From Gammaproteobacteria bacterium (GTDB lineage: Bacteria; Pseudomonadota; Gammaproteobacteria; Steroidobacterales; JBCCMA01), in NCBI GenBank assembly GCA_045107005.1, contig JBGCFP010000101.1:1374-65373 (forward strand): DNA of 64,000 bases, in the 5' to 3' direction. This document shows positions 1 through 64,000 of this stretch, one piece after another; within the stretch, counting starts at the first letter, position 1, and each line of letters opens with the position of its first letter. The notes under the pieces are model-generated. The model searched no databases and was not told the DNA's origin. It worked only from the letters and a program-made list of their open reading frames with translations. A program made the translations under genes and the position numbers.

Positions 1-2
1 CC

Positions 3-230
3 GGGTCTGCCTTTCTTCGCGTCAACGCAAACCCGGCTTCACCGCTCGTCATCGGCACGCCCGCGACGCCGGTAAACAGCCATGAGCTTTGCGTTGGTCA
101 CGGCTTCGGTCCGTTGGTCACCGGCAATACGCTCAATGGCTCGATCGGTGAAGTGCTGATTTTTGATCGCAGGCTGTCAATCCTGGAAATCCTTTTTGTC
201 GAAACCTATCTGACGCAGAAGTGGTTCTAG
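3..230 (+). CDS. 3' end of a gene entering from upstream; LamG/concanavalin-like C-terminal tail (partial)
   Basis: The frame is open from the window edge to TAG at 228-230. The translation ends ...GNTLNGSIGEVLIFDRRLSILEILFVETYLTQKWF, a pattern typical of the last strands of LamG-type jelly-roll domains. A terminator hairpin follows. Confidence 0.4.
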   Translation, partial: GSAFLRVNANPASPLVIGTPATPVNSHELCVGHGFGPLVTGNTLNGSIGEVLIFDRRLSILEILFVETYLTQKWF

Positions 231-250
231 CCCGCGGGACACCTGCATAG

Positions 251-278
251 CGCCGCCTGAAGTTTCAGGCGGCGTTTT
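251..278 (+). terminator. Rho-independent terminator
   Basis: Perfect 10-bp stem cgccgcctga (251-260) / tcaggcggcg (265-274), 4-nt loop, then TTTT (275-278), 20 nt after the upstream stop codon. Confidence 0.6.
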
Positions 279-297
279 GGGTCTGCGCAAACGGGAT

Positions 298-660
298 TCA
301 GGTGAGAAAAAGCGCCGCCAACGCCAGCAGCGCCGGTATAGCCTGAACGAAGAGAATCTTGCGCGACGCTGTTGCTGCGCCGTACAGACCTGCAACAAGC
401 ACGAACAGTAGAAAACATACCGCCACGTTGTGCTGCCAATGCGGATCGGCAATCAGCACCGACCAGATCAGACCCGCGGCCAGAAATCCGTTGTAGAGTC
501 CCTGATTCGCCGCCATCATTTTGGTCGGTTCAAACAACTCGCGCGGAAACTGGCTGAAAATCTTCGGGCCTTTCGTGGTCCAGCGAAACATTTCGAACCA
601 CAGGATATAAAGATGCAGGGCGGCGATGGCCAGAATCAGAATTTTGGCAGGAATGCTCAC
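298..660 (-). CDS. DUF1304 family small membrane protein
   Basis: Only the last 120 codons of the 176-aa ORF look real. There is a GTG start at 660 (VSIPAKILILAIAALHLYILWFEMF...). The motifs LEMFxW and NQGLYNGFLAAGLIW, plus four hydrophobic helices, match my memory of DUF1304. Confidence 0.75.
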   Translation of the reverse strand: MSIPAKILILAIAALHLYILWFEMFRWTTKGPKIFSQFPRELFEPTKMMAANQGLYNGFLAAGLIWSVLIADPHWQHNVAVCFLLFVLVAGLYGAATASRKILFVQAIPALLALAALFLT

Positions 661-1194
661 TTCGATACCGCGTGATGGTGATTGGCGTGCCCGCGAGCAT
701 GGCACCGTTTTGGTCACGGGTGCAAACACGACCCATGGTTCTTCGCACCATGGTGCAGGACAGGCGGTTACAGAGGCATCCAGATTCGTCGGCCTGAAAT
801 GTGGCGTTGGCTTCTCCTGGATGCACACTTCGACATTTTGCGGTGTCCTGTTCGTGGGGGCGCTTGCTCGCCGTCAGGAAGCCGTTTGGTTTTGAGATGG
901 GAACAACAGAAGATTGATTCCGGTAGCGATGCACCTGAATCCCATTGAGGAAGGCAGCGCTCTGTCGTTCCAAACGGTGACGGGCGACCCGCGGCTGAAT
1001 GATCAGGGTCAGATTTCTCTGCACGGCAATATTTACAGCGCCAGTGTCGGCGGTGCGAAGGAAATGACACTCTCGCGAGCTGATCAGAATGCCCCGCCAG
1101 CTGCTTTTGACAATTATCAAAGAGCACAAATACAAATTGCTATAGCGTGAAATAGGAGAAAACTCCAACAACGCTATCTCTTCGGTGCTTTCGA

Positions 1195-2493
1195 ATGCCA
1201 TCACATTTAGTGACCGAAACCATTTTTGATCCGCAGATTCAGGAATGCCCCTATGCCTATTATTCCAGGATGCATACATTGGATCCTGTTCATTATGATG
1301 AGCAAGCCGATACCTACCTTGTCACAACACATGAGCTAATTACGCAGGCCGCTGCCGATTTCGAAGTGTTTTCGAGCGCCTTTGACCTTAGGCGGGAAGC
1401 GGGCGGCCCGGACAGCGCTTCAAGCGACGAGTTATTCAGAACGAAAGGCTACCTTGTCGAGGATGTGTTAACACAAGTTGATCCACCCAGACACACGGCC
1501 TTTCGCAATATGGTGAAGCCGTTATTCATCGGCCCTGTAGCGAACTCAATGGAGAGTTTTATCGAGCGGCATGTAGATGAACTTCTTGATGGTTTTATAG
1601 AAAAAGAGTCGGTGGAATTTTTCAGCGAATTCGCTACCCCATTACCTTTGGACATGATTAGCGATCAATTGGGCGTGCCACGAAAAGACATAGGGAAATT
1701 CAAGGTTTGGACCGACGCGATCATAGAAACGCTGGGCATAATGCTATCGGAAGAGCGCAAACAGGAGTGCACACAAAGGATTATCGAGTTCCAACACTAC
1801 TTCGTGGCCATCATGGAGCAAAAACGTGCAAATCCCTCCGACGACATTATTTCGTTTATTGCATCCGCACGACTTGATCATGAAGATCGGGAACTTACCG
1901 TCGAGGAGCGCCTGGCTTTAATTCAACAATTACTTGTCGCTGGCAACGAAACAACTCGCAATCATCTCGCGAAGATTATGGTTTTACTTATACAAAATCC
2001 CGAACAGCAAGAGACACTTCGCAACAGACCCGATCTTATCAAGAACTTTGTCGAAGAATCGCTTCGCATTGAATCACCCGTTCAAGGCATTTTTCGGAAA
2101 ACGACGCGCGACGTTACGTTGGGCGGTACATGCATCCCCAAGGATGCAAAGGTACTTCTAATGTATGGCGCTGGTAACAGAGATAACACCATGTTTGCCG
2201 ACGCCGCCAAGCTGGATATAAATCGTGTAAACGCCAAGCGTCACCTCGCTTTTGGTTCTGGACCGCATGCGTGCATCGGATCCATGCTGGCAAGAAAGGA
2301 ACTGCAGGTATCGATCCGCCAAATATTAAAACGCATGAAAGACATACGTTTTGCATCTGCAGATCAAAAACTTAGTCACAAACCAAATTTGATACTCCGA
2401 GCATTGGATGGAGAATTGAACCTACGCTTTACGAAAACTGAAACTAATCGCCAAAGCGAGGTTTGTGCCGATGGGCATAACCAAAAACCCTAA
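1195..2493 (+). CDS. Cytochrome P450
   Basis: 432 aa. Haem-thiolate loop FGSGPHACIGSMLA, I-helix LLVAGNETT and ExxR (ESLR) motifs are present. Confidence 0.9.
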   Translation: MPSHLVTETIFDPQIQECPYAYYSRMHTLDPVHYDEQADTYLVTTHELITQAAADFEVFSSAFDLRREAGGPDSASSDELFRTKGYLVEDVLTQVDPPRHTAFRNMVKPLFIGPVANSMESFIERHVDELLDGFIEKESVEFFSEFATPLPLDMISDQLGVPRKDIGKFKVWTDAIIETLGIMLSEERKQECTQRIIEFQHYFVAIMEQKRANPSDDIISFIASARLDHEDRELTVEERLALIQQLLVAGNETTRNHLAKIMVLLIQNPEQQETLRNRPDLIKNFVEESLRIESPVQGIFRKTTRDVTLGGTCIPKDAKVLLMYGAGNRDNTMFADAAKLDINRVNAKRHLAFGSGPHACIGSMLARKELQVSIRQILKRMKDIRFASADQKLSHKPNLILRALDGELNLRFTKTETNRQSEVCADGHNQKP

Positions 2494-3295
2494 TTGTACG
2501 GACGCGCGAATTACGCGGAATTATCTTGAATGCGACTTTGGCCAGCTTCATTACTATGAAATGGGAAAGGGGCCATGTTTAATATTGATTCATCAATCAC
2601 CGCTCAATGGCAGAGCATTTGAACGCGGCATACCGTTGCTGGCACAAGCGGGACTTCGTGTTGTGGCTGTGGATACGCCCGGTTATGGAAATTCCGACGG
2701 ACCAACCAAAGTACCTACGATTGAAGCGTATGCAAATATTTACCCGCAAGTTCTATCCGGTTTAGGGGAATCGAGCGCTCATTTTTTAGGCCACCATACC
2801 GGTGCCCGCATCATTTGCTCCATTGCATCTCAATATCCCGAATTGATTCGCTCCCCGATATTCAATGGCCCGGTTCTTCTCGACGACGAGGAAGCTAAAA
2901 AATACGACGCGCTTCATTTTGGTACTGAAGCACTGCACAAAGACGGCTCGCATCTCATTCAAACCTGGAAAAAGCGCGAGCATTTCACGCCCGGATGGAC
3001 TGACACTGTTGCCATGCATCGCCGAGTCGTGGATATGCTCTGGGCAGGTGACCATGAATGGTTCGGGCACTATGCAGCCATTAAGTACCCGATGCTTGAT
3101 GATTTCATGAAGCTGACATCACGCGCGATGATCTTTATAAATACGGGTGATATGGCGTATCCGATGGCACTCAAAGCTAAAGCGCTCAGACCTGACATGG
3201 ACTATGCCGAGCTGGAAGGCGGCACCCATGATATCGTCGACGAGAAACCCGAAGACTGGTCCAAAGTGATCCTGGATTTTATTTTTGGTCACTGA
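2465..3295 (+). CDS. Alpha/beta-fold hydrolase with an atypical nucleophile elbow
   Basis: 276 aa. It starts with LILIHQSP (an oxyanion HG-like region) and has the overall alpha/beta hydrolase layout. The elbow reads G-H-H-T-G (2789-2803) instead of GxSxG. It overlaps the P450 stop by 29 nt, so the start may be slightly later. Confidence 0.75.
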   Translation: MPMGITKNPNCTDARITRNYLECDFGQLHYYEMGKGPCLILIHQSPLNGRAFERGIPLLAQAGLRVVAVDTPGYGNSDGPTKVPTIEAYANIYPQVLSGLGESSAHFLGHHTGARIICSIASQYPELIRSPIFNGPVLLDDEEAKKYDALHFGTEALHKDGSHLIQTWKKREHFTPGWTDTVAMHRRVVDMLWAGDHEWFGHYAAIKYPMLDDFMKLTSRAMIFINTGDMAYPMALKAKALRPDMDYAELEGGTHDIVDEKPEDWSKVILDFIFGH

Positions 3296-3902
3296 TTCCT
3301 GTTTTTTGTGTCTCACGCGTTACGACAAATATTGTCGGCCAATAACTGCAACGCCAAACAGCATGTTTCGTTCGTTGGCGTGTGATCATTGATTGGATGC
3401 TGTGGCGAACGTGACGACCGAACAAACGTCAATTGCCGCATGTGTCACGAGCACTAGCCTAGTCACTCGACCCCATTAAATGCTTCCAGAACAAATGCCG
3501 CTCCTGTCACTCAAAGCCGCAATCGTCCTGCGTTACGACCGTCGAATCAAAGCTCCGAGCCGTGCACTGTTTTTGCGTGTCGACAAGTTCTCGCAGAGTT
3601 TCGCGCCCACGCAACGAACATTCGACGACACCCTGCTTTGACGCTTTTTATTGTCCAGACAACCGTTTGCTCTACTTCGCATGTGGGGCGCTTGAGCTTC
3701 CTGACTCTCAAGCCCAAGTGTGGTCAGCCTAAAACAGTACTTTAGAAAATGTAACGAGCAACGCTAATGAGAAAGGGTAGCCAGTGAAAATACGACAAGT
3801 TCTCGCATTTGCAGTCAATCACAATCGATCAGAAAACCTCGGAGCCAGCGCACATCAGTCTTGGCCGGATGTGCGGCTCAATCGCCTGAAGGCGGCTACA
3901 CA

Positions 3903-4268
3903 ATGATTATTTACGGCGTGGCCTTGCTGGCGTTCTGCATGCTCGCAGGCGTAGCAGTCGGCGACGTGCTGGGCTCGCTCATTGGCGTAAAGGCGAATGT
4001 GGGTGGCGTTGGCATTGCCATGCTGCTATTGCTGATACTAACCAACATCTCGATCAAGACATTCAAACTCAATCCAGTGTCAGAGAACGGAATCGCATTC
4101 TGGAGCGCTATGTATATCCCCATCATTGTCGCGATGGCGGCAAAACAAAACGTAGTGGCAGCGGTATCCAACGGTTGGCTCGCTATCGTTGCGGGCGTAC
4201 TCGCAGTCGTTGCGAGTTTCATTATGGTTCCGGTTTTATCCCGCATAGGTAAAGGAGATGAGGGATGA
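3903..4268 (+). CDS. madL: Malonate transporter subunit MadL
   Basis: Internal ATG at 3903 gives MIIYGVALLAFCMLAGVAVGDVLG..., ~121 aa with four TM helices, matching the MadL family. It overlaps madM by 4 nt. Confidence 0.8.
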   Translation: MIIYGVALLAFCMLAGVAVGDVLGSLIGVKANVGGVGIAMLLLLILTNISIKTFKLNPVSENGIAFWSAMYIPIIVAMAAKQNVVAAVSNGWLAIVAGVLAVVASFIMVPVLSRIGKGDEG

Positions 4269-5029
4269 TTATCGAGACGATTTCACAGGTAATGGTCAAG
4301 AACGGGCTGATCACAGCCTTTGTTTTTGTGGGGGTAGTGGTTTGGATTTCGTATTTGATCTCCAACAAGCTCACAAGGGGGCATATTCATGGATCCGCAA
4401 TTGCCATCACACTGGGACTGGTCTTAGCCTACCTTGGTGGATTACAAACCGGCGGCAGTAAGGGGCTCGCCGACTTCCAGTTACTCAGCGGTGTCGGCTT
4501 GCTCGGCGGCGCCATGTTCCGCGATTTTGCGATCGTTGCCACGGCCTTCGGAGCTGATCTCAGCGCAATAAAAAAAGCCGGTTATATTGGGGCTTTGTCG
4601 CTGTTCATTGGCGTTTCACTCTCTTTTTTTACAGGTGCCCTGGTTGCGGTCGCCTTCGGATATTCCGATGCCGTATCCATCGCCACGATTGGCGCCGGTG
4701 CTGCCACCTATATCGTTGGCCCCGTTACCGGCACTGCGCTTGGAGCCAGCTCGGATGTAATTGCATTGAGCGTTGCCGCCGGACTGGTCAAGTCTGTCCT
4801 GGTGATGGTAGGCACCCCATTTGTCGCAAAAAAAATTGGATTAGACAATCCCCGGTCAGCCCTCATCTATGGTGGGCTGATGGGCACGACAAGTGGTGTT
4901 GCAGGCGGTTTAGCTGCTACCGACCCCAAGCTGGTCCCCTATGGCGCCATGACAGCCACTTTTTATACCGGGCTCGGCTGCTTATTGGCGCCCTCCGTTT
5001 TATATCTGGCCGTGACAGTTTTTGTTTAA
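4265..5029 (+). CDS. madM: Malonate transporter subunit MadM
   Basis: 254-aa polytopic membrane protein of MadM size and pattern, immediately after madL and before matB. Confidence 0.85.
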   Translation: MIIETISQVMVKNGLITAFVFVGVVVWISYLISNKLTRGHIHGSAIAITLGLVLAYLGGLQTGGSKGLADFQLLSGVGLLGGAMFRDFAIVATAFGADLSAIKKAGYIGALSLFIGVSLSFFTGALVAVAFGYSDAVSIATIGAGAATYIVGPVTGTALGASSDVIALSVAAGLVKSVLVMVGTPFVAKKIGLDNPRSALIYGGLMGTTSGVAGGLAATDPKLVPYGAMTATFYTGLGCLLAPSVLYLAVTVFV

Positions 5030-5060
5030 CCGTTTGGCCGACAATAATTTAGGGATCTCC

Positions 5061-6578
5061 ATGATGACTGATCACGACTTTAATTTGTACGCTCATTTCC
5101 ACAAGCAATTTCAAAAGCACGCCGACAAAGTATTGCTGACTACTGAGCTCGGTCAAGAGTACCGATACATAGATATACGATTGGAATCCGCTCGCCTCGC
5201 ATGCTTTTTAACAGAAATGGGAATTCAAGTCGGCGATCGTATTTCGGTGCAAGTGCAAAAGTCCCCCCAAGCGCTTTGTTTATATCTGGCGTGCTTACAA
5301 GCCGGCTTTGTGTTCCATCCACTAAATACTGGCTACCAGGAAAGTGAACTCGAATATTTTCTGAACAATGCAGAACCAACACTCGTGGTTTGCGACGAAA
5401 GCGCACTGAGCACGATGCAGCGTTTGGCCAGCACCGCTGGGGTTCCGCATGTGCTGACACTTAACAGCGACGGCACAGGGTCGCTGATCGCACGATCGCG
5501 CAGTGCATCAACAGATTTCACGGCAGTAGTACGTGCAGCAGACGACTTGGCCGCCCTGCTTTATTCCTCTGGCACCACGGGTGTTCCCAAAGGCATCATG
5601 CTCAGTCATGCAAACCTTTTATGCAATGCCGAATCGCTAGTGCAAGCCTGGGGCTTTACGGACGAGGATTGCTTATTTCATGCCCTGCCAATTTTTCATG
5701 TACACGGCCTTTTTGTCGCATTGGGTTGCGTGTTGTTAAGCGGAGCGAGTATGCAGTGGCAACCGGGGTTTAACGCCAAAAACGCCGTGGCGCTATTGCC
5801 CAGGTGCAGCGTCATGATGGGTGTGCCGACTTATTATACTCGCTTGCTAAACGAGGAAAATTTCAACCGCGACACCGTAAAAACCATGCGCCTGTTTATC
5901 TCCGGTTCTGCACCATTGCTGGTCGAGACTTTTAATGAGTTCGAACAGCGTACTGGCCATAGTATTCTGGAACGCTACGGTATGACAGAAACCAATATGA
6001 ATACCTCCAACCCCTTGCAAGGGGAACGCAAGCCCGGCACGGTGGGGCTGCCTCTTCCGGGAGTCACGGTGCGTATTACCGATGAGGAAAACAATGTAAT
6101 TGCGAACGGTGAGGTCGGCAACCTTCAAGTGACAGGCCCGAATGTGTTTAAGGGTTACTGGAAAATGCCGGAGAAGACAGCAGAGGACTTCACTTCGGAG
6201 GGCTTTTTCAATACCGGCGACAAAGGCCGCATCGACGAAGATGGCTATGTAGCGATTGTTGGTCGCGCCAAGGACATGGTGATCACTGGTGGCTTGAACG
6301 TTTACCCCAAAGAAATTGAATTATTGGTCGACGACCTGCCGGGAGTAAAAGAGTCCGCCGTTATTGGTGTACCACATTCCGATTTCGGTGAAGCTGTTGT
6401 GGCCATCGTGGTGAGTAAAGTCGGAGAACAGCCAACAGAAAACGACATTATCTCTGCGGTAAAAAATAGTCTAGCCAATTTCAAAGTACCAAAGCGTGTT
6501 GTATTTGTTAGTGAACTGCCGCGCAATACGATGGGGAAGGTACAGAAAAATGTTCTGCGAGAGCGATATCAAGACTGA
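5061..6578 (+). CDS. matB: Malonyl-CoA synthetase (malonate--CoA ligase), AMP-binding family
   Basis: ATG at 5061 is preceded by AGGGA. The sequence carries LYSSGTTGVPKG, HALPIFHVHGLFVA, ERYGMTETNMNTSNP, GPNVFKGYWKMPEKTA and LPRNTMGKVQKNVLR. These are near-identical to blocks I recall from rhizobial MatB. Confidence 0.9.
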   Translation: MMTDHDFNLYAHFHKQFQKHADKVLLTTELGQEYRYIDIRLESARLACFLTEMGIQVGDRISVQVQKSPQALCLYLACLQAGFVFHPLNTGYQESELEYFLNNAEPTLVVCDESALSTMQRLASTAGVPHVLTLNSDGTGSLIARSRSASTDFTAVVRAADDLAALLYSSGTTGVPKGIMLSHANLLCNAESLVQAWGFTDEDCLFHALPIFHVHGLFVALGCVLLSGASMQWQPGFNAKNAVALLPRCSVMMGVPTYYTRLLNEENFNRDTVKTMRLFISGSAPLLVETFNEFEQRTGHSILERYGMTETNMNTSNPLQGERKPGTVGLPLPGVTVRITDEENNVIANGEVGNLQVTGPNVFKGYWKMPEKTAEDFTSEGFFNTGDKGRIDEDGYVAIVGRAKDMVITGGLNVYPKEIELLVDDLPGVKESAVIGVPHSDFGEAVVAIVVSKVGEQPTENDIISAVKNSLANFKVPKRVVFVSELPRNTMGKVQKNVLRERYQD

Positions 6579-6875
6579 TCCTGCCCGCCAACAACGTACA
6601 CGCCACCAAGCGACCTTCAATACCTCAAGCGCGTCCCGGCTGACGCAGCCGTCAGCGCTGGCACTCATGGACAACTCGAAGTGACTTTCCTCAGAAGTGT
6701 TGACTTGCCAATGCGCACCTGACGCCGTAAATAGCAACCTGGTAACGTTGGCAAAATTTGCGGTTTGCCTTGAACTTGCCCTGTTCCCGACGCTTGGAGT
6801 ATTTTTCACCGACACGTCTTATTCATCGCGTTTACTGACGACAGCGAATGGCCACAACAAAGCTTAGGGACAGGC

Positions 6876-7478
6876 ATGAACAAAATCATAGTCAGATCGC
6901 AGGCCAATGCGTTGGTCAACGAGTCGATTTTTCTTCTTCGTCACCGCAGCTCGACGCCCAACCTCACCGAGGCACTGCGGCAGATTAGCAATCGTTTTTT
7001 CCAGTTGCACAACCAGATCAGGATGGCCCGCTCGCACACGGTCAAGTTGTACAACACGGGAAAATGGAGAGGGGACCGGCAGCAACGCTATCGGCACAAG
7101 CAGCGTTTCGACTCGCAGGATGCAAACCTGGCCGGCATCGACGACATACTTGCTCAAGCGTACGGACGGTTCATTGAGGCGGTACGAAGAGAGTTTGCAC
7201 GGGATCCTTACGACCCATCGGATGATCGCAAGAGCATGACCGAGAAGCTCAACGAGCTGGCCGACGTGATTAACGAATACGCCGATAAACTCGATCCATC
7301 AGGGTTGCAGCAAGCGCCAGTGCCGGACCTGCACGCTACCGCACTCACGGGACCAAGCTTGTCGGCGTATCAGGATCACGTACCAGCACCTGGGCCGGCG
7401 GGCGGCACGCTCCAGGGGCTGTTAGTTGTTTGCGCCATCGTCGTACGCCTGTGTTCACTCATCCCCAGAAACAACTAG
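6876..7478 (+). CDS. Hypothetical protein
   Basis: 200-aa ORF, predicted helical and charged, with no recognisable motif. A competing antisense ORF exists at 6864..7157. Confidence 0.35.
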   Translation: MNKIIVRSQANALVNESIFLLRHRSSTPNLTEALRQISNRFFQLHNQIRMARSHTVKLYNTGKWRGDRQQRYRHKQRFDSQDANLAGIDDILAQAYGRFIEAVRREFARDPYDPSDDRKSMTEKLNELADVINEYADKLDPSGLQQAPVPDLHATALTGPSLSAYQDHVPAPGPAGGTLQGLLVVCAIVVRLCSLIPRNN

Positions 7479-7605
7479 GCAAGCTTCGATCCACTCATTC
7501 GTTCGAGGTGCGATCCTGGGCCAGCTATGGTCCGACCCCAAGCCTTCGTCAATGCGCTGGCAGGACGGATAGCTCCCACCGTGCCGATCAGCCATACTAG
7601 CTTTC

Positions 7606-9855
7606 ATGCAATCCTTCATTGCCGAACTCCAGCGCCGCAATGTCCTCAAGATCGCTGCCGCCTACGCACTGGTCAGCTGGATCCTGATCGAAGCCGGTTC
7701 CGTCCTGCTGCCCACTTTCGGCGCGCCGGAGTGGTTTTTCCGTATCTACGTGCTGATGGTGGCGACGGGCTTCGTTGTGGCACTGATCGTCGCGTGGGTT
7801 TTCGAGATAACGCCTGAAGGGGTCAAGCTGGAGAAGGACGTCGATCGGTCGACATCGATCACCGGGCAGACGGGGCGCAAACTCAACTACAGCATCATCG
7901 GTCTGCTGGCCGTCGCACTGGCGATCTCGATCACATTCAACGTCACCGGCATGCGCCAAGATGATGCCCCAGGCCGTGACGTTGCCCGCGAGGGATCAAT
8001 TGCCGTGTTGCCTTTCACGAGCCGCAGCACCGATCCTGAGAACGCGCTATTTGCTGACGGCATCCATGATGACCTGCTGACGAGCCTGGCCAACGTGCGT
8101 GCACTGAAAGTGATTTCCCGCACCTCGGTTCTGGAATACCGCGACACGACCAAAAACCTGCGCGAGATTGGCACTGAGCTCGGCGTTGCCAACGTCGTGG
8201 AAGGCTCTGTGCAGCGCGCAGGGAACAACGTGCGCATCAATGTGCAGCTTATCGACGCCGGCACTGACGAGCATATCTGGGCGAAGATCTACGATCGTGA
8301 GCTCACCGCGCAGAACATTTTCCGGATCCAGAGCGAGATTTCCGGTGCGATCACCGCCGCACTCAAGAAGCAGTTGACGCCGGCAGAGCAAGACAGAATG
8401 GTGACTGTGCCCACCGAGAATCTGGAGGCTTACCGGTTTTACGTCGCTGGTCGCAACAATGTGTACCAGAGGCGTCTCGAGACGTTGGAACTCGCGCGGC
8501 AGCAGTTCAACAAAGCGATCGAACTGGACCCGGAGTATGTGCAAGCCTACTCTGGTCTGGCCGATAGCCTGTTGTTGCTGCTTATCAACCACAGTGCGAT
8601 AGCGCGCGACAAAGCCTTCGCCGAGGCGCAGGCAGCGCTGGACCAGGCGCTCGAACTGGACAACACCAATGCGAATGCCTGGGCGTCGCTGGGCTTGCTC
8701 GAAATGCACCGTGCGCAGCGAACCACCGACAATCCGGACTACGCGCCGGCTGAGGCCGCGTTTGCGCGTGCCATCGAACTCAGCGGCAATAACGCTGAAG
8801 TCTATTCCTGGTACGCGAGTCTGAAGAGTGCAAAACTCGAGCACGACGCCGCCGTCGATCTTTATCTCAAGTCGCTGGAACTGGACCCGCTGGCACGCAT
8901 TCCCCGTTCGAATCTTGCGCGTGTCTACGCCCGGCTCGGCCGCAACGACGAGGCGCTTGAACAGTTGTTGGAAGCGACGCGTATTTATCCCGAATGGCCG
9001 GTTGCCTACGACAACATCGCCGGGCATCTGGTCGGGCTGGGCCGATTCGACGAAGCCTACGCCTGGGCAGAGGCGGCGCATAAGCTGAGCACCGATTCGT
9101 TGACCGGCCAGTCGCGCATCAGTGTCCTGCTCCAGCTCGGCGAGTACGAGCGCGCGGCAGCTCTGCTCGATGCCATACCCCAAGGGCATCCCTTGAGGCC
9201 GATTGCATTGGCCTTCCAGGCGTTTTTTGTCGGTAATTACGCTGAGGCAATAGAACGTTGGGAAGCCATCGTGAACGCCGACAACAGCACTGTGCAGGGC
9301 ATCCTGATCGACGCGCTCTCAGACGCGACAGTCCTCATCGGGGATTACTCGGCATCGTTAGAGTATTGTCTGCGGCTGACACCGACTTTGACCGATCCGC
9401 AGTTCAAAGTCGATGAGCTCAACGCGCATAACGCGCTCAAGTATGCGTTCCTGTTACAGCTTGACGAACCCGAAAGCGCACGCGCCACAACGCTCCTCGA
9501 CGATTTACGTATGCACTACGAGTCTATGCCCAGATTGGGGACAGCCGGTCACGGCATTCGCGATGTGCAAGTGCTCGCGTTGCAGGGCAAGCAATCACTG
9601 GCGCTGGCGCGGCTGCAGCAAGCCTTCGACGAGGGATTTCGCGGTGTGCGCAATTTCGACAACTGGACGCTGGCACAGGATCCTTACCTCGTTTCGATTC
9701 GAGATACGCCGGCGTTTCGTGACGTGACAGCCCAAATTGCCACGGCTAACGCGCAGATGAAAGCACGGCTCAATGACGCGATCGCGGCGGACGACCTGGA
9801 ATCACTGCTGGACGCCAGCCGTTTGGCTCACAGTCGCAGCAGCGATCAACAATGA
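7606..9855 (+). CDS. Membrane-anchored TPR-repeat protein with a TolB-N-like domain
   Basis: 749 aa. The N-terminus MQSFIAELQRRNVLKIAAAYALVSWILIE has two TM segments. It is followed by IAVLPFTSRSTDPENALFADGIHDDLLTSL (TolB-N-like) and multiple TPR-like A/L/Y-rich repeats. Confidence 0.85.
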   Translation: MQSFIAELQRRNVLKIAAAYALVSWILIEAGSVLLPTFGAPEWFFRIYVLMVATGFVVALIVAWVFEITPEGVKLEKDVDRSTSITGQTGRKLNYSIIGLLAVALAISITFNVTGMRQDDAPGRDVAREGSIAVLPFTSRSTDPENALFADGIHDDLLTSLANVRALKVISRTSVLEYRDTTKNLREIGTELGVANVVEGSVQRAGNNVRINVQLIDAGTDEHIWAKIYDRELTAQNIFRIQSEISGAITAALKKQLTPAEQDRMVTVPTENLEAYRFYVAGRNNVYQRRLETLELARQQFNKAIELDPEYVQAYSGLADSLLLLLINHSAIARDKAFAEAQAALDQALELDNTNANAWASLGLLEMHRAQRTTDNPDYAPAEAAFARAIELSGNNAEVYSWYASLKSAKLEHDAAVDLYLKSLELDPLARIPRSNLARVYARLGRNDEALEQLLEATRIYPEWPVAYDNIAGHLVGLGRFDEAYAWAEAAHKLSTDSLTGQSRISVLLQLGEYERAAALLDAIPQGHPLRPIALAFQAFFVGNYAEAIERWEAIVNADNSTVQGILIDALSDATVLIGDYSASLEYCLRLTPTLTDPQFKVDELNAHNALKYAFLLQLDEPESARATTLLDDLRMHYESMPRLGTAGHGIRDVQVLALQGKQSLALARLQQAFDEGFRGVRNFDNWTLAQDPYLVSIRDTPAFRDVTAQIATANAQMKARLNDAIAADDLESLLDASRLAHSRSSDQQ

Positions 9856-9908
9856 TGAACATTCCACCACGCGATTGAATTTGAATGGCCGCGTCAGTGC
9901 CGCTCCTG

Positions 9909-10379
9909 TTATTTCAGAACGTCGGGCCAGTTGGCGTCAGCTTTTTCGATAAAGGCAGCGCGATCGGCCTGCCATCGCTTACCGATCTTTCGGTTGTAGT
10001 TGACGTATAGCTTGCCATCCACAACGGCCCAGACTTTCGGATCACCCGACGCCGTATAGCCTTCAGAAACAGCCCACGCGCAATAGCCACCGTACTGTGG
10101 CGCGTAATTCTCCGGTGCCTTGGTGAACGCGTTCAGGTTTTCCTCGCTGCTGAATAGCCAGGTAGCGCCGTTCCATTGCGTCGAGAACTGCTTGTTGCCC
10201 TTGACGGGTTTGCCCTCGGAAAAATAGGCCACTGTGTCGTAACCTTTCAATGCCGTACTACTGAGCACACCGGTGTACACGGGTGCTTTATCCGCAAGGG
10301 CAGTGCCAGTTGGCAGTAACATCAGCAACAGCGCGATGAGCATGAAGGGTCGTGAAAAGCTGGCAGGATTAGAAAACAT
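9909..10379 (-). CDS. YHS domain-containing periplasmic protein (Cys form)
   Basis: Internal ATG at 10379 gives the signal peptide MFSNPASFSRPFMLIALLLMLLPTGTALA. The motifs GYDTVAYF, WLFSSEENLNAF and YGGYCAWAV are present. Confidence 0.85.
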   Translation of the reverse strand: MFSNPASFSRPFMLIALLLMLLPTGTALADKAPVYTGVLSSTALKGYDTVAYFSEGKPVKGNKQFSTQWNGATWLFSSEENLNAFTKAPENYAPQYGGYCAWAVSEGYTASGDPKVWAVVDGKLYVNYNRKIGKRWQADRAAFIEKADANWPDVLK

Positions 10380-10398
10380 GATGCGTTCCTCTGTTAGA

Positions 10399-12186
10399 TC
10401 AATAGGGTCGATGAGCGATGTATCGTTTGTGCTTGGCCGCGGGTAGCGCTGACAGATCAACGCTGAGCAACAGACCGGGCGTTGCTGCAAAATTGGAATC
10501 GACGCCGACGGCGTGAAATTCCGCGCCGAGCCCGGCGTAGTGACGCAACAGCACTGGAATACTTTTGCCGTCTTGTTCGCGCGCGGCGACGAGCGCGTTT
10601 AGCAACGCCAGATCGACATCATGACGAAGACAAAAGCGTTGCCATTCCGAACCCAGCACGTCTTCCATCGCCTGCCGCGCACGCACCTTTCTATCACCCG
10701 GCGCAATCAGCGTTGCGGCCATCATGGCGATCGACACAGGATCATACTGGCGGCTCAGTGAGACCGTGCCATACAGCGTGCCGTAGTGCGGGTGCGCCCG
10801 CAGATACCCGCCAATTCCGCGCCACAAAAAATCAAGCGAATGACGAGAGCGCTGGAACGGTGGCGTGACAAACGAACGTCCCAGCTCAAGCGCGGGCGCG
10901 CGCTCGGCAAAAAACGCCGGATCGAAATCAAACATCTGCTCAAGATAGCTGCCAGTGCCTGCGAGCAACCGATCGCGACGACCAATCCTGTAAGCGCCCA
11001 CCAGCGCTTCGCTGCTTTGGTCCCAACAATACAGTTGATCGAAATCCGCATCAAACGCATCGCTATCGGTTGGAGCGCCACTGCCCTCGTCAAGCATGCG
11101 GAACGTTCGCTCGCGCTCACGGGCAATATCTGCCATCAGGTTGGGAAACTGTGCCTGATTGCCAAAACCGACAATGAAGCCACGCGTTTCGAGCACGCGC
11201 TGCGCACGCGGCAACGCTTCGAGCTCGGCCGCAATCAGCGATCGGTCGCCCGCCGGTGCAAGCTTGTACGGCTCAACGGCAGGTCTGGACGGCTGGCTCG
11301 TACGCGCCGGTTGTAGCGTTGTCGTTGCCAGGCGCATGACATCGGTGAGCGTTGCGTCTTCAACGCCAGAGAAAAGCTCAGGATCGAAAGGCCGACCAAC
11401 AACCAGCTCGACGGTCTTATTTCGCGTGTTCAGTAACTCACGGGCCAACATCAAGAGCCGGAATCGATACCAGACATCGCCAAGCCGGTAAAACAGTTTG
11501 CTGTTCCTGCCGGTAAAGCGCATGGGCAAAATCGGCGCGCCCGTCTTGCGCGCCAGAATGGTGGTCGCCCGGCTCCACTCACTGTCTGCGATACAACCAA
11601 GATCAGCCTGATAGAACGATGTCCGCCCTGCCGGGAACATCACAAGTACGCCGCCGCTGCGTAACTGTCGCAAACTCTCGCGCAACCCGCGTCCGTTGGT
11701 CGGGTCGCTGGCATTGAGCGGGTTCACAAACAGAAAGTTGGGGGTGAGCTCCTTGAACACGCCAAGGGCGAGGTTTGCCATGATTTTGACATCGGGGCGC
11801 AACGCCGCGATGAGCTGCACCATGATCAGACCTTCAATGCCGCCGTGCGGATGATTCGCCACAACGATCACCGGTCCCTCGGTCGGCAGACGGTTCGCCA
11901 TATCGTCACCGCCGGCGACCGTTGCACCCAGACTTTGCAATGCCTCAGTGGCAAAACGATGCGGTGGCAAGCCGGCAAGTGCGTTTCTGTGATAGAGCTC
12001 GTCCAGCTCATTGATCCCCAACACGCGATCCAGCAACGGCGCCAACCGACAAAGGCGCCGACCAACCGGTGTGCCCGCATCGACAACACTGCGAACGGAT
12101 ATTCTCCTCGCTCGCGGTGACGCGCTCACGACTGGCGTAGCCCTGACATCGGCTCGCCGCTGGCAGAGCCCAGCGCATAGCAGCAA
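10399..12186 (-). CDS. Two-domain acyltransferase: N-terminal PlsC-like lysophospholipid acyltransferase + C-terminal OlsB-like GNAT N-acyltransferase (OlsF-like)
   Basis: 595 aa. The N-terminal half has VVANHPHGGIEGL and FPAGRTS acyltransferase blocks. The C-terminal half has ALVGAYRIG...ELGRSFVTPPFQRS...LWRGIGGYL, typical of the OlsB / N-acyl amino acid synthase family. The exact start is uncertain. Confidence 0.8.
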   Translation of the reverse strand: MLLCAGLCQRRADVRATPVVSASPRARRISVRSVVDAGTPVGRRLCRLAPLLDRVLGINELDELYHRNALAGLPPHRFATEALQSLGATVAGGDDMANRLPTEGPVIVVANHPHGGIEGLIMVQLIAALRPDVKIMANLALGVFKELTPNFLFVNPLNASDPTNGRGLRESLRQLRSGGVLVMFPAGRTSFYQADLGCIADSEWSRATTILARKTGAPILPMRFTGRNSKLFYRLGDVWYRFRLLMLARELLNTRNKTVELVVGRPFDPELFSGVEDATLTDVMRLATTTLQPARTSQPSRPAVEPYKLAPAGDRSLIAAELEALPRAQRVLETRGFIVGFGNQAQFPNLMADIARERERTFRMLDEGSGAPTDSDAFDADFDQLYCWDQSSEALVGAYRIGRRDRLLAGTGSYLEQMFDFDPAFFAERAPALELGRSFVTPPFQRSRHSLDFLWRGIGGYLRAHPHYGTLYGTVSLSRQYDPVSIAMMAATLIAPGDRKVRARQAMEDVLGSEWQRFCLRHDVDLALLNALVAAREQDGKSIPVLLRHYAGLGAEFHAVGVDSNFAATPGLLLSVDLSALPAAKHKRYIAHRPY

Positions 12187-12362
12187 ACGTCACCGCCATT
12201 TACGTTTCCATCGGTCGTCGACAACACGATCATGCTACCTGTTCCGGTTGAGAGTCTGCGGCGGCGAAGTGTTCGCCCCAGTGTTACAGACCCCGGTCAA
12301 CCCCAAATTATTTCATCGGGCAGTCGAGTGAGCGCGCGCAGCGGCCTATCGGCGATTCAGAA

Positions 12363-13109
12363 TCAGGACTGTAATACCTGCCAGAAGAGCACCAACCCAA
12401 CCAAGAAAATACTGGCGTAGATCGTGTTGTAAAACATCTCGTTGCTGAGTCTTCGGTTGGCCAGTACACCCAGGTAGACGCCGATGGGAGCTAGCGGCAA
12501 AAGCACAAGGGAGGTTGTGAGATTCGCCGGTGCCAGCATTCCCAACATCGCGTAGGGGATGATTTTGATAAAATTGACCGCGGCGAAGAAAACGACCGAC
12601 GTACCCGCATAGATTTTTCTGTCGAGTCGTTGGGGCACCATGTAGAGCTGAAAAGGCGGCGCCCCGGCGTGCGCCAGAAAGCTTGTAAAACCACTAAAGG
12701 CACCGAGAAAAACGCCGCTGGCGCCGCTCGGGTTTTTGACCGTATTCTTAGCGCTGGCTCGAAACCAGTGGTTCAGCGCAAAGACAATCGCGATAGTGCC
12801 GACGATAATTCGAATCCAGTCGTCGTTGATAAACTGTGCGGCGAACGCACCAATGGCAATACCGATGACGGCGCTGGGCAGCAAGAGAATGAGGTTGCGC
12901 TTGTCATACGCCCCGCGGTACGCATACAGGCTTTGAATATCCATCACCAGCAAAATGGGAAGCATGATTCCCGCCGCTTGTACCGGTGATACCACCAGTG
13001 CCATCAACGGCACCGCAAGCAGCGCTACCCCGCCAAAGCCCCCTTTCGAGACACCGGTAATCAAGACCGAGGGAATCGCGGCCAAATAGAAGAGGTAATC
13101 GGTAATCAT
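12363..13109 (-). CDS. TauE/SafE family sulfite/anion exporter
   Basis: 248 aa, polytopic. The N-terminus ...VSKGGFGGVALLAVPLMAL and the internal duplication are typical of TauE/SafE. Confidence 0.9.
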   Translation of the reverse strand: MITDYLFYLAAIPSVLITGVSKGGFGGVALLAVPLMALVVSPVQAAGIMLPILLVMDIQSLYAYRGAYDKRNLILLLPSAVIGIAIGAFAAQFINDDWIRIIVGTIAIVFALNHWFRASAKNTVKNPSGASGVFLGAFSGFTSFLAHAGAPPFQLYMVPQRLDRKIYAGTSVVFFAAVNFIKIIPYAMLGMLAPANLTTSLVLLPLAPIGVYLGVLANRRLSNEMFYNTIYASIFLVGLVLFWQVLQS

Positions 13110-13256
13110 GGGTGGCCGCTATTATGTCACCGGGGATTGTGTCGATTTCAAGGCACTAACACTCTGAATCTGCGTACACGAATCGCCGGCCTGAGCGCCA
13201 CGGGCGTTGTGGCCCTCAATCCTGGTTGGCCGACTCTCCGTAATAATTTCGTCATT

Positions 13257-13274
13257 TTGTAACGAAACTGTCAT
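13257..13274 (+). promoter_or_regulatory. Pho-box-like site upstream of the porin gene
   Basis: TTGTAAC-gaaa-CTGTCAT follows the 7-4-7 layout of the PhoB box (CTGTCAT-N4-CTGTCAT). A further half-site TTCGTCAT lies at 13248-13255. The site is 95 nt upstream of the ATG. Confidence 0.4.
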
Positions 13275-13368
13275 CAAACAGCCTCAAACTCAGCGCCGAC
13301 CTGGACCGCCGCAACGTTTGCTTGCAGGCGGCAGATTTACGTTATTCACCGTCGAAGAGATCCTGGCC

Positions 13369-14784
13369 ATGACCTTATCCCGCGGACTCCCGAAATTCTG
13401 CATTACTTTTTTCAGCGCCGTGCTGTTCCTGTCTGCAAGCCTGACGGCTCAAGCGGCCGACAAGGCGCTACTGGACATGTTGCTTCAAAACGGTGCGCTG
13501 ACGCAGGCCCAGTACGATACGTTGATGCAGCGCGACAGCCTCACCGCTGAGGATTTCGCGGCCGCCAGCGACGAGACCAAGCTCGAAGCCGTGGTCAAGA
13601 CGCAGGTGGAAGAGGCGACGCCGGTCGTCGCCAGCCACAGCAGCAAAGGATTTCGTCTCGCGACGCGCGACGGCGATTGGGAAACCAATCTGCTGTGGCG
13701 CGCCCAGCTGCGCTACACCAACCCGAGCACGGGCGATCCGCGGCGACTGTCCTCATTCGACGACGCCAGCAGCGCGACACTCGAGGCCCGGCGCTTGCGC
13801 ATGAAAATCGGTGGACACGGCTTCAAGCCGTGGTTGAAGTACTATTTTGAAGTGGATCTGCAGCCCAGTCGCGATGTCGACGACAGCTCGTCATCCGCCA
13901 GCGCGCGCGTCATCGATTGGCGTGCCGACGTGGCCAAGTGGTCCTGGGGCGGTATTCGTGCCGGTCAGTGGAAAATTGATTACAACCGCGAGCGCGTCGA
14001 TTCCTCCGGGCGCCAGCAGTTCGTGGAACGCTCCATCGTTAACCGTGTGTTCACCGTCGATCGCCAGGTCGGTGTCCAGTTGCGCGGCCATGCGTTCAAA
14101 GGCACGTCTGCCGATTTGCGTTGGTACGCCGGTGTGTTCAACGGCGAAGGCCGCGGTGTACGCAATGTGGACAACAACCTCATGTACATCGGCAGACTGC
14201 AGTGGAATTTCCTCGGTCGCGATCTTGCACTGCGCCAGACCGATGTCGAATACACTGAATTGCCGACCGCAAGCCTCGCGTTTGGCGGTTCCACCACCAC
14301 CGGCGCCTGCACGCGCTGGTCGTCATCCGGTTGCGGCAATCTGGACGGCTTTACCTCGGCGGGCTCGGCCGGTATCGATCAGTTCGAGGTCGACCAAGCC
14401 GTGCAGGAATTTGCGTACAAGTGGCGTGGGCTGTCGATTCAGCAGGAATACCACCGCAAACAAGTCACAGACAGGATTGGGGGCACCAAGAGTGACCTGA
14501 CCGGCGGGTATCTTCAGGCCGGGTATTTCTTCCACAACCTGTTCCCATCGGTCCCACGGCCGCTCGAACTCGCCATGCGCTACGCATTTGTGGAGGAACC
14601 CAACGCAACGGACATCTCATTCGACAATGATCGGGAAGAGCTCACCCTCGCGGCCAACTGGTTTTTCCGTGGTCACAACAACAAGCTGACTCTGGATGTT
14701 TCGCACCTGAGCCTCGAAGATGGCCTGGTGGGTCGGGGTGAGTCGGAGAACCGCCTGCGCTTCCAGTGGGACGTGTCATTCTGA
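13369..14784 (+). CDS. Phosphate-selective porin O/P family outer-membrane protein
   Basis: ATG at 13369 gives the signal peptide MTLSRGLPKFCITFFSAVLFLSASLTAQA. The protein has an N-terminal helical LLQNGALTQAQYDTLMQ segment, a beta-barrel-type alternating sequence and a terminal ...RFQWDVSF. It is adjacent to the pst operon. Confidence 0.85.
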   Translation: MTLSRGLPKFCITFFSAVLFLSASLTAQAADKALLDMLLQNGALTQAQYDTLMQRDSLTAEDFAAASDETKLEAVVKTQVEEATPVVASHSSKGFRLATRDGDWETNLLWRAQLRYTNPSTGDPRRLSSFDDASSATLEARRLRMKIGGHGFKPWLKYYFEVDLQPSRDVDDSSSSASARVIDWRADVAKWSWGGIRAGQWKIDYNRERVDSSGRQQFVERSIVNRVFTVDRQVGVQLRGHAFKGTSADLRWYAGVFNGEGRGVRNVDNNLMYIGRLQWNFLGRDLALRQTDVEYTELPTASLAFGGSTTTGACTRWSSSGCGNLDGFTSAGSAGIDQFEVDQAVQEFAYKWRGLSIQQEYHRKQVTDRIGGTKSDLTGGYLQAGYFFHNLFPSVPRPLELAMRYAFVEEPNATDISFDNDREELTLAANWFFRGHNNKLTLDVSHLSLEDGLVGRGESENRLRFQWDVSF

Positions 14785-14902
14785 TCTGAGGCGAAACAGA
14801 GGCCGAAAATGGGTCTACGGGCGTCAAGTGACAACTTATCACGATTCGGTAAAGCTTTGTTCTATATATGAATAATGCCGATTCCTTGTAACGCCCGCCA
14901 AA

Positions 14903-14920
14903 GTGAAACATTTTCGTAAC
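14903..14920 (+). promoter_or_regulatory. Candidate Pho box upstream of pstS (weak)
   Basis: GTGAAAC-attt-TCGTAAC in a 7-4-7 arrangement, 50 nt upstream of the pstS ATG. The match to the consensus is degenerate. Confidence 0.3.
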
Positions 14921-14969
14921 ATACGCACCCTAGACTAGCCCCATCAAGAACGACTCGCAGGAGTAAAGC

Positions 14970-16043
14970 ATGAAAAAATTCATCAAGTTAGGCGGTATTT
15001 TGCTGGCCACCGGCTGTGTTGCCGCGAGCTTGCCGGCTCTGGCCCAAAACAGCCGCGACCAGATCAACATTGTTGGCTCGTCGACGGTGTACCCTTTTGC
15101 GACTGTCGTCGCCGAGAATTTCGGCAACGCCACGAAATTCAAGACGCCGAAAATTGAACCCACCGGATCTGGCGGCGGCTTGAAGGCCTTCTGCGCCGGC
15201 ATTGGCGTTCAGCATCCAGACGTCACCAATTCCTCCCGTCGCATCAAGCAGTCGGAAATCGATCTGTGCGCCAAAAACGGCGTAGCGGAAATTGTCGAAG
15301 TCAACATCGGCTATGACGGCATCGTGATAGCAAACTCGATCGAAGCTCAGCCCATCGAGCTCTCGCGACGTGACATTTTCCTGGCGCTGGCCAAACATGT
15401 GCCGAACCCGGACATGAAAGCCGAAACCAAACTCGTCGAGAACCCGTACGAGACCTGGCAGGACGTCAACAGTGCGCTGCCGGCGATCAAGATCGAAGTA
15501 CTCGGCCCGCCGCCAACCTCAGGTACGCGCGACGCGTTTGTGGAGCTCGCTATGGAAGGTGGCTGCAAGACCTTTGACTGGATCAAGGCCATGAAAGGCA
15601 GTGACAAGAACGCCTACAAGGCGCTGTGTCACACGATGCGCGAAGACGGAAAATTCGTGGAAGTTGGCGAAAACGATAACCTGATTGTCACCAAGCTCAA
15701 TCACAACAAGTCAGCACTGGGAATCTTCGGCTTCAGCTTCCTGGACCAGAACAGCGACAGCGTTCAGGGATCCAGGATCGACGGCCAGCCTCCAACATTC
15801 GACGCGATTGCTGACGGCAGCTACCCGGTGTCGCGACCGCTGTATTTCTACGTGAAGAAGGCGCACATCGGTACGATCCCGGGCATCCAGGAATACATCG
15901 ACGAGTTCATCAGCGACAACGCGATTGGCGAAGACGGCTATCTGACGGATAAGGGCTTGATTCCTCTGCCGGAAGACGAGCGCGAGGAAGTTTTGAATGC
16001 TGTGACAGGCCTGATTTCTGTTAAGCTTGCGGCCGCTGACTAG
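14970..16043 (+). CDS. pstS: Phosphate ABC transporter substrate-binding protein
   Basis: 357 aa with a signal peptide and IVGSSTVYPF and TGSGGG motifs of the PstS-type PBP family. It is first in the pstSCAB order. Confidence 0.9.
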   Translation: MKKFIKLGGILLATGCVAASLPALAQNSRDQINIVGSSTVYPFATVVAENFGNATKFKTPKIEPTGSGGGLKAFCAGIGVQHPDVTNSSRRIKQSEIDLCAKNGVAEIVEVNIGYDGIVIANSIEAQPIELSRRDIFLALAKHVPNPDMKAETKLVENPYETWQDVNSALPAIKIEVLGPPPTSGTRDAFVELAMEGGCKTFDWIKAMKGSDKNAYKALCHTMREDGKFVEVGENDNLIVTKLNHNKSALGIFGFSFLDQNSDSVQGSRIDGQPPTFDAIADGSYPVSRPLYFYVKKAHIGTIPGIQEYIDEFISDNAIGEDGYLTDKGLIPLPEDEREEVLNAVTGLISVKLAAAD

Positions 16044-16074
16044 CTTCGCAGACGCTGTCTTAATTTTTGATGCG

Positions 16075-16105
16075 CGGCGGTCTTTGAACAAAGATCGCCG
16101 TTTTT
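16075..16105 (+). terminator. Hairpin + T-tract between pstS and pstC (terminator/attenuator)
   Basis: Arms cggcggtctttg (16075-16086) and caaagatcgccg (16089-16100) pair at 11 of 12 positions. TTTTT follows at 16101-16105. Confidence 0.55.
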
Positions 16106-16177
16106 CGTTTTACACAATGACTGTTCTACGCGGGATTCGCTGGGTCCGTCGATAATCAGGTTTACAAGCGGCAACTC

Positions 16178-17569
16178 TTGAGCACGTTCACCCTTATCTT
16201 ATGTGTCTTGGCGATGACCGCTGTCGGCTACGTTCTGGCGTGGCAGCGCTCGGTTTCCGTGTCTGGGGGACCGGGGCAATCCCGCAAACTCCATTCGCTG
16301 TCGTCCTATCATGGGGCTTATACCGCCCTGTGGATGACGTTGCCGGTGTTCGTGATGGTGCTGGTCTGGGGTATGGCTCAGCAGTATTTTATTGAGAGCA
16401 ATCTGGTTGCTCAATTGCCGCAGAAATATCAGGAGATGACGGCCGATGAGCTGAATCTTGCGCTCAACGAAATCTCCAATCTGGCCACTGGCGGCATTAC
16501 CAACTTTGAACAGCCCGATGAGGCGGCTAAAGCGGCCGCTAACGAATTTAGTCGGCTGTACCAGCGTTCAGCGCTCTATCGCACTCTCTTGGGTTTCGCG
16601 CTGGCGATCGCCGGCTTCGTGCTTTCCTGGCGCCGGATTAGCGTGGAATTTCGTGCGCGCAACCGGGTAGAAAAGATCGTCCGGGGGATATTGCTGGCCT
16701 GTTCCATGGTCGCCATCTTGACCACCATCGGCATTCTTCTGTCGGTCATTTTCGAGGCGATACGTTTCTTCGGAATGGTGCCGCTTACCGATTTCCTGTT
16801 CGGATTACAGTGGTCGCCGCAAACCGCCATTCGCAGCGATCAGGTGGGATCATCCGGATCCTTTGGCGCCATTCCCTTGTTCAGCGGCACTCTGCTCATC
16901 GCCGTGATTGCCATGTTGGTCGCGACGCCGGTGGGGCTAATGACCGCGATCTATTTGTCCGAGTACGCCTCCAAGCGTTTTCGCGCTTTTGCCAAGCCGG
17001 CTCTCGAGGTGCTCGCCGGCATCCCCACCGTGGTTTATGGCTTCTTCGCAGTGGTGACCGTCGGGCCCCTGATCGCCGATACGGCGGCACTGGTCGGTCT
17101 GGAAGTGACACAAGGGGCAGCCCTTGGGGTTGGCCTGGTCATGGGTATCATGATTATCCCGTTCGTCTCATCACTGTCGGACGACGTGATTAATGCCGTG
17201 CCGCAAGCCATGCGCGATGGCAGCTACGGACTTGGCGCAACGCAATCCGAGACCATTCGTCGAGTCGTGATTCCGGCAGCGTTGCCCGGCATCGTGGGCG
17301 GCATATTGCTGGCGCTTTCGCGCGCCATTGGCGAGACCATGATCGTGGTAATGGCGGCGGGACTGTCGGCAAATCTGACGGCCAATCCACTCGAGTCAGT
17401 GACCACCGTTACCGCGCAGATCGTTAACCTGCTGGTGGGCGATCAGGAATTTGACAGTGCCAAGACACTCGCCGCGTTTGCGTTGGGGCTGGTCTTGTTC
17501 GTCTCGACACTCATTCTTAATGTGATTGCGCTGCACGTCGTAAGACGTTACCGCGAGCAGTATGCGTAA
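16178..17569 (+). CDS. pstC: Phosphate ABC transporter permease PstC (long form)
   Basis: 463 aa, TTG start, polytopic. The EAA-loop region is SRAIGETMIVVMAAG. Confidence 0.9.
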   Translation: MSTFTLILCVLAMTAVGYVLAWQRSVSVSGGPGQSRKLHSLSSYHGAYTALWMTLPVFVMVLVWGMAQQYFIESNLVAQLPQKYQEMTADELNLALNEISNLATGGITNFEQPDEAAKAAANEFSRLYQRSALYRTLLGFALAIAGFVLSWRRISVEFRARNRVEKIVRGILLACSMVAILTTIGILLSVIFEAIRFFGMVPLTDFLFGLQWSPQTAIRSDQVGSSGSFGAIPLFSGTLLIAVIAMLVATPVGLMTAIYLSEYASKRFRAFAKPALEVLAGIPTVVYGFFAVVTVGPLIADTAALVGLEVTQGAALGVGLVMGIMIIPFVSSLSDDVINAVPQAMRDGSYGLGATQSETIRRVVIPAALPGIVGGILLALSRAIGETMIVVMAAGLSANLTANPLESVTTVTAQIVNLLVGDQEFDSAKTLAAFALGLVLFVSTLILNVIALHVVRRYREQYA

Positions 17570-17578
17570 AGGGCAGAT

Positions 17579-18880
17579 GTGAACGAGCCTAAAAAAGAGA
17601 AACGCGGGCAAAACGACACCCTCGAACGGGTACGCGCCGGCATCGAAAAGCGCTACAAAAAAGAGCGCCGTTTTCGCCAGATGGGACTGCTCGCCGTTAT
17701 GGTCGGCCTGGTCTTTCTTCTGTTCTTTTTTGGCAGCATTATTTCGCGTGGCTATACCGCGTTCGTGCAAACTGAGCTCCAACTCAACGTTACGTTTGAC
17801 GAAAAAATCATCGACGCCAGCGGCAACCGTGACCCGGAAAAACTGGCGCGCGCCAACTATCGAACGGTGGTGCGCAACGCACTGATGGCCGATCTCGGCG
17901 AAGTCAAAGGACGCAAGGCGCGCAAGGCAATACTCGGGCTGGCAAGCAATAGCGCAGCGTTTGAGTTGCGCGATCGGGTCGTGGCGGACCCGAGCCTCAT
18001 TGGCGGCACGCAAACACTGTGGGTGCTGGCCGACGACGAAGTGGATTTGTATCTGAAATCAGACCAAACGGCGGAGACCTATACGGGTCGGCTGTCGCCG
18101 GAACAAATTGCCTGGATCGACACCTTACGCAGCGCCGGCAAGCTGAAGCTGAAGTTCAACGTTGGGTTTTTGACCAACGGCGATTCACGAGAGCCGGAGC
18201 AAGCTGGCGTTTTGGGAGCGGCGCTCGGTTCTTTCTACATGCTTATTATTACGCTCGCCGTCGCTTTCCCGGTGGGAGTGGCCGCGTCGATCTATCTCGA
18301 GGAGTTCGCGCCGACCAATCGCTTTACTGACTTGATCGAAGTCAACATCAATAATCTGGCGGCGGTTCCGTCGATCGTGTTCGGATTGCTTGGTCTGGCC
18401 GTGTTTATCAATTTCTTTGGGTTGCCGCGTTCAGCGCCTTTGGTTGGTGGATTGGTACTGAGCCTGATGACACTGCCGGTGGTCATTATTGCCGGGCGCG
18501 CGTCGATCAAATCGGTGCCACCGTCGATCAGGGAGGCGGCGTTGGGCTTGGGCGCTTCGCGCAACCAGGTCGTGTTTCACCACGTCCTGCCTCTGGCGAT
18601 GCCCGGCATGCTCACTGGCACCATTATTGGTATGGCGCGAGCGCTTGGCGAATCAGCGCCGCTACTGATGATTGGCATGGTGGCGTTTATTGTCGACAAG
18701 CCGACCGGGCCGCTCGACTCTGCCACCGCACTGCCCGTACAGATTTTCCTCTGGTTTGATATCCCCGAGCGCGCGTTTACCGAACGCACGTCGGGCGCGA
18801 TCATCGTGCTGCTGCTGTTCCTGCTCGCCATGAACGGTACCGCGGTCTGGCTGCGCAAGAAATTCGAGCGTCGTTGGTAG
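17579..18880 (+). CDS. pstA: Phosphate ABC transporter permease PstA (long form)
   Basis: 433 aa, polytopic. The EAA-loop is [14 protein letters not shown]. It follows pstC. Confidence 0.9.
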
Positions 18881-19701
18881 CCACCGGTTTGAACAATCCT
18901 GCTCAGAACGAAGCCTATGAAACCGTCGGCAACATTGAGGCGGCCGAGCCGGTATTTCGTGCGCGCAATGTGGACGTTTACTACGGCGACAAGCAGGCCA
19001 TCGACGCGGTCAACCTCGATTTTGGCAAGAACGAAGTGGTCGCTCTCATCGGCCCGTCCGGCTGCGGAAAATCGACGTTTTTGCGCTGTCTGAATCGCAT
19101 GAATGACTCGATTGAATCGGCTCGTGTGACCGGAGACATCACGATCTACGATGAGGACATTTATGATCGCTCCATGGACGTTGTGCTGCTGCGCGCCCGC
19201 GTCGGCATGGTCTTCCAAAAGCCTAATCCGTTTCCAAAAAGTATTTACGAGAACGTCGCCTATGGTCCGCGCATACATGGTTTGGCGACAGATCGAGCGC
19301 AGCTCGACGACATTGTTTTTACCAGTTTGCGTAAAGCCGGTTTGCTCGAAGAGGTGAAAGATCGCCTTGACGAGCCCGGCACCGGGTTATCTGGTGGTCA
19401 GCAGCAACGGCTGTGTATCGCTCGCACCATTGCCGTTGATCCCGAAGTGATTTTGATGGATGAGCCCTGCTCAGCGCTCGATCCGATTGCCACGGCACGG
19501 ATTGAAGATTTGATCGACGAACTGTCGGCCAATTACACCATCGCGATTGTCACGCACTCGATGCATCAGGCGGCCCGAGTATCACAACGGACCGCCTATT
19601 TTCATTTGGGCAAACTGATTGAGGTTGGGCGTACCGACGATATTTTTACCCACCCGCGACACAAACTGACCGAAGATTACGTTACCGGTCGCTTTGGCTA
19701 G
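18874..19701 (+). CDS. pstB: Phosphate ABC transporter ATP-binding protein
   Basis: Walker [10 protein letters not shown], signature LSGGQQQRL and Walker B ILMDEP, plus the PstB-typical [15 protein letters not shown] and CLNRMND. Confidence 0.95.
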
Positions 19702-19776
19702 TTTGCACGAGCTTCATCGCTGCGTTCCTGTGTATTACGACGGGGCAGACTGCTCTATCCCACCGACAACAAGGAA

Positions 19777-20970
19777 TTGCTCATGCATCGACTTATTCTG
19801 ACCGTTTTGGTTACCTTTTCCTTGCTCGGACTGTGTGCCGCTGCCAATGGCCAGGACAAAGCGCCAGACGCGCTGGCGTTCGACTCGGGCTTGCGCAAGC
19901 TGAAACAACGCGACGATCCGGAGGCCAAGCGCTGGCCACTCAGCAAACGCATGCAGTCTTACGGCACACCTGGGGTGGCAGTGGCAGTACTCAAAGCGAA
20001 TGGTGAGGTGGATGCACGCGGCTACGGTGTTCTCCAGGCAGGCAATGCCGACCCGGTCACCAAGGACACCGTATTTTCGGTGGGTTCGGTGAGCAAAATC
20101 GTAAACGCTGCGCTTGTGCTGCGTCTGGTGCAGGAGGGCACGCTGGATCTGGACGCCGATATCAATGGTTATCTCAAGCGCTGGCAAGTGCCAGCCAACG
20201 AATTCGCAAAGGCTGGCCCGGTAACGTTGCGCCATCTTCTGTCACACACCTCAGGTTTTAGCCAGCACGGTTTTGGCGACTTCAAGCCCGGCGCGAAGCT
20301 ACCATCGGCGCTGGACACGCTCAACGGCACTGGCCCTGCGACCCATCCGCCGGTGACGTTATTGTTCGAACCGGGCACCCAAATGAAATACTCGGGCGGC
20401 GGCATCACCGTGGCGCAGGTCATTGTTGAAGATGTCACCGACATGGACTACGAGGCGGCGGCACGAAAGTACGTGTTTGACCCGTTGGGCATGTCGCGCA
20501 GTACGTTTGTCAATCCGCTGCCCGAGCAGCACGGCAATATTGCCCGAGCTCACAACAAGCGCGGACGTCCCAGAGCCAAACCCCGCGGCTACGAAGCCAT
20601 GCCGGAAATGGCAGCGTCGGGACTGTGGGCCAGTGCTCAGGACCTCGGCGTTTTCCTGCGCGCACTGCTAAGCGATGAGGCTTTCCTGGAACCCGCTGTT
20701 CGTGCCGACATGTTCCGCCGCGAAGCCAATAGCTGGCACGGCCTGGGACCCAGAGTGAACGGCGACGATGCCGGTCACGTTATCCATCACGGCGGCGCCA
20801 ACGACAGCTACCGGGCCTGGCTTGAAGGGCACCCGGCGACGGGTGAAGGGCTGGTCATCCTCACCAATGGTGCGGACGGTCGCGAAATGGGTTACGAGAT
20901 TCGGATTGAGTTGGGCGCGGCGCTCGGCTGGCCGATTCGCTTTCCCAATGATTTTGGTGAGCCGCAGTAA
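19777..20970 (+). CDS. Serine hydrolase, beta-lactamase/transpeptidase-like family
   Basis: 397 aa with a signal peptide, the SxxK motif (SVSK in FSVGSVSKIV) and an HTSG block. Confidence 0.85.
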   Translation: MLMHRLILTVLVTFSLLGLCAAANGQDKAPDALAFDSGLRKLKQRDDPEAKRWPLSKRMQSYGTPGVAVAVLKANGEVDARGYGVLQAGNADPVTKDTVFSVGSVSKIVNAALVLRLVQEGTLDLDADINGYLKRWQVPANEFAKAGPVTLRHLLSHTSGFSQHGFGDFKPGAKLPSALDTLNGTGPATHPPVTLLFEPGTQMKYSGGGITVAQVIVEDVTDMDYEAAARKYVFDPLGMSRSTFVNPLPEQHGNIARAHNKRGRPRAKPRGYEAMPEMAASGLWASAQDLGVFLRALLSDEAFLEPAVRADMFRREANSWHGLGPRVNGDDAGHVIHHGGANDSYRAWLEGHPATGEGLVILTNGADGREMGYEIRIELGAALGWPIRFPNDFGEPQ

Positions 20971-21072
20971 TTACGCGTTAACGGGACACAAGCCGGCAAC
21001 CGCGCTGCGGTTTTCACAACCCATACGCCTGGTTGACCCGTTGCTACCCTATCCGCTCAGTGCCGCCGCCCG

Positions 21073-23835
21073 TCAGTGACGTGGCGGCGCATAGCTGGTC
21101 AGGTTGATGCCTTCCACCGCTGCGGTGTATTCCTGAATACTTGGCGTGCGACCAAGAATGGTTGAGAGCACAACCACGGGTGTGGACGCCAGCAACGACT
21201 CGCCTTTCTTCTCATCCGAGTCTTCGACGACCCGCCCCTGGAACAGACGCGTAGACGTGGCCATAACGGTGTCGCCTTTCTCCGCCTTCTCCTGGTTGCC
21301 CATGCACAGATTGCAGCCCGGTCGTTCGAGGTACATCATGTTTTCATAGGTCGCCCGTGCCGTATTCTTGGGCGCCGCGTCATCAAATTCGAACCCGGCG
21401 TATTTTTGTAGCACGTCCCAGTCGCCTTCCGCTTTGAGCTCGTCGACGATGTTGTAAGTCGGAGGCGCCACTACCAGCGGTGCTTTAAACTCGATCTGGC
21501 CGCCCTGCTTCTCCAGGTTCTGCAGCATCTGCGACAAAATTTTCATGTCGCCTTTGTGCACCATGCACGAACCGACAAATCCCAAATCGACTTTTTTCGT
21601 ACCACCGTAGTAGGAGATAGGGCGAATGGTATCGTGGGTATAGCGCTTGGACACGTCGTCGTTATTGACATCCGGATCGGCGATCATGGGCTCAACAATC
21701 TGGTCGAGGTCAACGACGAACTCGGCCGAGTATTTCGCATTGGCGTCGGGCGTAAGCGCAGGCTTGTCGCCCGAGCGAATCTCCGCGATGCGTTGGTTGG
21801 CTTTGTCGATCAGGCCCTGCAGGACCTGCTTGGCGTTATCCATGCCTTTGTCGATCATGATCTGGATTCGGCTCTTGGCCACTTCCAGAGACTCGATCAG
21901 CGTTTCGTCTTCAGAGATACAGATGGACGCTTTAGCTTTCATCTCGGCAGTCCAGTCGGTAAACGTAAACGCCTGGTCGGCCAGCAGCGTGCCGATGTGG
22001 ACTTCGATGATCTTGCCCTGAAACACGTTGTCACCAAACTGCTTGAGCATCTGCGCCTGCGTCGCGTGCACCACATCGCGAAAATCCATGTGGTCCTTGA
22101 GCGTGCCTTTGAACGTGACTTTCACCGACTCGGGGATCGGCATGGTGGCTTCGCTGGTTGCCAGTGCCAGTGCCACAGTGCCCGAATCCGCACCGAACGC
22201 GACGCCTTTTGACATTCGCGTATGCGAATCGCCACCGATAATCACCGCCCAATCGTCGACCACGATGTCGTTGAGCACTTTGTGGATCACGTCGGTCATG
22301 GCCGGGTAGCCGCCATCTGGATCACGCGCGGTGATCAGACCAAACTTGTTCATGAAACCCATCAGTCTTGGGATGTTGGTCTGTGCTTTTCTGTCCCAGA
22401 CTGAAGCAGTGTGACAGCCTGACTGATACGCGCCGTCGACGGACGGCGAGATCACCGTGGCCGCCATCATTTCCAACTCCTGCGACGTCATCAGGCCCGT
22501 GGTGTCCTGCGAACCGACGATGTTGACCGTGACGCGCACGTCGGATCCCGCGTGCAGCACTTTGCCCGGCGTTACACCCACCGCGTTGCGGTTGAAGATT
22601 TTCTCCACCGCCGTCAGGCCCTGACCTTCGTGCGAGATTTCGCGAGCTGGCGCATAGACCGCTGGTGGCTCAATGCCAAGTGCGGCCGCGGCGATCGTTT
22701 GCAGTTTTTTGCCAAACACCACGGCGTAGGAACCTTCCGCCCGGATGAACTCCACTTTTTGCGGCGTCAGTGCAGATGCGATGTCGCACAGCTCTTTGCT
22801 GCCGTCTTCGTTGTACAGCTTCTTCGTTGTAGTGTTGATCGTGAGTACCGTGCCCGTATCGACCGAGAAGAGCCGCTCGAGAACCGGTTCGTTGTCTTCG
22901 TCGAGCACCGTATTGCCATCGCTGTCGCGCTTCTTCGCCCAGTTTTTAAGATCGATGCCGATACCGCCGGTCACGCCAACCGTGGTCAGGAAAATGGGCG
23001 AGATGCCGTTGGTGCCGCCGACGATGGGGGCGATGTTAATGAAGGGGACATAGGGGCTGGCCTGCATGCCGGTCCACAGCGCCACGTTGTTCACGCCGGA
23101 CATACGCGAAGAACCCACCCCCATGGTGCCTTTGTCGGCCACGAGCATCACGCGCTTGTCGGGATGCTGCGCCTGCAGCTCGCGAATCTTTGCCTGCGCC
23201 GTCGGATCGATCAGGCACTTGCCGTGCAGCTCGCGATCTGACCGAGAGTGCGCCTGATTCCCCGGCGACAGCAGATCGGTGGACACATCGCCAATGGCAG
23301 CCACGTAGGTGACGACCTGGATTTGTTCATCAACGTCCGGAAGCTTGGTGAAAAAGTCGGCGTTGGCGTAGCTTTGCAGAATACCGGTCGCGATGGCGTT
23401 GCCCGCCTTGTGCGCCGCCTCAAGTCGATCCGTGTCCGCTTCGTACAAGAAGACCTGGGTTTTGAGCACTTCGGCCGCTTGGGTTGCGATGGCGGCGCTA
23501 TCACCCAACGCCAGATCGAGCAGAACCTCGACCGACGGCCCACCTTTCATGTGCGACAGAAGCTCAAACGCGAAGTCCGGCGTGATTTCCTCGACCGTCA
23601 CATCGCCCTGGATGATCTGCTTGAGGAACTGCGCTTTCACGCCAGCGGCACTGGTGGTGCCCGGCAAGGTGTTGTAAATGAAGAATTTGAGCGAATCCGC
23701 TCTGTGCTCGTGACCCGCGTCCTTAATCTGCTCGATCAGTTCAACGACCAGCGCCGCATCGTCGATCGGCTTTGGGTGCAGACCCTGCTCTTTGCGGGCA
23801 TCGATTTCATTCAAGTAATCTTTATACAAGCTCAT
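21073..23835 (-). CDS. acnB: Aconitate hydratase B (bifunctional aconitase 2 / 2-methylisocitrate dehydratase)
   Basis: 920 aa. It has the AcnB-type N-terminal HEAT-like domain (MSLYKDYLNEIDARKEQGLHPKPIDD...), IGGDSHTRM and VGSCMVHKGD cluster-ligand blocks. Confidence 0.95.
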   Translation of the reverse strand: MSLYKDYLNEIDARKEQGLHPKPIDDAALVVELIEQIKDAGHEHRADSLKFFIYNTLPGTTSAAGVKAQFLKQIIQGDVTVEEITPDFAFELLSHMKGGPSVEVLLDLALGDSAAIATQAAEVLKTQVFLYEADTDRLEAAHKAGNAIATGILQSYANADFFTKLPDVDEQIQVVTYVAAIGDVSTDLLSPGNQAHSRSDRELHGKCLIDPTAQAKIRELQAQHPDKRVMLVADKGTMGVGSSRMSGVNNVALWTGMQASPYVPFINIAPIVGGTNGISPIFLTTVGVTGGIGIDLKNWAKKRDSDGNTVLDEDNEPVLERLFSVDTGTVLTINTTTKKLYNEDGSKELCDIASALTPQKVEFIRAEGSYAVVFGKKLQTIAAAALGIEPPAVYAPAREISHEGQGLTAVEKIFNRNAVGVTPGKVLHAGSDVRVTVNIVGSQDTTGLMTSQELEMMAATVISPSVDGAYQSGCHTASVWDRKAQTNIPRLMGFMNKFGLITARDPDGGYPAMTDVIHKVLNDIVVDDWAVIIGGDSHTRMSKGVAFGADSGTVALALATSEATMPIPESVKVTFKGTLKDHMDFRDVVHATQAQMLKQFGDNVFQGKIIEVHIGTLLADQAFTFTDWTAEMKAKASICISEDETLIESLEVAKSRIQIMIDKGMDNAKQVLQGLIDKANQRIAEIRSGDKPALTPDANAKYSAEFVVDLDQIVEPMIADPDVNNDDVSKRYTHDTIRPISYYGGTKKVDLGFVGSCMVHKGDMKILSQMLQNLEKQGGQIEFKAPLVVAPPTYNIVDELKAEGDWDVLQKYAGFEFDDAAPKNTARATYENMMYLERPGCNLCMGNQEKAEKGDTVMATSTRLFQGRVVEDSDEKKGESLLASTPVVVLSTILGRTPSIQEYTAAVEGINLTSYAPPRH

Positions 23836-24057
23836 GTTTTTCCAAAAATAGTCGTGATTATGGAAGCCGCGCGCACCGGGTATCCGTTACCGGGCAAGGC
23901 ATGCTCAGCGCTCAGTACCGGAGTATATCAGGCTCGCTTTGCCCGCACGCCGCCGGCTAATGATAGCCGGGGCATAACAGGTCGAAATGGCGAAGGTGGG
24001 GCAGAAAATCCGAAACGACTATTTTCCGGGCCAGCGCTGGTCTGACCCCGAGCTTGA

Positions 24058-24103
24058 GGACCTTCGGGCAGAAGATCGAGACGATCTTTCTGCCCGAAGG
24101 TCC
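24058..24103 (-). terminator. Long perfect hairpin directly after the stop of 24107..25327 (no U-tract)
   Basis: ggaccttcgggcagaa (24058-24073) pairs with ttctgcccgaaggtcc (24088-24103). An inner pair gatcg/cgatc extends the stem. No T-run follows on the minus strand, so terminator function is uncertain. Confidence 0.4.
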
Positions 24104-24106
24104 GGT

Positions 24107-25327
24107 TTAGTTTTCCCAGGTTGTGTAGCCAATAGTGAGCAGCGTTGAGCTCACGACGGTATCGCCGTTGGCGCCGATCACGCTGAATTTAGCGAGGCGG
24201 CCTTCGTCGGTGGTCAGACACAGCCACGAACCCACCTCCAGATCATTGAAGGAAACACTTGTCTCTGACAGCGTCACGGTCTCACAGTCGAGTAACGTTG
24301 GCTCGGTCGTACCGTACAGCGCAATACGCGCACCGTTAAGTGGCCTGAAGAACTTCACGGTCGACGTCTGCGCCTGATAGAAGACGTCGGAAGGCGGGGC
24401 CAGAAGCCCTTGGGCGACAAAGTCATCCAAATCGAACGACCAGGTCTGGCTCAACATGAACTCTCCGCTGTCACGAACGGGAACGCTGCAGATATTGGTT
24501 GCGCTGCCCGGACCGGGCTCGCTGAAGAACGCCGCACGCATGATGCCCAGGTCCACGATGTTGACGGCGCCGTCGCCGTCGAAATCTGCGTCCGGGTCCG
24601 CGCTGAAAAAGCGCGAGCGAAGAATGCCCAAATCCGCGACGTTTACGATGCAATCGTTATTGAGGTCAGCATCGCAAGCGTTGCCAAAGCCGTCGCCATC
24701 GCTGTCTGTCTGGTCTGGGTTAGACACCTCGGCGCAGTTGTCCACGCCCACGTCGACACCGTCGCCATCGAGATCAGCGGTCGAGAAACCCTCCACCACG
24801 ACACGATACTCGCGTTGTTCGAAATCGAACCATCCAAACTGATTGCCACCCATGAAACGCGTTTCCGGGAAGGCCACATTGTTCCTTCTGAGGTTAGCGT
24901 TTTGCCCGTTAGCGCCAAACGCGCCAACGCCAAGCACAATGGCATAGTCGCCGGCGGGCAGTATTACGTCGACGGGCACTAGCGTATCGCTACTGGTATT
25001 GCTGGACGAGAAAACGGCGTGGACCACCGCAACTTCTTCAACGCTGCCCGTTGGCAGTGGGGTCGGCGACGGTAGTGGCACGATGGCCGCAAACATATCG
25101 CCGGTGGACGTCACAATGCCGCCGACGGCGGTTATTTGCATTTCGGTGGACAATGAAAATCGGACGCCTGCCATGCCTCCCTCACTACCCTGCAATTGCA
25201 GGAAGCCGCTCGGAGGGGTTCCACGCTCCGCGGACTCAAACAAGATATCGGCGCTGACCCCGTGGGTAACCGCCATAGCCGTGATTGCAAGGAGGGCGTG
25301 CCTCAAAAGGCGTGGTGTGGTGATCAT
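24107..25327 (-). CDS. Secreted protein with an internal TSP3 + dockerin-like cassette
   Basis: 406 aa with a signal peptide. The cassette is DLDGDGVDVGVDNCAEVSNPDQTDSDGDGFGNACDADLNNDCIVNVADLGILRSRFFSADPDADFDGDGAVNIVDLGIMRAAFFSEPGPGS (24503-24775). I do not recognise either flanking domain. Confidence 0.85.
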   Translation of the reverse strand: MITTPRLLRHALLAITAMAVTHGVSADILFESAERGTPPSGFLQLQGSEGGMAGVRFSLSTEMQITAVGGIVTSTGDMFAAIVPLPSPTPLPTGSVEEVAVVHAVFSSSNTSSDTLVPVDVILPAGDYAIVLGVGAFGANGQNANLRRNNVAFPETRFMGGNQFGWFDFEQREYRVVVEGFSTADLDGDGVDVGVDNCAEVSNPDQTDSDGDGFGNACDADLNNDCIVNVADLGILRSRFFSADPDADFDGDGAVNIVDLGIMRAAFFSEPGPGSATNICSVPVRDSGEFMLSQTWSFDLDDFVAQGLLAPPSDVFYQAQTSTVKFFRPLNGARIALYGTTEPTLLDCETVTLSETSVSFNDLEVGSWLCLTTDEGRLAKFSVIGANGDTVVSSTLLTIGYTTWEN

Positions 25328-25431
25328 GATTATTGCCTATGTGGGTGGACATTTTTGGTCTCTACATACACGCGTAAGGAAACGCGTGAAATTCCCCCAT
25401 AGAATATTTTGCTTTTTTCAGGATCTTCGGT

Positions 25432-25546
25432 TCAGGGCATGAGCCCGCTCGGGCCGGGTGGCAAAAGAACGGCTGACGCAAGAGCCCCAGGTCAACAGTG
25501 TTGACCAAGCCGTCGTCGCACAGATTGCCGAAGCCATCTTGGTTAT
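25432..25546 (-). pseudogene. Relic of a TSP3/dockerin-like cassette (frameshifted)
   Basis: The translation reads NQDGFGNLCDDGLVNTVDLGLLRQPFF. A +1 shift then gives LPPGPSGLMP-stop, the usual cassette ending. No N-terminal domain and no start codon are present. Confidence 0.5.
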
Positions 25547-25552
25547 GTCGCG

Positions 25553-25975
25553 TTAGAATTCTCGCATCCAGATACCGAGCATCCTGACACTCATCGCAAC
25601 GACCGCAATACTGAGCACGACGAAAATGAGCGCCAGAAGGTGATAGGCACCCCTTTTCAGTCGGATTTTCACCCGCGCAAAAAAGCGGGTGCCAGCAGCC
25701 GGTTTTTCCGGGATGACGGCAAAGCCCGATACGAGAACGAAGAACAGAGACGTCCAAAGTACACCCACCACACTTGGCATGAGGAAGACATCGCCATCCA
25801 TCCCGCCAGGTGCGAAAACGCTCACAACGAAAAGCGCCAGGAAAAGAACACCAATGATCGCCACCAAGGGTTTTGACCAACTCAATCTGCGAGCAATGGA
25901 TGCCAGTCTTTCTAGCACTCTATCAACAAGCCTCGCATCAACCCGGTCGCGGCTCACGCGCGACCGGCGGAACAT
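25553..25975 (-). CDS. Small hypothetical membrane protein
   Basis: 140 aa with three hydrophobic helices. It is co-directional with, and overlaps by 38 nt, the end of the oxidoreductase gene. Confidence 0.5.
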   Translation of the reverse strand: MFRRSRVSRDRVDARLVDRVLERLASIARRLSWSKPLVAIIGVLFLALFVVSVFAPGGMDGDVFLMPSVVGVLWTSLFFVLVSGFAVIPEKPAAGTRFFARVKIRLKRGAYHLLALIFVVLSIAVVAMSVRMLGIWMREF

Positions 25976-27191
25976 AGTCCGACAGGTCTTCCTCGGCCAC
26001 TTTGACCGTTTGGCCCAATTCCGCTGAGCGGTAAAGCGCCATCAACGTTCGCACCACGTCAGCACCATCATCAAACGTGAGGTCCGGCGCTCTACCCGCG
26101 AGGAAGCGTTGCACCATGTGCCGGTTCTCAGCCACGTATCCGTACAGATGCGGCTCGTCTTCGGCAATGGGCATCAACCCTTGCTCCGAGTTTTGCTTTT
26201 CGACTAAGTCCTCGCCCTGCTCGCCGGTGACGTTACGCGACAGGAACACGCTGACTCGGTGTTGCAGCGAATCGAACTGCATGGCGTATTCGGGGCCCTG
26301 CAACTCAAGCGCAATGCGCAATCCGGCGCCAACGAAACTCCAGGACGTGCTGACCTCAACGATCAGGCGTTGACCGTCCGGGTCGTCATACTCGAGCGTA
26401 CCGCGTGCGAAATCCTCTGCCGGGAATTGGCGGTAGTCGTAGCCGATGCCCATGTTTTCTCGTAGCTCACGGGCATAGCGTGGCTGGGTCCACTTCAAGT
26501 TAGCGACCGTGGCGTTAGCGCTGACCAGCGTCAGCGCACTGCGCGGTTCGTCCGGTCCGGTGAGCAAATACCGACCCACTTCAACGCTGTGACACATCAT
26601 GTCAGACAGTACGCCGCCGCCCTGCAGATGACCGTCCCAGAACCACGGTTCGTGTGGGCCACCGTGTTCCTCTGCCGCGCGTGCCAGGTACGGCCGCCCG
26701 GCCGACGGAACACCGCGTCGCCAGATCACATCCTTGCCTCGGGTAACCGCCGGGGCAAAGACCTGGTTTTCCAGATACCCGTGCAGCAGACCACTGGCTT
26801 TCACTTTGTCGAGGATCCGCTGTGCCTCGGACACCGAACGCGCCAGCGGTTTTTCGCAAGCCAGTGCCTTGATGCTCGAATCGCCAGCGGCGACGGCGTC
26901 CACGATCTGGTCAATCATCGCGACGCGCGTGTGATTTGGGGCCAGAACCCAAACGGCATCGAGGCCGGGTGCCTGCAACAAGGCATCGAGCGAGTCGTAG
27001 GCGACACACGGGCCGAGGCCAGCGGCTTTCGCCATGGTCGCGAGATGTTCCCGGTGGGCCGGTGTGGGACTGAATACGCCAATCAGATCAACATCCCGCA
27101 CCGACTCCAGCGCCGACAGATGAAACTGCGCAATCAGACCACTGCCGATAAACCCGATGCGCAGCCGTGGCGTCGATGCCAGCTCAGTCAT
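25938..27191 (-). CDS. Gfo/Idh/MocA family NAD(P)-dependent oxidoreductase
   Basis: 417 aa. The N-terminal Rossmann motif is RIGFIGSGLIAQFHL, followed by the EKP block (ACEKPLA). Confidence 0.9.
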   Translation of the reverse strand: MTELASTPRLRIGFIGSGLIAQFHLSALESVRDVDLIGVFSPTPAHREHLATMAKAAGLGPCVAYDSLDALLQAPGLDAVWVLAPNHTRVAMIDQIVDAVAAGDSSIKALACEKPLARSVSEAQRILDKVKASGLLHGYLENQVFAPAVTRGKDVIWRRGVPSAGRPYLARAAEEHGGPHEPWFWDGHLQGGGVLSDMMCHSVEVGRYLLTGPDEPRSALTLVSANATVANLKWTQPRYARELRENMGIGYDYRQFPAEDFARGTLEYDDPDGQRLIVEVSTSWSFVGAGLRIALELQGPEYAMQFDSLQHRVSVFLSRNVTGEQGEDLVEKQNSEQGLMPIAEDEPHLYGYVAENRHMVQRFLAGRAPDLTFDDGADVVRTLMALYRSAELGQTVKVAEEDLSDYVPPVAREPRPG

Positions 27192-28414
27192 GGCAACGCC
27201 TCGTCGCGAGCCGGCGATTTAAACGTGAACAGAAAGACCAGCAGCACAAACAGCGCCATGGCCGCCGGCATGAGCCAGATCGAAGACCAGTCTTTTACGC
27301 CGTCCGCAGATGTCCACAGGCTGACGACGCGACCGGAGACCAAACTGCCGATGAACATGCCAAGGCCGTAGGTGCCCAGCGTCATCAGCGACTGCACCGA
27401 ATTTCGCAGCGCCGGCGGGGAACGTTGATCCGCGTACATCTGACCGGCAACGAAAAAGAAATCGTAGCAGATACCGTGCAGCACGATGCCGGCGTAGAGC
27501 ATCCAGACGCGCCCCGGATCCAGATCGCCCCACGCAAACATCGCGTAACGCGCAACCCAGGCAAACATGCCCGCCGCAATCATCCATTTGATGCCCATGC
27601 GTCGGAACAGCCACGGCATCAGCAGCATGAACAGCACTTCCGAGCCTTGCCCCAACGTCATCTTGCCCGCCGCATTGCTCATGCCCAGTTCATTAAGGAA
27701 CAGATTCGTGAAGTTGTAATAGAACGACAGCGGAATACTGATCAGCACCGAACAAACGAACAACACGAGGAAAGAGCGCTCGCGAAACACCACGAAGGCA
27801 TCGAATCCCAACAGCTGTGCCACCGAGGTTTTCTGCCCGACCGACGGCGCGGGCGTGTGCGGCAGCCACAACGCAAACAGACCGAGCGCCGCTGAGGCAC
27901 CGGCCGCGATGAGCAGCGGTGTGTTCAGCGCCTCAATCCCGAGAAACCCAACCAGCAAACCGGCGACGATCCAACCGATGGTGCCAAGCACACGCACCAG
28001 CGGAAACTCTCGATCCGGCTCGTGCAGATGACGAAACGCAATGCCGTTGGCAAGCGCCAGGGTCGGCATGTAACACAGCGCGTAGATCAGCATGACGACA
28101 TACAGCGCGCCGAACGTGTCCATTTTGCTCGCCACCACGAGCAGCGCCGCGCCGACAAAGTGCAGCACGGCAAACAGGCGTTGCGACGCAAAAAAACGAT
28201 CCGCAATCATGCCGACAAACAACGGCGAGACGATCGCAGCGATGGCCGTCGTGCCGTACACCAGACCGATCTGCACGCCTTCAAACTGAAGTGTTGAGCC
28301 GAGGTAGGTACCCAGTGTCACAACCCAGGCGCCCCAGATGAAAAACTGCAGGAACATCATCAGCGCGAGGCGGCGTGTTGGGGAAGGTTCTGTTGCCAAA
28401 GTTTGGGTGGTCAA
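27188..28414 (-). CDS. MFS transporter, nucleoside:H+ symporter (NHS) family
   Basis: 408 aa, 12 TM. MMFLQFFIWGAWVVTLGTYL...GLVYGTTAIAAIVSPLFVGMIADRF parallels the NupG/XapB N-terminus. It overlaps the downstream oxidoreductase gene by 4 nt. Confidence 0.9.
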   Translation of the reverse strand: MTTQTLATEPSPTRRLALMMFLQFFIWGAWVVTLGTYLGSTLQFEGVQIGLVYGTTAIAAIVSPLFVGMIADRFFASQRLFAVLHFVGAALLVVASKMDTFGALYVVMLIYALCYMPTLALANGIAFRHLHEPDREFPLVRVLGTIGWIVAGLLVGFLGIEALNTPLLIAAGASAALGLFALWLPHTPAPSVGQKTSVAQLLGFDAFVVFRERSFLVLFVCSVLISIPLSFYYNFTNLFLNELGMSNAAGKMTLGQGSEVLFMLLMPWLFRRMGIKWMIAAGMFAWVARYAMFAWGDLDPGRVWMLYAGIVLHGICYDFFFVAGQMYADQRSPPALRNSVQSLMTLGTYGLGMFIGSLVSGRVVSLWTSADGVKDWSSIWLMPAAMALFVLLVFLFTFKSPARDEALP

Positions 28415-28472
28415 AGTCTGATCTCCTGGTGTGCCAGGTTATTGGTGAAATTGAAGCGACAAACCGTCAGCG

Positions 28473-29390
28473 CTAGTCAACAAGCTTGCCCTTGCGAATA
28501 GAGAAATCGGCGAAACGCGCCTTTTCTTCGTCCGCCCGCAAACTGGCCTTGTCCCCGACGGATCGATAGATGCCCCATTTTGGCCGCGAAAAATCACCGC
28601 GCCCTTCCCCTCGCCACATGTCGATTCCGACTTGCTCGATATCAATCAACACTTCGCCTGTTTCGAAGTTCGTCGCTTTCACGATCAGGTGTCCCTCATC
28701 GTGAAACGTGATTTGCACAAAGAACTCGATCCAGTACCCGGTGAAGAGCGCCATGTCCTTTTGCACGAGGTTTGAAAACTTGATGCGCTTGCCATCGGCG
28801 TCAAGGCTTGGACTGTGGCGCACCTGAAACCCATTGCCGCGCCGACCGCCATCAACCCCCGTGAACGTCAGCACCGGGAATTTGTCGCTGTCTTTCGGTT
28901 TACGCCTGCCTCGCTCGTTTCGAGCTTTTATCTGGAAAAAATGGGTAAATCGCTTTGAGAATTCGAAGCCACTATCGATTTTGAATTTCCAACGGTACTG
29001 GAGCGTGTCGTTTTCAAAGGCCTTGAGATCGGTTTTCGATTTATCGTAGACCTTGATTTCATTGCGCTGACGATCGGTCAACGCTTTGTCCCGATCCCGG
29101 TCGGCCTCCAGATGAGAGAGAAACACGAAATGCGGCCCCACCACGTCGTCTTTGTCTTCGATGATGTGTTGAACATCGCGATGATTGGGTCGATACAGAT
29201 CGGGCGATTCAATCGCGCGCGGGCCGAACGCTTTTCGGATCAGCGCATAGCTGTCCTGCCCATGATCGGGCCCGTCGGCGCGGAGTTGATGGTGATGTTC
29301 TTCAACGAATGTCGCCGCGAACGCCGGTGCACCAAGCGAAACCATCCACGCACAAGGGACGGCAGCGGACCAGTGGCGTATTTTTTTCAT
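28473..29390 (-). CDS. Secreted protein, possibly a concanavalin-like/polysaccharide-lyase-like fold
   Basis: 305 aa with a signal peptide. The spaced motifs RNEIKVY, FFQIK and KWGIYR resemble the catalytic strands of jelly-roll polysaccharide lyases. The functional call is weak. Confidence 0.7.
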   Translation of the reverse strand: MKKIRHWSAAVPCAWMVSLGAPAFAATFVEEHHHQLRADGPDHGQDSYALIRKAFGPRAIESPDLYRPNHRDVQHIIEDKDDVVGPHFVFLSHLEADRDRDKALTDRQRNEIKVYDKSKTDLKAFENDTLQYRWKFKIDSGFEFSKRFTHFFQIKARNERGRRKPKDSDKFPVLTFTGVDGGRRGNGFQVRHSPSLDADGKRIKFSNLVQKDMALFTGYWIEFFVQITFHDEGHLIVKATNFETGEVLIDIEQVGIDMWRGEGRGDFSRPKWGIYRSVGDKASLRADEEKARFADFSIRKGKLVD

Positions 29391-29523
29391 GCGCCAAGTT
29401 AGCAGCGCATGCGAAAGCGGGTCAATCTAATTGGGCGTGTTGCACGGGTTTGAGAATGCAAGAAGCGACCACCCCAGCGCACTGCGCGGGACTGGTCGCG
29501 AGGCTCGATAGAACCGGCGAGTG

Positions 29524-30147
29524 CTACGGGCGGTGAATCGACGCAAACACGTTGGCGCAACCACCCGATGGGCAAGCCTCGACAGCCGTGCCAATCTGCT
29601 TCGACACGGGGCCAGCCGCACCGGTCGTACCGTGGGTGCGCAACACCAGGTGAATTTCGGCTCCGACCAGGTTTTGCAGACCATAGTTCTGCGTGCCGGC
29701 AAACAGCTCACGTGATGTGCGACCCGGTGACAGACGGATGTCCGCTTGGCCCAGTCCATAGATATCCGTCAGGAAGCCGCCGCCCCAAAAGACCGATGGC
29801 CTGACGCGTGGGTCGCCGTTGGCACCCAGATCGGCCACGCCACATTCGAACGGCTCGATGCAGAATTCCGGATTGTTGAAAACCGCCCACCAGATGGAAT
29901 AGGCAGTGTCGGGCTCCAGCGCACGGCTGACGATCGACGCGTTCACCTGATTTGAGGCCTGGTCTCGAATCAGTATCGTGGCGCCGTCGACCATCGTGTC
30001 GGTGTTGAAGACGTGGTGGTCGCTGATCTGGACCGATTCTTTATTAAAGATAGGCTCCCCAAGCGCTTGGGCTTGTGCATTGGCGGCCAAAGAGTACGAC
30101 AAAACGGTCAGAGTGCTGATCAGCTTGGTGGTGGTTGAAAACGTCAT
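29524..30147 (-). CDS. Secreted hypothetical protein
   Basis: 207 aa with signal peptide MTFSTTTKLISTLTVLSYSLAANAQA. No recognisable motif. Confidence 0.7.
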   Translation of the reverse strand: MTFSTTTKLISTLTVLSYSLAANAQAQALGEPIFNKESVQISDHHVFNTDTMVDGATILIRDQASNQVNASIVSRALEPDTAYSIWWAVFNNPEFCIEPFECGVADLGANGDPRVRPSVFWGGGFLTDIYGLGQADIRLSPGRTSRELFAGTQNYGLQNLVGAEIHLVLRTHGTTGAAGPVSKQIGTAVEACPSGGCANVFASIHRP

Positions 30148-30523
30148 GATAATTTCTCCTCATTTAATAGTGATGGGGTGTGACCCCCGCGATGACCCGT
30201 CTAAGCGATTGATTTAACGCCAGTCGTTGGGCTTGGGGGAATTATGGTCAGGTGGGCGTCAGAGGTCCTGACTGGAGGATGACCACTGCGTGATCATTCA
30301 ATGACCACGACAAAATGCCCATTTTGGGCTCCAACAAACCGCCTGAATTTCCTGATCCGGTGGCTCAGCATCGCGTCCCGCAATCCGGGGCTTGCACCCG
30401 GGTAACGGATAAATCACGCAGGCATAGCGAAGCGATAACGCCGTTCCATTGAAGTCGCTCTGTGACCTCATGCACCGTGGACATGGCGCAATTGCGCTGC
30501 ATTTTTCACGAGGAATGATTGAA

Positions 30524-31168
30524 ATGAAGACTACATCTCGACGGCTTTTTCTCCTTTTTGCTGCGGTCGGAATGGCCTGCTCCGCAGCCTCCGCTTCGGC
30601 AACGATCGACACCGATGGCGACGGCGTGCTGGACTACTTCGACAACTGTTCGGAAGTAGCAAATCCGGGGCAACTGGACACCAACGGCGACGGATTCGGT
30701 AACATCTGCGATGCGGACTTGAACAATGACGATATCGTCAATTTCATCGATCTCACGCTGTTTAACAACGCCTTTCTGACCACCGATCCTGATGCCGATT
30801 TCAATGGCGACGGCTTCGTCAATTTCCTCGATCTAGCTCTGTTTCAGACTCAGTTCTTGATGCCGCCAGGCCCGGGTGCCGTGGAAGAACCCGTACCAGA
30901 CACGCCGACTCTCACCATTGAATCCGATGAACCGTTTGCCGATTTTGATGGCAACATCGTCGTGAACTATCCGAGCCCGGCAGCGAGCTTTAATTTGAAG
31001 CGGATTCGAGTCCCGAACATCGTCACCATTATTACGACGACCGAAGATTCCAACGATCAAACGAATTTGCCATCGGGTGAATACACTTATTCCGTACAGG
31101 CTTGCAATTCACAAGGAGCATGCAGCGCGTTCAGCGAGCCAGTATTCGTTTCGGTCGGCCTGAACTGA
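30524..31168 (+). CDS. Secreted protein with an N-terminal TSP3 + dockerin-like cassette
   Basis: ATG at 30524 follows GAGGA and gives signal peptide MKTTSRRLFLLFAAVGMACSAASASA. The cassette lies at 30608-30880 and is followed by a ~95-aa beta-rich (Fn3-like) domain. Confidence 0.85.
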   Translation: MKTTSRRLFLLFAAVGMACSAASASATIDTDGDGVLDYFDNCSEVANPGQLDTNGDGFGNICDADLNNDDIVNFIDLTLFNNAFLTTDPDADFNGDGFVNFLDLALFQTQFLMPPGPGAVEEPVPDTPTLTIESDEPFADFDGNIVVNYPSPAASFNLKRIRVPNIVTIITTTEDSNDQTNLPSGEYTYSVQACNSQGACSAFSEPVFVSVGLN

Positions 31169-31486
31169 TCCTGGCCTGGTCTGGAACATCGGGGCGCAGC
31201 CGGGCTGCTGCGTCCCGAATACGTTAGATACTCAGAAGGCGGAGCTGGCGTTCTACAGTAGCGGCGGCCAGGTATCGCTGATGCGATACCCGTCGGGAAA
31301 CGGATCGCGTTCATCCAGCGTCAGCACCCGCCTCTCAGTAAGCCAGGCCCGTCCGGTCACGGACGGACGGATACCGTCTTTCCCGCGTCGGATCGTCCGG
31401 TTTCCAGGTCATGTCTCTATCTCGTTCACGGTGCGGCGCGCCTTTCGAAACGCCAGGTTGATCGCACCAATGTTCTCGGCGACACT

Positions 31487-33307
31487 ATGATTATGCCCAA
31501 AAATAACGTCCTCGCAGTCGCCGCGCTTCTGCTTGTCTCAAGCGCGTGCACATCCGTCAACGAACCTGCCGCGGACACTCGTTCTGCCGAAGTTTTTGCG
31601 TCCAGCGGCCAGCTCCAGCCGCTAACCCAGCTATTCGAAGACGAATGGCAGCACCGCCTGGCGCGCTATCCGCAGCTCGCGACTGCCATGGGCGTGCACA
31701 ATTACAATGATCGTCTGTCCGACGATTCGGCAGAGGCACAAGAGGCGAACCTCGAGGCTGACAAGGCGTTTTTACAACGCTTGCGCGACATTGATCGCGA
31801 CACGCTTAAGCCCGAAGACCAGGTGAACTACGACCTGTTCGATTTCATCGTTGGTCATCGTGTCAAGCTTGGCCAGTATCAAGGCTATCGAATTCCGATC
31901 CTGTCAGACGCTGGCTTCCACATGTCGGTGCAACGACTGCATGAGTCAATGCCACTTCGAACCGTTACTGACTACGAGAATTACATCGCGCGTCTGCGCG
32001 CCATCGGTCCCAACTTCCAGCAGAATATCGACAACATGCGTTCGGGCCTCGCCACCGGCTTTACGCAACCCAAAGAAATTCTGCAAGGCATCGTGCCGTC
32101 CATTGCCGGCTCCATCGTCGAAGACCCTGAGGCTAGCGGTTTCTTCGAGCCGTTCCGCACGCTACCGAGCCACTTCTCACCTTCCGATCAAGCCCAGCTC
32201 ACGGAGGCCGGCCGCCGTGCGATCGCCGATGTGGTCGTGCCGGCCTATCAGAATTTCCTGCGCTTCTTCGTCAAAGAGTACATACCGCAGGCGCGCACGA
32301 CCGTTGGCATCTCATCGGTACCACAAGGCAAGGCTTACTACGAAGATCTGACTCGTTACTACACGACGCTCGACGATGTGACGCCCGATCAGATTCACGC
32401 GTTGGGGCTAAAAGAGGTGGCGCGCATTCGCGCGGGCATGGAAGCGGTGATCGCCGAAGTGAACTTTGACGGCGACCTGGCCGAGTTCATCGAGTTTCTT
32501 CGTACCGACTCTCAGTTCTATGTCACCGAGCCGGAACAACTACTGAAAGAAGCCGCGTACATCGCCAAACGCATCGACGGACAAATGCCCGGCTATTTCC
32601 GCACGCTGCCACGCATGCCCTACGGTGTGCGCGCCGTGCCGGACGACATTGCCCCGAACTACACGACCGGTCGCTACTGGGGTGCCACCGTCGGCGGACG
32701 GCTCGGTGGTTTTTACATGGTCAATACTTACGCGCTCGACAAACGTCCGCTGTATACGCTGCCGGCGCTGACCTTGCACGAGGGCGTGCCCGGGCATCAT
32801 AACCAAAGTTCACTGCGCCAGGAAATGGCCGACTTGCCGATGTTTCGTCGTTCGTTTTATCCGCACGCGTTTGGCGAGGGCTGGGGGCTTTACGCTGAAA
32901 AGCTTGGCGTCGAGATGGGCATCTACCTGACACCGTATGACGAGTTCGGCCGACTGAGCTACGAGATGTGGCGCGCGGTGCGTCTGGTCGTTGACACGGG
33001 CATGCACTACAAAGGCTGGACCCGGAAGCAGGCACAGGATTTTCTGGCCGACAACTCGGCGCTGTCGTTGCACAACGTGCGAACGGAAATTGATCGCTAC
33101 GTATCATGGCCGGGCCAGGCGCTGGCCTACAAGATGGGCGAATTAAAGATTCTCGAGTTGCGCGCACGGGCGGAAGAACGCCTCGGCGAGCACTTCGATA
33201 TCCGGGATTTTCACGACGCTGTTCTTTTGACCGGCGGTGTACCGCTGTCGATGTTGAATTCGACTGTCGAGCGGTGGATTGCCGATCAGCTTGCCGTGAC
33301 AGAATAG
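31487..33307 (+). CDS. DUF885 family protein (putative metallopeptidase-like)
   Basis: 606 aa with a signal/lipoprotein-like N-terminus. It has the DUF885 hallmark LTLHEGVPGHHNQ and a C-terminal DRYVSWPGQALAYKMG block. Confidence 0.9.
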   Translation: MIMPKNNVLAVAALLLVSSACTSVNEPAADTRSAEVFASSGQLQPLTQLFEDEWQHRLARYPQLATAMGVHNYNDRLSDDSAEAQEANLEADKAFLQRLRDIDRDTLKPEDQVNYDLFDFIVGHRVKLGQYQGYRIPILSDAGFHMSVQRLHESMPLRTVTDYENYIARLRAIGPNFQQNIDNMRSGLATGFTQPKEILQGIVPSIAGSIVEDPEASGFFEPFRTLPSHFSPSDQAQLTEAGRRAIADVVVPAYQNFLRFFVKEYIPQARTTVGISSVPQGKAYYEDLTRYYTTLDDVTPDQIHALGLKEVARIRAGMEAVIAEVNFDGDLAEFIEFLRTDSQFYVTEPEQLLKEAAYIAKRIDGQMPGYFRTLPRMPYGVRAVPDDIAPNYTTGRYWGATVGGRLGGFYMVNTYALDKRPLYTLPALTLHEGVPGHHNQSSLRQEMADLPMFRRSFYPHAFGEGWGLYAEKLGVEMGIYLTPYDEFGRLSYEMWRAVRLVVDTGMHYKGWTRKQAQDFLADNSALSLHNVRTEIDRYVSWPGQALAYKMGELKILELRARAEERLGEHFDIRDFHDAVLLTGGVPLSMLNSTVERWIADQLAVTE

Positions 33308-33314
33308 TCACGCC

Positions 33315-33479
33315 TCAAGGCGCAACACCACTGGATCCCGGCGGCGAAAAGAACAGCGCACTCAATATACCCAAGTCCGCCGCATTCACAACGCCATCAA
33401 TATCGGTCTTTGCGTTGCAATCTGGAATGCAAAACCCGTCGCCGAGTGGCTGACCCAACTGGCAATATGTTGGTGGCCA
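33315..33479 (-). pseudogene. Relic of a TSP3/dockerin-like cassette
   Basis: A 54-codon open frame without a start reads ...GDGFCIPDCNAKTDIDGVVNAADLGILSALFFSPPGSSGVAP-stop. It retains one EF-hand segment and the PGxSG tail. Confidence 0.45.
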
Positions 33480-33508
33480 GTTACTGTTTATTTTTGTGGT
33501 CGTGCGTG

Positions 33509-33842
33509 AGATGGGGTCAGACCAACGCTCGGACTGAATATATAGAGCGTGTGTCTTTAAAATCTCATTTCGAGACCTTAGATCCGTTTTTCAGGACCTA
33601 AAACCCACTCTAAGGGACTCGAGACGAGGATCCACGCCGATGGGACTCCAGACAAATACGCGACGCCACCACCGCTTAGAATCTATTTTTAGGTCCTGAA
33701 TCGCATTCTTAAGCGCCAAAAACAGATCGTAAGCCGATTGCTACTTATAGATTAGATTCAGAGGTGGTCTGACCCCGACCATCGCCGACCATCGTAGATT
33801 CAGAGGTGGTCTGACCCCGACCATCAACTGACCCCGACCATC
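33509..33842. repeat. MITE-like element, family B, with iterated subterminal repeats
   Basis: The left end is atggggtcagaccaac (33511-33526). The right end has agattcagaggtggtctgaccccgaccatc twice (33754-33783 and 33796-33825) plus a partial ctgaccccgaccatc (33828-33842). An internal 14-bp inverted repeat ttttaggtcctgaa joins 33587-33603 and 33686-33700. No ORF is present. Confidence 0.6.
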
Positions 33843-33915
33843 AAAAAACCAGACACGAGCGCGTTGCGCAGCGTCTCAATCCCAAGGGGGTGACGCCGTA
33901 GTAACGACAGACACT

Positions 33916-34947
33916 TCAGTTTGGGATCGCCCACAGCCCCTGTTGCCATGTTCCGTCTTGCGAATTCCCTGGACTGCTACAGTCGCCAGGCACGCCGCTC
34001 GGCCCGGGCACGCCAAAAAACACCGACCGCATTATTCCCAGATCAACGGCACTGACCACACCGTCACCGTTGAAGTCAGAATCTTCATCGTCACTGAAAA
34101 ACGCGATTCTTAGCATGCCAAGATCGGAAAAATTGATCAGGCAGTCATTGTCCAAATCGGTATCGCAGACGTTTCCGAAACCGTCATTGTTCGAATCTCT
34201 TTGATCGCTATTGGCAACTTCCAGGCAATTGTCCGCATTGTCCAGAACACCGTCGTTATCGGCATCGCCCACCGGGGCAACTGTTATCTCCCAGTTATCC
34301 GCACCGTGCACGATCGTTAGCAACCCTTCTGCCATCAGTTGATTTTGCATCAGGGCATTTGCCAGACCATAGCCGAATCGAATCTCAGACCCATCAATAC
34401 TGAAATCCGGAGACATACCCGGCTCGTCGATACCGGGATTGACCGCCAATGGCGCCTCGAAGTCCTGGGCGGTCAGACCGTTGAACTGCAGGTTTTCCCA
34501 CGACCCCGTCAAAAATTCGCCTATCGGGCCAAAGTAAAAAATTCCATCTTGTTCGAGTACGACGAAAAACCCTGATGACCCTGAGAGCGACGGATCCTCG
34601 AGAAGATCGATCGACATACTGACAGACCCGATTGCATCCATCTCTGCGGCGGAATAACTTGCCAGCGTATTCAGGCCAACGGTTGCAACAACATCGCCGA
34701 GCTCGACGTTGTGGATCGACTCACGATAAAAACCGGGATTGCCGTTGACGCCCAATAAATCGATGCTGCCGGTGGACGTGCCCGGTCCTTCACCCGGCAC
34801 TGATACATCGTCAAGAATGAAAACATTGTCGACCCATCCCACGCTAAAATCGCCATCGGTAAAGACGACATTCCCCGCGCTCGCGGATTGCCCCGCGCCC
34901 GCCACGCAACCGATTACACAAATAAACGAAAATATTGGTGTGCGCAT
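33916..34947 (-). CDS. Secreted protein with a C-terminal TSP3 + dockerin-like cassette
   Basis: 343 aa with a signal peptide. I do not recognise the N-terminal beta-rich domain. The cassette lies at 33994-34266. Confidence 0.85.
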   Translation of the reverse strand: MRTPIFSFICVIGCVAGAGQSASAGNVVFTDGDFSVGWVDNVFILDDVSVPGEGPGTSTGSIDLLGVNGNPGFYRESIHNVELGDVVATVGLNTLASYSAAEMDAIGSVSMSIDLLEDPSLSGSSGFFVVLEQDGIFYFGPIGEFLTGSWENLQFNGLTAQDFEAPLAVNPGIDEPGMSPDFSIDGSEIRFGYGLANALMQNQLMAEGLLTIVHGADNWEITVAPVGDADNDGVLDNADNCLEVANSDQRDSNNDGFGNVCDTDLDNDCLINFSDLGMLRIAFFSDDEDSDFNGDGVVSAVDLGIMRSVFFGVPGPSGVPGDCSSPGNSQDGTWQQGLWAIPN

Positions 34948-35218
34948 GATTCAATTCATTCCTTTGCGTATGCCGTAGGAGCTTCGAATCTACGCCTGAA
35001 TTTCGGTGCTGACAAATTGGTACTTCCGGGGCGGCAGCTTACCGCCCCACCAGAACAGCGACCCGCGGTCGGTTCGCTGGGCGGATTTAGGTGCCAGGAG
35101 ATCAGTGTTGAGCACGCGCTTGAGGCGCCTGACCCAGGTCATGGCAGCAACCGTCGGGCGGTGGCTTGAAGGTCAGTTAGGTGGGACGCACTAGTACGCG
35201 TTTAAACGTTGGCGTTAT

Positions 35219-36622
35219 TCACGGTGACGGGCGATAACCGAAGAGCTTCCGACTTACGATCGCCTGTGCGACGCAATCGGGCACCATGGCCTGCCACTCG
35301 TCCTTCCCTTCGCCAATCATCTCCAAAACCTGCGGGGAGTGAATGTCCAGGTACTCCTGCCGGATGTTGGCGAGCTCGACGATGCTGCCGCGTTCTTTCA
35401 GATACGCGAAAAGATGCTGTAAACCGTCGTCCAGATGAATGTCGCTCAAGGTATCGAGCTGCTCAGAATCCGGCACTCTCTGCGGGTAGATGAAGAGTTT
35501 GAGCGAGTCTTTGAACAGCCGACCGAGGCTTTCAAGAATGCCGCCATCGAGATGTTCGTAGTGACGCGCATCAAACAGGCTGCGCAACATGCCAATGCCC
35601 ATCGCCATACCGATAGTGCGATCGGTGTAACGACTCAAATACGCCATCAGACGATAGTATTCGGGGAAGTCAGAGATCATGACCGTATGTCCCGTCGCCG
35701 CCAACACGTCTGCGCGGCTGACGAAATCCTGTAAACACACGTCACCATCGCCAGACAGCGAGTGCATCGAAATTTCCATGATGGGCAGAGGATCACGATT
35801 GGCGTCATCCACCACGTCATCGAATTTGGCAATCGCTGACGCCAGCATGTCCATGTTGACGTGGGTCACTGGACGAAAGCGGCCACGCTCGATGATCAGC
35901 GAACGCTTTCGCAGTGCTTGTGACGGCTGCAGTACTGTGCCGTCCGCCGCAAACATCGCGGCGCCCGACAATCCCAGTTCAACGAGCTTCAAGCTCATCA
36001 CTCGATTGTCGACAGCCGCATAACTGGGCCCCTGGAAATCAATCATGTCAATTTCGAGCCGTTGCGCCGACAGACCGTCGAGCAACGAGGCCACCAGTTT
36101 TAGCGGGTCCGCATCGCCTTTCAACGCACCGTGAATCAGGTTAACGCCGACCAGCCCAAGCGCTTCTTGCTGCAACACGTTGGTGTCGTCCAGCATCCGC
36201 ACGTGCACGATAATCGTGTTGTCTTCGCCATGCGATGCTGACTGAAAGCGGATTCCCATCCAGGCATGACAGTTGTTCGTGCCCAGATAGTTGCGTGCCG
36301 ATACGGTATCGGCGAAGGAGAAGAAGCGCGTCGAGTCGCCGCGTGTCTCGGTTAGCCGATCGCGGTTGAGCCGTTGCTCGCAAGCGAGCATCGCTTCAAG
36401 ACGTTCGCGGCAGACATAACGCTGACACGTCCCGTAGATCGCGTCGCTGACTTTCATGTCGTAGGCGGAAATACTCTTTGAAATCGTGCCTGCCGCCGCG
36501 CCAGCGCGAAAGAACCAACGCACCACCTCCTGCCCAGCGCCGATTTCGGCGAAGGTGCCGTACAGGCTGTCGTCCAAATTGACGTCCAGTGCTTTTTCGA
36601 GCGTCGACAAAGGTGGCGACAT
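35219..36622 (-). CDS. Cytoplasmic hypothetical protein of unknown function
   Basis: 467 aa with no signal peptide. The N-terminus is LYGTFAEIGAGQEVVRWFF. Codon usage is coherent. I do not recognise the family. Confidence 0.8.
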   Translation of the reverse strand: MSPPLSTLEKALDVNLDDSLYGTFAEIGAGQEVVRWFFRAGAAAGTISKSISAYDMKVSDAIYGTCQRYVCRERLEAMLACEQRLNRDRLTETRGDSTRFFSFADTVSARNYLGTNNCHAWMGIRFQSASHGEDNTIIVHVRMLDDTNVLQQEALGLVGVNLIHGALKGDADPLKLVASLLDGLSAQRLEIDMIDFQGPSYAAVDNRVMSLKLVELGLSGAAMFAADGTVLQPSQALRKRSLIIERGRFRPVTHVNMDMLASAIAKFDDVVDDANRDPLPIMEISMHSLSGDGDVCLQDFVSRADVLAATGHTVMISDFPEYYRLMAYLSRYTDRTIGMAMGIGMLRSLFDARHYEHLDGGILESLGRLFKDSLKLFIYPQRVPDSEQLDTLSDIHLDDGLQHLFAYLKERGSIVELANIRQEYLDIHSPQVLEMIGEGKDEWQAMVPDCVAQAIVSRKLFGYRPSP

Positions 36623-36900
36623 TGCGAATCTCCAGTTCCAGCTATTCTTATCGTGTAGCGGCAGGTGTCACGAGAACTGAAGGGGAGCGACAAGGGAATG
36701 GTACTGCCAACTTAACTGGCTGGTGTGCCACCTCGTCTAGACAGCTGATAGCTTCCCATTGGACCGGCCACGATCCGGTAGGCACTTCCAGGCTATTCTT
36801 TGGGCTGAGCAGGCTTCGCCAACCGGATGCGACGATGGAGAATCGCCTCATCCGATATCGGTGCCGGTGAGTGGAATTGGAGACAGACCGCGGCTTTCCC

Positions 36901-37107
36901 CTACGGATTCAGCCCACTTGGCCCGGGCGCGCCGAAGAAGCTGGCTCGCAGCAAACCAAGGTCCTGCGCATTCACGATGCCGTCGCCGTTCAGGTCGGCA
37001 TCCTCGTCGGCGGCGAAAAACACCGAGCGCATCAGGCCGAGATCGACCACGTTGATCACGCCATCGTTGTTTAGATCGGCGTTGCACAGGTTGCCAAAGC
37101 CGTCACC
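36901..37107 (-). pseudogene. 5'-truncated gene retaining only the TSP3/dockerin-like cassette
   Basis: GDGFGNLCNADLNNDGVINVVDLGLMRSVFFAADEDADLNGDGIVNAQDLGLLRASFFGAPGPSGLNP-stop. Homology stops at 37107, where the IS256 fragment begins. The rest of the 156-aa ORF is read-through into the IS. Confidence 0.7.
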
Positions 37108-37655
37108 ATGTGTGTGGACGGCCTGACGGGCTTCCCGGACGCCATCGAGACGGTGTACCCGAAAGCGAAAATCCAGCTGTGCATCGTGCACATGATGCGC
37201 AACAGCCTGAACTTCGTGTCTTGGAAGCAGCGCAAGGCCGTTGCCGCGGATCTCAAACGCATTTACAAATCCACGACCGTGGACGACGCCGAGCGCGAGC
37301 TCGACGCCTTCTGCGAACGCCGGGACGATCCGTTGCCGACCATCGGTCTGATGTGGCGGCGCCACTGGCACAACCTCATTGCGCTCTACGATTACCCGAT
37401 GGAAATCCGGAAAATCATTTACACGACTAACGCCATCGAATCGCTCAACAGCCTGATCCGAAAACCGGTTCGCAAACGCAAGCTGTTCCCGAACGAGCGC
37501 GCAGCCTGCCCTTGGGGTATAACGCCGCGCTCAAAGTGGTGTATCTTGCGTCGATGGACGCGGCGAAGAAATGGAAGCGGCCAGTGCGGGACTGGAAGGC
37601 GGCTTTAAATCAGTTCGCCATCCTTTACGATGGCGAGTACGACTTCAACTCATGA
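37108..37655 (+). mobile_element. IS256-family transposase gene fragment (C-terminal half, frameshifted)
   Basis: VDGLTGFPDAIETVYPKAKIQLCIVHMMRNSLNFVSWKQRKAVAADLKRIY...YTTNAIESLNSLIRK. After a frame change near 37505-37520 it continues [36 protein letters not shown]-stop at 37653-37655. The N-terminal half is missing. Confidence 0.8.
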
Positions 37656-37683
37656 ATCGGCGCTTACACAGTTACGTCGACAG

Positions 37684-39351
37684 TCTCGGGATCGCGGACA
37701 GACGTGGCGCCACGTGCGCAACCTGTCGATCACGCAATTTTATCGCATCGCCGCAGATGAAGCCGAACCGCTTTATAACGTGTGTGGCGGCACGCAGGAC
37801 AACAACTCGCTGTGCGCGCCGTCGCGCACCACCGTGGTCCACGGCATCACCAACTCCGACTGGGAAATGGTGCTGGGCGGCGACGGCTACAAGCCGCAGA
37901 TCGATCCGACCGATCCCAATACCATCTACGCTCAGTACCAGTACGGCGGCCTCGCTCGCTACGATCGCCGCACGCAGGAACGCATCTACATCACGCCGCA
38001 CCCAAAGAGCGGGGCGACCGCTTACAAGTGGAACTGGAATACGCCGCTTCTGATCAGCCCGCACAATCCGCGTCGCCTGTACCACGCGGCCGAACGCGTT
38101 TTTCGTTCCGACGATCGTGGCGACTCGTGGAGCGTCATCCGCCCGGATCTCACACGACAGCTTGATCGCAATCAGTTAGAGGTCATGGGCCGCATCTGGA
38201 GCGTGGATGCCGTCGCCAAAAACGACTCGACATCGATGTATGGCAGCATCATTGGCCTCAGCGAAAGCCCGCGTGTCGAAGATCTCCTGTACGTTGGAAC
38301 CGACGACGGTGTGATCAGCGTCAGCGAAGACGGTGACGACAACTGGCTGTACGTGGAAGGCGACCGGTGGGACAACCGGGAAAAAGGCTCGATGGGCAGC
38401 GGTTTCTTTGCCGCCCCCAACCCGGCTTATGGTGCGGTATTCAGCTACTACCTCGCCGATGACTCGCTTACGCAAAAAGAAGCGCGTCGCAAGAAGGAAC
38501 TGGAGATTGAGAAAGACGGCGGCGACACGCCCTATCCTTCCTGGGACACGCTGCGCGCGGAAGATCGCGAAGACAAGGCGCAGCTGGTACTGGTCGTACG
38601 TAACGAAGATGGCGAGGTCGTGCGCCGCATTCCCGCTGAGACCAAAAAAGGCCTGCATCGCTCAGCCTGGAACCTGCGCTTTGTTGCGACAGACCCGGTC
38701 AATCTGAACCCGCCGAAGGACCCACCCTACTGGGAGACGCCACCGATTGGCCCGCTCGCGTTGCCCGGTACCTATTCGGTCACGCTGGCAAGGCTCGGCG
38801 ACAAGGGCTTTGAAGGCCTGACCAAAGCGCAGGAGTTTGACGTGGTCAGCCTCAATGCCAGCCCCGAAATCACGCGCGACCGGGACGCGCTGCTGGCGTT
38901 CCAAAAGGAGACGGCCCAACTGCGGCGTGCGGTCATGGGCGCCTCCGGTCTTACGGGGGAGATGCAGCAGCGGATCGATCACATGAAAGTGGCGCTGCGC
39001 GACACGGCCGCGGCTGAGGATAAACACTTTGCACAACTTCGCGGACTTGAAGCGCGTCTCGACGATCTCAACCGCGCGCTTGCCGGCGACGCCACCGTGT
39101 CGTCACGCAACGAAGCCACGGCGTGGTCGATCGCCGGTCGCATCAACGCCGTTTATCTGGGACAAATCGAATCGCAGTCCGACGTCCCGCAGCTGTACAA
39201 AGAGTCGCTGGCAATTGCTCGCACTGAGTTTGAAACCGCTCAGAATGCCGCGCGCATTTTGCAGCGGAATCTGACGGCGTTTGAGGTGAAGATGGAAGCA
39301 CTGGGTGCGCCGTGGACGCCGGGTCGCACGCCGGTCTGGTCGCCGGAGTAG
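37684..39351 (+). pseudogene. 5'-truncated BNR/Asp-box (sortilin-Vps10-like) repeat protein
   Basis: Homology starts abruptly at the Asp-box SRDRGQTW, right after the IS256 fragment. Further Asp-boxes ([16 protein letters not shown]) follow, and GGTQDNNS is present. There is no signal peptide or N-terminal half. Confidence 0.7.
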
Positions 39352-39364
39352 CGGACACCTCATC

Positions 39365-39406
39365 GAAAAGGAACGGTCGTATCCATCTAAAGGATACGAC
39401 CGTTCC
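39365..39406 (-). terminator. Rho-independent terminator of the giant gene (possibly bidirectional)
   Basis: Perfect 15-bp stem ggaacggtcgtatcc (39370-39384) / ggatacgaccgttcc (39392-39406) with a 7-nt loop (atctaaa, 39385-39391). On the minus strand it is followed by TTTTC (complement of 39365-39369). It lies between convergent genes. Confidence 0.6.
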
Positions 39407-39457
39407 GTCTTGCCTGGCACCGGCCCTGGCGGACGGGCCAAGCATTGGATCAATCGC

Positions 39458-42400
39458 TTACTGCGCCGTCACCCGCACATCGTCGATGCCCGCTTCGATC
39501 AGGCTGGGCACACCCGCGTCCGCCGCCTCGACCAGGATGTAGACGGTCTGTCCGGCGAAACTGCTCAGATCGACAACGGCCTCTTGCCACGCTCCGCCAT
39601 CAATATTGGAGGCGCCGAGTTCTTCGAACACCGTTTGCGTGTTGCTGCCCACAACTTTGACACGCAGGAAGTCGTCGGTCGTGCCGTTGTCGTAATGCGC
39701 AAAGTAGTACGAGAACGACAGCTCACTGCTTGCGCCGGCCGGCAACACAATCTCCGGTGAGCGCATCGACGTGACACCGTTGTCGATGTCGTCGACGCCG
39801 GCTGACGAACCGGCGTTGCCGCCCGTGACCAGATAGTTGGTACCGCTAACGGCGTTGTCCAGCTGGTACGCGACACCGCTGATGGTCGTGGCCTGAGCGT
39901 TCGCTTGTTCCCACAAGCCAGTCGTCGCACTGTCTGTGCCATTGGGGTTGCGCATCCACAGCGATGCACCCTCAAAGTCGTCAATGAACAACTGGTCGCC
40001 AAACGGCGTTGGGTCGCTGTTGTCACCGATGCCATCGCCATCCGAGTCAAGCGTTTCCGTCGGATCGTTCGGGAACGCATCCAGATGATCGGCCACGCCG
40101 TCACCGTCCGAGTCCTGAGCGAAATACTCCGTACCGATTACCGTCAGTGTGCCGTTACTCGGACGCTGCCACGCGACCGCTACATTGTCACCGCCACCGG
40201 CTTCCTTGTGCAGGACCTCGAGGTAGTAAGCCTCACCGGCAACCAGCTCGATGCTGGCGGACTGCTGCTGTGGATACTTCGTCCACAAACGCGATGTGGT
40301 CCAACCCGGCACGCTCGCAATCTCTACCTTGTTCGCAGCGCTGCTGTCCGTGCTGAGATTGAGCTGGACGTTATCGTCGCCCGACACCCAGAACGTGTAG
40401 CTACCCGATTCGGGTGCGAAAAAGATGCCGCGAAGACGCGAACCGTAGTTATCCAGCACGTTAATCGGGCCTTCAAACGAAGCCAATTCTTCGAGCAACG
40501 CCGGGTTGTCCGGGAAATTGGCGGAGTTGGTCAGGTCCGCGACCGCGACACCACCAATGCCGGTGAACACGTCGCGCCAGATACCGGCACTGCGGGTCGG
40601 ATCGTTCGGGAACAAGTCGATGTTGTCGGCCACGCCGTCGCCATCGCTGTCCTGGTTCGGACGATCCGGATCATTCGGGTACGGATCCGCGTTGTCGCCA
40701 ATGCCGTCGCCGTCCGAGTCCGCGGTTTCCGTTGGATCGTTCGGGAACGCATCCGCGTTGTCACCAACTCCGTCGCTGTCAGAGTCGACGGTCTCGGTTG
40801 GATCATTCGGGAACGCGTCGCCGTTGTCACCCACGCCGTCACCATCGGTGTCCGTGGTCTCGGCAGGATCGCTCGGGAACGCATCAGCGTTGTCGCCCAC
40901 ACCGTCACCGTCGGTATCCGCCGACTCGTTTGGATCGTTGGGGAAGGCATCGCCGTTATCACCCACGCCGTCGCCATCCGTGTCCGTCGTTTCCGTTGGA
41001 TCATTCGGGAACGCATCGGCATTGTTGCCCACACCGTCGCCGTCACTATCCACAGATTCGGTCGGGTCGTTAGGGAACGCATCGCCGTTGTCGCCCACGC
41101 CGTCACCGTCGGTGTCTGTGGTCTCCGTCGGGTCATTCGGGAACACATCGGCGTTGTCGCCCACGCCGTCGCCATCGCTATCGGCAGTTTCCGTCGGATC
41201 GTTGGGGAACGCATCGTCTTCGTCCGGGACACCGTCGCCGTCCGAGTCCACAAAGGCAACGCCCTCTTCTCTTCCGATCTGCTCGAGGTAAGCAACGAGA
41301 TTGGTTAAATCAGCACCGCTCACGGTATTGCCATCGTGAGCCGTCACGGCGACCGCCAACGTTGGCGCGCTGCCGTCATGCAGGTACGGCGCCGTCTTCC
41401 ACACATCGCGCAACGTCGGCACGTCAATGCCGGTCAGCGGACCGCCAAGACGCTCGCCGCTGGACGCATTGATAGTGCCGATGTCCGTCAACGTGGTGGC
41501 ATCCTGACTGTTGGTGAAGCGCGTACCACCGTGACAGGTGCCACAGCCGCTGGCTTCGAACACCAGCTTGCCAGCCGCGCCCGCAGTCGTCAGCGAACCG
41601 TCCTGATTGCGGTACGGGCTTTCATCAAACTCGTTCAGCGAGGCCAGGTACGCGGCCAGCGCGTCGAGGTCTGAACTGAAGCCAGCCTTGGTATCGCCCA
41701 GAGGCTCGTTGCGCGTGCCGGCAAAAAAGTCTGCATCGCTCATCAGGCCGGAGCCGGCCGACAGCGTCCGAATCTGACCTTCGAAATCCTGCAGCTCATC
41801 GAAGTTGGCGGACCAATGCAGGAAGCCGTGGCCCGTTGCCGCGCGGCCATTGAGCTCAATCGTGTTACGCAAACCTTCGCCGAAGCTGGTCATGTCCCAC
41901 ACACGGCCGTCTTCACCGCCGTCGTTGTGACAGGACGCGCAACTCATGTAGTTGTCGTGTGCCAGTCGGTCGTCCTCGGCGTCGTAGAACAACTGCTTAC
42001 CAAGGAATACCGGCGCACTCAACGCCTCATTGCTGACGACATCCGTCGTCCCGAGCACGTTGGTCGCGGGCAGATCGGTTTCGATCATCTCGGCCAGATC
42101 AAAGCGCGACACACTGCGATCCATAAAGTTGTGCACGTAAGCCTTGCTGCCGTCGCTGGACAATGCGACACCTTGGGGCGCACGCCCGGTCGGCAGGCGC
42201 ATCACTTCAAAGCCGTTGAGGATGTCGAACACGCCCAGTTCGCGACTGGTCTCCAGTGCCACCAGCAGATATCGGTTGCCGCCGGTGATCGCGGCGCCCG
42301 TACCAAGGCTCGCGTTGTCAAAGTCGATACGCAGTGTGCCTTCGGTTTCCGTTGCCAGTTCAATTCTCGACACGTTACTGCGTACGGTCTGATCAAAGGT

Positions 42401-45400
42401 CATGCCGAAGTTACCGCGCAGCAGACCCGAGTCGATGTTGTCCTTCTTCGATGGCACGAACGCAAACGTGTTGTCGAAGGCGATGACCGGCGCGTTGAGA
42501 TAGTTCGGCAAGCCCGGTCCCTGACTCTCCGATGTGGGCCGGTTGTCGTGCGTCAGAGCAATTGTGTTGCTCAGACTCATGGTAGCCGGGTCGACAGAGA
42601 ACACTTGTGCGCCGCCGCCCGCGAAGTTGATGTCGACCGTCGCCTCACCCGGCACCGGTGGCGTGATGAAGTTACTGACGAGCAGTTTCGCATCGTCGTA
42701 GGTCATCGCGATGTGACGTGGCATACCGGACAACTGGATCTCGCTGATCAACGCCTGCGTTGCCGCATCGCGTTTTTGCACGGTCGCCAGTGCTTCGAGC
42801 ACCACAAAGTATTCGCTGCCGGAGTTGTTGAACACCAAACCATGTGGTTGTGAGCCGTAAGGCAATGCCACCGTCGACTCCACCGCCAACGTTGCAGTGT
42901 TGATGATCGTGATGTTTGCGTCAGCCTTGTTCGCGACAAAGATTCGGGTTGCACTCGGCGCCTTGGCCAGTGACCACGGCTTCTCGCCAACGTCAATCTG
43001 TTGAATCAACGAACCGTCGGCCGACGAAACGGACACCGAGTCGTTGTCCGGGTTTACGTTCCAGATGCGATCACTGCCGCTGCTGTTTTCCACCAGCAAC
43101 GTGGTCGAGTTGCGTGGTGCGGTCGGCAGCGCCACGATGTTCGACCCACCCGTTGGCGTCGAATCGCTGTTGTCGCCATAACCGTCGCCGTCTGAATCGA
43201 GGGTTTCGGTCGGGTCGTTCGGAAACGCGTCGCTATTGTCCCCGACACCATCGCCGTCCGTATCGACGGTTTCAGTCGGGTCGTTCGGGAAGGCATCCGC
43301 ATTGTCACCGACGCCATCGCCATCGGAGTCGGCGGATTCCGTTGGGTCATTCGGGAACACGTCGGCGTTGTCGCCCACGCCGTCGCCATCCGTATCGGTC
43401 GTCTCCGTCGGATCGTTCGGGAACGCATCCAGATTGTCCGGCACGCCGTCGCCGTCACTGTCCACGGCGTCGGCCGCCGTCAGCTTGATATCATCGATGC
43501 CGGCTTCGATCAGACTGCCGCCCGCTGCATCGGCTGCGGACACGAGCAAGTAGATCGACTGGCCTGCAAAGCTGTCCAGATTGACGTTGGCCTGCTGCCA
43601 CGCCGCACCGGCGTCGGTGGTGTTGCCGAGCACTTCGAGTACTGTAACCGTGCTGCTGCCAACCACCTGCACGCGCAGGAAGTCGTCGGTCGTCGCGTTG
43701 GTGAGATGCGCAAGATAGTATTGGAATGACAAGTCAATCGGCGTTGACGACGGCAGGTTGATCGACGGCGACCGGATTGAGGTTGTGCCGTTATCAATAT
43801 CGTTGGTGCCAAGCCCAGCGCCCGCGCTGCCTTCGGTCACCAGGTACTGCGCGCCGCTGGCGGCGTCGGCGGTTTGCATCACGAGGCCGTTGCCGGTTTC
43901 TTCGGCATTCGCCGCTTCCCACAAGCCGGTTGTGGCCGTGTCCGTGCCGTTCGGATTGCGTGTCCAGCCGCTGTTGGTTTCGAAATCGTCCGCGAACAAT
44001 ACGTTACCAAATGGCGTCGGATCGGCGTTGTCGCCTATACCGTCACCGTCTGAGTCCATGGTTTCGGTTGGGTCGTTCGGGAAGGCGTCGAGACTGTCGG
44101 GCACGCCGTCACCGTCAGAGTCGGTGTCGAAGAACTGCCCGCCAATCACCGTAATCGTGTTGTCGCTTGGACGCTGCCACGCCACGGCTAGATTGTCGCC
44201 ACCGGCCCCTTCTTTATGCAGCGCTTCCAGGTAATACGCTTCGCCCGCAATGAGTTGGATCGTCGCGGAACTTTGCTCGGGGAACTTCGTCCACTCACGT
44301 GAACCGGACCAACCAGGCACGCTCGCGATTTCTGTTTTGTTCGCTGGGTTGAAGTTAGAGCTGAGATTGAGCTGGACATTGTCATCGCCTGCTACCCAGA
44401 AGGTGTAGCTGCCCGTCTCGGGCGCAAACAGGATGCCGCGCATGCGCGTGCCGTAGTTGTCCAGAACGTCGGTTGGTCCTTCGAACGACGTCATCTGTTC
44501 AACCGTCGCCGGGTTGTCCGGGTAGTTGGCGGAGTTGGTCAGGTCGGTGACCGCGTTGCCGGCAATGCCGGTAAACACTTCGCGCCAGACGCCGGCACTG
44601 CGATTGGGATCGTTCGGGAACAGGTCAAAGCGGTCGGGTACGCCATCACCGTCCGAGTCCAGAATGGGTCGGGTCGGATCGTTGGGGTATGGATCGGCAT
44701 TGTCGCCCAAACCATCGCCATCGGAGTCCATGGTCTCGGTCGGGTCGTTCGGGAACGCATCGGCATTGTCACCCACGCCGTCGCCATCCGTGTCTGCGGA
44801 TTCCGCAGGGTCATTCGGGAACGCATCGCCATTGTCGCCGACCCCATCACCGTCGCTGTCCGTCGTTTCGTTCGGGTCGTTCGGGAACACGTCGGCGTTG
44901 TCGCCGACGCCGTCGCTGTCCGAATCGCGCCACTCCGTCGGATCGTTCGGGAACGCATCTTCGGAATCCGCGTAGCCATCACCATCGCTGTCGGTGAAGC
45001 TGCGCTGCACCTGAATGGTCTGACCAATGGACGGTGTGTCGTTATCGTTCACAGCAAACAGCCAGTAGTTACCGGCGATCAGTACGTTCGGGTTCGCGTT
45101 CAAAGTTAGCGTAAACGTGCCGTCACCGTTGTTGACCGACGACACGGGCAGATACCGCTGGTCCGTGTTCACATGGTGAGTGGTCGCCGAAAGACGAACC
45201 ATCGAAAAGCGCACCGTATCCGCGCCGGCAGCAACGGTGAACGTACCGCCGGTGCCAATAATTGGTGGCACATTTGACAGGGCCGGTCTCGACGCTGGCG
45301 AACCATCGTCATTGTAAAGATACGGCGGCGTGAAAATCTGGCCGTCAAGGTGGTTGGCTGCACAACCGGTGCCACACGCGCCACCGCCCGCAGAAAGTAC

Positions 45401-46897
45401 GCGGCCGTCTTTCATCAGCAGCGACGTCGAGTGGTAGTTACGCGGAATGGAAATAGAATCCACGACGCGCCAAGTGTTGGATTGCGGACTGTAAATTTCC
45501 GCGGGGAAAATCGAACCGCCGTCGAAAAAGTTTTGACCCGATACGTTGCCGCCAATCACCAGTACCTCGCCGTTCGGCAACGTGACCGAGTTACTCAATG
45601 CACGCGGATAGTTCATCGGCGCACCTTGCGTAATCACCGGCGCCGGGCCGTTTAGGTCCGCCAGAAAGACGTTGGTTACCAAGGTTCTTTCGGTTTCGCG
45701 CGGGTCCATCCCGCCAATCAGCATAACTTTGCCCACGTCGTAGGTGACCACGTTGCCCCATTTTCTCGCGCGCGAGCCCGTCGGCTGTCCAAAGTCCTGA
45801 TTGTTGGCGCCGCTCACCGGATCAAAACTGTGCAATGTGGGCGTGGGCCCGCCGTGGAAAACACGACCGTTTGGCTGCACCGCAAGCTGGGGGAACCACT
45901 CCAAACCACCAATGCTGTTGTGCTCGTCGAGCAGCGTTTGCATGGTCGCGTTCGGCGTGCGGATCCAGCGGTTCTCCAGTGGATCGTATTTCTCCGAGCG
46001 ATTGCCGGCCGACTTGCCGAACGTCGCGAAGATCTGGTTGTTGGGCAGCGTTACACTGGTGGCGTACCAACGCAGGTCAAACATATTGGGTAGCGCCGAC
46101 CAATTCATGTTGGTCGGGTTAAAGGTGCTGGTGCGGCGATCGTCCGGGTTACCGCCCGACGCGACGATGCGACCGTCTTCCAGTGTCGCGACGCCGGCAC
46201 AAAACATGTCGTGGAAATTATTGTCGATGCTGGAGAACGTCTGGGTCACAGGATCAAAAATCGACGAATGGGTAAATTCACGATTGGCCGGGAAAGAGTC
46301 CGTCTCGGTGGAGGACCAGGTCAGCACGCGACCGTCGGGCAGGTTCGCAGCGGAGATCGCGATGTGCGGCCACTGAATAACCGGACCCCACTGGCCAAAT
46401 TCGGCGATGTCCGCCACTTCCAATTCACCGTTGGCCGGAATCGGCAAGAAGCCGCCACTGGATGCGCGGTAAAAGACGTCCAGCACTTCGCCGCCGCCTT
46501 TCTCAAAAAACTCGACGCGCAAATCGTAGACGCCGGGATTCAGAAATACCTGGCCGCTGACGGTGACTGGCGCGTGCAAGCCATCGTTGTCCACTACCAT
46601 CGCACCGTCAATATACAAGCGCGAGCCGTCGTCCGATGTCGTTTGAAACGCGTAGGTGTCGGCCGCGGAGACGGTGATTTGATTGGTGAACACCAAACCA
46701 AACGTCTCAACCTGAGTGGTCACGCCAAGCGTAATAACGTCGCTGGTCCCACTGGCTATCGGAGACAGCGTCGTGAAATCAGGCAGCTGATTGAAGTCAC
46801 CATCGTAGACGGAGTAATTGAATTGTGAAAACGCAAACGGGGCGTAAGCGAAGACACCGAAGAGAACCAGAGCTTTGAGCTCGCTCAATTTATTCAT
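39458..46897 (-). CDS. Giant secreted multidomain protein: PA14, galactose-oxidase-like copper radical oxidase, TSP3 arrays, PA14, MAM/LamG-like, beta-propeller, di-haem CCP/MauG-like, PA14, MAM/LamG-like
   Basis: ATG at 46897 follows AAGGG and gives signal peptide MNKLSELKALVLFGVFAYAPFAFSQ (2479 aa). Oxidase motifs are HDMFCAG, RNYHSTSLLMKDGRVLSAGGG and NHLDGQIFTPPYLY. Haem motifs are CASCH (41927-41941) and CGTCH (41531-41545). Three PA14-like blocks and many DxDxDGxGDxxDxFPNDP repeats are present. Confidence 0.9.
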   Translation of the reverse strand: MNKLSELKALVLFGVFAYAPFAFSQFNYSVYDGDFNQLPDFTTLSPIASGTSDVITLGVTTQVETFGLVFTNQITVSAADTYAFQTTSDDGSRLYIDGAMVVDNDGLHAPVTVSGQVFLNPGVYDLRVEFFEKGGGEVLDVFYRASSGGFLPIPANGELEVADIAEFGQWGPVIQWPHIAISAANLPDGRVLTWSSTETDSFPANREFTHSSIFDPVTQTFSSIDNNFHDMFCAGVATLEDGRIVASGGNPDDRRTSTFNPTNMNWSALPNMFDLRWYATSVTLPNNQIFATFGKSAGNRSEKYDPLENRWIRTPNATMQTLLDEHNSIGGLEWFPQLAVQPNGRVFHGGPTPTLHSFDPVSGANNQDFGQPTGSRARKWGNVVTYDVGKVMLIGGMDPRETERTLVTNVFLADLNGPAPVITQGAPMNYPRALSNSVTLPNGEVLVIGGNVSGQNFFDGGSIFPAEIYSPQSNTWRVVDSISIPRNYHSTSLLMKDGRVLSAGGGACGTGCAANHLDGQIFTPPYLYNDDGSPASRPALSNVPPIIGTGGTFTVAAGADTVRFSMVRLSATTHHVNTDQRYLPVSSVNNGDGTFTLTLNANPNVLIAGNYWLFAVNDNDTPSIGQTIQVQRSFTDSDGDGYADSEDAFPNDPTEWRDSDSDGVGDNADVFPNDPNETTDSDGDGVGDNGDAFPNDPAESADTDGDGVGDNADAFPNDPTETMDSDGDGLGDNADPYPNDPTRPILDSDGDGVPDRFDLFPNDPNRSAGVWREVFTGIAGNAVTDLTNSANYPDNPATVEQMTSFEGPTDVLDNYGTRMRGILFAPETGSYTFWVAGDDNVQLNLSSNFNPANKTEIASVPGWSGSREWTKFPEQSSATIQLIAGEAYYLEALHKEGAGGDNLAVAWQRPSDNTITVIGGQFFDTDSDGDGVPDSLDAFPNDPTETMDSDGDGIGDNADPTPFGNVLFADDFETNSGWTRNPNGTDTATTGLWEAANAEETGNGLVMQTADAASGAQYLVTEGSAGAGLGTNDIDNGTTSIRSPSINLPSSTPIDLSFQYYLAHLTNATTDDFLRVQVVGSSTVTVLEVLGNTTDAGAAWQQANVNLDSFAGQSIYLLVSAADAAGGSLIEAGIDDIKLTAADAVDSDGDGVPDNLDAFPNDPTETTDTDGDGVGDNADVFPNDPTESADSDGDGVGDNADAFPNDPTETVDTDGDGVGDNSDAFPNDPTETLDSDGDGYGDNSDSTPTGGSNIVALPTAPRNSTTLLVENSSGSDRIWNVNPDNDSVSVSSADGSLIQQIDVGEKPWSLAKAPSATRIFVANKADANITIINTATLAVESTVALPYGSQPHGLVFNNSGSEYFVVLEALATVQKRDAATQALISEIQLSGMPRHIAMTYDDAKLLVSNFITPPVPGEATVDINFAGGGAQVFSVDPATMSLSNTIALTHDNRPTSESQGPGLPNYLNAPVIAFDNTFAFVPSKKDNIDSGLLRGNFGMTFDQTVRSNVSRIELATETEGTLRIDFDNASLGTGAAITGGNRYLLVALETSRELGVFDILNGFEVMRLPTGRAPQGVALSSDGSKAYVHNFMDRSVSRFDLAEMIETDLPATNVLGTTDVVSNEALSAPVFLGKQLFYDAEDDRLAHDNYMSCASCHNDGGEDGRVWDMTSFGEGLRNTIELNGRAATGHGFLHWSANFDELQDFEGQIRTLSAGSGLMSDADFFAGTRNEPLGDTKAGFSSDLDALAAYLASLNEFDESPYRNQDGSLTTAGAAGKLVFEASGCGTCHGGTRFTNSQDATTLTDIGTINASSGERLGGPLTGIDVPTLRDVWKTAPYLHDGSAPTLAVAVTAHDGNTVSGADLTNLVAYLEQIGREEGVAFVDSDGDGVPDEDDAFPNDPTETADSDGDGVGDNADVFPNDPTETTDTDGDGVGDNGDAFPNDPTESVDSDGDGVGNNADAFPNDPTETTDTDGDGVGDNGDAFPNDPNESADTDGDGVGDNADAFPSDPAETTDTDGDGVGDNGDAFPNDPTETVDSDSDGVGDNADAFPNDPTETADSDGDGIGDNADPYPNDPDRPNQDSDGDGVADNIDLFPNDPTRSAGIWRDVFTGIGGVAVADLTNSANFPDNPALLEELASFEGPINVLDNYGSRLRGIFFAPESGSYTFWVSGDDNVQLNLSTDSSAANKVEIASVPGWTTSRLWTKYPQQQSASIELVAGEAYYLEVLHKEAGGGDNVAVAWQRPSNGTLTVIGTEYFAQDSDGDGVADHLDAFPNDPTETLDSDGDGIGDNSDPTPFGDQLFIDDFEGASLWMRNPNGTDSATTGLWEQANAQATTISGVAYQLDNAVSGTNYLVTGGNAGSSAGVDDIDNGVTSMRSPEIVLPAGASSELSFSYYFAHYDNGTTDDFLRVKVVGSNTQTVFEELGASNIDGGAWQEAVVDLSSFAGQTVYILVEAADAGVPSLIEAGIDDVRVTAQ
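40596..41248 (-). repeat. Tandem 66-nt (22-codon) thrombospondin type-3-like repeat array, ~10 units
   Basis: The coding repeat is DSDGDGVGDNADAFPNDPTETT, iterated. The antisense frames give artefactual S/P-rich ORFs. Confidence 0.85.
43158..43466 (-). repeat. Tandem 66-nt TSP3-like repeat array, ~5 units
   Basis: Same unit as the array at 40596-41248. Confidence 0.85.
44603..44992 (-). repeat. Tandem 66-nt TSP3-like repeat array, ~6 units
   Basis: Same unit as the array at 40596-41248. Confidence 0.85.
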
Positions 46898-47181
46898 TGT
46901 TGACCCTTGGCAGTCGGACAAATGAGTGCTGTTATGAATCTGACGCTTCTACAGCAACGGCTTGTTGGTGGCCCACGATCTTGGTCGCGGTGCTTTATAT
47001 AAGTATAGACGCAGCAATATTCGTGCCGGGGCCGGAGTTGTTCGCTGATTGTCTAAATGAAACAAAGGCTTAAGCGATATGGCATAACCTCTTCATTTGA
47101 CTAATTTCGAAGTGGGCAACCGGCGAATCCGCAACTGGAAGAATTTTCGACGGCTTGGTGCAGCGCGCGAGGTATCAATGT

Positions 47182-47928
47182 GGTGTTGACAACTAAACTC
47201 CGTCGGAGCCAAAACCGCTTTCGCCCAGATTTAAGCTGCTGCTCTGCTCCATTCCGCGTACGCACTTGTCCTGAGATCACGGTAGTGATTGGCAGCTACC
47301 AAGTGCCTCCCAAGATTGAACAAATTGTAAACAGCAGCATGAGCAATCAGAAATCGCTGGCCCTGTTTGACCGATTTGAATCTTCGCATTACTTCTTCTC
47401 GGGCTCTCGTCGGTTGATGCGACAGTTCAGCTCGGTTGTTGGCGTATTGCGATCTGTCATGGATCGCATCGGGTATGAGCTCTCTGTGCGCGACATCGTA
47501 GCTCCGCAATTTGTCGGTCACAATCTTCCTTGGCTCGCCACCGTGGCTTCGCGGAAGGCGCTTGAAGAAACTCTTTGCGGCACTGCCGTCTCTGCGAGAC
47601 TGAAGAAACACATCAACCACTTCGCCATCCTGGTCCACCGCACGCCAGAGGTAGTGCTGCTTGCCATTCATACGCACGAAGGCTTCGTCGATGAAAAACG
47701 TATCGCCGTACCCGCGATGGTTTTGCTTCAGTCGCCGAGCAAACTTCCGACCAAACTTGTTGCACCAGAGGAGTATTGATTCGCCACTTACTGTAATTCC
47801 ACGCTCAGCCAGCATGTCTTCAATGTCGCGATAGCTGAGATTGAAGCGAAAATACAGCCAAACAGCGTAACTGATGATGCTTGGCGGGAATCTGTGGCGC
47901 TTGTACGTGTGGCTAGCCCCGTCATAAT
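47182..47928 (-). mobile_element. IS6-family element, transposase N-terminally disrupted
   Basis: The ORF 47231..47815 and its in-frame upstream extension read ...YKRHRFPPSIISYAVWLYFRFNLSYRDIEDMLAERGITVS...DEAFVRMNGKQHYLWRAVDQDGEVVD...YANNRAELSHQPTRAREE..., which has an IS6/IS26-like DDE layout. No in-frame start exists, since the nearest ATG is in another frame. The IS3 element abuts at 47929. Confidence 0.75.
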
Positions 47929-47972
47929 TGGTCCAGTTGCTATGTTAGTGTTTCTCGACGCAGGAGAAACCA

Positions 47973-48266
47973 ATGAAAGGAAAGCGATTTACAGACGAGC
48001 AAGTCATTCGGATTTTGCAAGAAGCCGAAGCGGGACTGTCAGTGGCGGATGTTTGCCGGAAGCACAACTGTTCGGAGCAGTCATTTTATCGCTGGAAAGC
48101 AAAGTTCGGTGGCATGGAAGTGTCTGAGGCAAAGCGGCTCAAGGAAATGGAGCGCGAGAACGCGGAGCTGAAGAAGATTGTGGCAGAGCAAACGCTGGAT
48201 ATCCGTATGCTCAAAGACGTCAACAGTCGAAGGTGGTGGGCCTGGCGGAGCGGCGGCGCTGCGTAA
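47973..48266 (+). CDS. IS3-family transposase OrfA (HTH)
   Basis: MKGKRFTDEQVIRILQEAEAGLSVADVCRKHNCSEQSFYRWKAKFGGMEVSEAKRLKEMERENAELKK is a classic IS3/IS407-group OrfA. Confidence 0.85.
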   Translation: MKGKRFTDEQVIRILQEAEAGLSVADVCRKHNCSEQSFYRWKAKFGGMEVSEAKRLKEMERENAELKKIVAEQTLDIRMLKDVNSRRWWAWRSGGAA

Positions 48267-49093
48267 TGTACTTGCGAGAGCATTACGACATCAGCGAACG
48301 GCGCGCCTGCCAGGCCATGCAGATTAACCGCTCGAGCTATCGTTACGTTGGTCAGCGCACGTTGATCGATGCGGGCTATAAGGAAGTGCTTCGATTGTCT
48401 GATGCTTATCGGTAGTTTGGCTATCGAAAGATCTACGACTTGATGCGCGAGAGCTGGTCAATCAGCCGAGAAAGGGTGCGCTTAATCCGTCGTCGAGAGG
48501 GCTTGCAGGTCGTGAAAAAGCGTCGTAAACGTCGGGTACTGAGTATGACAACGCAGTGGGTGAACCAGGCTCGATATCCCAATCATGTCTGGAGTTACGA
48601 CTTTGTTTTTGATCGCACGGATGATGCACGGCAACTGAAGTGCATGACGGTCGTTGATGAGTTTACGAGACAGGGGTTTGAAATAACGGTGGGTCGCAGT
48701 TTGACCGCGGCGGACGTTACCCGGATTCTCGGCAAACTCTTTGAGCAGCACGGGCGCCCAGTTTGCCTGCGTAGCGACAATGGCCCGGAAATGGTATCGA
48801 CCAAGGTCCAGGACTGGCTCAAGGAAAAGCATGTTGATACGCACTACATTGATCCGGGTAGCCCTTGGCAAAACGCGTACTGTGAGAGCTTCAACTCTAT
48901 CTTCCGGAGCACGTGCTTGGATCGATGGCTGTTCGGCTCAATGACCGAAGCGCGAGTGATCATCAAAAGCTGGCTTAATGAATACAACACGGTAAGGCCG
49001 CATGGATCGCTGGGCGGGCTGAACCCGAAGCAATTTCTACAGCGATGGGTTAGCAAAAATACGATTCAAAAACCCGAAACTCTAACAGCGTGA
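48233..49093 (+). pseudogene. IS3-family transposase OrfB (rve/DDE) with an in-frame TAG
   Basis: 48233..48415 and 48440..49093 share one frame (-1 relative to orfA), interrupted by TAG at 48413-48415 (AYR-stop-FGYRKIYDLM). The DDE region is WSYDFVFDRT...LRSDNGPEM...PGSPWQNAYCESFN. Confidence 0.75.
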
Positions 49094-49101
49094 GTGGACC
49101 A

Positions 49102-49330
49102 GAAATCTCGGGCTTGCCAGACGCAGTATCCGATCAATGATCACAGGCCGCACGATGCAGGCGATGATCCTGACTTCACCGCCGCCGTGTTGGCACACTT
49201 CAACGTCAATTCGGAACGCGCGCTTGAGGCGTTCGGCCCAGGTCAGATTGTTACGATTGCCGGGCTTTAGCGTGAATGCCTCCGCGGACGAGCCGCGCGA
49301 GACCTCCGATGACAAGGTGCCTGAGCGCAA
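49102..49330 (-). mobile_element. IS91-family transposase C-terminal remnant
   Basis: LTWAERLKRAFRIDVEVCQHGGGEVRIIACIVRPVIIDRILRL resembles the conserved C-terminal tail of IS91/IS801 transposases. The fragment abuts the IS3 end. Confidence 0.5.
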
Positions 49331-49518
49331 GCCCGAGGCAGCGGTCAGCTGCCCCGCGTGCGGCGGTGGTCACTCCGCTGTCGCGCACGAGGGTATAACC
49401 AGCTACGCCACGATAATGGGGCCCGCCAATGAGCGGGCGGCGGCGCCTGCGTTAGTCACGGTCTGATCGAATGAGTTCGAAGCATCGCTCACGCCTGCCA
49501 ACATCACGAGACGGGACG

Positions 49519-50448
49519 TCAATCACACGCGTTCGTCAACGCACTTGGGCCGGGCGACTGAAAGAAGCGGCTGCGGAGTTCGCCCAAATCCGCGACATTG
49601 ACAATTCGATCGTTATTGAAGTCTGCATTGAGGTCATTCGAAAAAAACACCTTCCGTAGCAGGCCCAGGTCTGCAGCGTTCGTCACACAGTCGTTATTCA
49701 GATCGGTGTCACAGGCGTTTCCGAAACCATCACTATCGGCATCCCGTTGGCTCGTATTTGACGTGACAACGCAATTGTCCTCGCTGTCGAGGAAACCGTC
49801 GCCATCAGCATCGTTGTCCGGCGAAAATATATCCGCTTCATTGAAGAAAAAATACTGGCTGCCGGTAAAGTTGCCTGAATATTCTGTAGCCGTGGTCTGC
49901 CAGTGCGTATTGTTGAAAACCCAAGAACCGATATCGTTATTTGCTTCCCAATAGAGCAGTGATCCAAGGCCTGACAGCTCGGGCACCGAAAAATCCAGTG
50001 CAATAAGGGCCAGGATGTTATTCGAACCGGGAATAAAACCTGAAAACGCCTCGACCAGAATGCCGGAGACCAGCAACTGAGGTTCATCAATGCCTAACTC
50101 AGGAATCGTACCGCGTAGAAAAAACGCGCCGCCGATTGCTTCACCATCGTTATTCACGATGGCATTCAGCGTCGCCTGGGTCGTCACTTCGATCGACACA
50201 ACGACGCCACCAATAGACAGCCCTGTCCCATTGCAGTCACCAGTCTGAGACCACAGAAACGTAGACGCGTTGTATGAGCCGTCCGACGAGCAGCTCGACG
50301 AGCCACCTATATTACCGGTTGAAGTGCCGCGCTGAACACTTGTGAGCGGCATGAAGCCAGAGGCCCCATCTGCCATTGCCATGTTGGCGACAAGAGTAAA
50401 TACCGACACTCCAATTAGTGCGGTTAATGCGAACACGGATCTCAACAT
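49519..50448 (-). CDS. Secreted protein with a C-terminal TSP3 + dockerin-like cassette
   Basis: ATG at 50448 follows GAAGGA and gives signal peptide MLRSVFALTALIGVSVFTLVANMAMA. The cassette is at 49522-49818. I do not recognise the N-terminal domain. Confidence 0.85.
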   Translation of the reverse strand: MLRSVFALTALIGVSVFTLVANMAMADGASGFMPLTSVQRGTSTGNIGGSSSCSSDGSYNASTFLWSQTGDCNGTGLSIGGVVVSIEVTTQATLNAIVNNDGEAIGGAFFLRGTIPELGIDEPQLLVSGILVEAFSGFIPGSNNILALIALDFSVPELSGLGSLLYWEANNDIGSWVFNNTHWQTTATEYSGNFTGSQYFFFNEADIFSPDNDADGDGFLDSEDNCVVTSNTSQRDADSDGFGNACDTDLNNDCVTNAADLGLLRKVFFSNDLNADFNNDRIVNVADLGELRSRFFQSPGPSALTNACD

Positions 50449-50670
50449 TGAATGTTCCTTCAAGATTGCTTGGCAAGGTCTGAGCAGAGAACAGGACGCA
50501 TAAACACCCTACCCGAAGTAGTGCAAACAAGGGATAGATCCGAACAACGAGCGGAAGTTGCGATTCGTCGGACGGGCGTTTGGTAGGCGAGGCCAGGTGA
50601 GTGTAGTGGTCAACACGCGAAACGTTGCAAAGCTGGAGTCAGTTTAAGGCATCAAAGCAATCAGGGTGAA

Positions 50671-50970
50671 CTTTTGGTGCCGAACTTTTGGTGCCGGTCA
50701 TAACCTCATGACTATTGGTGCCGGTCACAACTTTAGAACACTTCATCCTCCGCGAATTATTCTGAAGTTGGGGCTTTGAGTGCCAGTCCAAGACAGTGCC
50801 CTAAGTTATAGTGTTATGACCGGCACCCGATCCCGTAAGTTATATTGTTATGACCGGCACCCGATCTCTTCGATCTCCTGACCGGCACCCGATCTCCTCT
50901 AAGTTATATTGTTATGACCGGCACCCGATCTCCTTGTTATGACCGGCACCCGATCTCGGCACCCGATCTC
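50671..50970. repeat. MITE-like element, family A, copy 1
   Basis: The left end has ttggtgccggtcataac (50688-50704), ttggtgccggtcacaac (50716-50732) and a partial at 50674-50685. The right end has gttatgaccggcacccgatc at 50813, 50847, 50911 and 50936, plus partials at 50878 and 50958. No ORF is present. Confidence 0.65.
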
Positions 50971-51081
50971 CCGAGTTGGGGCATCGAAATCTCTGGTCAA
51001 GAATCGATAGACTTCGAGCCGAGCGGTAAAAGCGGCCGGCCGTGACGGGCGCGGTGCTTTTACCGCCTTGTTGTGAGCGGT

Positions 51082-52086
51082 CTACGGCGCTGCAGAACAA
51101 CCGTTGGGTTGGCCGCTCGGTCCTGGCGGTTGCAAGAAGCGCGTGCGCAGGATACCAAGATCAGCCACATTGACCGATCCGTCACTGTTAAAGTCGGCAG
51201 CCGGGTCGGCGCTGAAAAACACGCTGCGGAAGAGCCCCAGGTCCACCACGTTGGTCACGCAGTCATTGTTCAGGTCGGTATCGCACAAGTTGCCGATGCC
51301 GTCGGCGTCGCCGTCAATCTGGTCAGCATTGGCGACCAGCGTGCAGTTGTCACTAACGTCCGCCACACCGTCATTGTCGGTATCCACGTCGCCGGTCAGG
51401 CCGTAGCGCAGCATGCCGTCAGCGGATAACGTCCACGCGCGCTCGAAGTCCCGCTCGGAGAACTCGCCACCGGAGAACTGATCAAACTCGCGCGCGTAAA
51501 ACGCCAGGGTTTCGCCAACGGTTGCACCGGTCGAAAAGAGTACGACCGAGCCCAGCGATTCGTTAAATGTAGCCGGATTGGTGTAAAACCCGTTGCTGGC
51601 GGGCAGCTCGATCGTGCTCGACAGATTTTCCGCCGGATCCGTGGTGCCAGCCGCCATGTCGTGCGCGGCGGTGAACATCGAAACGGCTGAGTGAATCGCC
51701 TGCAGACTCGTCAGCGGGTCGGTGGGAAAATCAATCGTCGGGCTATTGCTCGTCGTGAACACCGTCAAGAAGCCGCCAAACGAAAAGTTCTCCACGCCGA
51801 CAACCGAGTAGCGCAGATCGCCGGCAGCACTGTCGCCGAACGTGTTGAGGTACAGATCGTCCGGTGAAAATTCGAAGTCGAAATTGCTGAACTGGAAAGC
51901 ATTGAGCGTAATACCGAGATCTCTTGTGTAGGTGATGCCGCGCGACGAATCGTGCACGGTCAGGAACATCTCCGCTGCCGGATCGTCAATGTCCCCCTCG
52001 GTAACGATGGCCGCGGAGGCGCCAGCCGACAGGGCGAGGGTGGTGAGCAGGGTACCGGTCTGCAGCAGGGCTTTGGTTTTTTTCAT
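51082..52086 (-). CDS. Secreted protein with a C-terminal TSP3 + dockerin-like cassette
   Basis: 334 aa with signal peptide MKKTKALLQTGTLLTTLALSAGASAA. The cassette is at 51085-51390. I do not recognise the N-terminal domain. Confidence 0.85.
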   Translation of the reverse strand: MKKTKALLQTGTLLTTLALSAGASAAIVTEGDIDDPAAEMFLTVHDSSRGITYTRDLGITLNAFQFSNFDFEFSPDDLYLNTFGDSAAGDLRYSVVGVENFSFGGFLTVFTTSNSPTIDFPTDPLTSLQAIHSAVSMFTAAHDMAAGTTDPAENLSSTIELPASNGFYTNPATFNESLGSVVLFSTGATVGETLAFYAREFDQFSGGEFSERDFERAWTLSADGMLRYGLTGDVDTDNDGVADVSDNCTLVANADQIDGDADGIGNLCDTDLNNDCVTNVVDLGLFRSVFFSADPAADFNSDGSVNVADLGILRTRFLQPPGPSGQPNGCSAAP

Positions 52087-52825
52087 GATGTTTGTACTCA
52101 GTCTTGCTTGTGTCTACCAGGAAAATGCATTGAGTGGGCTCCAAAAGTCGCGCGAATATAGCGGCTCGATTTAGCCATCGCAACAGGCGATTTACATAAG
52201 CACTTTAGCGGTAACTCAAGATCAACCGCGGTGAACGGAAACCGAAATCCGGCGGTGCCATTCGATCTGTGCAAAGTGTTAGCGAGTCGCTACGAGCCCG
52301 TGCTCTGTTGCGACCAAATATACGCCGCAGCAACGTCCCTGAACCAGTGTTGACTCGTGATCGATTTGTGATTCGCGAAGCGTTGGGCAGCTGAAGGCTT
52401 ATACAGGACGGCACGCGCGTTGTGCCTGGCGTTCGTCGGGAGCTTGGGCCAGCAACTCAATGCCGGGCCCTTTGCCGCTTCTTGGTCATCAACTGGCGAC
52501 AATTTTCTGGCGTGCGCGTCGGCGTAGCGAAAACTCGGGGCGAAAAAAAGCAGGCTTGACGCCAGTGCTTGAACCATTTTCAACATGTAGCCGGGTGCCG
52601 GTCATAACTTTATCACTTATTTCTTGTCATTTGGCGCGCCGCCGTTTCTGGCGATTGCGGATTGAACGGGGACAAAAAAAGCGGGTTCCTTCCCCTGTGC
52701 CCAAACAAGTTATCAGATGCCGAACGGGTTGGAATGCCCCCGTTCTTTGGCCGCTTAGCTTGTTAGGCTTTCAGTTTTTTACGTAGTCCAAAATACGCGA
52801 TCTCTGGCGTGATGTAGTCTTGGAC

Positions 52826-53078
52826 ACGTGGTGCCGGACACGTGGTGCCGGTCATAACTTCATAACACTTCATCCACTGCCAGTGATTCTGATTTTGAGG
52901 CTTTGGATGCCGTTTCAGGACCGTGTCCTAAGTTATATTGTTATGACCGGCACCCGATTTGTTGCATGCCGTTCCAGGACCGTGTCCTAAGTTATATTGT
53001 TATGACCGGCACCCGATTTGTTGTTATGACCGGCACCCGATTTGGGCACCCGATTTGTTATGACCGACACCCGATTTG
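52826..53078. repeat. MITE-like element, family A, copy 2 (same orientation as copy 1)
   Basis: The left end has gtggtgccggaca (52829-52840) and gtggtgccggtcataac (52843-52858). The right end has gttatgaccggcacccgattt at 52940, 53000, 53023 and 53057, plus a partial at 53044. It includes a ~60-bp unit duplicated in tandem (52909-52968 and 52969-53019). A solo left-end motif lies at 52593-52610. Confidence 0.65.
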
Positions 53079-53085
53079 TGGCTAT

Positions 53086-53367
53086 TTGGGCGACGGACTG
53101 GACCTGAGTTCGCACACCGCGATGGTTGACGTCGTCGCACAAGCCGGGCTGGACGCCAACAAGGCCATAGAAATTCTGGAAGGCACCGCGTTTGCCGAAA
53201 GCGTACGTGGCGATGAGCAGCAGGCGCAGCAATACGGCATCACAGGCGTTCCCTTTTTTCTGATTGGGCGTTATGGCGTATCGGGCGCGCAAGAGGCAAC
53301 GACGCTGGCGGATGCCATTCGGCAGGTTGGCGCTGACGGACCGCCGCCAGCCGAACCGCCCGCATAG
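53086..53367 (+). pseudogene. 3' remnant of a DsbA/FrnE-family thiol oxidoreductase gene
   Basis: ...AQAGLDANKAIEILEGTAFAESVRGDEQQAQQYGITGVPFFLIGRYGVSGAQEATTLADAIRQV matches the C-terminal third of DsbA-like (FrnE/HCCA isomerase type) proteins. The CxxC-bearing N-terminus is absent, and homology begins exactly at the end of repeat copy 2. Confidence 0.6.
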
Positions 53368-53485
53368 ATCCAATCTAGCCACTACGATGGCACTTGTTCG
53401 TGTGTTTTACTCTATCGTTACAAACACAGTCGGTTAGCTCGGCTGTATCCTGTTGCAGTCTGTCCCACATTAATCAGGAGCGAAA

Positions 53486-56068
53486 ATGACGATCACAAGG
53501 CACACAAAAATAGCGTGCGCGGCAGTGCTGGTCATGGTCGCAATCGCGTGGTATCTGCAACCTCAAAACAGTGCGCCCGCACCGGCGTATGCCGGGCCCG
53601 ATCTGGCGCCCGGCGATTGGGTGCTCGCGCGTCGGTTTGCAGGCAGTGAACTGAGCCAGGCACGTCTGCGTACGATTGACAGCGACTATTTGGCCTTGCG
53701 CGCCACCACGGCCCAGCGCGCGCCGCGCGCGGCCGCTTCTGCGTGGTCGTTTCTCGGACCCGTGAACATCGGTGGCCGCGTTCTCGACATTGCCGTCGAT
53801 CCGCAACTGCCCGATACCCTTTTCATCGCCAGCGCCAGCGGCGGGGTTTGGAAAAGCACCGACGCCGGCGACACATTTGACTCCGCGTGGCCCGCTGCGA
53901 ATGCGCAGGCCATTGGCGCGCTGGCGATCACCAGCGGCGGGCTGCTCTACGCCGGTACCGGGGAATCGGGGCCCGGCGGCGGCAGCCCCACGTTTGGCAA
54001 TCAGGGCGTCTTTCGATCGGCGGATCGTGGCGCCAGCTGGACCAACATTGGCTTGACCTTAAGCGACCGGATCAGTCGCGTTGTAATTGATCCCAACAAC
54101 GAACAACGACTTTTTGTGGCGGCGACCGGTCCGGTCTACGCCCCGGGTGGCGAACGCGGCGTGTTTCGCAGCGTTGACGGTGGCGACAGTTGGCAACTGG
54201 TGCTGCCCGGTGCCAACGCCACAACCGGGGCATCCGACGTTTACATCGATCCTGTGAACCCGGATCGCGTATACGCGGTGCTGTGGGATCATTTGCGTCA
54301 ACCGTCGCTGCGCCGCTACGGCGGCGTTGGCTCGGGCCTGTTCCGTAGCCTCGACGGCGGCGATACGTGGACGCGACTGGCGAGTGGATTGCCTGGCGCC
54401 GCGCCAGACGTGGGTCGTATTGCACTGGGTGTCGCTCCAACGAATCCCGACAGGCTGTACGCCACCTACTCGGACGATCTGGGCTTCTTCACCACTTTCT
54501 ATGTGTCCGTTAATGGCGGCGACACCTGGGTCGCGAGGCCGTTCAGCCAGGACCTCGCCGATTCACAGGGCCGCGGTGCGTACTGGTACGCAAGGCTATG
54601 GATTGACCCGATGGACGAGACACGTGTATTCAGTGCGGGCGTCCCGTTGCTGCGATCAAGCGATGCGGGAATGAACTGGACAGTCGATTTCAGCGTCCAT
54701 GTCGATCATCACGCGATGGCGTGGGACAGCAAAACCCCAGGCCGGGTTTATCTTGGCAACGACGGTGGCGTGTATCGCTCTGAAAACAACGGCACAGATG
54801 GCTGGGTGTTTGGCAGCGTGCAGCCTTTCACGCAGTTCTACGCCATGGACGTGAGCGAGAGCAATCCGCAGCGCGTGCTGGGCGGCACTCAGGACAATCG
54901 CTGCGTGCGTTCCTACTCGCAGAGCAATCCCGATGACTGGAACCAATGGGGGTTTTGCGGCGATGGCCTGGAGCAGCTCGTCAATCCGTTGGATGACAAC
55001 GTGATTTACGGTTGCAGTCAGTACGGCAATTGCTTGCGCTCGATCAACGGGGGCGAGACCGTGTTTCAGCTCGGTTCGACAGCGCAGCTAAGACGCAATT
55101 GGCAGACGCCATTGGCCTTCGATCCCAGCGATCCAAGTGTAATGTACTACGCCGGGGAGCGGGTCAATCGGTCGGTGGATGGCGGCGGCAGCTGGGCAAC
55201 CATTAGCTCGGACCTGACCGGCGGCGATCCGTTTCCGACACCGATTGACTACTATCCGTTCGGCACCATCACCACGCTGGCAGCCGCAAAGAGCGATCCG
55301 AATACCATCTATGTCGGCACCGACGACTCGCGCCTATGGGTGACGCAGGACCTGGGCCAAAGCTGGACGCAATCCACCGGTAGCAACCTGCCGCAGCGCT
55401 GGGTCACCAAAGTGCTGGTCGACCCTGTCGATGCCAGCGTGGCCTACGCCGCGTATTCGGGTTTTCGCAACGGTGACGACACGCCGTACATCTTTAAGAC
55501 CATCGACGCCGGCTTTACCTGGACTGACATCACCGGCGATTTGCCCGGCGCGCCGATCAATTCACTTGCACTCACCCAGTCGGGCACGCTGATTGCTGGC
55601 AGTGATATTGGCGTGTTCGCGACCATCGATGGCGGCACCAGCTGGAACGTCGTCGGGCAAGACTTGCCACAGGTACCGGTGTTCGACCTGCGCATGCACG
55701 AGCCCTCTGCGACCTTGTTCGCTGCTACTTTCGGCCGCGGCATTTGGAGCGTGCCACTCGTCGCAGAAGACAGCGACGCCGACGGTGTGACGAACGCCAT
55801 CGACAACTGCAGCGAGTTCGCCAATCCCGCACAGGTCGATAGCGACGGCGACAACTACGGCAATGGTTGCGACGCAGATTTCAACAACGACTGCCAGGTA
55901 AATATTATTGATCTTGGCGAGTTTCGCCAAGGGTTCTTCGGCCCGGATCTGGAATTCGACCTGACCGGCGACGGGGCGGTAAACGCTGCTGATCTGGGAC
56001 GTCTGCGGTTACTTTTTTTCCAACCCGTCGGTCCAAGCGGACTGAGCAAAGCGTGTGTTCCTGACTAG
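53486..56068 (+). CDS. Secreted BNR/Asp-box beta-propeller (sortilin-Vps10-like) protein with a C-terminal TSP3 + dockerin-like cassette
   Basis: 860 aa with an N-terminal signal/anchor after AGGAG. At least nine Asp-boxes are present (SADRGASW, SVDGGDSW, SLDGGDTW, SVNGGDTW, SSDAGMNW, SVDGGGSW, TQDLGQSW, TIDAGFTW, TIDGGTSW). The cassette is at 55766-56065. Confidence 0.9.
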   Translation: MTITRHTKIACAAVLVMVAIAWYLQPQNSAPAPAYAGPDLAPGDWVLARRFAGSELSQARLRTIDSDYLALRATTAQRAPRAAASAWSFLGPVNIGGRVLDIAVDPQLPDTLFIASASGGVWKSTDAGDTFDSAWPAANAQAIGALAITSGGLLYAGTGESGPGGGSPTFGNQGVFRSADRGASWTNIGLTLSDRISRVVIDPNNEQRLFVAATGPVYAPGGERGVFRSVDGGDSWQLVLPGANATTGASDVYIDPVNPDRVYAVLWDHLRQPSLRRYGGVGSGLFRSLDGGDTWTRLASGLPGAAPDVGRIALGVAPTNPDRLYATYSDDLGFFTTFYVSVNGGDTWVARPFSQDLADSQGRGAYWYARLWIDPMDETRVFSAGVPLLRSSDAGMNWTVDFSVHVDHHAMAWDSKTPGRVYLGNDGGVYRSENNGTDGWVFGSVQPFTQFYAMDVSESNPQRVLGGTQDNRCVRSYSQSNPDDWNQWGFCGDGLEQLVNPLDDNVIYGCSQYGNCLRSINGGETVFQLGSTAQLRRNWQTPLAFDPSDPSVMYYAGERVNRSVDGGGSWATISSDLTGGDPFPTPIDYYPFGTITTLAAAKSDPNTIYVGTDDSRLWVTQDLGQSWTQSTGSNLPQRWVTKVLVDPVDASVAYAAYSGFRNGDDTPYIFKTIDAGFTWTDITGDLPGAPINSLALTQSGTLIAGSDIGVFATIDGGTSWNVVGQDLPQVPVFDLRMHEPSATLFAATFGRGIWSVPLVAEDSDADGVTNAIDNCSEFANPAQVDSDGDNYGNGCDADFNNDCQVNIIDLGEFRQGFFGPDLEFDLTGDGAVNAADLGRLRLLFFQPVGPSGLSKACVPD

Positions 56069-56386
56069 ATCGGCCTCTGCAAGGGCGCTGTCTCGCGTAG
56101 AGAGCCTCACCGTGAAGGTGGCCGACGCAAAGAACAACATTCTTGCTGATATTGCCTTCAACACTTAAACAGGTTGCAGGCGACCGTTACTACGGGCGAG
56201 ATGAAGGCACCAAAAAATGTGGCCGATATGCGCCATCCTATGCGGCCCCCAAACCAACCAGGAAGCACGAAGACCGACCCGAACAGGAATAGCGCCTGCT
56301 GGCCGCGATCCTCGATGGGCGGATGCATCCCCATGGGCAGTGCCATGACCGTGATCGAGCCGTAAACGCCCCCGAAGACGGTGTCG

Positions 56387-56602
56387 TCAATTTGGCGTGT
56401 CGCTGCTGCCATCTGGCCATTTCGCGTCATAGTGCGACCCATCGCAAAAAGGCTTGTTGTTCGACAACCCACAGCGGCAGAGCGAATACTTGGCGCGGGA
56501 TGCGCCCTCACCGTTGAACTCCGCATTGAGGGTGACGTTGGTGACGTGGAAGGGCCCGTCCTTTTCAACCTCGATGCCCAGAAAATAGGAAGCATAAACG
56601 TC
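56387..56602 (-). CDS. CDGSH iron-sulfur domain protein (no canonical start codon in frame)
   Basis: A 71-codon open frame reads ...GIEVEKDGPFHVTNVTLNAEFNGEGASRAKYSLCRCGLSNNKPFCDGSHYDAKW..., with a complete C-x-C-x2-S-x3-P-x-C-D-G-S-H signature. It is hidden in an alternative frame of the 202-aa ORF 56158..56766. The nearest ATG is out of frame. Confidence 0.5.
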   Translation of the reverse strand, partial: DVYASYFLGIEVEKDGPFHVTNVTLNAEFNGEGASRAKYSLCRCGLSNNKPFCDGSHYDAKWPDGSSDTPN

Positions 56603-56820
56603 CTACACGAAGTATCGCAAACGATCGCTTGATCTGAACAAAGAGTGGAAGTTGCGATTCGGATTTCTGGCGCACCGAGGTTTAGCTCGGGATCAAACGA
56701 CGCATGGCCGATCCAGCCGCCGACTAGCCCACCAACAATGACGCTAATCAACCCTGCCGCTTCCATAGTCTTTCCTCGACGTGTAATTCGTTGGCAATGA
56801 ACAGTGAAAGACAGCGCGTG

Positions 56821-59427
56821 CTACGGCCACGCACCTAGATTTTTCAAATCTTCAATTTCAATTAGCGAGTCCGGTACGCCGTCGCCATTCTTATCGTTAT
56901 CGCATTCATCGCCAACCCCGTCGCCATCTTGATCCTGATGCCCGCTCATACTGTAGATATCCGGACATTTGTCGCACGCGTCGCCACGCAGGTCGCCATC
57001 CTTATTGAACTGAAACGTGTTGGGTTGAGAAACGCAGTTGTCGCTGAGGTCCGGCACGCCATCGCCATCTGAATCGGCTCGATGTCTGACAAGCAACGCC
57101 TCGATGTCGAGATTTTCGCGATGGGAAAACGTGATGTTGTGGCGTCCAGCCTCAAGCACCCGGGTTCTGCCCAGCGATGTTGCGGAGGTCGCCCAGCTCC
57201 AAACCAGTGGCGTGTTGCCGGCCATCGACCACGGTAATGGCACCCCACCGTCTACGGTCATGAAAACAGAATCACAGCAAGGACCGTCAGTGCGTGAAAG
57301 CAATCGAAATTCGTAGACACCCGTACGTACAATGTCGATGTCAAAGTCCAGCCTGTCGGCCGCATCGTCCAACGTCACATACTGATCTTCAATTGGAATC
57401 GTGGTCCCGGGCTGCGTGTGGGCGATGACGTCGACCGACAGCGAGCGACGCGCCTCGGTAGCCAATATCAGCATCTCGCAATCATCACCCTGACAATCGG
57501 CGCGCAGACGAGAGCGCTCGGCTCTGCGGATAGGCAGCTGATGTGTCGTGAGAATGCGCGCTTTGTCACAGTCGTGATTCCAACCCAGGCAGTGGTGGTT
57601 GAGGGTCGCAAGGACTCGCTGATAGTCCAGAGCGCCAATATCGCCATCAATCAAAAAGCGAGAATATCGCCATGACACGAAATCGAAGAATTTGACCATG
57701 TCATGGTGATCGCGCATTTTGCGAATGGCTGAGGTAAACGCGATGTTTGCCAAGCGCACAGCATCCGGATTTTCTTCAATGATCGTTTGGGACTGCGAAC
57801 ACCAGACGCCCGACTGACTACGATAGCCCGTACGGCATTCATTCCATGCAAGCTCCCAGTAAATCGAGGCCAGCACGTCACCGCATGCGTGGGGCGAAGA
57901 CGCAGAATCCGGTGAGCAGACCCGCGAATCACGATCGTAAACCAAATGGCCAAGACCAAAGGTGTCGTGCGTACTGGGCGTCGCGATTCCCCCTGAATGA
58001 TGCCCATACTCAAGGTGCGTGCCATCGTCGTAATTCAGTTCGCTCATCTCGTCAAAGGGACGATTGGCATTTTCCTGAAATCTGAACAGGGCATAGCGCA
58101 GTAGGTTGTGGTCAGCAAAGCCCTCGTCGACCGCCCGTCCGCGCAAGCTGGTGGGTGTACGGTCATACATGAAATGAATGATGTGGCCAAATTCGTGCGC
58201 CATAGAGCTTAGTGAAAAAGCACTGCCCGTGATGGTCGGAAGCAAAATTTTGTACTCAGTCATCCCTGACTTGGCACATGCAGAAGCCAAACCGGGACAC
58301 AGTCCTGAGGGAGCGACAATCACCCGCAGATTCTCCGGGTCGTAAGATCGCCAGGGATAACGCGCGTCGTACGCTGCGTTGGGATGACGTGAAAATTGCG
58401 AGAGGTCGTGGAGCCAGAAATAGGCATTCACGGCATCGTCTGCGATGCCCTCGGCCGATGGCGCAAATCGAAACACCGAGTCGCTGTCGCAATCCCGTCG
58501 CAGTCGAAACGTCGTTGAGCCGTCAGGCCGATACTTGCCGTCCACTTTGATGCCGACTTTGGGCTCCCCCTGATCATGGCTCGATCCGTGATCCAAAGAG
58601 AACAGGCAGTCATCTGCGTTCACGCGGCGCGTTACCTGCACACCGCTTTGTCTCGATCCACTGCGCGCGCTCAACCGATTGTCATAGGCGGCATGCACAA
58701 CATTTTGGTCAACCAATGCGTGATTTTCGTAGGTCAGATCATCGGTCGCTACAATTTGCCGCAACCGTTCATTGATCAGATGCCGAATATGATCCTCATC
58801 GCTGGGCGCCACGCGGAGCATCAATGCGCCCTCAGTGGGATCAAAATATCGTTTATCGACAACGACCGTGTGCCCGAGTCGTTTCTCTACCCATTGCAGC
58901 GCTTCGCGCTCGCTGGAAAACGATGTGATGTCGTCCGCAGCGCTCACCTCCGTTGCGGTTGCCGCACGCCCGATCACTTCCAACACGTTGCCCTGCGCGT
59001 CAAACGTCAGCTCGAGCTCTGTGCCAAGAACCGGGTGACCGCGAACCTCCTGCACCGTCAGAATCTCTCGATAGCCATCCTCATCCGTCACGTCCCGAAC
59101 CAGCTTTCTTGGCAGCAACCGCGATGCATCGTCGACACGCCAAAGCTCGGCAGCGAGAAATTGCGCCACGCAGTCGGCGAGCGCGACGGCGTCGCGGGGC
59201 AGGTCGCCATTGACGGCACAACCGGTACCGATGGCACCCGCGGCGAGATACGTCGCATTGCCGTTTTCGTCGGTGGCGGTATAAAAAACCTCGGGACGCT
59301 CAGCCTCAAGCCGGGTTAGCAGCGCGTCGCCGACGCTATCGGGCCGCGATGCGGACTGGTGGGCGCAACTCGTGCAAAGCACTACGGTCAGCGAGATGAT
59401 CTTGATCAGGTTTCTCGTAAACATCAT
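56821..59427 (-). CDS. Secreted thermolysin-like (gluzincin) zinc metalloprotease with C-terminal TSP3 repeats
   Basis: 868 aa with signal/lipoprotein-like MMFTRNLIKIISLTVVLCTSC. HEFGH lies at 58183-58197, and VDEGFADH 20 residues later supplies the third-ligand Glu. The N-terminal pro-region looks PepSY/FTP-like. The C-terminus has DSDGDGVPDLSDNC...QDQDGDGVGDECD. Confidence 0.85.
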   Translation of the reverse strand: MMFTRNLIKIISLTVVLCTSCAHQSASRPDSVGDALLTRLEAERPEVFYTATDENGNATYLAAGAIGTGCAVNGDLPRDAVALADCVAQFLAAELWRVDDASRLLPRKLVRDVTDEDGYREILTVQEVRGHPVLGTELELTFDAQGNVLEVIGRAATATEVSAADDITSFSSEREALQWVEKRLGHTVVVDKRYFDPTEGALMLRVAPSDEDHIRHLINERLRQIVATDDLTYENHALVDQNVVHAAYDNRLSARSGSRQSGVQVTRRVNADDCLFSLDHGSSHDQGEPKVGIKVDGKYRPDGSTTFRLRRDCDSDSVFRFAPSAEGIADDAVNAYFWLHDLSQFSRHPNAAYDARYPWRSYDPENLRVIVAPSGLCPGLASACAKSGMTEYKILLPTITGSAFSLSSMAHEFGHIIHFMYDRTPTSLRGRAVDEGFADHNLLRYALFRFQENANRPFDEMSELNYDDGTHLEYGHHSGGIATPSTHDTFGLGHLVYDRDSRVCSPDSASSPHACGDVLASIYWELAWNECRTGYRSQSGVWCSQSQTIIEENPDAVRLANIAFTSAIRKMRDHHDMVKFFDFVSWRYSRFLIDGDIGALDYQRVLATLNHHCLGWNHDCDKARILTTHQLPIRRAERSRLRADCQGDDCEMLILATEARRSLSVDVIAHTQPGTTIPIEDQYVTLDDAADRLDFDIDIVRTGVYEFRLLSRTDGPCCDSVFMTVDGGVPLPWSMAGNTPLVWSWATSATSLGRTRVLEAGRHNITFSHRENLDIEALLVRHRADSDGDGVPDLSDNCVSQPNTFQFNKDGDLRGDACDKCPDIYSMSGHQDQDGDGVGDECDNDKNGDGVPDSLIEIEDLKNLGAWP

Positions 59428-62400
59428 GATGACTCCGATTCAAAAGGACCAATGCTTGCCGACGGTTTGTCCTCCAGATAACCCATCACCCATGTTCTGT
59501 CCGACGGATCCACCGCTCCATTGTTTTGCGAGAAATCGGTTGCAAAGACACTGACCAGTTTTCGGAATGCCAATGCTTCCGTTGCCTGCTGCCAGTTTTC
59601 GAGCGCCGCGCTCCACGATTCGCCACCGACCGTCATCGTGGTGTAGTGAATGCGATACGACAGCAAGAGCGAATCGGTTCCCTCCGAATAGGAGTAAGTC
59701 CTCGTAAATTTATCCTCTGGGACGACGATCGTGCTTAAGATCAAATCCCGCAGCCCGGGTGAGTCGGAGAAGCCACTTATCTCGACGCGCGGAGTAATGC
59801 TGGTTCGAAGATCAAAAGAACCAGTGCGGCTTGAGCCATCGTGCAGCCGAACTGCACGTTGGCCCACCCATTTACCTTTGGCATTGCGGGAAAACGATGT
59901 TTCGCCGTCGTTTTCTCGAATGAACTGCGGAATGCTGCTGGAGTATGGCGTCATGCCATCCGGGATCACGGTCAGCGAAGACTCGAGCAAATCTGCCGGG
60001 GTGTTCTGCGAATCCGTGTCAACGTAGAGGAACAAGGCACCGCCTGATTTTTTGGCCTGCGGTGGCTTGACCGACCTTTTGGGCGTCGTTGGCTTTTTGG
60101 CCGCGCCCTCGCCGCTGCTACTTCCGACCGATTCGGACGAGCTCTTGGTACTTTTGTCGGTACTCCCGGCGCTGCTCGAGGTGGCCGGTTTTTGCGCGCT
60201 GGTACTCGCGGCGCTGCTCTTGGCGGCTTTGCTTGTGCCAAGGCTATCGAGGGTCTTGCCCGCCAACGTCGCTTTTTGCTCGGCGGTCAGATCATCGTTT
60301 TCAAATATTTGCTTGAGCAAATCTGACTGCCGCTTGTTCCCGCCCATTGCGTTCACCATGTTTTGCGTGCCCTCAGACAACGAAGTCATGTACTTGGCCA
60401 GCTCCTCTCCCCCTGACATATCACGGAACACATCTGAGGTACCCAGCACTTTGAGGGCGCTTGCCATCGCAATGGGGTCGGGCGCCGCCGGCGGTGCGGC
60501 CATCGATATGATGCTGTTGGGCAAAGCCGTCGGCGTGAGCCCCTGGGCCGCCTGAAAGCGCGAGTTGGTGGACACTGGCGCGATGTCGGGCGCATCGCCT
60601 GGAATTGGCGATTTTTGAAAATCCCAGAACCGTGTGTCGTCGATTTTCTCGCACGATGAACAGTGTCCGAGCTTGCCGTCTGCAAAGACGCCTTTGGTGG
60701 GTACGGTGATCAGATCTTCTACGGAGATGCCGGACGCTTCGAGACGTTCGTCATCATCGGCAACATCCAGCGCCTCACGTGCGTGCCGTTCATTGACCAG
60801 CGGGAATGCGAAAGTCATACCGTCACGTAGCAGGATGCGATTTTCTATCAGGTCAGTCAGCGGCCTGCCGTCGAGTCTCGCCGCTTTCAAAAGTTCGGAC
60901 CGTTGGAGCGGATCTGCACCGGCATAGGCCGCCGCCTGGTAGTACTGACTGAACGCGGCAATGTGCTGCATCAGGCGGTCTCGGGCCGCGACATCCCCTT
61001 CGGACACGAAATCCGTGAGGATCGGGCGAATATCCTGAGGCAAAGAATCCGGCGGGTTGACAGGCACGTTGAGTGACGAGCGACCGCTAAATTTGTGGTT
61101 CACAAGCTTGTCGACCAGTGTTGCCGTGCTTCCGGTTGGCGTGGTCGCCGTCACCTGAAGTCGCTCCAGTAGCCATTCACCTGCGTCGTCCAGAGGACTA
61201 GGCCGCACCCGAAAGCCCACGCGGACCATCGCGATGTCTTGCCATTTCACTGCGGACTCAGGCACCACGACAAACGCATCAATCGAATGCTTACGCCAGT
61301 TGTCGTGACTCGGCGTATCCAGAACGCTCGTGTCACCACCGGCATCCGGATGGATCTGTCGACAGACAATCGTCTGTCCGTCTTTTTTGACGATAGTGAA
61401 ATTGACGCCACGCGCGTGGCTGTCGTTGCCGGTATGAAACAACACGGTGAGTTGCTCGAACGACAAACCAGCTTCCCCCGGCTGCGCTGCACTCGTATCA
61501 AAGCGATCCTGTTCTTCTTTGAGTCGAAGCCGCGCAGCGGCAACACGGTTGAGCGCCTCAAAGCCGGCCAGATAGCGCGAGTCTCGCAACGCAAATTCAA
61601 CGGCAGCACGATGGGCGAGCACCGCGGTCTCCCTGGCCAGCGCGTCCGGATTTGAAAAATCCGGCATGTCCTGCGGCTCAAATTCTACGAACAGTGCCGG
61701 ACGGCGCCCGACAAAGGACGTCAACGTGCGGTAGTGCCGAAGGACCTCATAATAAAGAATGGTCAGCGTATGGCAGTGATTGTGATTGGCCACGCTGCGC
61801 GTCTCATAGCGCCCATCCTCGGACTGGGTAATCTGCGTCACCACCGTAGAGTTGAGCTCGCGCACTGCTGTGGACGCCTGGTGAAACCCGTCGCTCAGAT
61901 CCTGCGTCGTTTCTGCGGCGATTCTGCGAAATCCTTTGCTCGATTTTTTTGCACCACCAAAGCCGAGCGACGAGCCGACGACGCCCGCGCCAATCGGAGC
62001 GGCAACGCTGGCGGCGATCCCGCCCATCATCGAATCGCCACTTTGCTTTTCGCGTATGGAAGCGCGAATGACCTCACCGACCACCCGGTCACGACCTTGC
62101 TCATTGACTAACTCATCACGCGCTTGGGTTGACTCGCTGCGGGATGCCCCATCGGAACGCTTGTAGTCGATAATCGCGAGCTTTACTTTTTCGCCTGGGG
62201 CCAGGGGCAAGCTGTACAGGATGCGACCCAGAGAATGTCCCACGGGAAACCACTGCGTTCGATAGTCCATCACATAGCCAAATCGAACCGCCGCGACTTC
62301 TTTGCTTGGTCGTCTCGGTGTCGATCTACTGACTTGTACAGCTTCGTGAAACGCAAATTGATGCGTCGACAAATCGCCCGGATACAGGTCTTCGCATGCA

Positions 62401-63080
62401 CCATCCCCGATCAACCTCGATGGTGAGATGGCGAACGAGCCCGGCGAATAGCGCCAGTCCTGAATGTCGGGGTTTTGCATCGACGGCAGAGACGGATCAT
62501 CGCCACGCCCTTCCAGCCAGCTCTCCTCAACATGCAGCCGGAGCATGATGTTGCTCGGCGACACGTCACCTTTGTCCAACGCATCGATGGCGAACTGATC
62601 GTCCGAAAACGGCACGACAAGATAGTTCGCCGTCAGGTCCACATCATCAACCGGTATAGAGTCCGGGATCTCACGTGCCAGCGACATAAGAAACCCAATG
62701 TCCTGCAGCGGGCGCAGGTCGAACGACGCATAGCCAACGTGGTCTGTTGCCAGTGACCCGAGCGGAAAGGACACCGTCTTGCGCACTTGAGCAGTCTGAT
62801 CGCCAGGCTCGCGTGTAACGAGGGCCAGTTTCACCAACCCGAAGACGGGAAGACGCGCCACAATATCGTCCGTCTCATACGCTTTGGAAAAAACGGCCAG
62901 CTTCTTGAACTGCATTCTTTGACGCAGTGCAATGACGATCTTCTCTTGATGAGACAGTTCGACATCAATACCGGGTGCGTTATCGAAAAACGGATCGTCC
63001 ATCATATTTTCGGCGGTGCGGATGGAATCGCGCACGCCCAACGGTGCTGTGGCGAAAATACGAGTATGTGAATGCGGCAT
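59424..63080 (-). CDS. Large (1218 aa) orphan protein of unknown function
   Basis: ATG at 63080 is preceded by AAAGGGA at 9 nt. No signal peptide is present. Conspicuous blocks are GHSLGRILYSLPLAPGEKVKLAIIDY, a Gly-rich hydrophobic stretch MMGGIAASVAAPIGAGVVGSSLGFGG, ANHNHCHTLTILYYEVLRHY, and a Ser/Ala/Lys-rich linker at about 60040-60245. Its stop overlaps the protease start in ATGA. Confidence 0.85.
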   Translation of the reverse strand: MPHSHTRIFATAPLGVRDSIRTAENMMDDPFFDNAPGIDVELSHQEKIVIALRQRMQFKKLAVFSKAYETDDIVARLPVFGLVKLALVTREPGDQTAQVRKTVSFPLGSLATDHVGYASFDLRPLQDIGFLMSLAREIPDSIPVDDVDLTANYLVVPFSDDQFAIDALDKGDVSPSNIMLRLHVEESWLEGRGDDPSLPSMQNPDIQDWRYSPGSFAISPSRLIGDGACEDLYPGDLSTHQFAFHEAVQVSRSTPRRPSKEVAAVRFGYVMDYRTQWFPVGHSLGRILYSLPLAPGEKVKLAIIDYKRSDGASRSESTQARDELVNEQGRDRVVGEVIRASIREKQSGDSMMGGIAASVAAPIGAGVVGSSLGFGGAKKSSKGFRRIAAETTQDLSDGFHQASTAVRELNSTVVTQITQSEDGRYETRSVANHNHCHTLTILYYEVLRHYRTLTSFVGRRPALFVEFEPQDMPDFSNPDALARETAVLAHRAAVEFALRDSRYLAGFEALNRVAAARLRLKEEQDRFDTSAAQPGEAGLSFEQLTVLFHTGNDSHARGVNFTIVKKDGQTIVCRQIHPDAGGDTSVLDTPSHDNWRKHSIDAFVVVPESAVKWQDIAMVRVGFRVRPSPLDDAGEWLLERLQVTATTPTGSTATLVDKLVNHKFSGRSSLNVPVNPPDSLPQDIRPILTDFVSEGDVAARDRLMQHIAAFSQYYQAAAYAGADPLQRSELLKAARLDGRPLTDLIENRILLRDGMTFAFPLVNERHAREALDVADDDERLEASGISVEDLITVPTKGVFADGKLGHCSSCEKIDDTRFWDFQKSPIPGDAPDIAPVSTNSRFQAAQGLTPTALPNSIISMAAPPAAPDPIAMASALKVLGTSDVFRDMSGGEELAKYMTSLSEGTQNMVNAMGGNKRQSDLLKQIFENDDLTAEQKATLAGKTLDSLGTSKAAKSSAASTSAQKPATSSSAGSTDKSTKSSSESVGSSSGEGAAKKPTTPKRSVKPPQAKKSGGALFLYVDTDSQNTPADLLESSLTVIPDGMTPYSSSIPQFIRENDGETSFSRNAKGKWVGQRAVRLHDGSSRTGSFDLRTSITPRVEISGFSDSPGLRDLILSTIVVPEDKFTRTYSYSEGTDSLLLSYRIHYTTMTVGGESWSAALENWQQATEALAFRKLVSVFATDFSQNNGAVDPSDRTWVMGYLEDKPSASIGPFESESS

Positions 63081-63308
63081 GTTCTGAGATCCCTTTGCGT
63101 TGTGTCCAACCCAACAATAGGACCCGGCGATGCGAACAAACAGGCCATTTGAACGACTTTCGTGCCGCTTTCGTCGAACTTTCGTTGCCCTCTGGTTCTT
63201 TGCGCCACCTTGCATTCGCCGCAGATGTCGCCACTACTTAATTGAGAGCCGTTTCAACAGGGTCTACACTTAAAAACAGTCACGTCTGGCCACCACTTAA
63301 ACACGTCG

Positions 63309-64000
63309 ATGGTGCAAATTTTGAATCGGTCCACGCCGCACGGAAAGCGTCTGATCTTTGCCGACGCAACGCTTGATCTCGAACGAAGACGCCTTACCCG
63401 GGACGGTACAGACTCACCGCTACGTCCAAAAGCCATGGACTTACTTATCTTCCTGGCCAGTCGGCCCGGAAAGCTGGCAAGCAAAGACGATATTTTGAAA
63501 GCCGTCTGGCGACAGACAGTCGTCACCCCCGATTCGATCACACAATGCGTTATCGAAATCCGTCGTGCGCTGGGTGATGACGATCATGTCATTGTGCGCA
63601 CCGTCCCCACACAGGGCTACCTGCTGGATGTGCCGGTACGCGAGGTGGACGGGCAGAAAGACAAAGTCGATGCAGCCGATGATGGTGGCTCCAAGCCCGA
63701 AGCGCGGCCACGATTTGCCTATGTATTGTCGGCGGCGGTATTCGGTGCGTGCGCGCTAGTGCTGATGGTATTGCTGGGTACGTGGTCAAAAACATCCGCA
63801 CCCTTGAGCGCCGAAGTCATGCAAGCGTCGCCAAGGGCTGCCGGGCTGGCTGTCTTGCCGTTTGAGGACTTGAGTCAAGACGGCGACTACACCTATTTTG
63901 CGGACGGTCTGGCTCACGAAGTCATCCACAAGTTGTCCAGTGATCCCAAGCTGCGCGTCATCGCGAGCAACTCGTCGTTTACGTTTCGTGATCGGCGCCC
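63309..64000 (+). CDS. CadC/OmpR-type winged-helix membrane regulator with a TolB-N-like periplasmic domain (3' partial)
   Basis: This ORF is not in the supplied track because it has no stop inside the window. The ATG is at 63309. LTRDGTDSPLRPKAMDLLIFLASRPGKLASKDDILKAVWRQTVVTPDSITQCVIEIRRALGDDDHVIVRTVPTQGYLL is a Trans_reg_C domain. It is followed by a TM segment FAYVLSAAVFGACALVLMVLLG and then LAVLPFEDLSQDGDYTYFADGLAHEVIHKL. Confidence 0.8.
   Translation, partial: MVQILNRSTPHGKRLIFADATLDLERRRLTRDGTDSPLRPKAMDLLIFLASRPGKLASKDDILKAVWRQTVVTPDSITQCVIEIRRALGDDDHVIVRTVPTQGYLLDVPVREVDGQKDKVDAADDGGSKPEARPRFAYVLSAAVFGACALVLMVLLGTWSKTSAPLSAEVMQASPRAAGLAVLPFEDLSQDGDYTYFADGLAHEVIHKLSSDPKLRVIASNSSFTFRDRR

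Follow-up and report, generated by a model that had tools for sequence, protein, structure and literature searches.

A mobile family of large proteins with interchangeable C-terminal domains, possibly envelope-targeting effectors, overlapping a metalloprotease-like gene in one gammaproteobacterial genome

The window analysed here is a stretch of 64,000 nucleotides from a gammaproteobacterial contig (JBGCFP010000101.1). It contains two minus-strand open reading frames that share an ATGA at 59424-59427, and both are present as an earlier sequence-only reading had described them (Table 1). At its greatest length the upstream frame spans 59424..63215 on the minus strand (1263 aa), and two independent gene callers picked the ATG at 63080, giving an identical 1218-aa protein, hereafter the large protein, in both the NCBI and Logan calls. 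The gene junction reads ...GAG TCA TCA TGA TG..., with a GGAG located 5 nt upstream of the ATG of the 868-aa gene, and on the basis of this overlap and the upstream GGAG the two genes are probably co-transcribed in the source genome. The 4-nt ATGA is the most frequent overlap among co-oriented bacterial genes, such that it suggests co-transcription though it is not unusual in itself. GC3 is alike in the two genes and slightly low in both. A divergent protein of 641 aa, which extends beyond the window end, is of the OmpR type (Pfam Trans_reg_C, E=8e-13, plus TPR); its locus is shared by contigs L085 and L086, and its position makes it a candidate regulator of the gene pair.

Table 1 Features of the locus; residue numbers refer to the large protein.
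Feature	Position	Strand	Basis
Large protein, 1218 aa	59427..63080	-	ORF; start ATG at 63080
Downstream HExxH protein, 868 aa	56824..59427	-	ORF 56821..59427
ATGA stop/start overlap	59424..59427	-	Sequence; TGA of large gene and ATG of 868-aa gene
OmpR-type winged-helix and TPR regulator, divergent, 5' part	63309..64000	+	Coordinates by mapping L085
N-terminal beta-sandwich, about residues 60-190	62511..62903	-	AF2 pLDDT about 90-96, conservation
Long-hairpin module, about residues 262-467	61680..62297	-	AF2 strands, invariant columns
Insert between strands 2 and 3, about residues 326-405	61866..62105	-	Homologue lengths, hydropathy
Eight-stranded beta-sandwich, about residues 543-673	61062..61454	-	AF2 strand pattern at core 489-619
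Pro-rich, mostly non-globular segment, about residues 786-915	60336..60725	-	Column conservation
Short conserved helix, then disordered Ser/Ala/Gly/Lys/Pro linker	60039..60335	-	Low occupancy and conservation
C-terminal domain, about residues 1015-1218	59427..60038	-	Polymorphic position of family

The 868-aa product is probably a secreted, gluzincin-like HExxH protein. Its HEFGH (residues 411-415) and EGFAD (residues 435-439, within EGFADHN, 435-441) are invariant across all three close family members and, as in thermolysin-type M4 enzymes of clan MA(E), a Glu in an ExxxD context lies 20 residues past the second His, which is the spacing between H146 and E166 of thermolysin. It had been described as an exported gluzincin with a pro-domain and TSP3 repeats. 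The zinc motif and the repeats (residues 784-856; Pfam TSP_3 E=3e-6, above the gathering score) bear this out, while the FTP propeptide (residues 108-154; Pfam E=8e-4) falls below the gathering score, though its weak match is identically placed in all three homologues, and the N-terminal hydrophobic segment is typical of a Sec signal as judged by eye; an apparent secretion signal and an FTP match of this kind are further likenesses to M4 proteases. A beta-rich domain occupies about residues 690-780. Unlike M4 proteases, the protein has no Pfam match to Peptidase_M4 or M4_C and is extremely rare, with only two full-length homologues among 5.8 billion proteins, plus five metagenome loci. COMP and thrombospondin match its TSP3 repeats only, its catalytic region has no sequence match in the PDB, and its AF2 model has a pLDDT of 33.

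The two genes had been read as an apparent two-gene module in which, speculatively, a dedicated protease processes or escorts its partner. The loci compared do not support this reading, which was to be given up if homologues in other genomes were never linked to a protease: tblastn found no match to the protease in any of 84 homologue loci, HExxH ORFs beside homologues showed no meaningful enrichment and were in no case coupled, and a relative of the large protein was found at none of the six protease-relative loci with flanking DNA. No gene was called within the 169 nt that precede the nearest protease homologue, which is 61% identical. The ATGA coupling is real yet confined to the source genome, within which a lineage-specific functional link may exist, and the proposed single operon is probable for that genome alone. 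The window encodes at least eight TSP3-repeat exoproteins, of which the protease is one, and the protease looks like part of the host TSP3 secretome and not like a co-inherited partner; of the pair, it is the protease and not the large protein that is the near-orphan.

One hypothesis that retains the pairing is that the large protein, as an effector or pro-toxin, is matured by the co-translated metalloprotease, for example through cutting of the linker outside the cell, in the source genome only. Thermolysin-like proteases do activate some pore-forming protoxins, as Vibrio HA/protease does with VCC, and Clostridium perfringens lambda-protease activates epsilon-protoxin. Such maturation would fit the ATGA overlap with its GGAG, the similar and slightly low GC3 of both genes and a long linker open to proteolysis, and a private pairing is conceivable because the C-terminal domain of the large protein and the protease are both near-unique. 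However, it is improbable given the 0/84 and 0/6 counts, the lack of HExxH enrichment at homologue loci and a TSP3 tag common to at least seven other exoproteins of the window. Moreover, the large protein has no export signal whereas the protease apparently has one, and for this reason the two would not normally meet.

The large protein itself, previously taken for an orphan, has at least 396 homologue clusters at E<=1e-3, with E-values down to 1e-264, and its orphan part is confined to the last ~214 residues. The best homologues have lengths of 1050-1570 aa, and their alignments extend over 66-84% of the query. Relatives occur in 339 of about 185,600 species genomes and span most bacterial phyla (Actinomycetota, Bacillota, Cyanobacteria, Chloroflexota, Bacteroidota, Acidobacteriota, Planctomycetota and Pseudomonadota among them) and some archaea, namely one Methanotrichaceae MAG and haloarchaeal plasmids, with an enrichment of taxa from soil and freshwater. 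The description of the protein as uncharacterised is correct, since searches of Pfam, NCBIfam, PADLOC, PHROGs and the PDB gave no sequence match. The family comprises large, phylogenetically scattered, stand-alone proteins of about 1200 aa, and it is horizontally mobile: its genes lie on plasmids of Polaromonas and Nostoc, within a TraG/TrwC/SSB conjugative region in one close homologue, at the edge of an integrative element and beside integrases and a transposase. Phage collections contain almost no members of the family, a signal-like N-terminus was seen in none of 120 members, and no conserved neighbour family was found across 79 homologue loci, nor any link to T5SS, T6SS, T7SS or phage heads at homologue loci.

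Column conservation separates a core of ~860 aa (residues 60-915) from a variable tail, and the core was modelled by AF2 as one monomer with a mean pLDDT of 77.6 and 398 residues at 90 or above. The N-terminal sandwich carries the conserved motif PLGxLxTDHVGYxSFDL and has domain-level beta-sandwich matches in BFVD. The distinctive blocks pointed out earlier are all where they had been placed: GHSLG...IIDY (residues 281-306) and ANHNHCH...RHY (residues 431-450), which are the best-conserved parts of the family, MMGG...GFGG (residues 351-376) and the Ser/Ala/Lys linker (about residues 946-1014). The long-hairpin module, the most conserved portion of the family and one also found in distant relatives with other architectures, is predicted to consist of four ~30-residue beta-strands (core 208-239, 244-272, 349-377 and 385-413) that pair into two hairpins, the turns of which bear the invariant motifs PLAPGE and N-x-N-H-x-H. 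The insert, 75-87 aa long in 120 homologues (median KD19 1.16), comprises a charged flank, a Gly/Ala/Ser-rich and only moderately hydrophobic core (MMGGIAASVAAPIGAGVVGSSLGFGG) and, after the core, an alpha-amphipathic flank (alpha-periodicity z=3.1), and AF2 pLDDT is below 50 across it.

Very long beta-hairpins, an insert between two sheet strands and accessory beta-sandwich binding domains are all reminiscent of aerolysin-family and anthrax-PA-type toxins, and Foldseek matched the hairpin module weakly to lysenin, aerolysin and epsilon-toxin in their pore forms (probability 0.1-0.6, rmsd 14-41 A). Unlike these toxins, the large protein has no signal peptide and is 3-4 times larger; it also has no ETX_MTX2 or aerolysin Pfam match, bears invariant His/Asn/Glu motifs in its hairpin turns and lacks an alternating amphipathic pattern, periodicity analysis having found no beta-amphipathic periodicity in the hairpin strands or the insert. 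The case for a pore formed by the core is consequently weak, given the low-probability toxin folds, the lack of this periodicity and the moderate hydrophobicity.

A beta-sandwich of ~140 residues in the modelled core resembles PLAT/LH2 domains with a Foldseek probability of 1.00 against the PDB (about 140 aligned columns; 1olp_D of alpha-toxin, pancreatic lipases and lipoxygenases), and it is probably the eight-stranded sandwich, not the N-terminal one, that forms the PLAT/LH2-like domain. In pancreatic lipase, lipoxygenase and Clostridium alpha-toxin, where it is the C-domain, this domain binds membranes or lipids. Unlike those proteins, the large protein has no phospholipase, lipase or lipoxygenase catalytic domain and no Pfam PLAT match. 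The Pro-rich segment (...GHCxxxExIDxTRFWDWQxSPIP...AAPDPxxxAxALxVLGTxxxFRDMSG) accompanies the hairpin module in distant relatives and shows column conservation of 0.6-0.87 with many invariant residues, yet its AF2 pLDDT is below 50; it may be an oligomerisation arm. The linker terminates in a cationic Pro-rich stretch (KKPTTPKRSVKPPQAKK), and homologues share this layout, in which a helix precedes a low-complexity linker and a cationic Pro-rich stretch. Profile searches recognised no NTPase or sensor domain in the core and no trafficking or pre-toxin domain in the large protein.

What follows the linker differs from one homologue to the next, with 33 C-terminal domain clusters in 115 homologues and 39 across 187 examples. 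An exhaustive phmmer search of 1.84 billion representatives with residues 1005-1218, which include the window's own domain, retrieved only the query itself, and a profile comparison of this domain with 10 other C-domain clusters gave no match. Pfam recognised GH25 (1e-39), Amidase_2, Amidase_6, Peptidase_M15_4, Peptidase_M48 and DUF922 tails, with PG_binding_1, DUF2272, Hedgehog-N/M15 and Peptidase_C70 as further examples; recognisable tails are most often peptidoglycan hydrolases (GH25, Amidase_2, Amidase_6, M15, DUF2272), and several tail types have TM-like segments. For about 85% of C-domain types, among them the window's own and the beta-rich ones that are commonest, no function is recognisable, and these types could be binding or sensor domains, not toxins. 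The tail of archaeal members is the peptidoglycan-type DUF2272, which has no substrate in its producer and so points to bacterial targets. No cognate immunity gene was found, and loci with the same C-domain type in different phyla have no neighbours in common.

Could the target instead be eukaryotic? A membrane-damaging toxin directed against amoebae, nematodes or fungi, with tails that bind receptors or are accessory, would need no immunity gene, and none is present. A PLAT/LH2-like domain as in Clostridium alpha-toxin, the weak likeness to aerolysin-family pore states, the enrichment of soil and freshwater taxa and tails that are mostly beta-rich without assigned function are also in keeping with such a toxin. 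We regard it as a slim prospect, however, as the recognisable tails are chiefly peptidoglycan-specific enzymes, the beta-amphipathic signature is absent and the pore-toxin fold matches are weak.

The closest parallels are to polymorphic toxin systems (Rhs/YD, CdiA, LXG, MuF, TANFOR and similar), reportedly treated by Zhang, Aravind et al. in 2012. Like them, the family has a long conserved N-terminal region, a linker and C-terminal domains swapped between proteins that are otherwise homologous, and across phyla, its tails include peptidoglycan hydrolases, peptidases, lipase-like and membrane-active domains, and it is associated with mobile elements. Classical systems have both immunity genes and orphan cassettes, whereas the family has neither a downstream immunity gene nor orphan cassettes. 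It further differs from them in the lack of a secretion-system, phage-head or conserved-neighbour link, of a recognised trafficking or pre-toxin domain and of recognised nuclease, deaminase or ADP-ribosyltransferase tails, and in a core whose combination of folds is absent from Pfam and NCBIfam. TANFOR is itself one type of polymorphic toxin system (PMC7073777). A second parallel is to modular secreted peptidoglycan hydrolases and bacteriolysins such as zoocin A and Woldo, in that a GH25, amidase, M15 or DUF2272 domain, in some cases together with PG_binding_1, forms the end of some family members. The hydrolases and bacteriolysins of that group are small and have just two domains, whereas in the family the hydrolase is a minor part, exchangeable between members and attached to a conserved core of 860 aa, and most tails are non-enzymatic or without assigned function. 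Archaeal family copies on plasmids are also reminiscent of archaeal peptidoglycan hydrolases, 68% of which have no known signal peptide (PMC12352652).

We hypothesize, with a probability of roughly 0.45, that the large protein is a polymorphic effector, mobile and stand-alone, that targets the cell envelope and carries a membrane-interaction module of its own. It does look effector-like, as the sequence-only reading had proposed, and a conserved body with a swappable, often cell-wall-cutting tail suggests an undescribed antibacterial weapon; the family would then be an undescribed type of polymorphic antibacterial effector that is independent of a linked secretion system. The core would serve as delivery module, in which the beta-sandwich domains, one of them PLAT-like, would bind a membrane or surface, the conserved Pro-rich segment would drive self-assembly and the Gly/Ala-rich insert, at one end of the four-stranded sheet, would enter the membrane. 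The flexible linker would give the tethered C-terminal enzyme access to the periplasm or cell wall. The producer would release the protein by lysis or some other route, and the co-transcribed protease of the source genome may be irrelevant or, speculatively, may clip the linker after release.

The absence of a signal peptide from all 120 members also suits an alternative in which the protein stays in the cytoplasm as a suicide or abortive-infection device that unites a holin and an endolysin in a single chain. Phage infection or another trigger would cause the core to insert into the producer's own membrane and the wall-degrading tail to pass outward, resulting in lysis, and the polymorphic or beta-rich tails would diversify through an arms race. 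This would account for a single stand-alone gene without immunity partner, for the presence of peptidoglycan hydrolase tails on proteins with a hydrophobic segment inside the chain and for a sporadic, mobile-element-linked distribution in which some loci adjoin toxin-antitoxin, restriction-modification, NACHT, integrase or Fic genes. However, defence-island context was not consistent over the 79 loci, PADLOC gave no match, the core has no recognised NTPase or sensor domain and a DUF2272 tail would have no substrate in a haloarchaeon; we consider this explanation unlikely, although it is the strongest competitor of the effector hypothesis.

Least probable of all is that the large protein is not an autonomous toxin but belongs, as a component or as cargo, to a larger particle or to a transfer apparatus, in association with an encapsulin or a conjugative element. 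At 75 of the 79 loci such neighbours are lacking, the window has no encapsulin, the family is nearly absent from phage collections and inspection by eye revealed no recognisable encapsulin targeting peptide. In its favour are the close homologue inside the TraG/TrwC/SSB region and the conserved but unstructured Pro-rich segment, which suggests assembly contacts. At the remaining four loci the shell gene of a family-1 encapsulin (Linocin_M18, E about 1e-16) lies 31-66 bp upstream of the family gene, after which three of the four have a conserved helical ORF of about 120 aa.

The 1218-aa large protein is still a worthwhile lead, as a member of a widespread and uncurated family whose proteins look like self-contained polymorphic effectors; this is not the reason for which the sequence-only reading singled it out, namely as an orphan perhaps served by a dedicated protease. 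An orphan it is not: among 5.8 billion proteins searched it has at least 396 clusters of homologues (a lower bound, 8000 candidates having been scored) with E-values down to 1e-264, and a scan taking one genome per species located relatives in 339 genomes. The homologues among the matches listed are mostly 1050-1570 aa long and carry the name 'hypothetical protein'. The hosts include actinomycetes and Bacillota (Nocardia, Streptomyces, Arthrobacter, Paenibacillus, Neobacillus), Nostocales, Chloroflexota, Acidobacteriota, Chitinophagaceae, Planctomycetota (Brocadia), many Alpha-, Beta- and Gammaproteobacteria, and one Methanotrichaceae MAG. The nearest relative of the window's copy, among the matches listed, is found at 47% identity in a Caldilineaceae MAG, and this position of the closest match to a gammaproteobacterial protein suggests horizontal transfer. 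No family in Pfam, NCBIfam, PADLOC or PHROGs covers the large protein, seven diverse relatives returned nothing in NCBIfam, sequence and profile searches of the PDB gave nothing significant, and no description of the family was found in the literature. In terms of annotation, the conserved core merits its own family definition.

The surroundings of the family's genes point to mobility. Integrases and one transposase lie beside them, one member lies in a conjugative region (TraG/TrwC/SSB) that also contains a type I restriction-modification system, Polaromonas and Nostoc plasmids carry members, and a haloarchaeal plasmid with a relative also holds PIN, Fic and HTH genes. Could the family then have come from phages? 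The phage collection INPHARED gave a single match, L088 (MT835996.1), labelled 'UNVERIFIED: Bacteriophage sp.' and derived from a human faecal virome, which looks like bacterial DNA filed as phage; the remaining genes of this high-GC contig encode a sodium:solute symporter and a PIG-L deacetylase. IMG/VR also gave a single match, a distant one (L091:1-8023, IMGVR_UViG_3300014205_009237) that adjoins genes for a tyrosine integrase and a cI-like HTH protein. In this relative, which is truncated at the contig end and measures at least 2184 aa, the core is followed by an AvrRpt2-like Peptidase_C70 domain; its gene lies at the edge of an integrative element. A phage origin was rejected on the bacterial neighbours of the first match and on the distance and integrase neighbour of the second, and the family is essentially absent from phages.

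In this genome the large ORF does overlap the protease gene, as the sequence-only reading had it, through an ATGA at 59424-59427 that is common to the stop of the large gene and the start of the protease gene (junction GAG TCA TCA TGA TG), with a GGAG 5 nt upstream of the protease ATG. The overlap is repeated on two independent Logan contigs, and identical 1218-aa and 868-aa products are given by the NCBI call and by two Logan assemblies. Genes in bacterial operons overlap in this way more often than in any other, and the ATGA here suggests co-transcription, possibly with coupled translation, of the two genes, which is unremarkable as such. Promoter and terminator scans of the gene pair stayed at chance level, and GC content and codon usage set neither gene apart from the host, so that neither looks foreign. 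A 202-aa ORF begins 55 nt downstream of the protease gene on the same strand, at a position where a gene start is called on a Logan contig; its product is hydrophobic and Gly-rich at both termini and matches no Pfam family, and the ORF may belong to the transcription unit as its third gene. The divergent gene on the other side, which runs beyond the window edge, encodes a 641-aa OmpR-type winged-helix (Trans_reg_C) and TPR protein and is a candidate regulator of the large gene and the protease.

Is the protease kept beside the family in other genomes? The pair had been proposed as an uncharacterised two-gene module, with linkage of homologues to an HExxH protease as its own yardstick. The neighbourhoods compared were those of the best 80 or so of at least 339 family loci, with flanks of up to 10 kb each. 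In tblastn the window's protease matched none of 84 loci with a homologue of the large protein, and, from the other side, none of six loci with a protease relative (L087, L092-L096; tblastn E<=0.01) contained a relative of the large protein, even with 4.2 kb upstream. On the contig of P0122, the nearest protease homologue, no gene is called in the 169 nt upstream. HExxH ORFs accounted for 10 of 296 ORFs adjacent to homologues versus 18 of 943 elsewhere, which is no meaningful enrichment, and these neighbours are mostly chance matches with none of them coupled. All-against-all clustering of 1386 ORFs from the homologue loci gave no neighbour family common beyond local synteny, and the direct neighbours vary in strand, distance and size. 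By its own yardstick the two-gene module fails at the loci compared, and for annotation the account of an orphan with a dedicated protease is wrong. The window's copy is a typical family member with an orphan tail, and its link to the host exoprotease is accidental or at most private. With the overlap on one side and these counts on the other, a genome-specific maturation link between the two proteins is improbable.

The partner had been read as a thermolysin-like protease, a description that the motifs bear out and that profile and structure searches do not. The motifs HEFGH (residues 411-415) and EGFADHN (435-441) are invariant in three close homologues, and the candidate third ligand, E435, lies 20 residues past H415 in an ExxxD context (E435-G-F-A-D439), the spacing of thermolysin. 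No Pfam match to Peptidase_M4 or M4_C was obtained in the protease (E<=0.1) or its homologues (E<=1), and the PDB gave no match outside the thrombospondin type-3 (TSP3) repeats. The propeptide domain FTP matched three homologues at equivalent positions with E=8e-4, 1.4e-3 and 0.16, below the gathering score, and an AlphaFold2 (AF2) model from 3 sequences reached a mean pLDDT of 33. At the level of motifs, 'thermolysin-like gluzincin' seems a reasonable description. Full-length homologues number two among 5.8 billion proteins, one at 61% identity and the other at 32% by BLASTP (37% in the alignment), and a metagenome scan added five more loci with protease relatives. At L087:871-1606 a MazE/PIN toxin-antitoxin pair precedes the relative with 32% identity by ~500 bp, and in L092 the gene upstream of the relative is IS21-type-transposase-like by eye; this rare protease family may itself be mobile. 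In the window, TSP3 repeats recur in at least seven other signal-peptide proteins (see table), some with a dockerin-like tail, among them a 2487-aa giant with ~25 repeats and an 860-aa Sortilin/BNR beta-propeller protein. TSP3 looks like a lineage-specific tag on exoproteins, and the protease, which shares its repeats with these proteins, is best seen as one of the host's TSP3-tagged exoproteins.

Coordinates of genes in the window, of encapsulin-linked loci and of the parts of the large protein (protein numbering for the core)
Feature	Position	Strand	Remarks
Large ORF	59424..63215 (longest); ATG at 63080	(-)	1263 aa at its longest, 1218 aa from the ATG; ORF reading
Second ORF (protease)	56821..59427	(-)	868 aa
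202-aa ORF	56158-56766	(-)
Regulator gene	63309-64000; L085:64-1989	(+)	641 aa
TSP3 proteins	24107-25327, 30449-31168, 33916-34947, 39458-46921, 49519-50463, 51082-52086, 53486-56068		Window
Encapsulin-linked loci	L023:120-5926, L026:8161-13920, L077:4246-10361, L083:3287-6165		Methyloglobulus morosus, two Nitrosomonas species, Anaerolineae MAG
N-terminal beta-sandwich	~60-190		AF2 core model
Short conserved segment, SMQNPxIxDWRxSPGSF	Between N-terminal beta-sandwich and long strands		AF2 core description
Four long strands, ~30 residues each	262-293, 298-326, 403-431, 439-467		AF2 core model
Insert	Between strands 2 and 3		Constant length, 75-87 aa; low AF2 confidence
Helical hairpin	Between long strands and eight-stranded sandwich		AF2 core model
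Eight-stranded beta-sandwich	~543-673		AF2 core model
Helical domain	Between eight-stranded sandwich and Pro-rich segment		AF2 core model
Pro-rich segment	~786-915		Strongly conserved yet unstructured; alignment and AF2

An alignment of 120 homologues places the conserved core of the large protein at about residues 60-915, followed by a variable tail. The AF2 model of the core (77 sequences) has a mean pLDDT of 77.6, with 398 residues at or above 90. Its four long strands form two hairpins, the turns of which hold the invariant PLAPGE and N-x-N-H-x-H. The blocks that the sequence-only reading quoted lie at their correct coordinates, among them GHSLG..PLAPGE and ANHNHCH..YYEVLRH, the two stretches in which the protein is most conserved. 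Foldseek against the PDB gave matches with a probability of 1.00 over ~140 columns to PLAT/LH2 domains (1olp_D, 1lpa_B, 3vf1_A and others), probably through the eight-stranded beta-sandwich; the fold is that of lipoxygenases, pancreatic lipases and the C-domain of Clostridium alpha-toxin; Pfam PLAT has no sequence match in the large protein, and the viral fold library BFVD gave generic beta-sandwich matches only.

Do the long hairpins form a transmembrane pore of the aerolysin type? Foldseek matches to lysenin, aerolysin and epsilon-toxin in their pore states were weak (probability 0.08-0.63, rmsd 14-41 A), and the large protein has no family match to the aerolysin and ETX-MTX2 toxins (Pfam E<=0.1; PDB sequence and profile searches). 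Strands 2 and 3 are separated by the insert, in which a moderately hydrophobic core rich in Gly, Ala and Ser (median KD19 1.16) lies between a charged first flank and an alpha-amphipathic second one (z=3.1). A beta-amphipathic, period-2 signal is absent from the strands as well as the insert (beta-moment z = -1.5 to 0.6), so an aerolysin-type amphipathic hairpin was rejected and, given the alpha-amphipathic flank as well, no claim of one is made. The insert may consist of two helices on either side of a hydrophobic, Gly/Ala-rich segment at one end of the long beta-sheet, an arrangement that would be compatible with membrane insertion. A role of the family as an anti-eukaryotic toxin is quite unlikely.

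The core is followed by a short conserved helix, by a low-complexity linker of Ser, Gly, Ala and Pro that in homologues is often cationic and Pro-rich at its end, and finally by a domain of ~200-450 aa. It is this last domain that varies: the last ~215 residues fell into 33 BLAST clusters among 115 homologues, and into 39 clusters among 187 tails once the genome loci were added. Pfam matches were obtained for 6 of 38 tail types, namely GH25 (a lysozyme, E=1e-39), Amidase_2, Amidase_6, Peptidase_M15_4, Peptidase_M48 and DUF922; precomputed Pfam matches among the homologues add PG_binding_1 and PF11579, and by eye further tails are GH19-like (FYKFRGRGAIQ) or alpha/beta-hydrolase-like (GHSRG). 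TM-like segments occur in several tails. Distant relatives keep the hairpin module and the Pro-rich segment only, and envelope-type tails recur there, as on Haladaptatus plasmids, where the tail is DUF2272. A 1105-aa distant relative on the pXO-like plasmid JMTpXO of Bacillus tropicus (NZ_CP115304.1; L090:6332-9649) ends in a domain matching PF01085, the N-terminal signalling domain of Hedgehog (E=9e-52), and weakly also Peptidase_M15_3; a LAS-type peptidase appears to serve as a swappable tail in this protein. Nuclease, deaminase or ADP-ribosyltransferase tails were not recognised among the family's tails, so that the identifiable repertoire targets the cell envelope. Some 85% of tail types are without recognisable function, including the commonest beta-rich ones and the window's own. 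For the latter (residues 1005-1218) an exhaustive phmmer search of 1.84 billion representative proteins recovered only the parent protein (E=1e-135), and hhalign gave no profile-level relation to 10 other tail clusters. A word-indexed search with the same tail (59427-60068, reverse strand) missed even the parent, and word-indexed negatives with short or unusual queries call for caution.

As in polymorphic toxin systems, a conserved N-terminal region (core 60-915) is combined with swapped C-termini (39 types), and the same tail type recurs in different phyla; one type spans Acidobacteriota, Kofleriaceae, a Methanotrichaceae archaeon, Caballeronia, Neobacillus and Dactylosporangium. Polymorphic toxin systems, however, have an immunity gene and orphan cassettes, and the family has neither. 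Loci sharing a tail type have no common neighbours save synteny within Nocardia, so no cognate immunity gene accompanies them, and tblastn of 187 C-terminal domains against all flanks gave no orphan tail cassettes or second copies, its yield being split genes and one free-standing homologue in L061; both features were rejected on these comparisons. The trafficking domain or secretion-system link of polymorphic toxins is likewise absent (Pfam, NCBIfam, neighbours, signal peptide), and none of 120 homologues has a signal-like N-terminus. Since the architecture fits a polymorphic toxin and the three other marks are lacking, the family is not a member of any named family; judged by its architecture, polymorphic toxins are the nearest known concept. 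The free-standing homologue lies in Segetibacter sp. 3557_3 (L061:14444-15004, reverse strand), where the tail type of P0076, P0078 and P0094 is found inside a separate opposite-strand gene 2 kb downstream, and at least this domain circulates outside the family.

The family is stand-alone, mobile and without a signal peptide, and it joins a conserved multi-domain core and a flexible linker to interchangeable tails that are often cell-wall enzymes. A fundamental question is how would such a protein act? We hypothesize, with a probability of roughly 0.45, that it acts as a polymorphic antibacterial effector directed at the cell envelope, the core serving as its own delivery module. In this scheme the N-terminal sandwich and the PLAT-like one would bind membrane or surface, the conserved unstructured Pro-rich segment would mediate assembly, the Gly/Ala-rich insert would enter the bilayer, and the linker would let the tail reach the cell wall. 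An alternative hypothesis is a cytoplasmic suicide or abortive-infection device. Neither the large protein nor the protease matches any anti-phage defence model in PADLOC-DB of 2023, newer systems lying outside it, and peptidoglycan-type tails occur in archaea, where the substrate is absent, which favours outward antagonism rather than self-lysis; we regard the device as unlikely. The archaeal tails fit the recent observation that peptidoglycan hydrolases are in use among archaea and that most of these enzymes lack a known signal peptide (PMC12352652).

A bolder form of the effector hypothesis, and a doubtful one, is that the family makes up a class of polymorphic effectors, hitherto unrecognised, that in bacteria and archaea deliver themselves independently of any secretion system. 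In this class a membrane-inserting core, assembled through its Pro-rich arms, would pass an interchangeable tail enzyme to the cell wall. By way of the long linker, which is cationic and disordered, the C-terminal enzyme would cross a membrane, either the outer membrane of the target or the cytoplasmic membrane of the producer, and neither partner genes nor an immunity protein would be required. If the effector hypothesis holds, a single-gene weapon or lysis device would be widespread, its carriers numbering at least 339 species and ranging from Streptomyces and Nocardia to cyanobacteria, anammox bacteria and haloarchaea. It would fall outside the known delivery routes for polymorphic toxins and would have at least 39 interchangeable tail domains, most of unassigned activity. 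Such a device would bear on how proteins without a signal peptide gain access to the envelope, could help explain archaeal attack on bacteria, a recently opened question (PMC12352652), and would be a source of new lytic enzymes and possibly of a modular delivery scaffold.

A subset of the family has a partner of a different kind. Of 79 homologue loci, 4 have a shell gene for a family-1 encapsulin (Linocin_M18, E about 1e-16), with the family member 31-66 bp downstream of it. Encapsulin cargo was rejected as a general explanation of the family on this count and on the lack of an encapsulin gene in the window, and the family as a whole being a particle-associated component is very improbable. 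The encapsulin-linked members are 1453-1565 aa long (the L083 copy is shortened near the contig end) and have their own conserved N-terminal extension of ~200 aa, and a conserved helical ORF of ~120 aa comes next in three of the four loci. The shell and the longer family member may together form an unreported encapsulin cassette.
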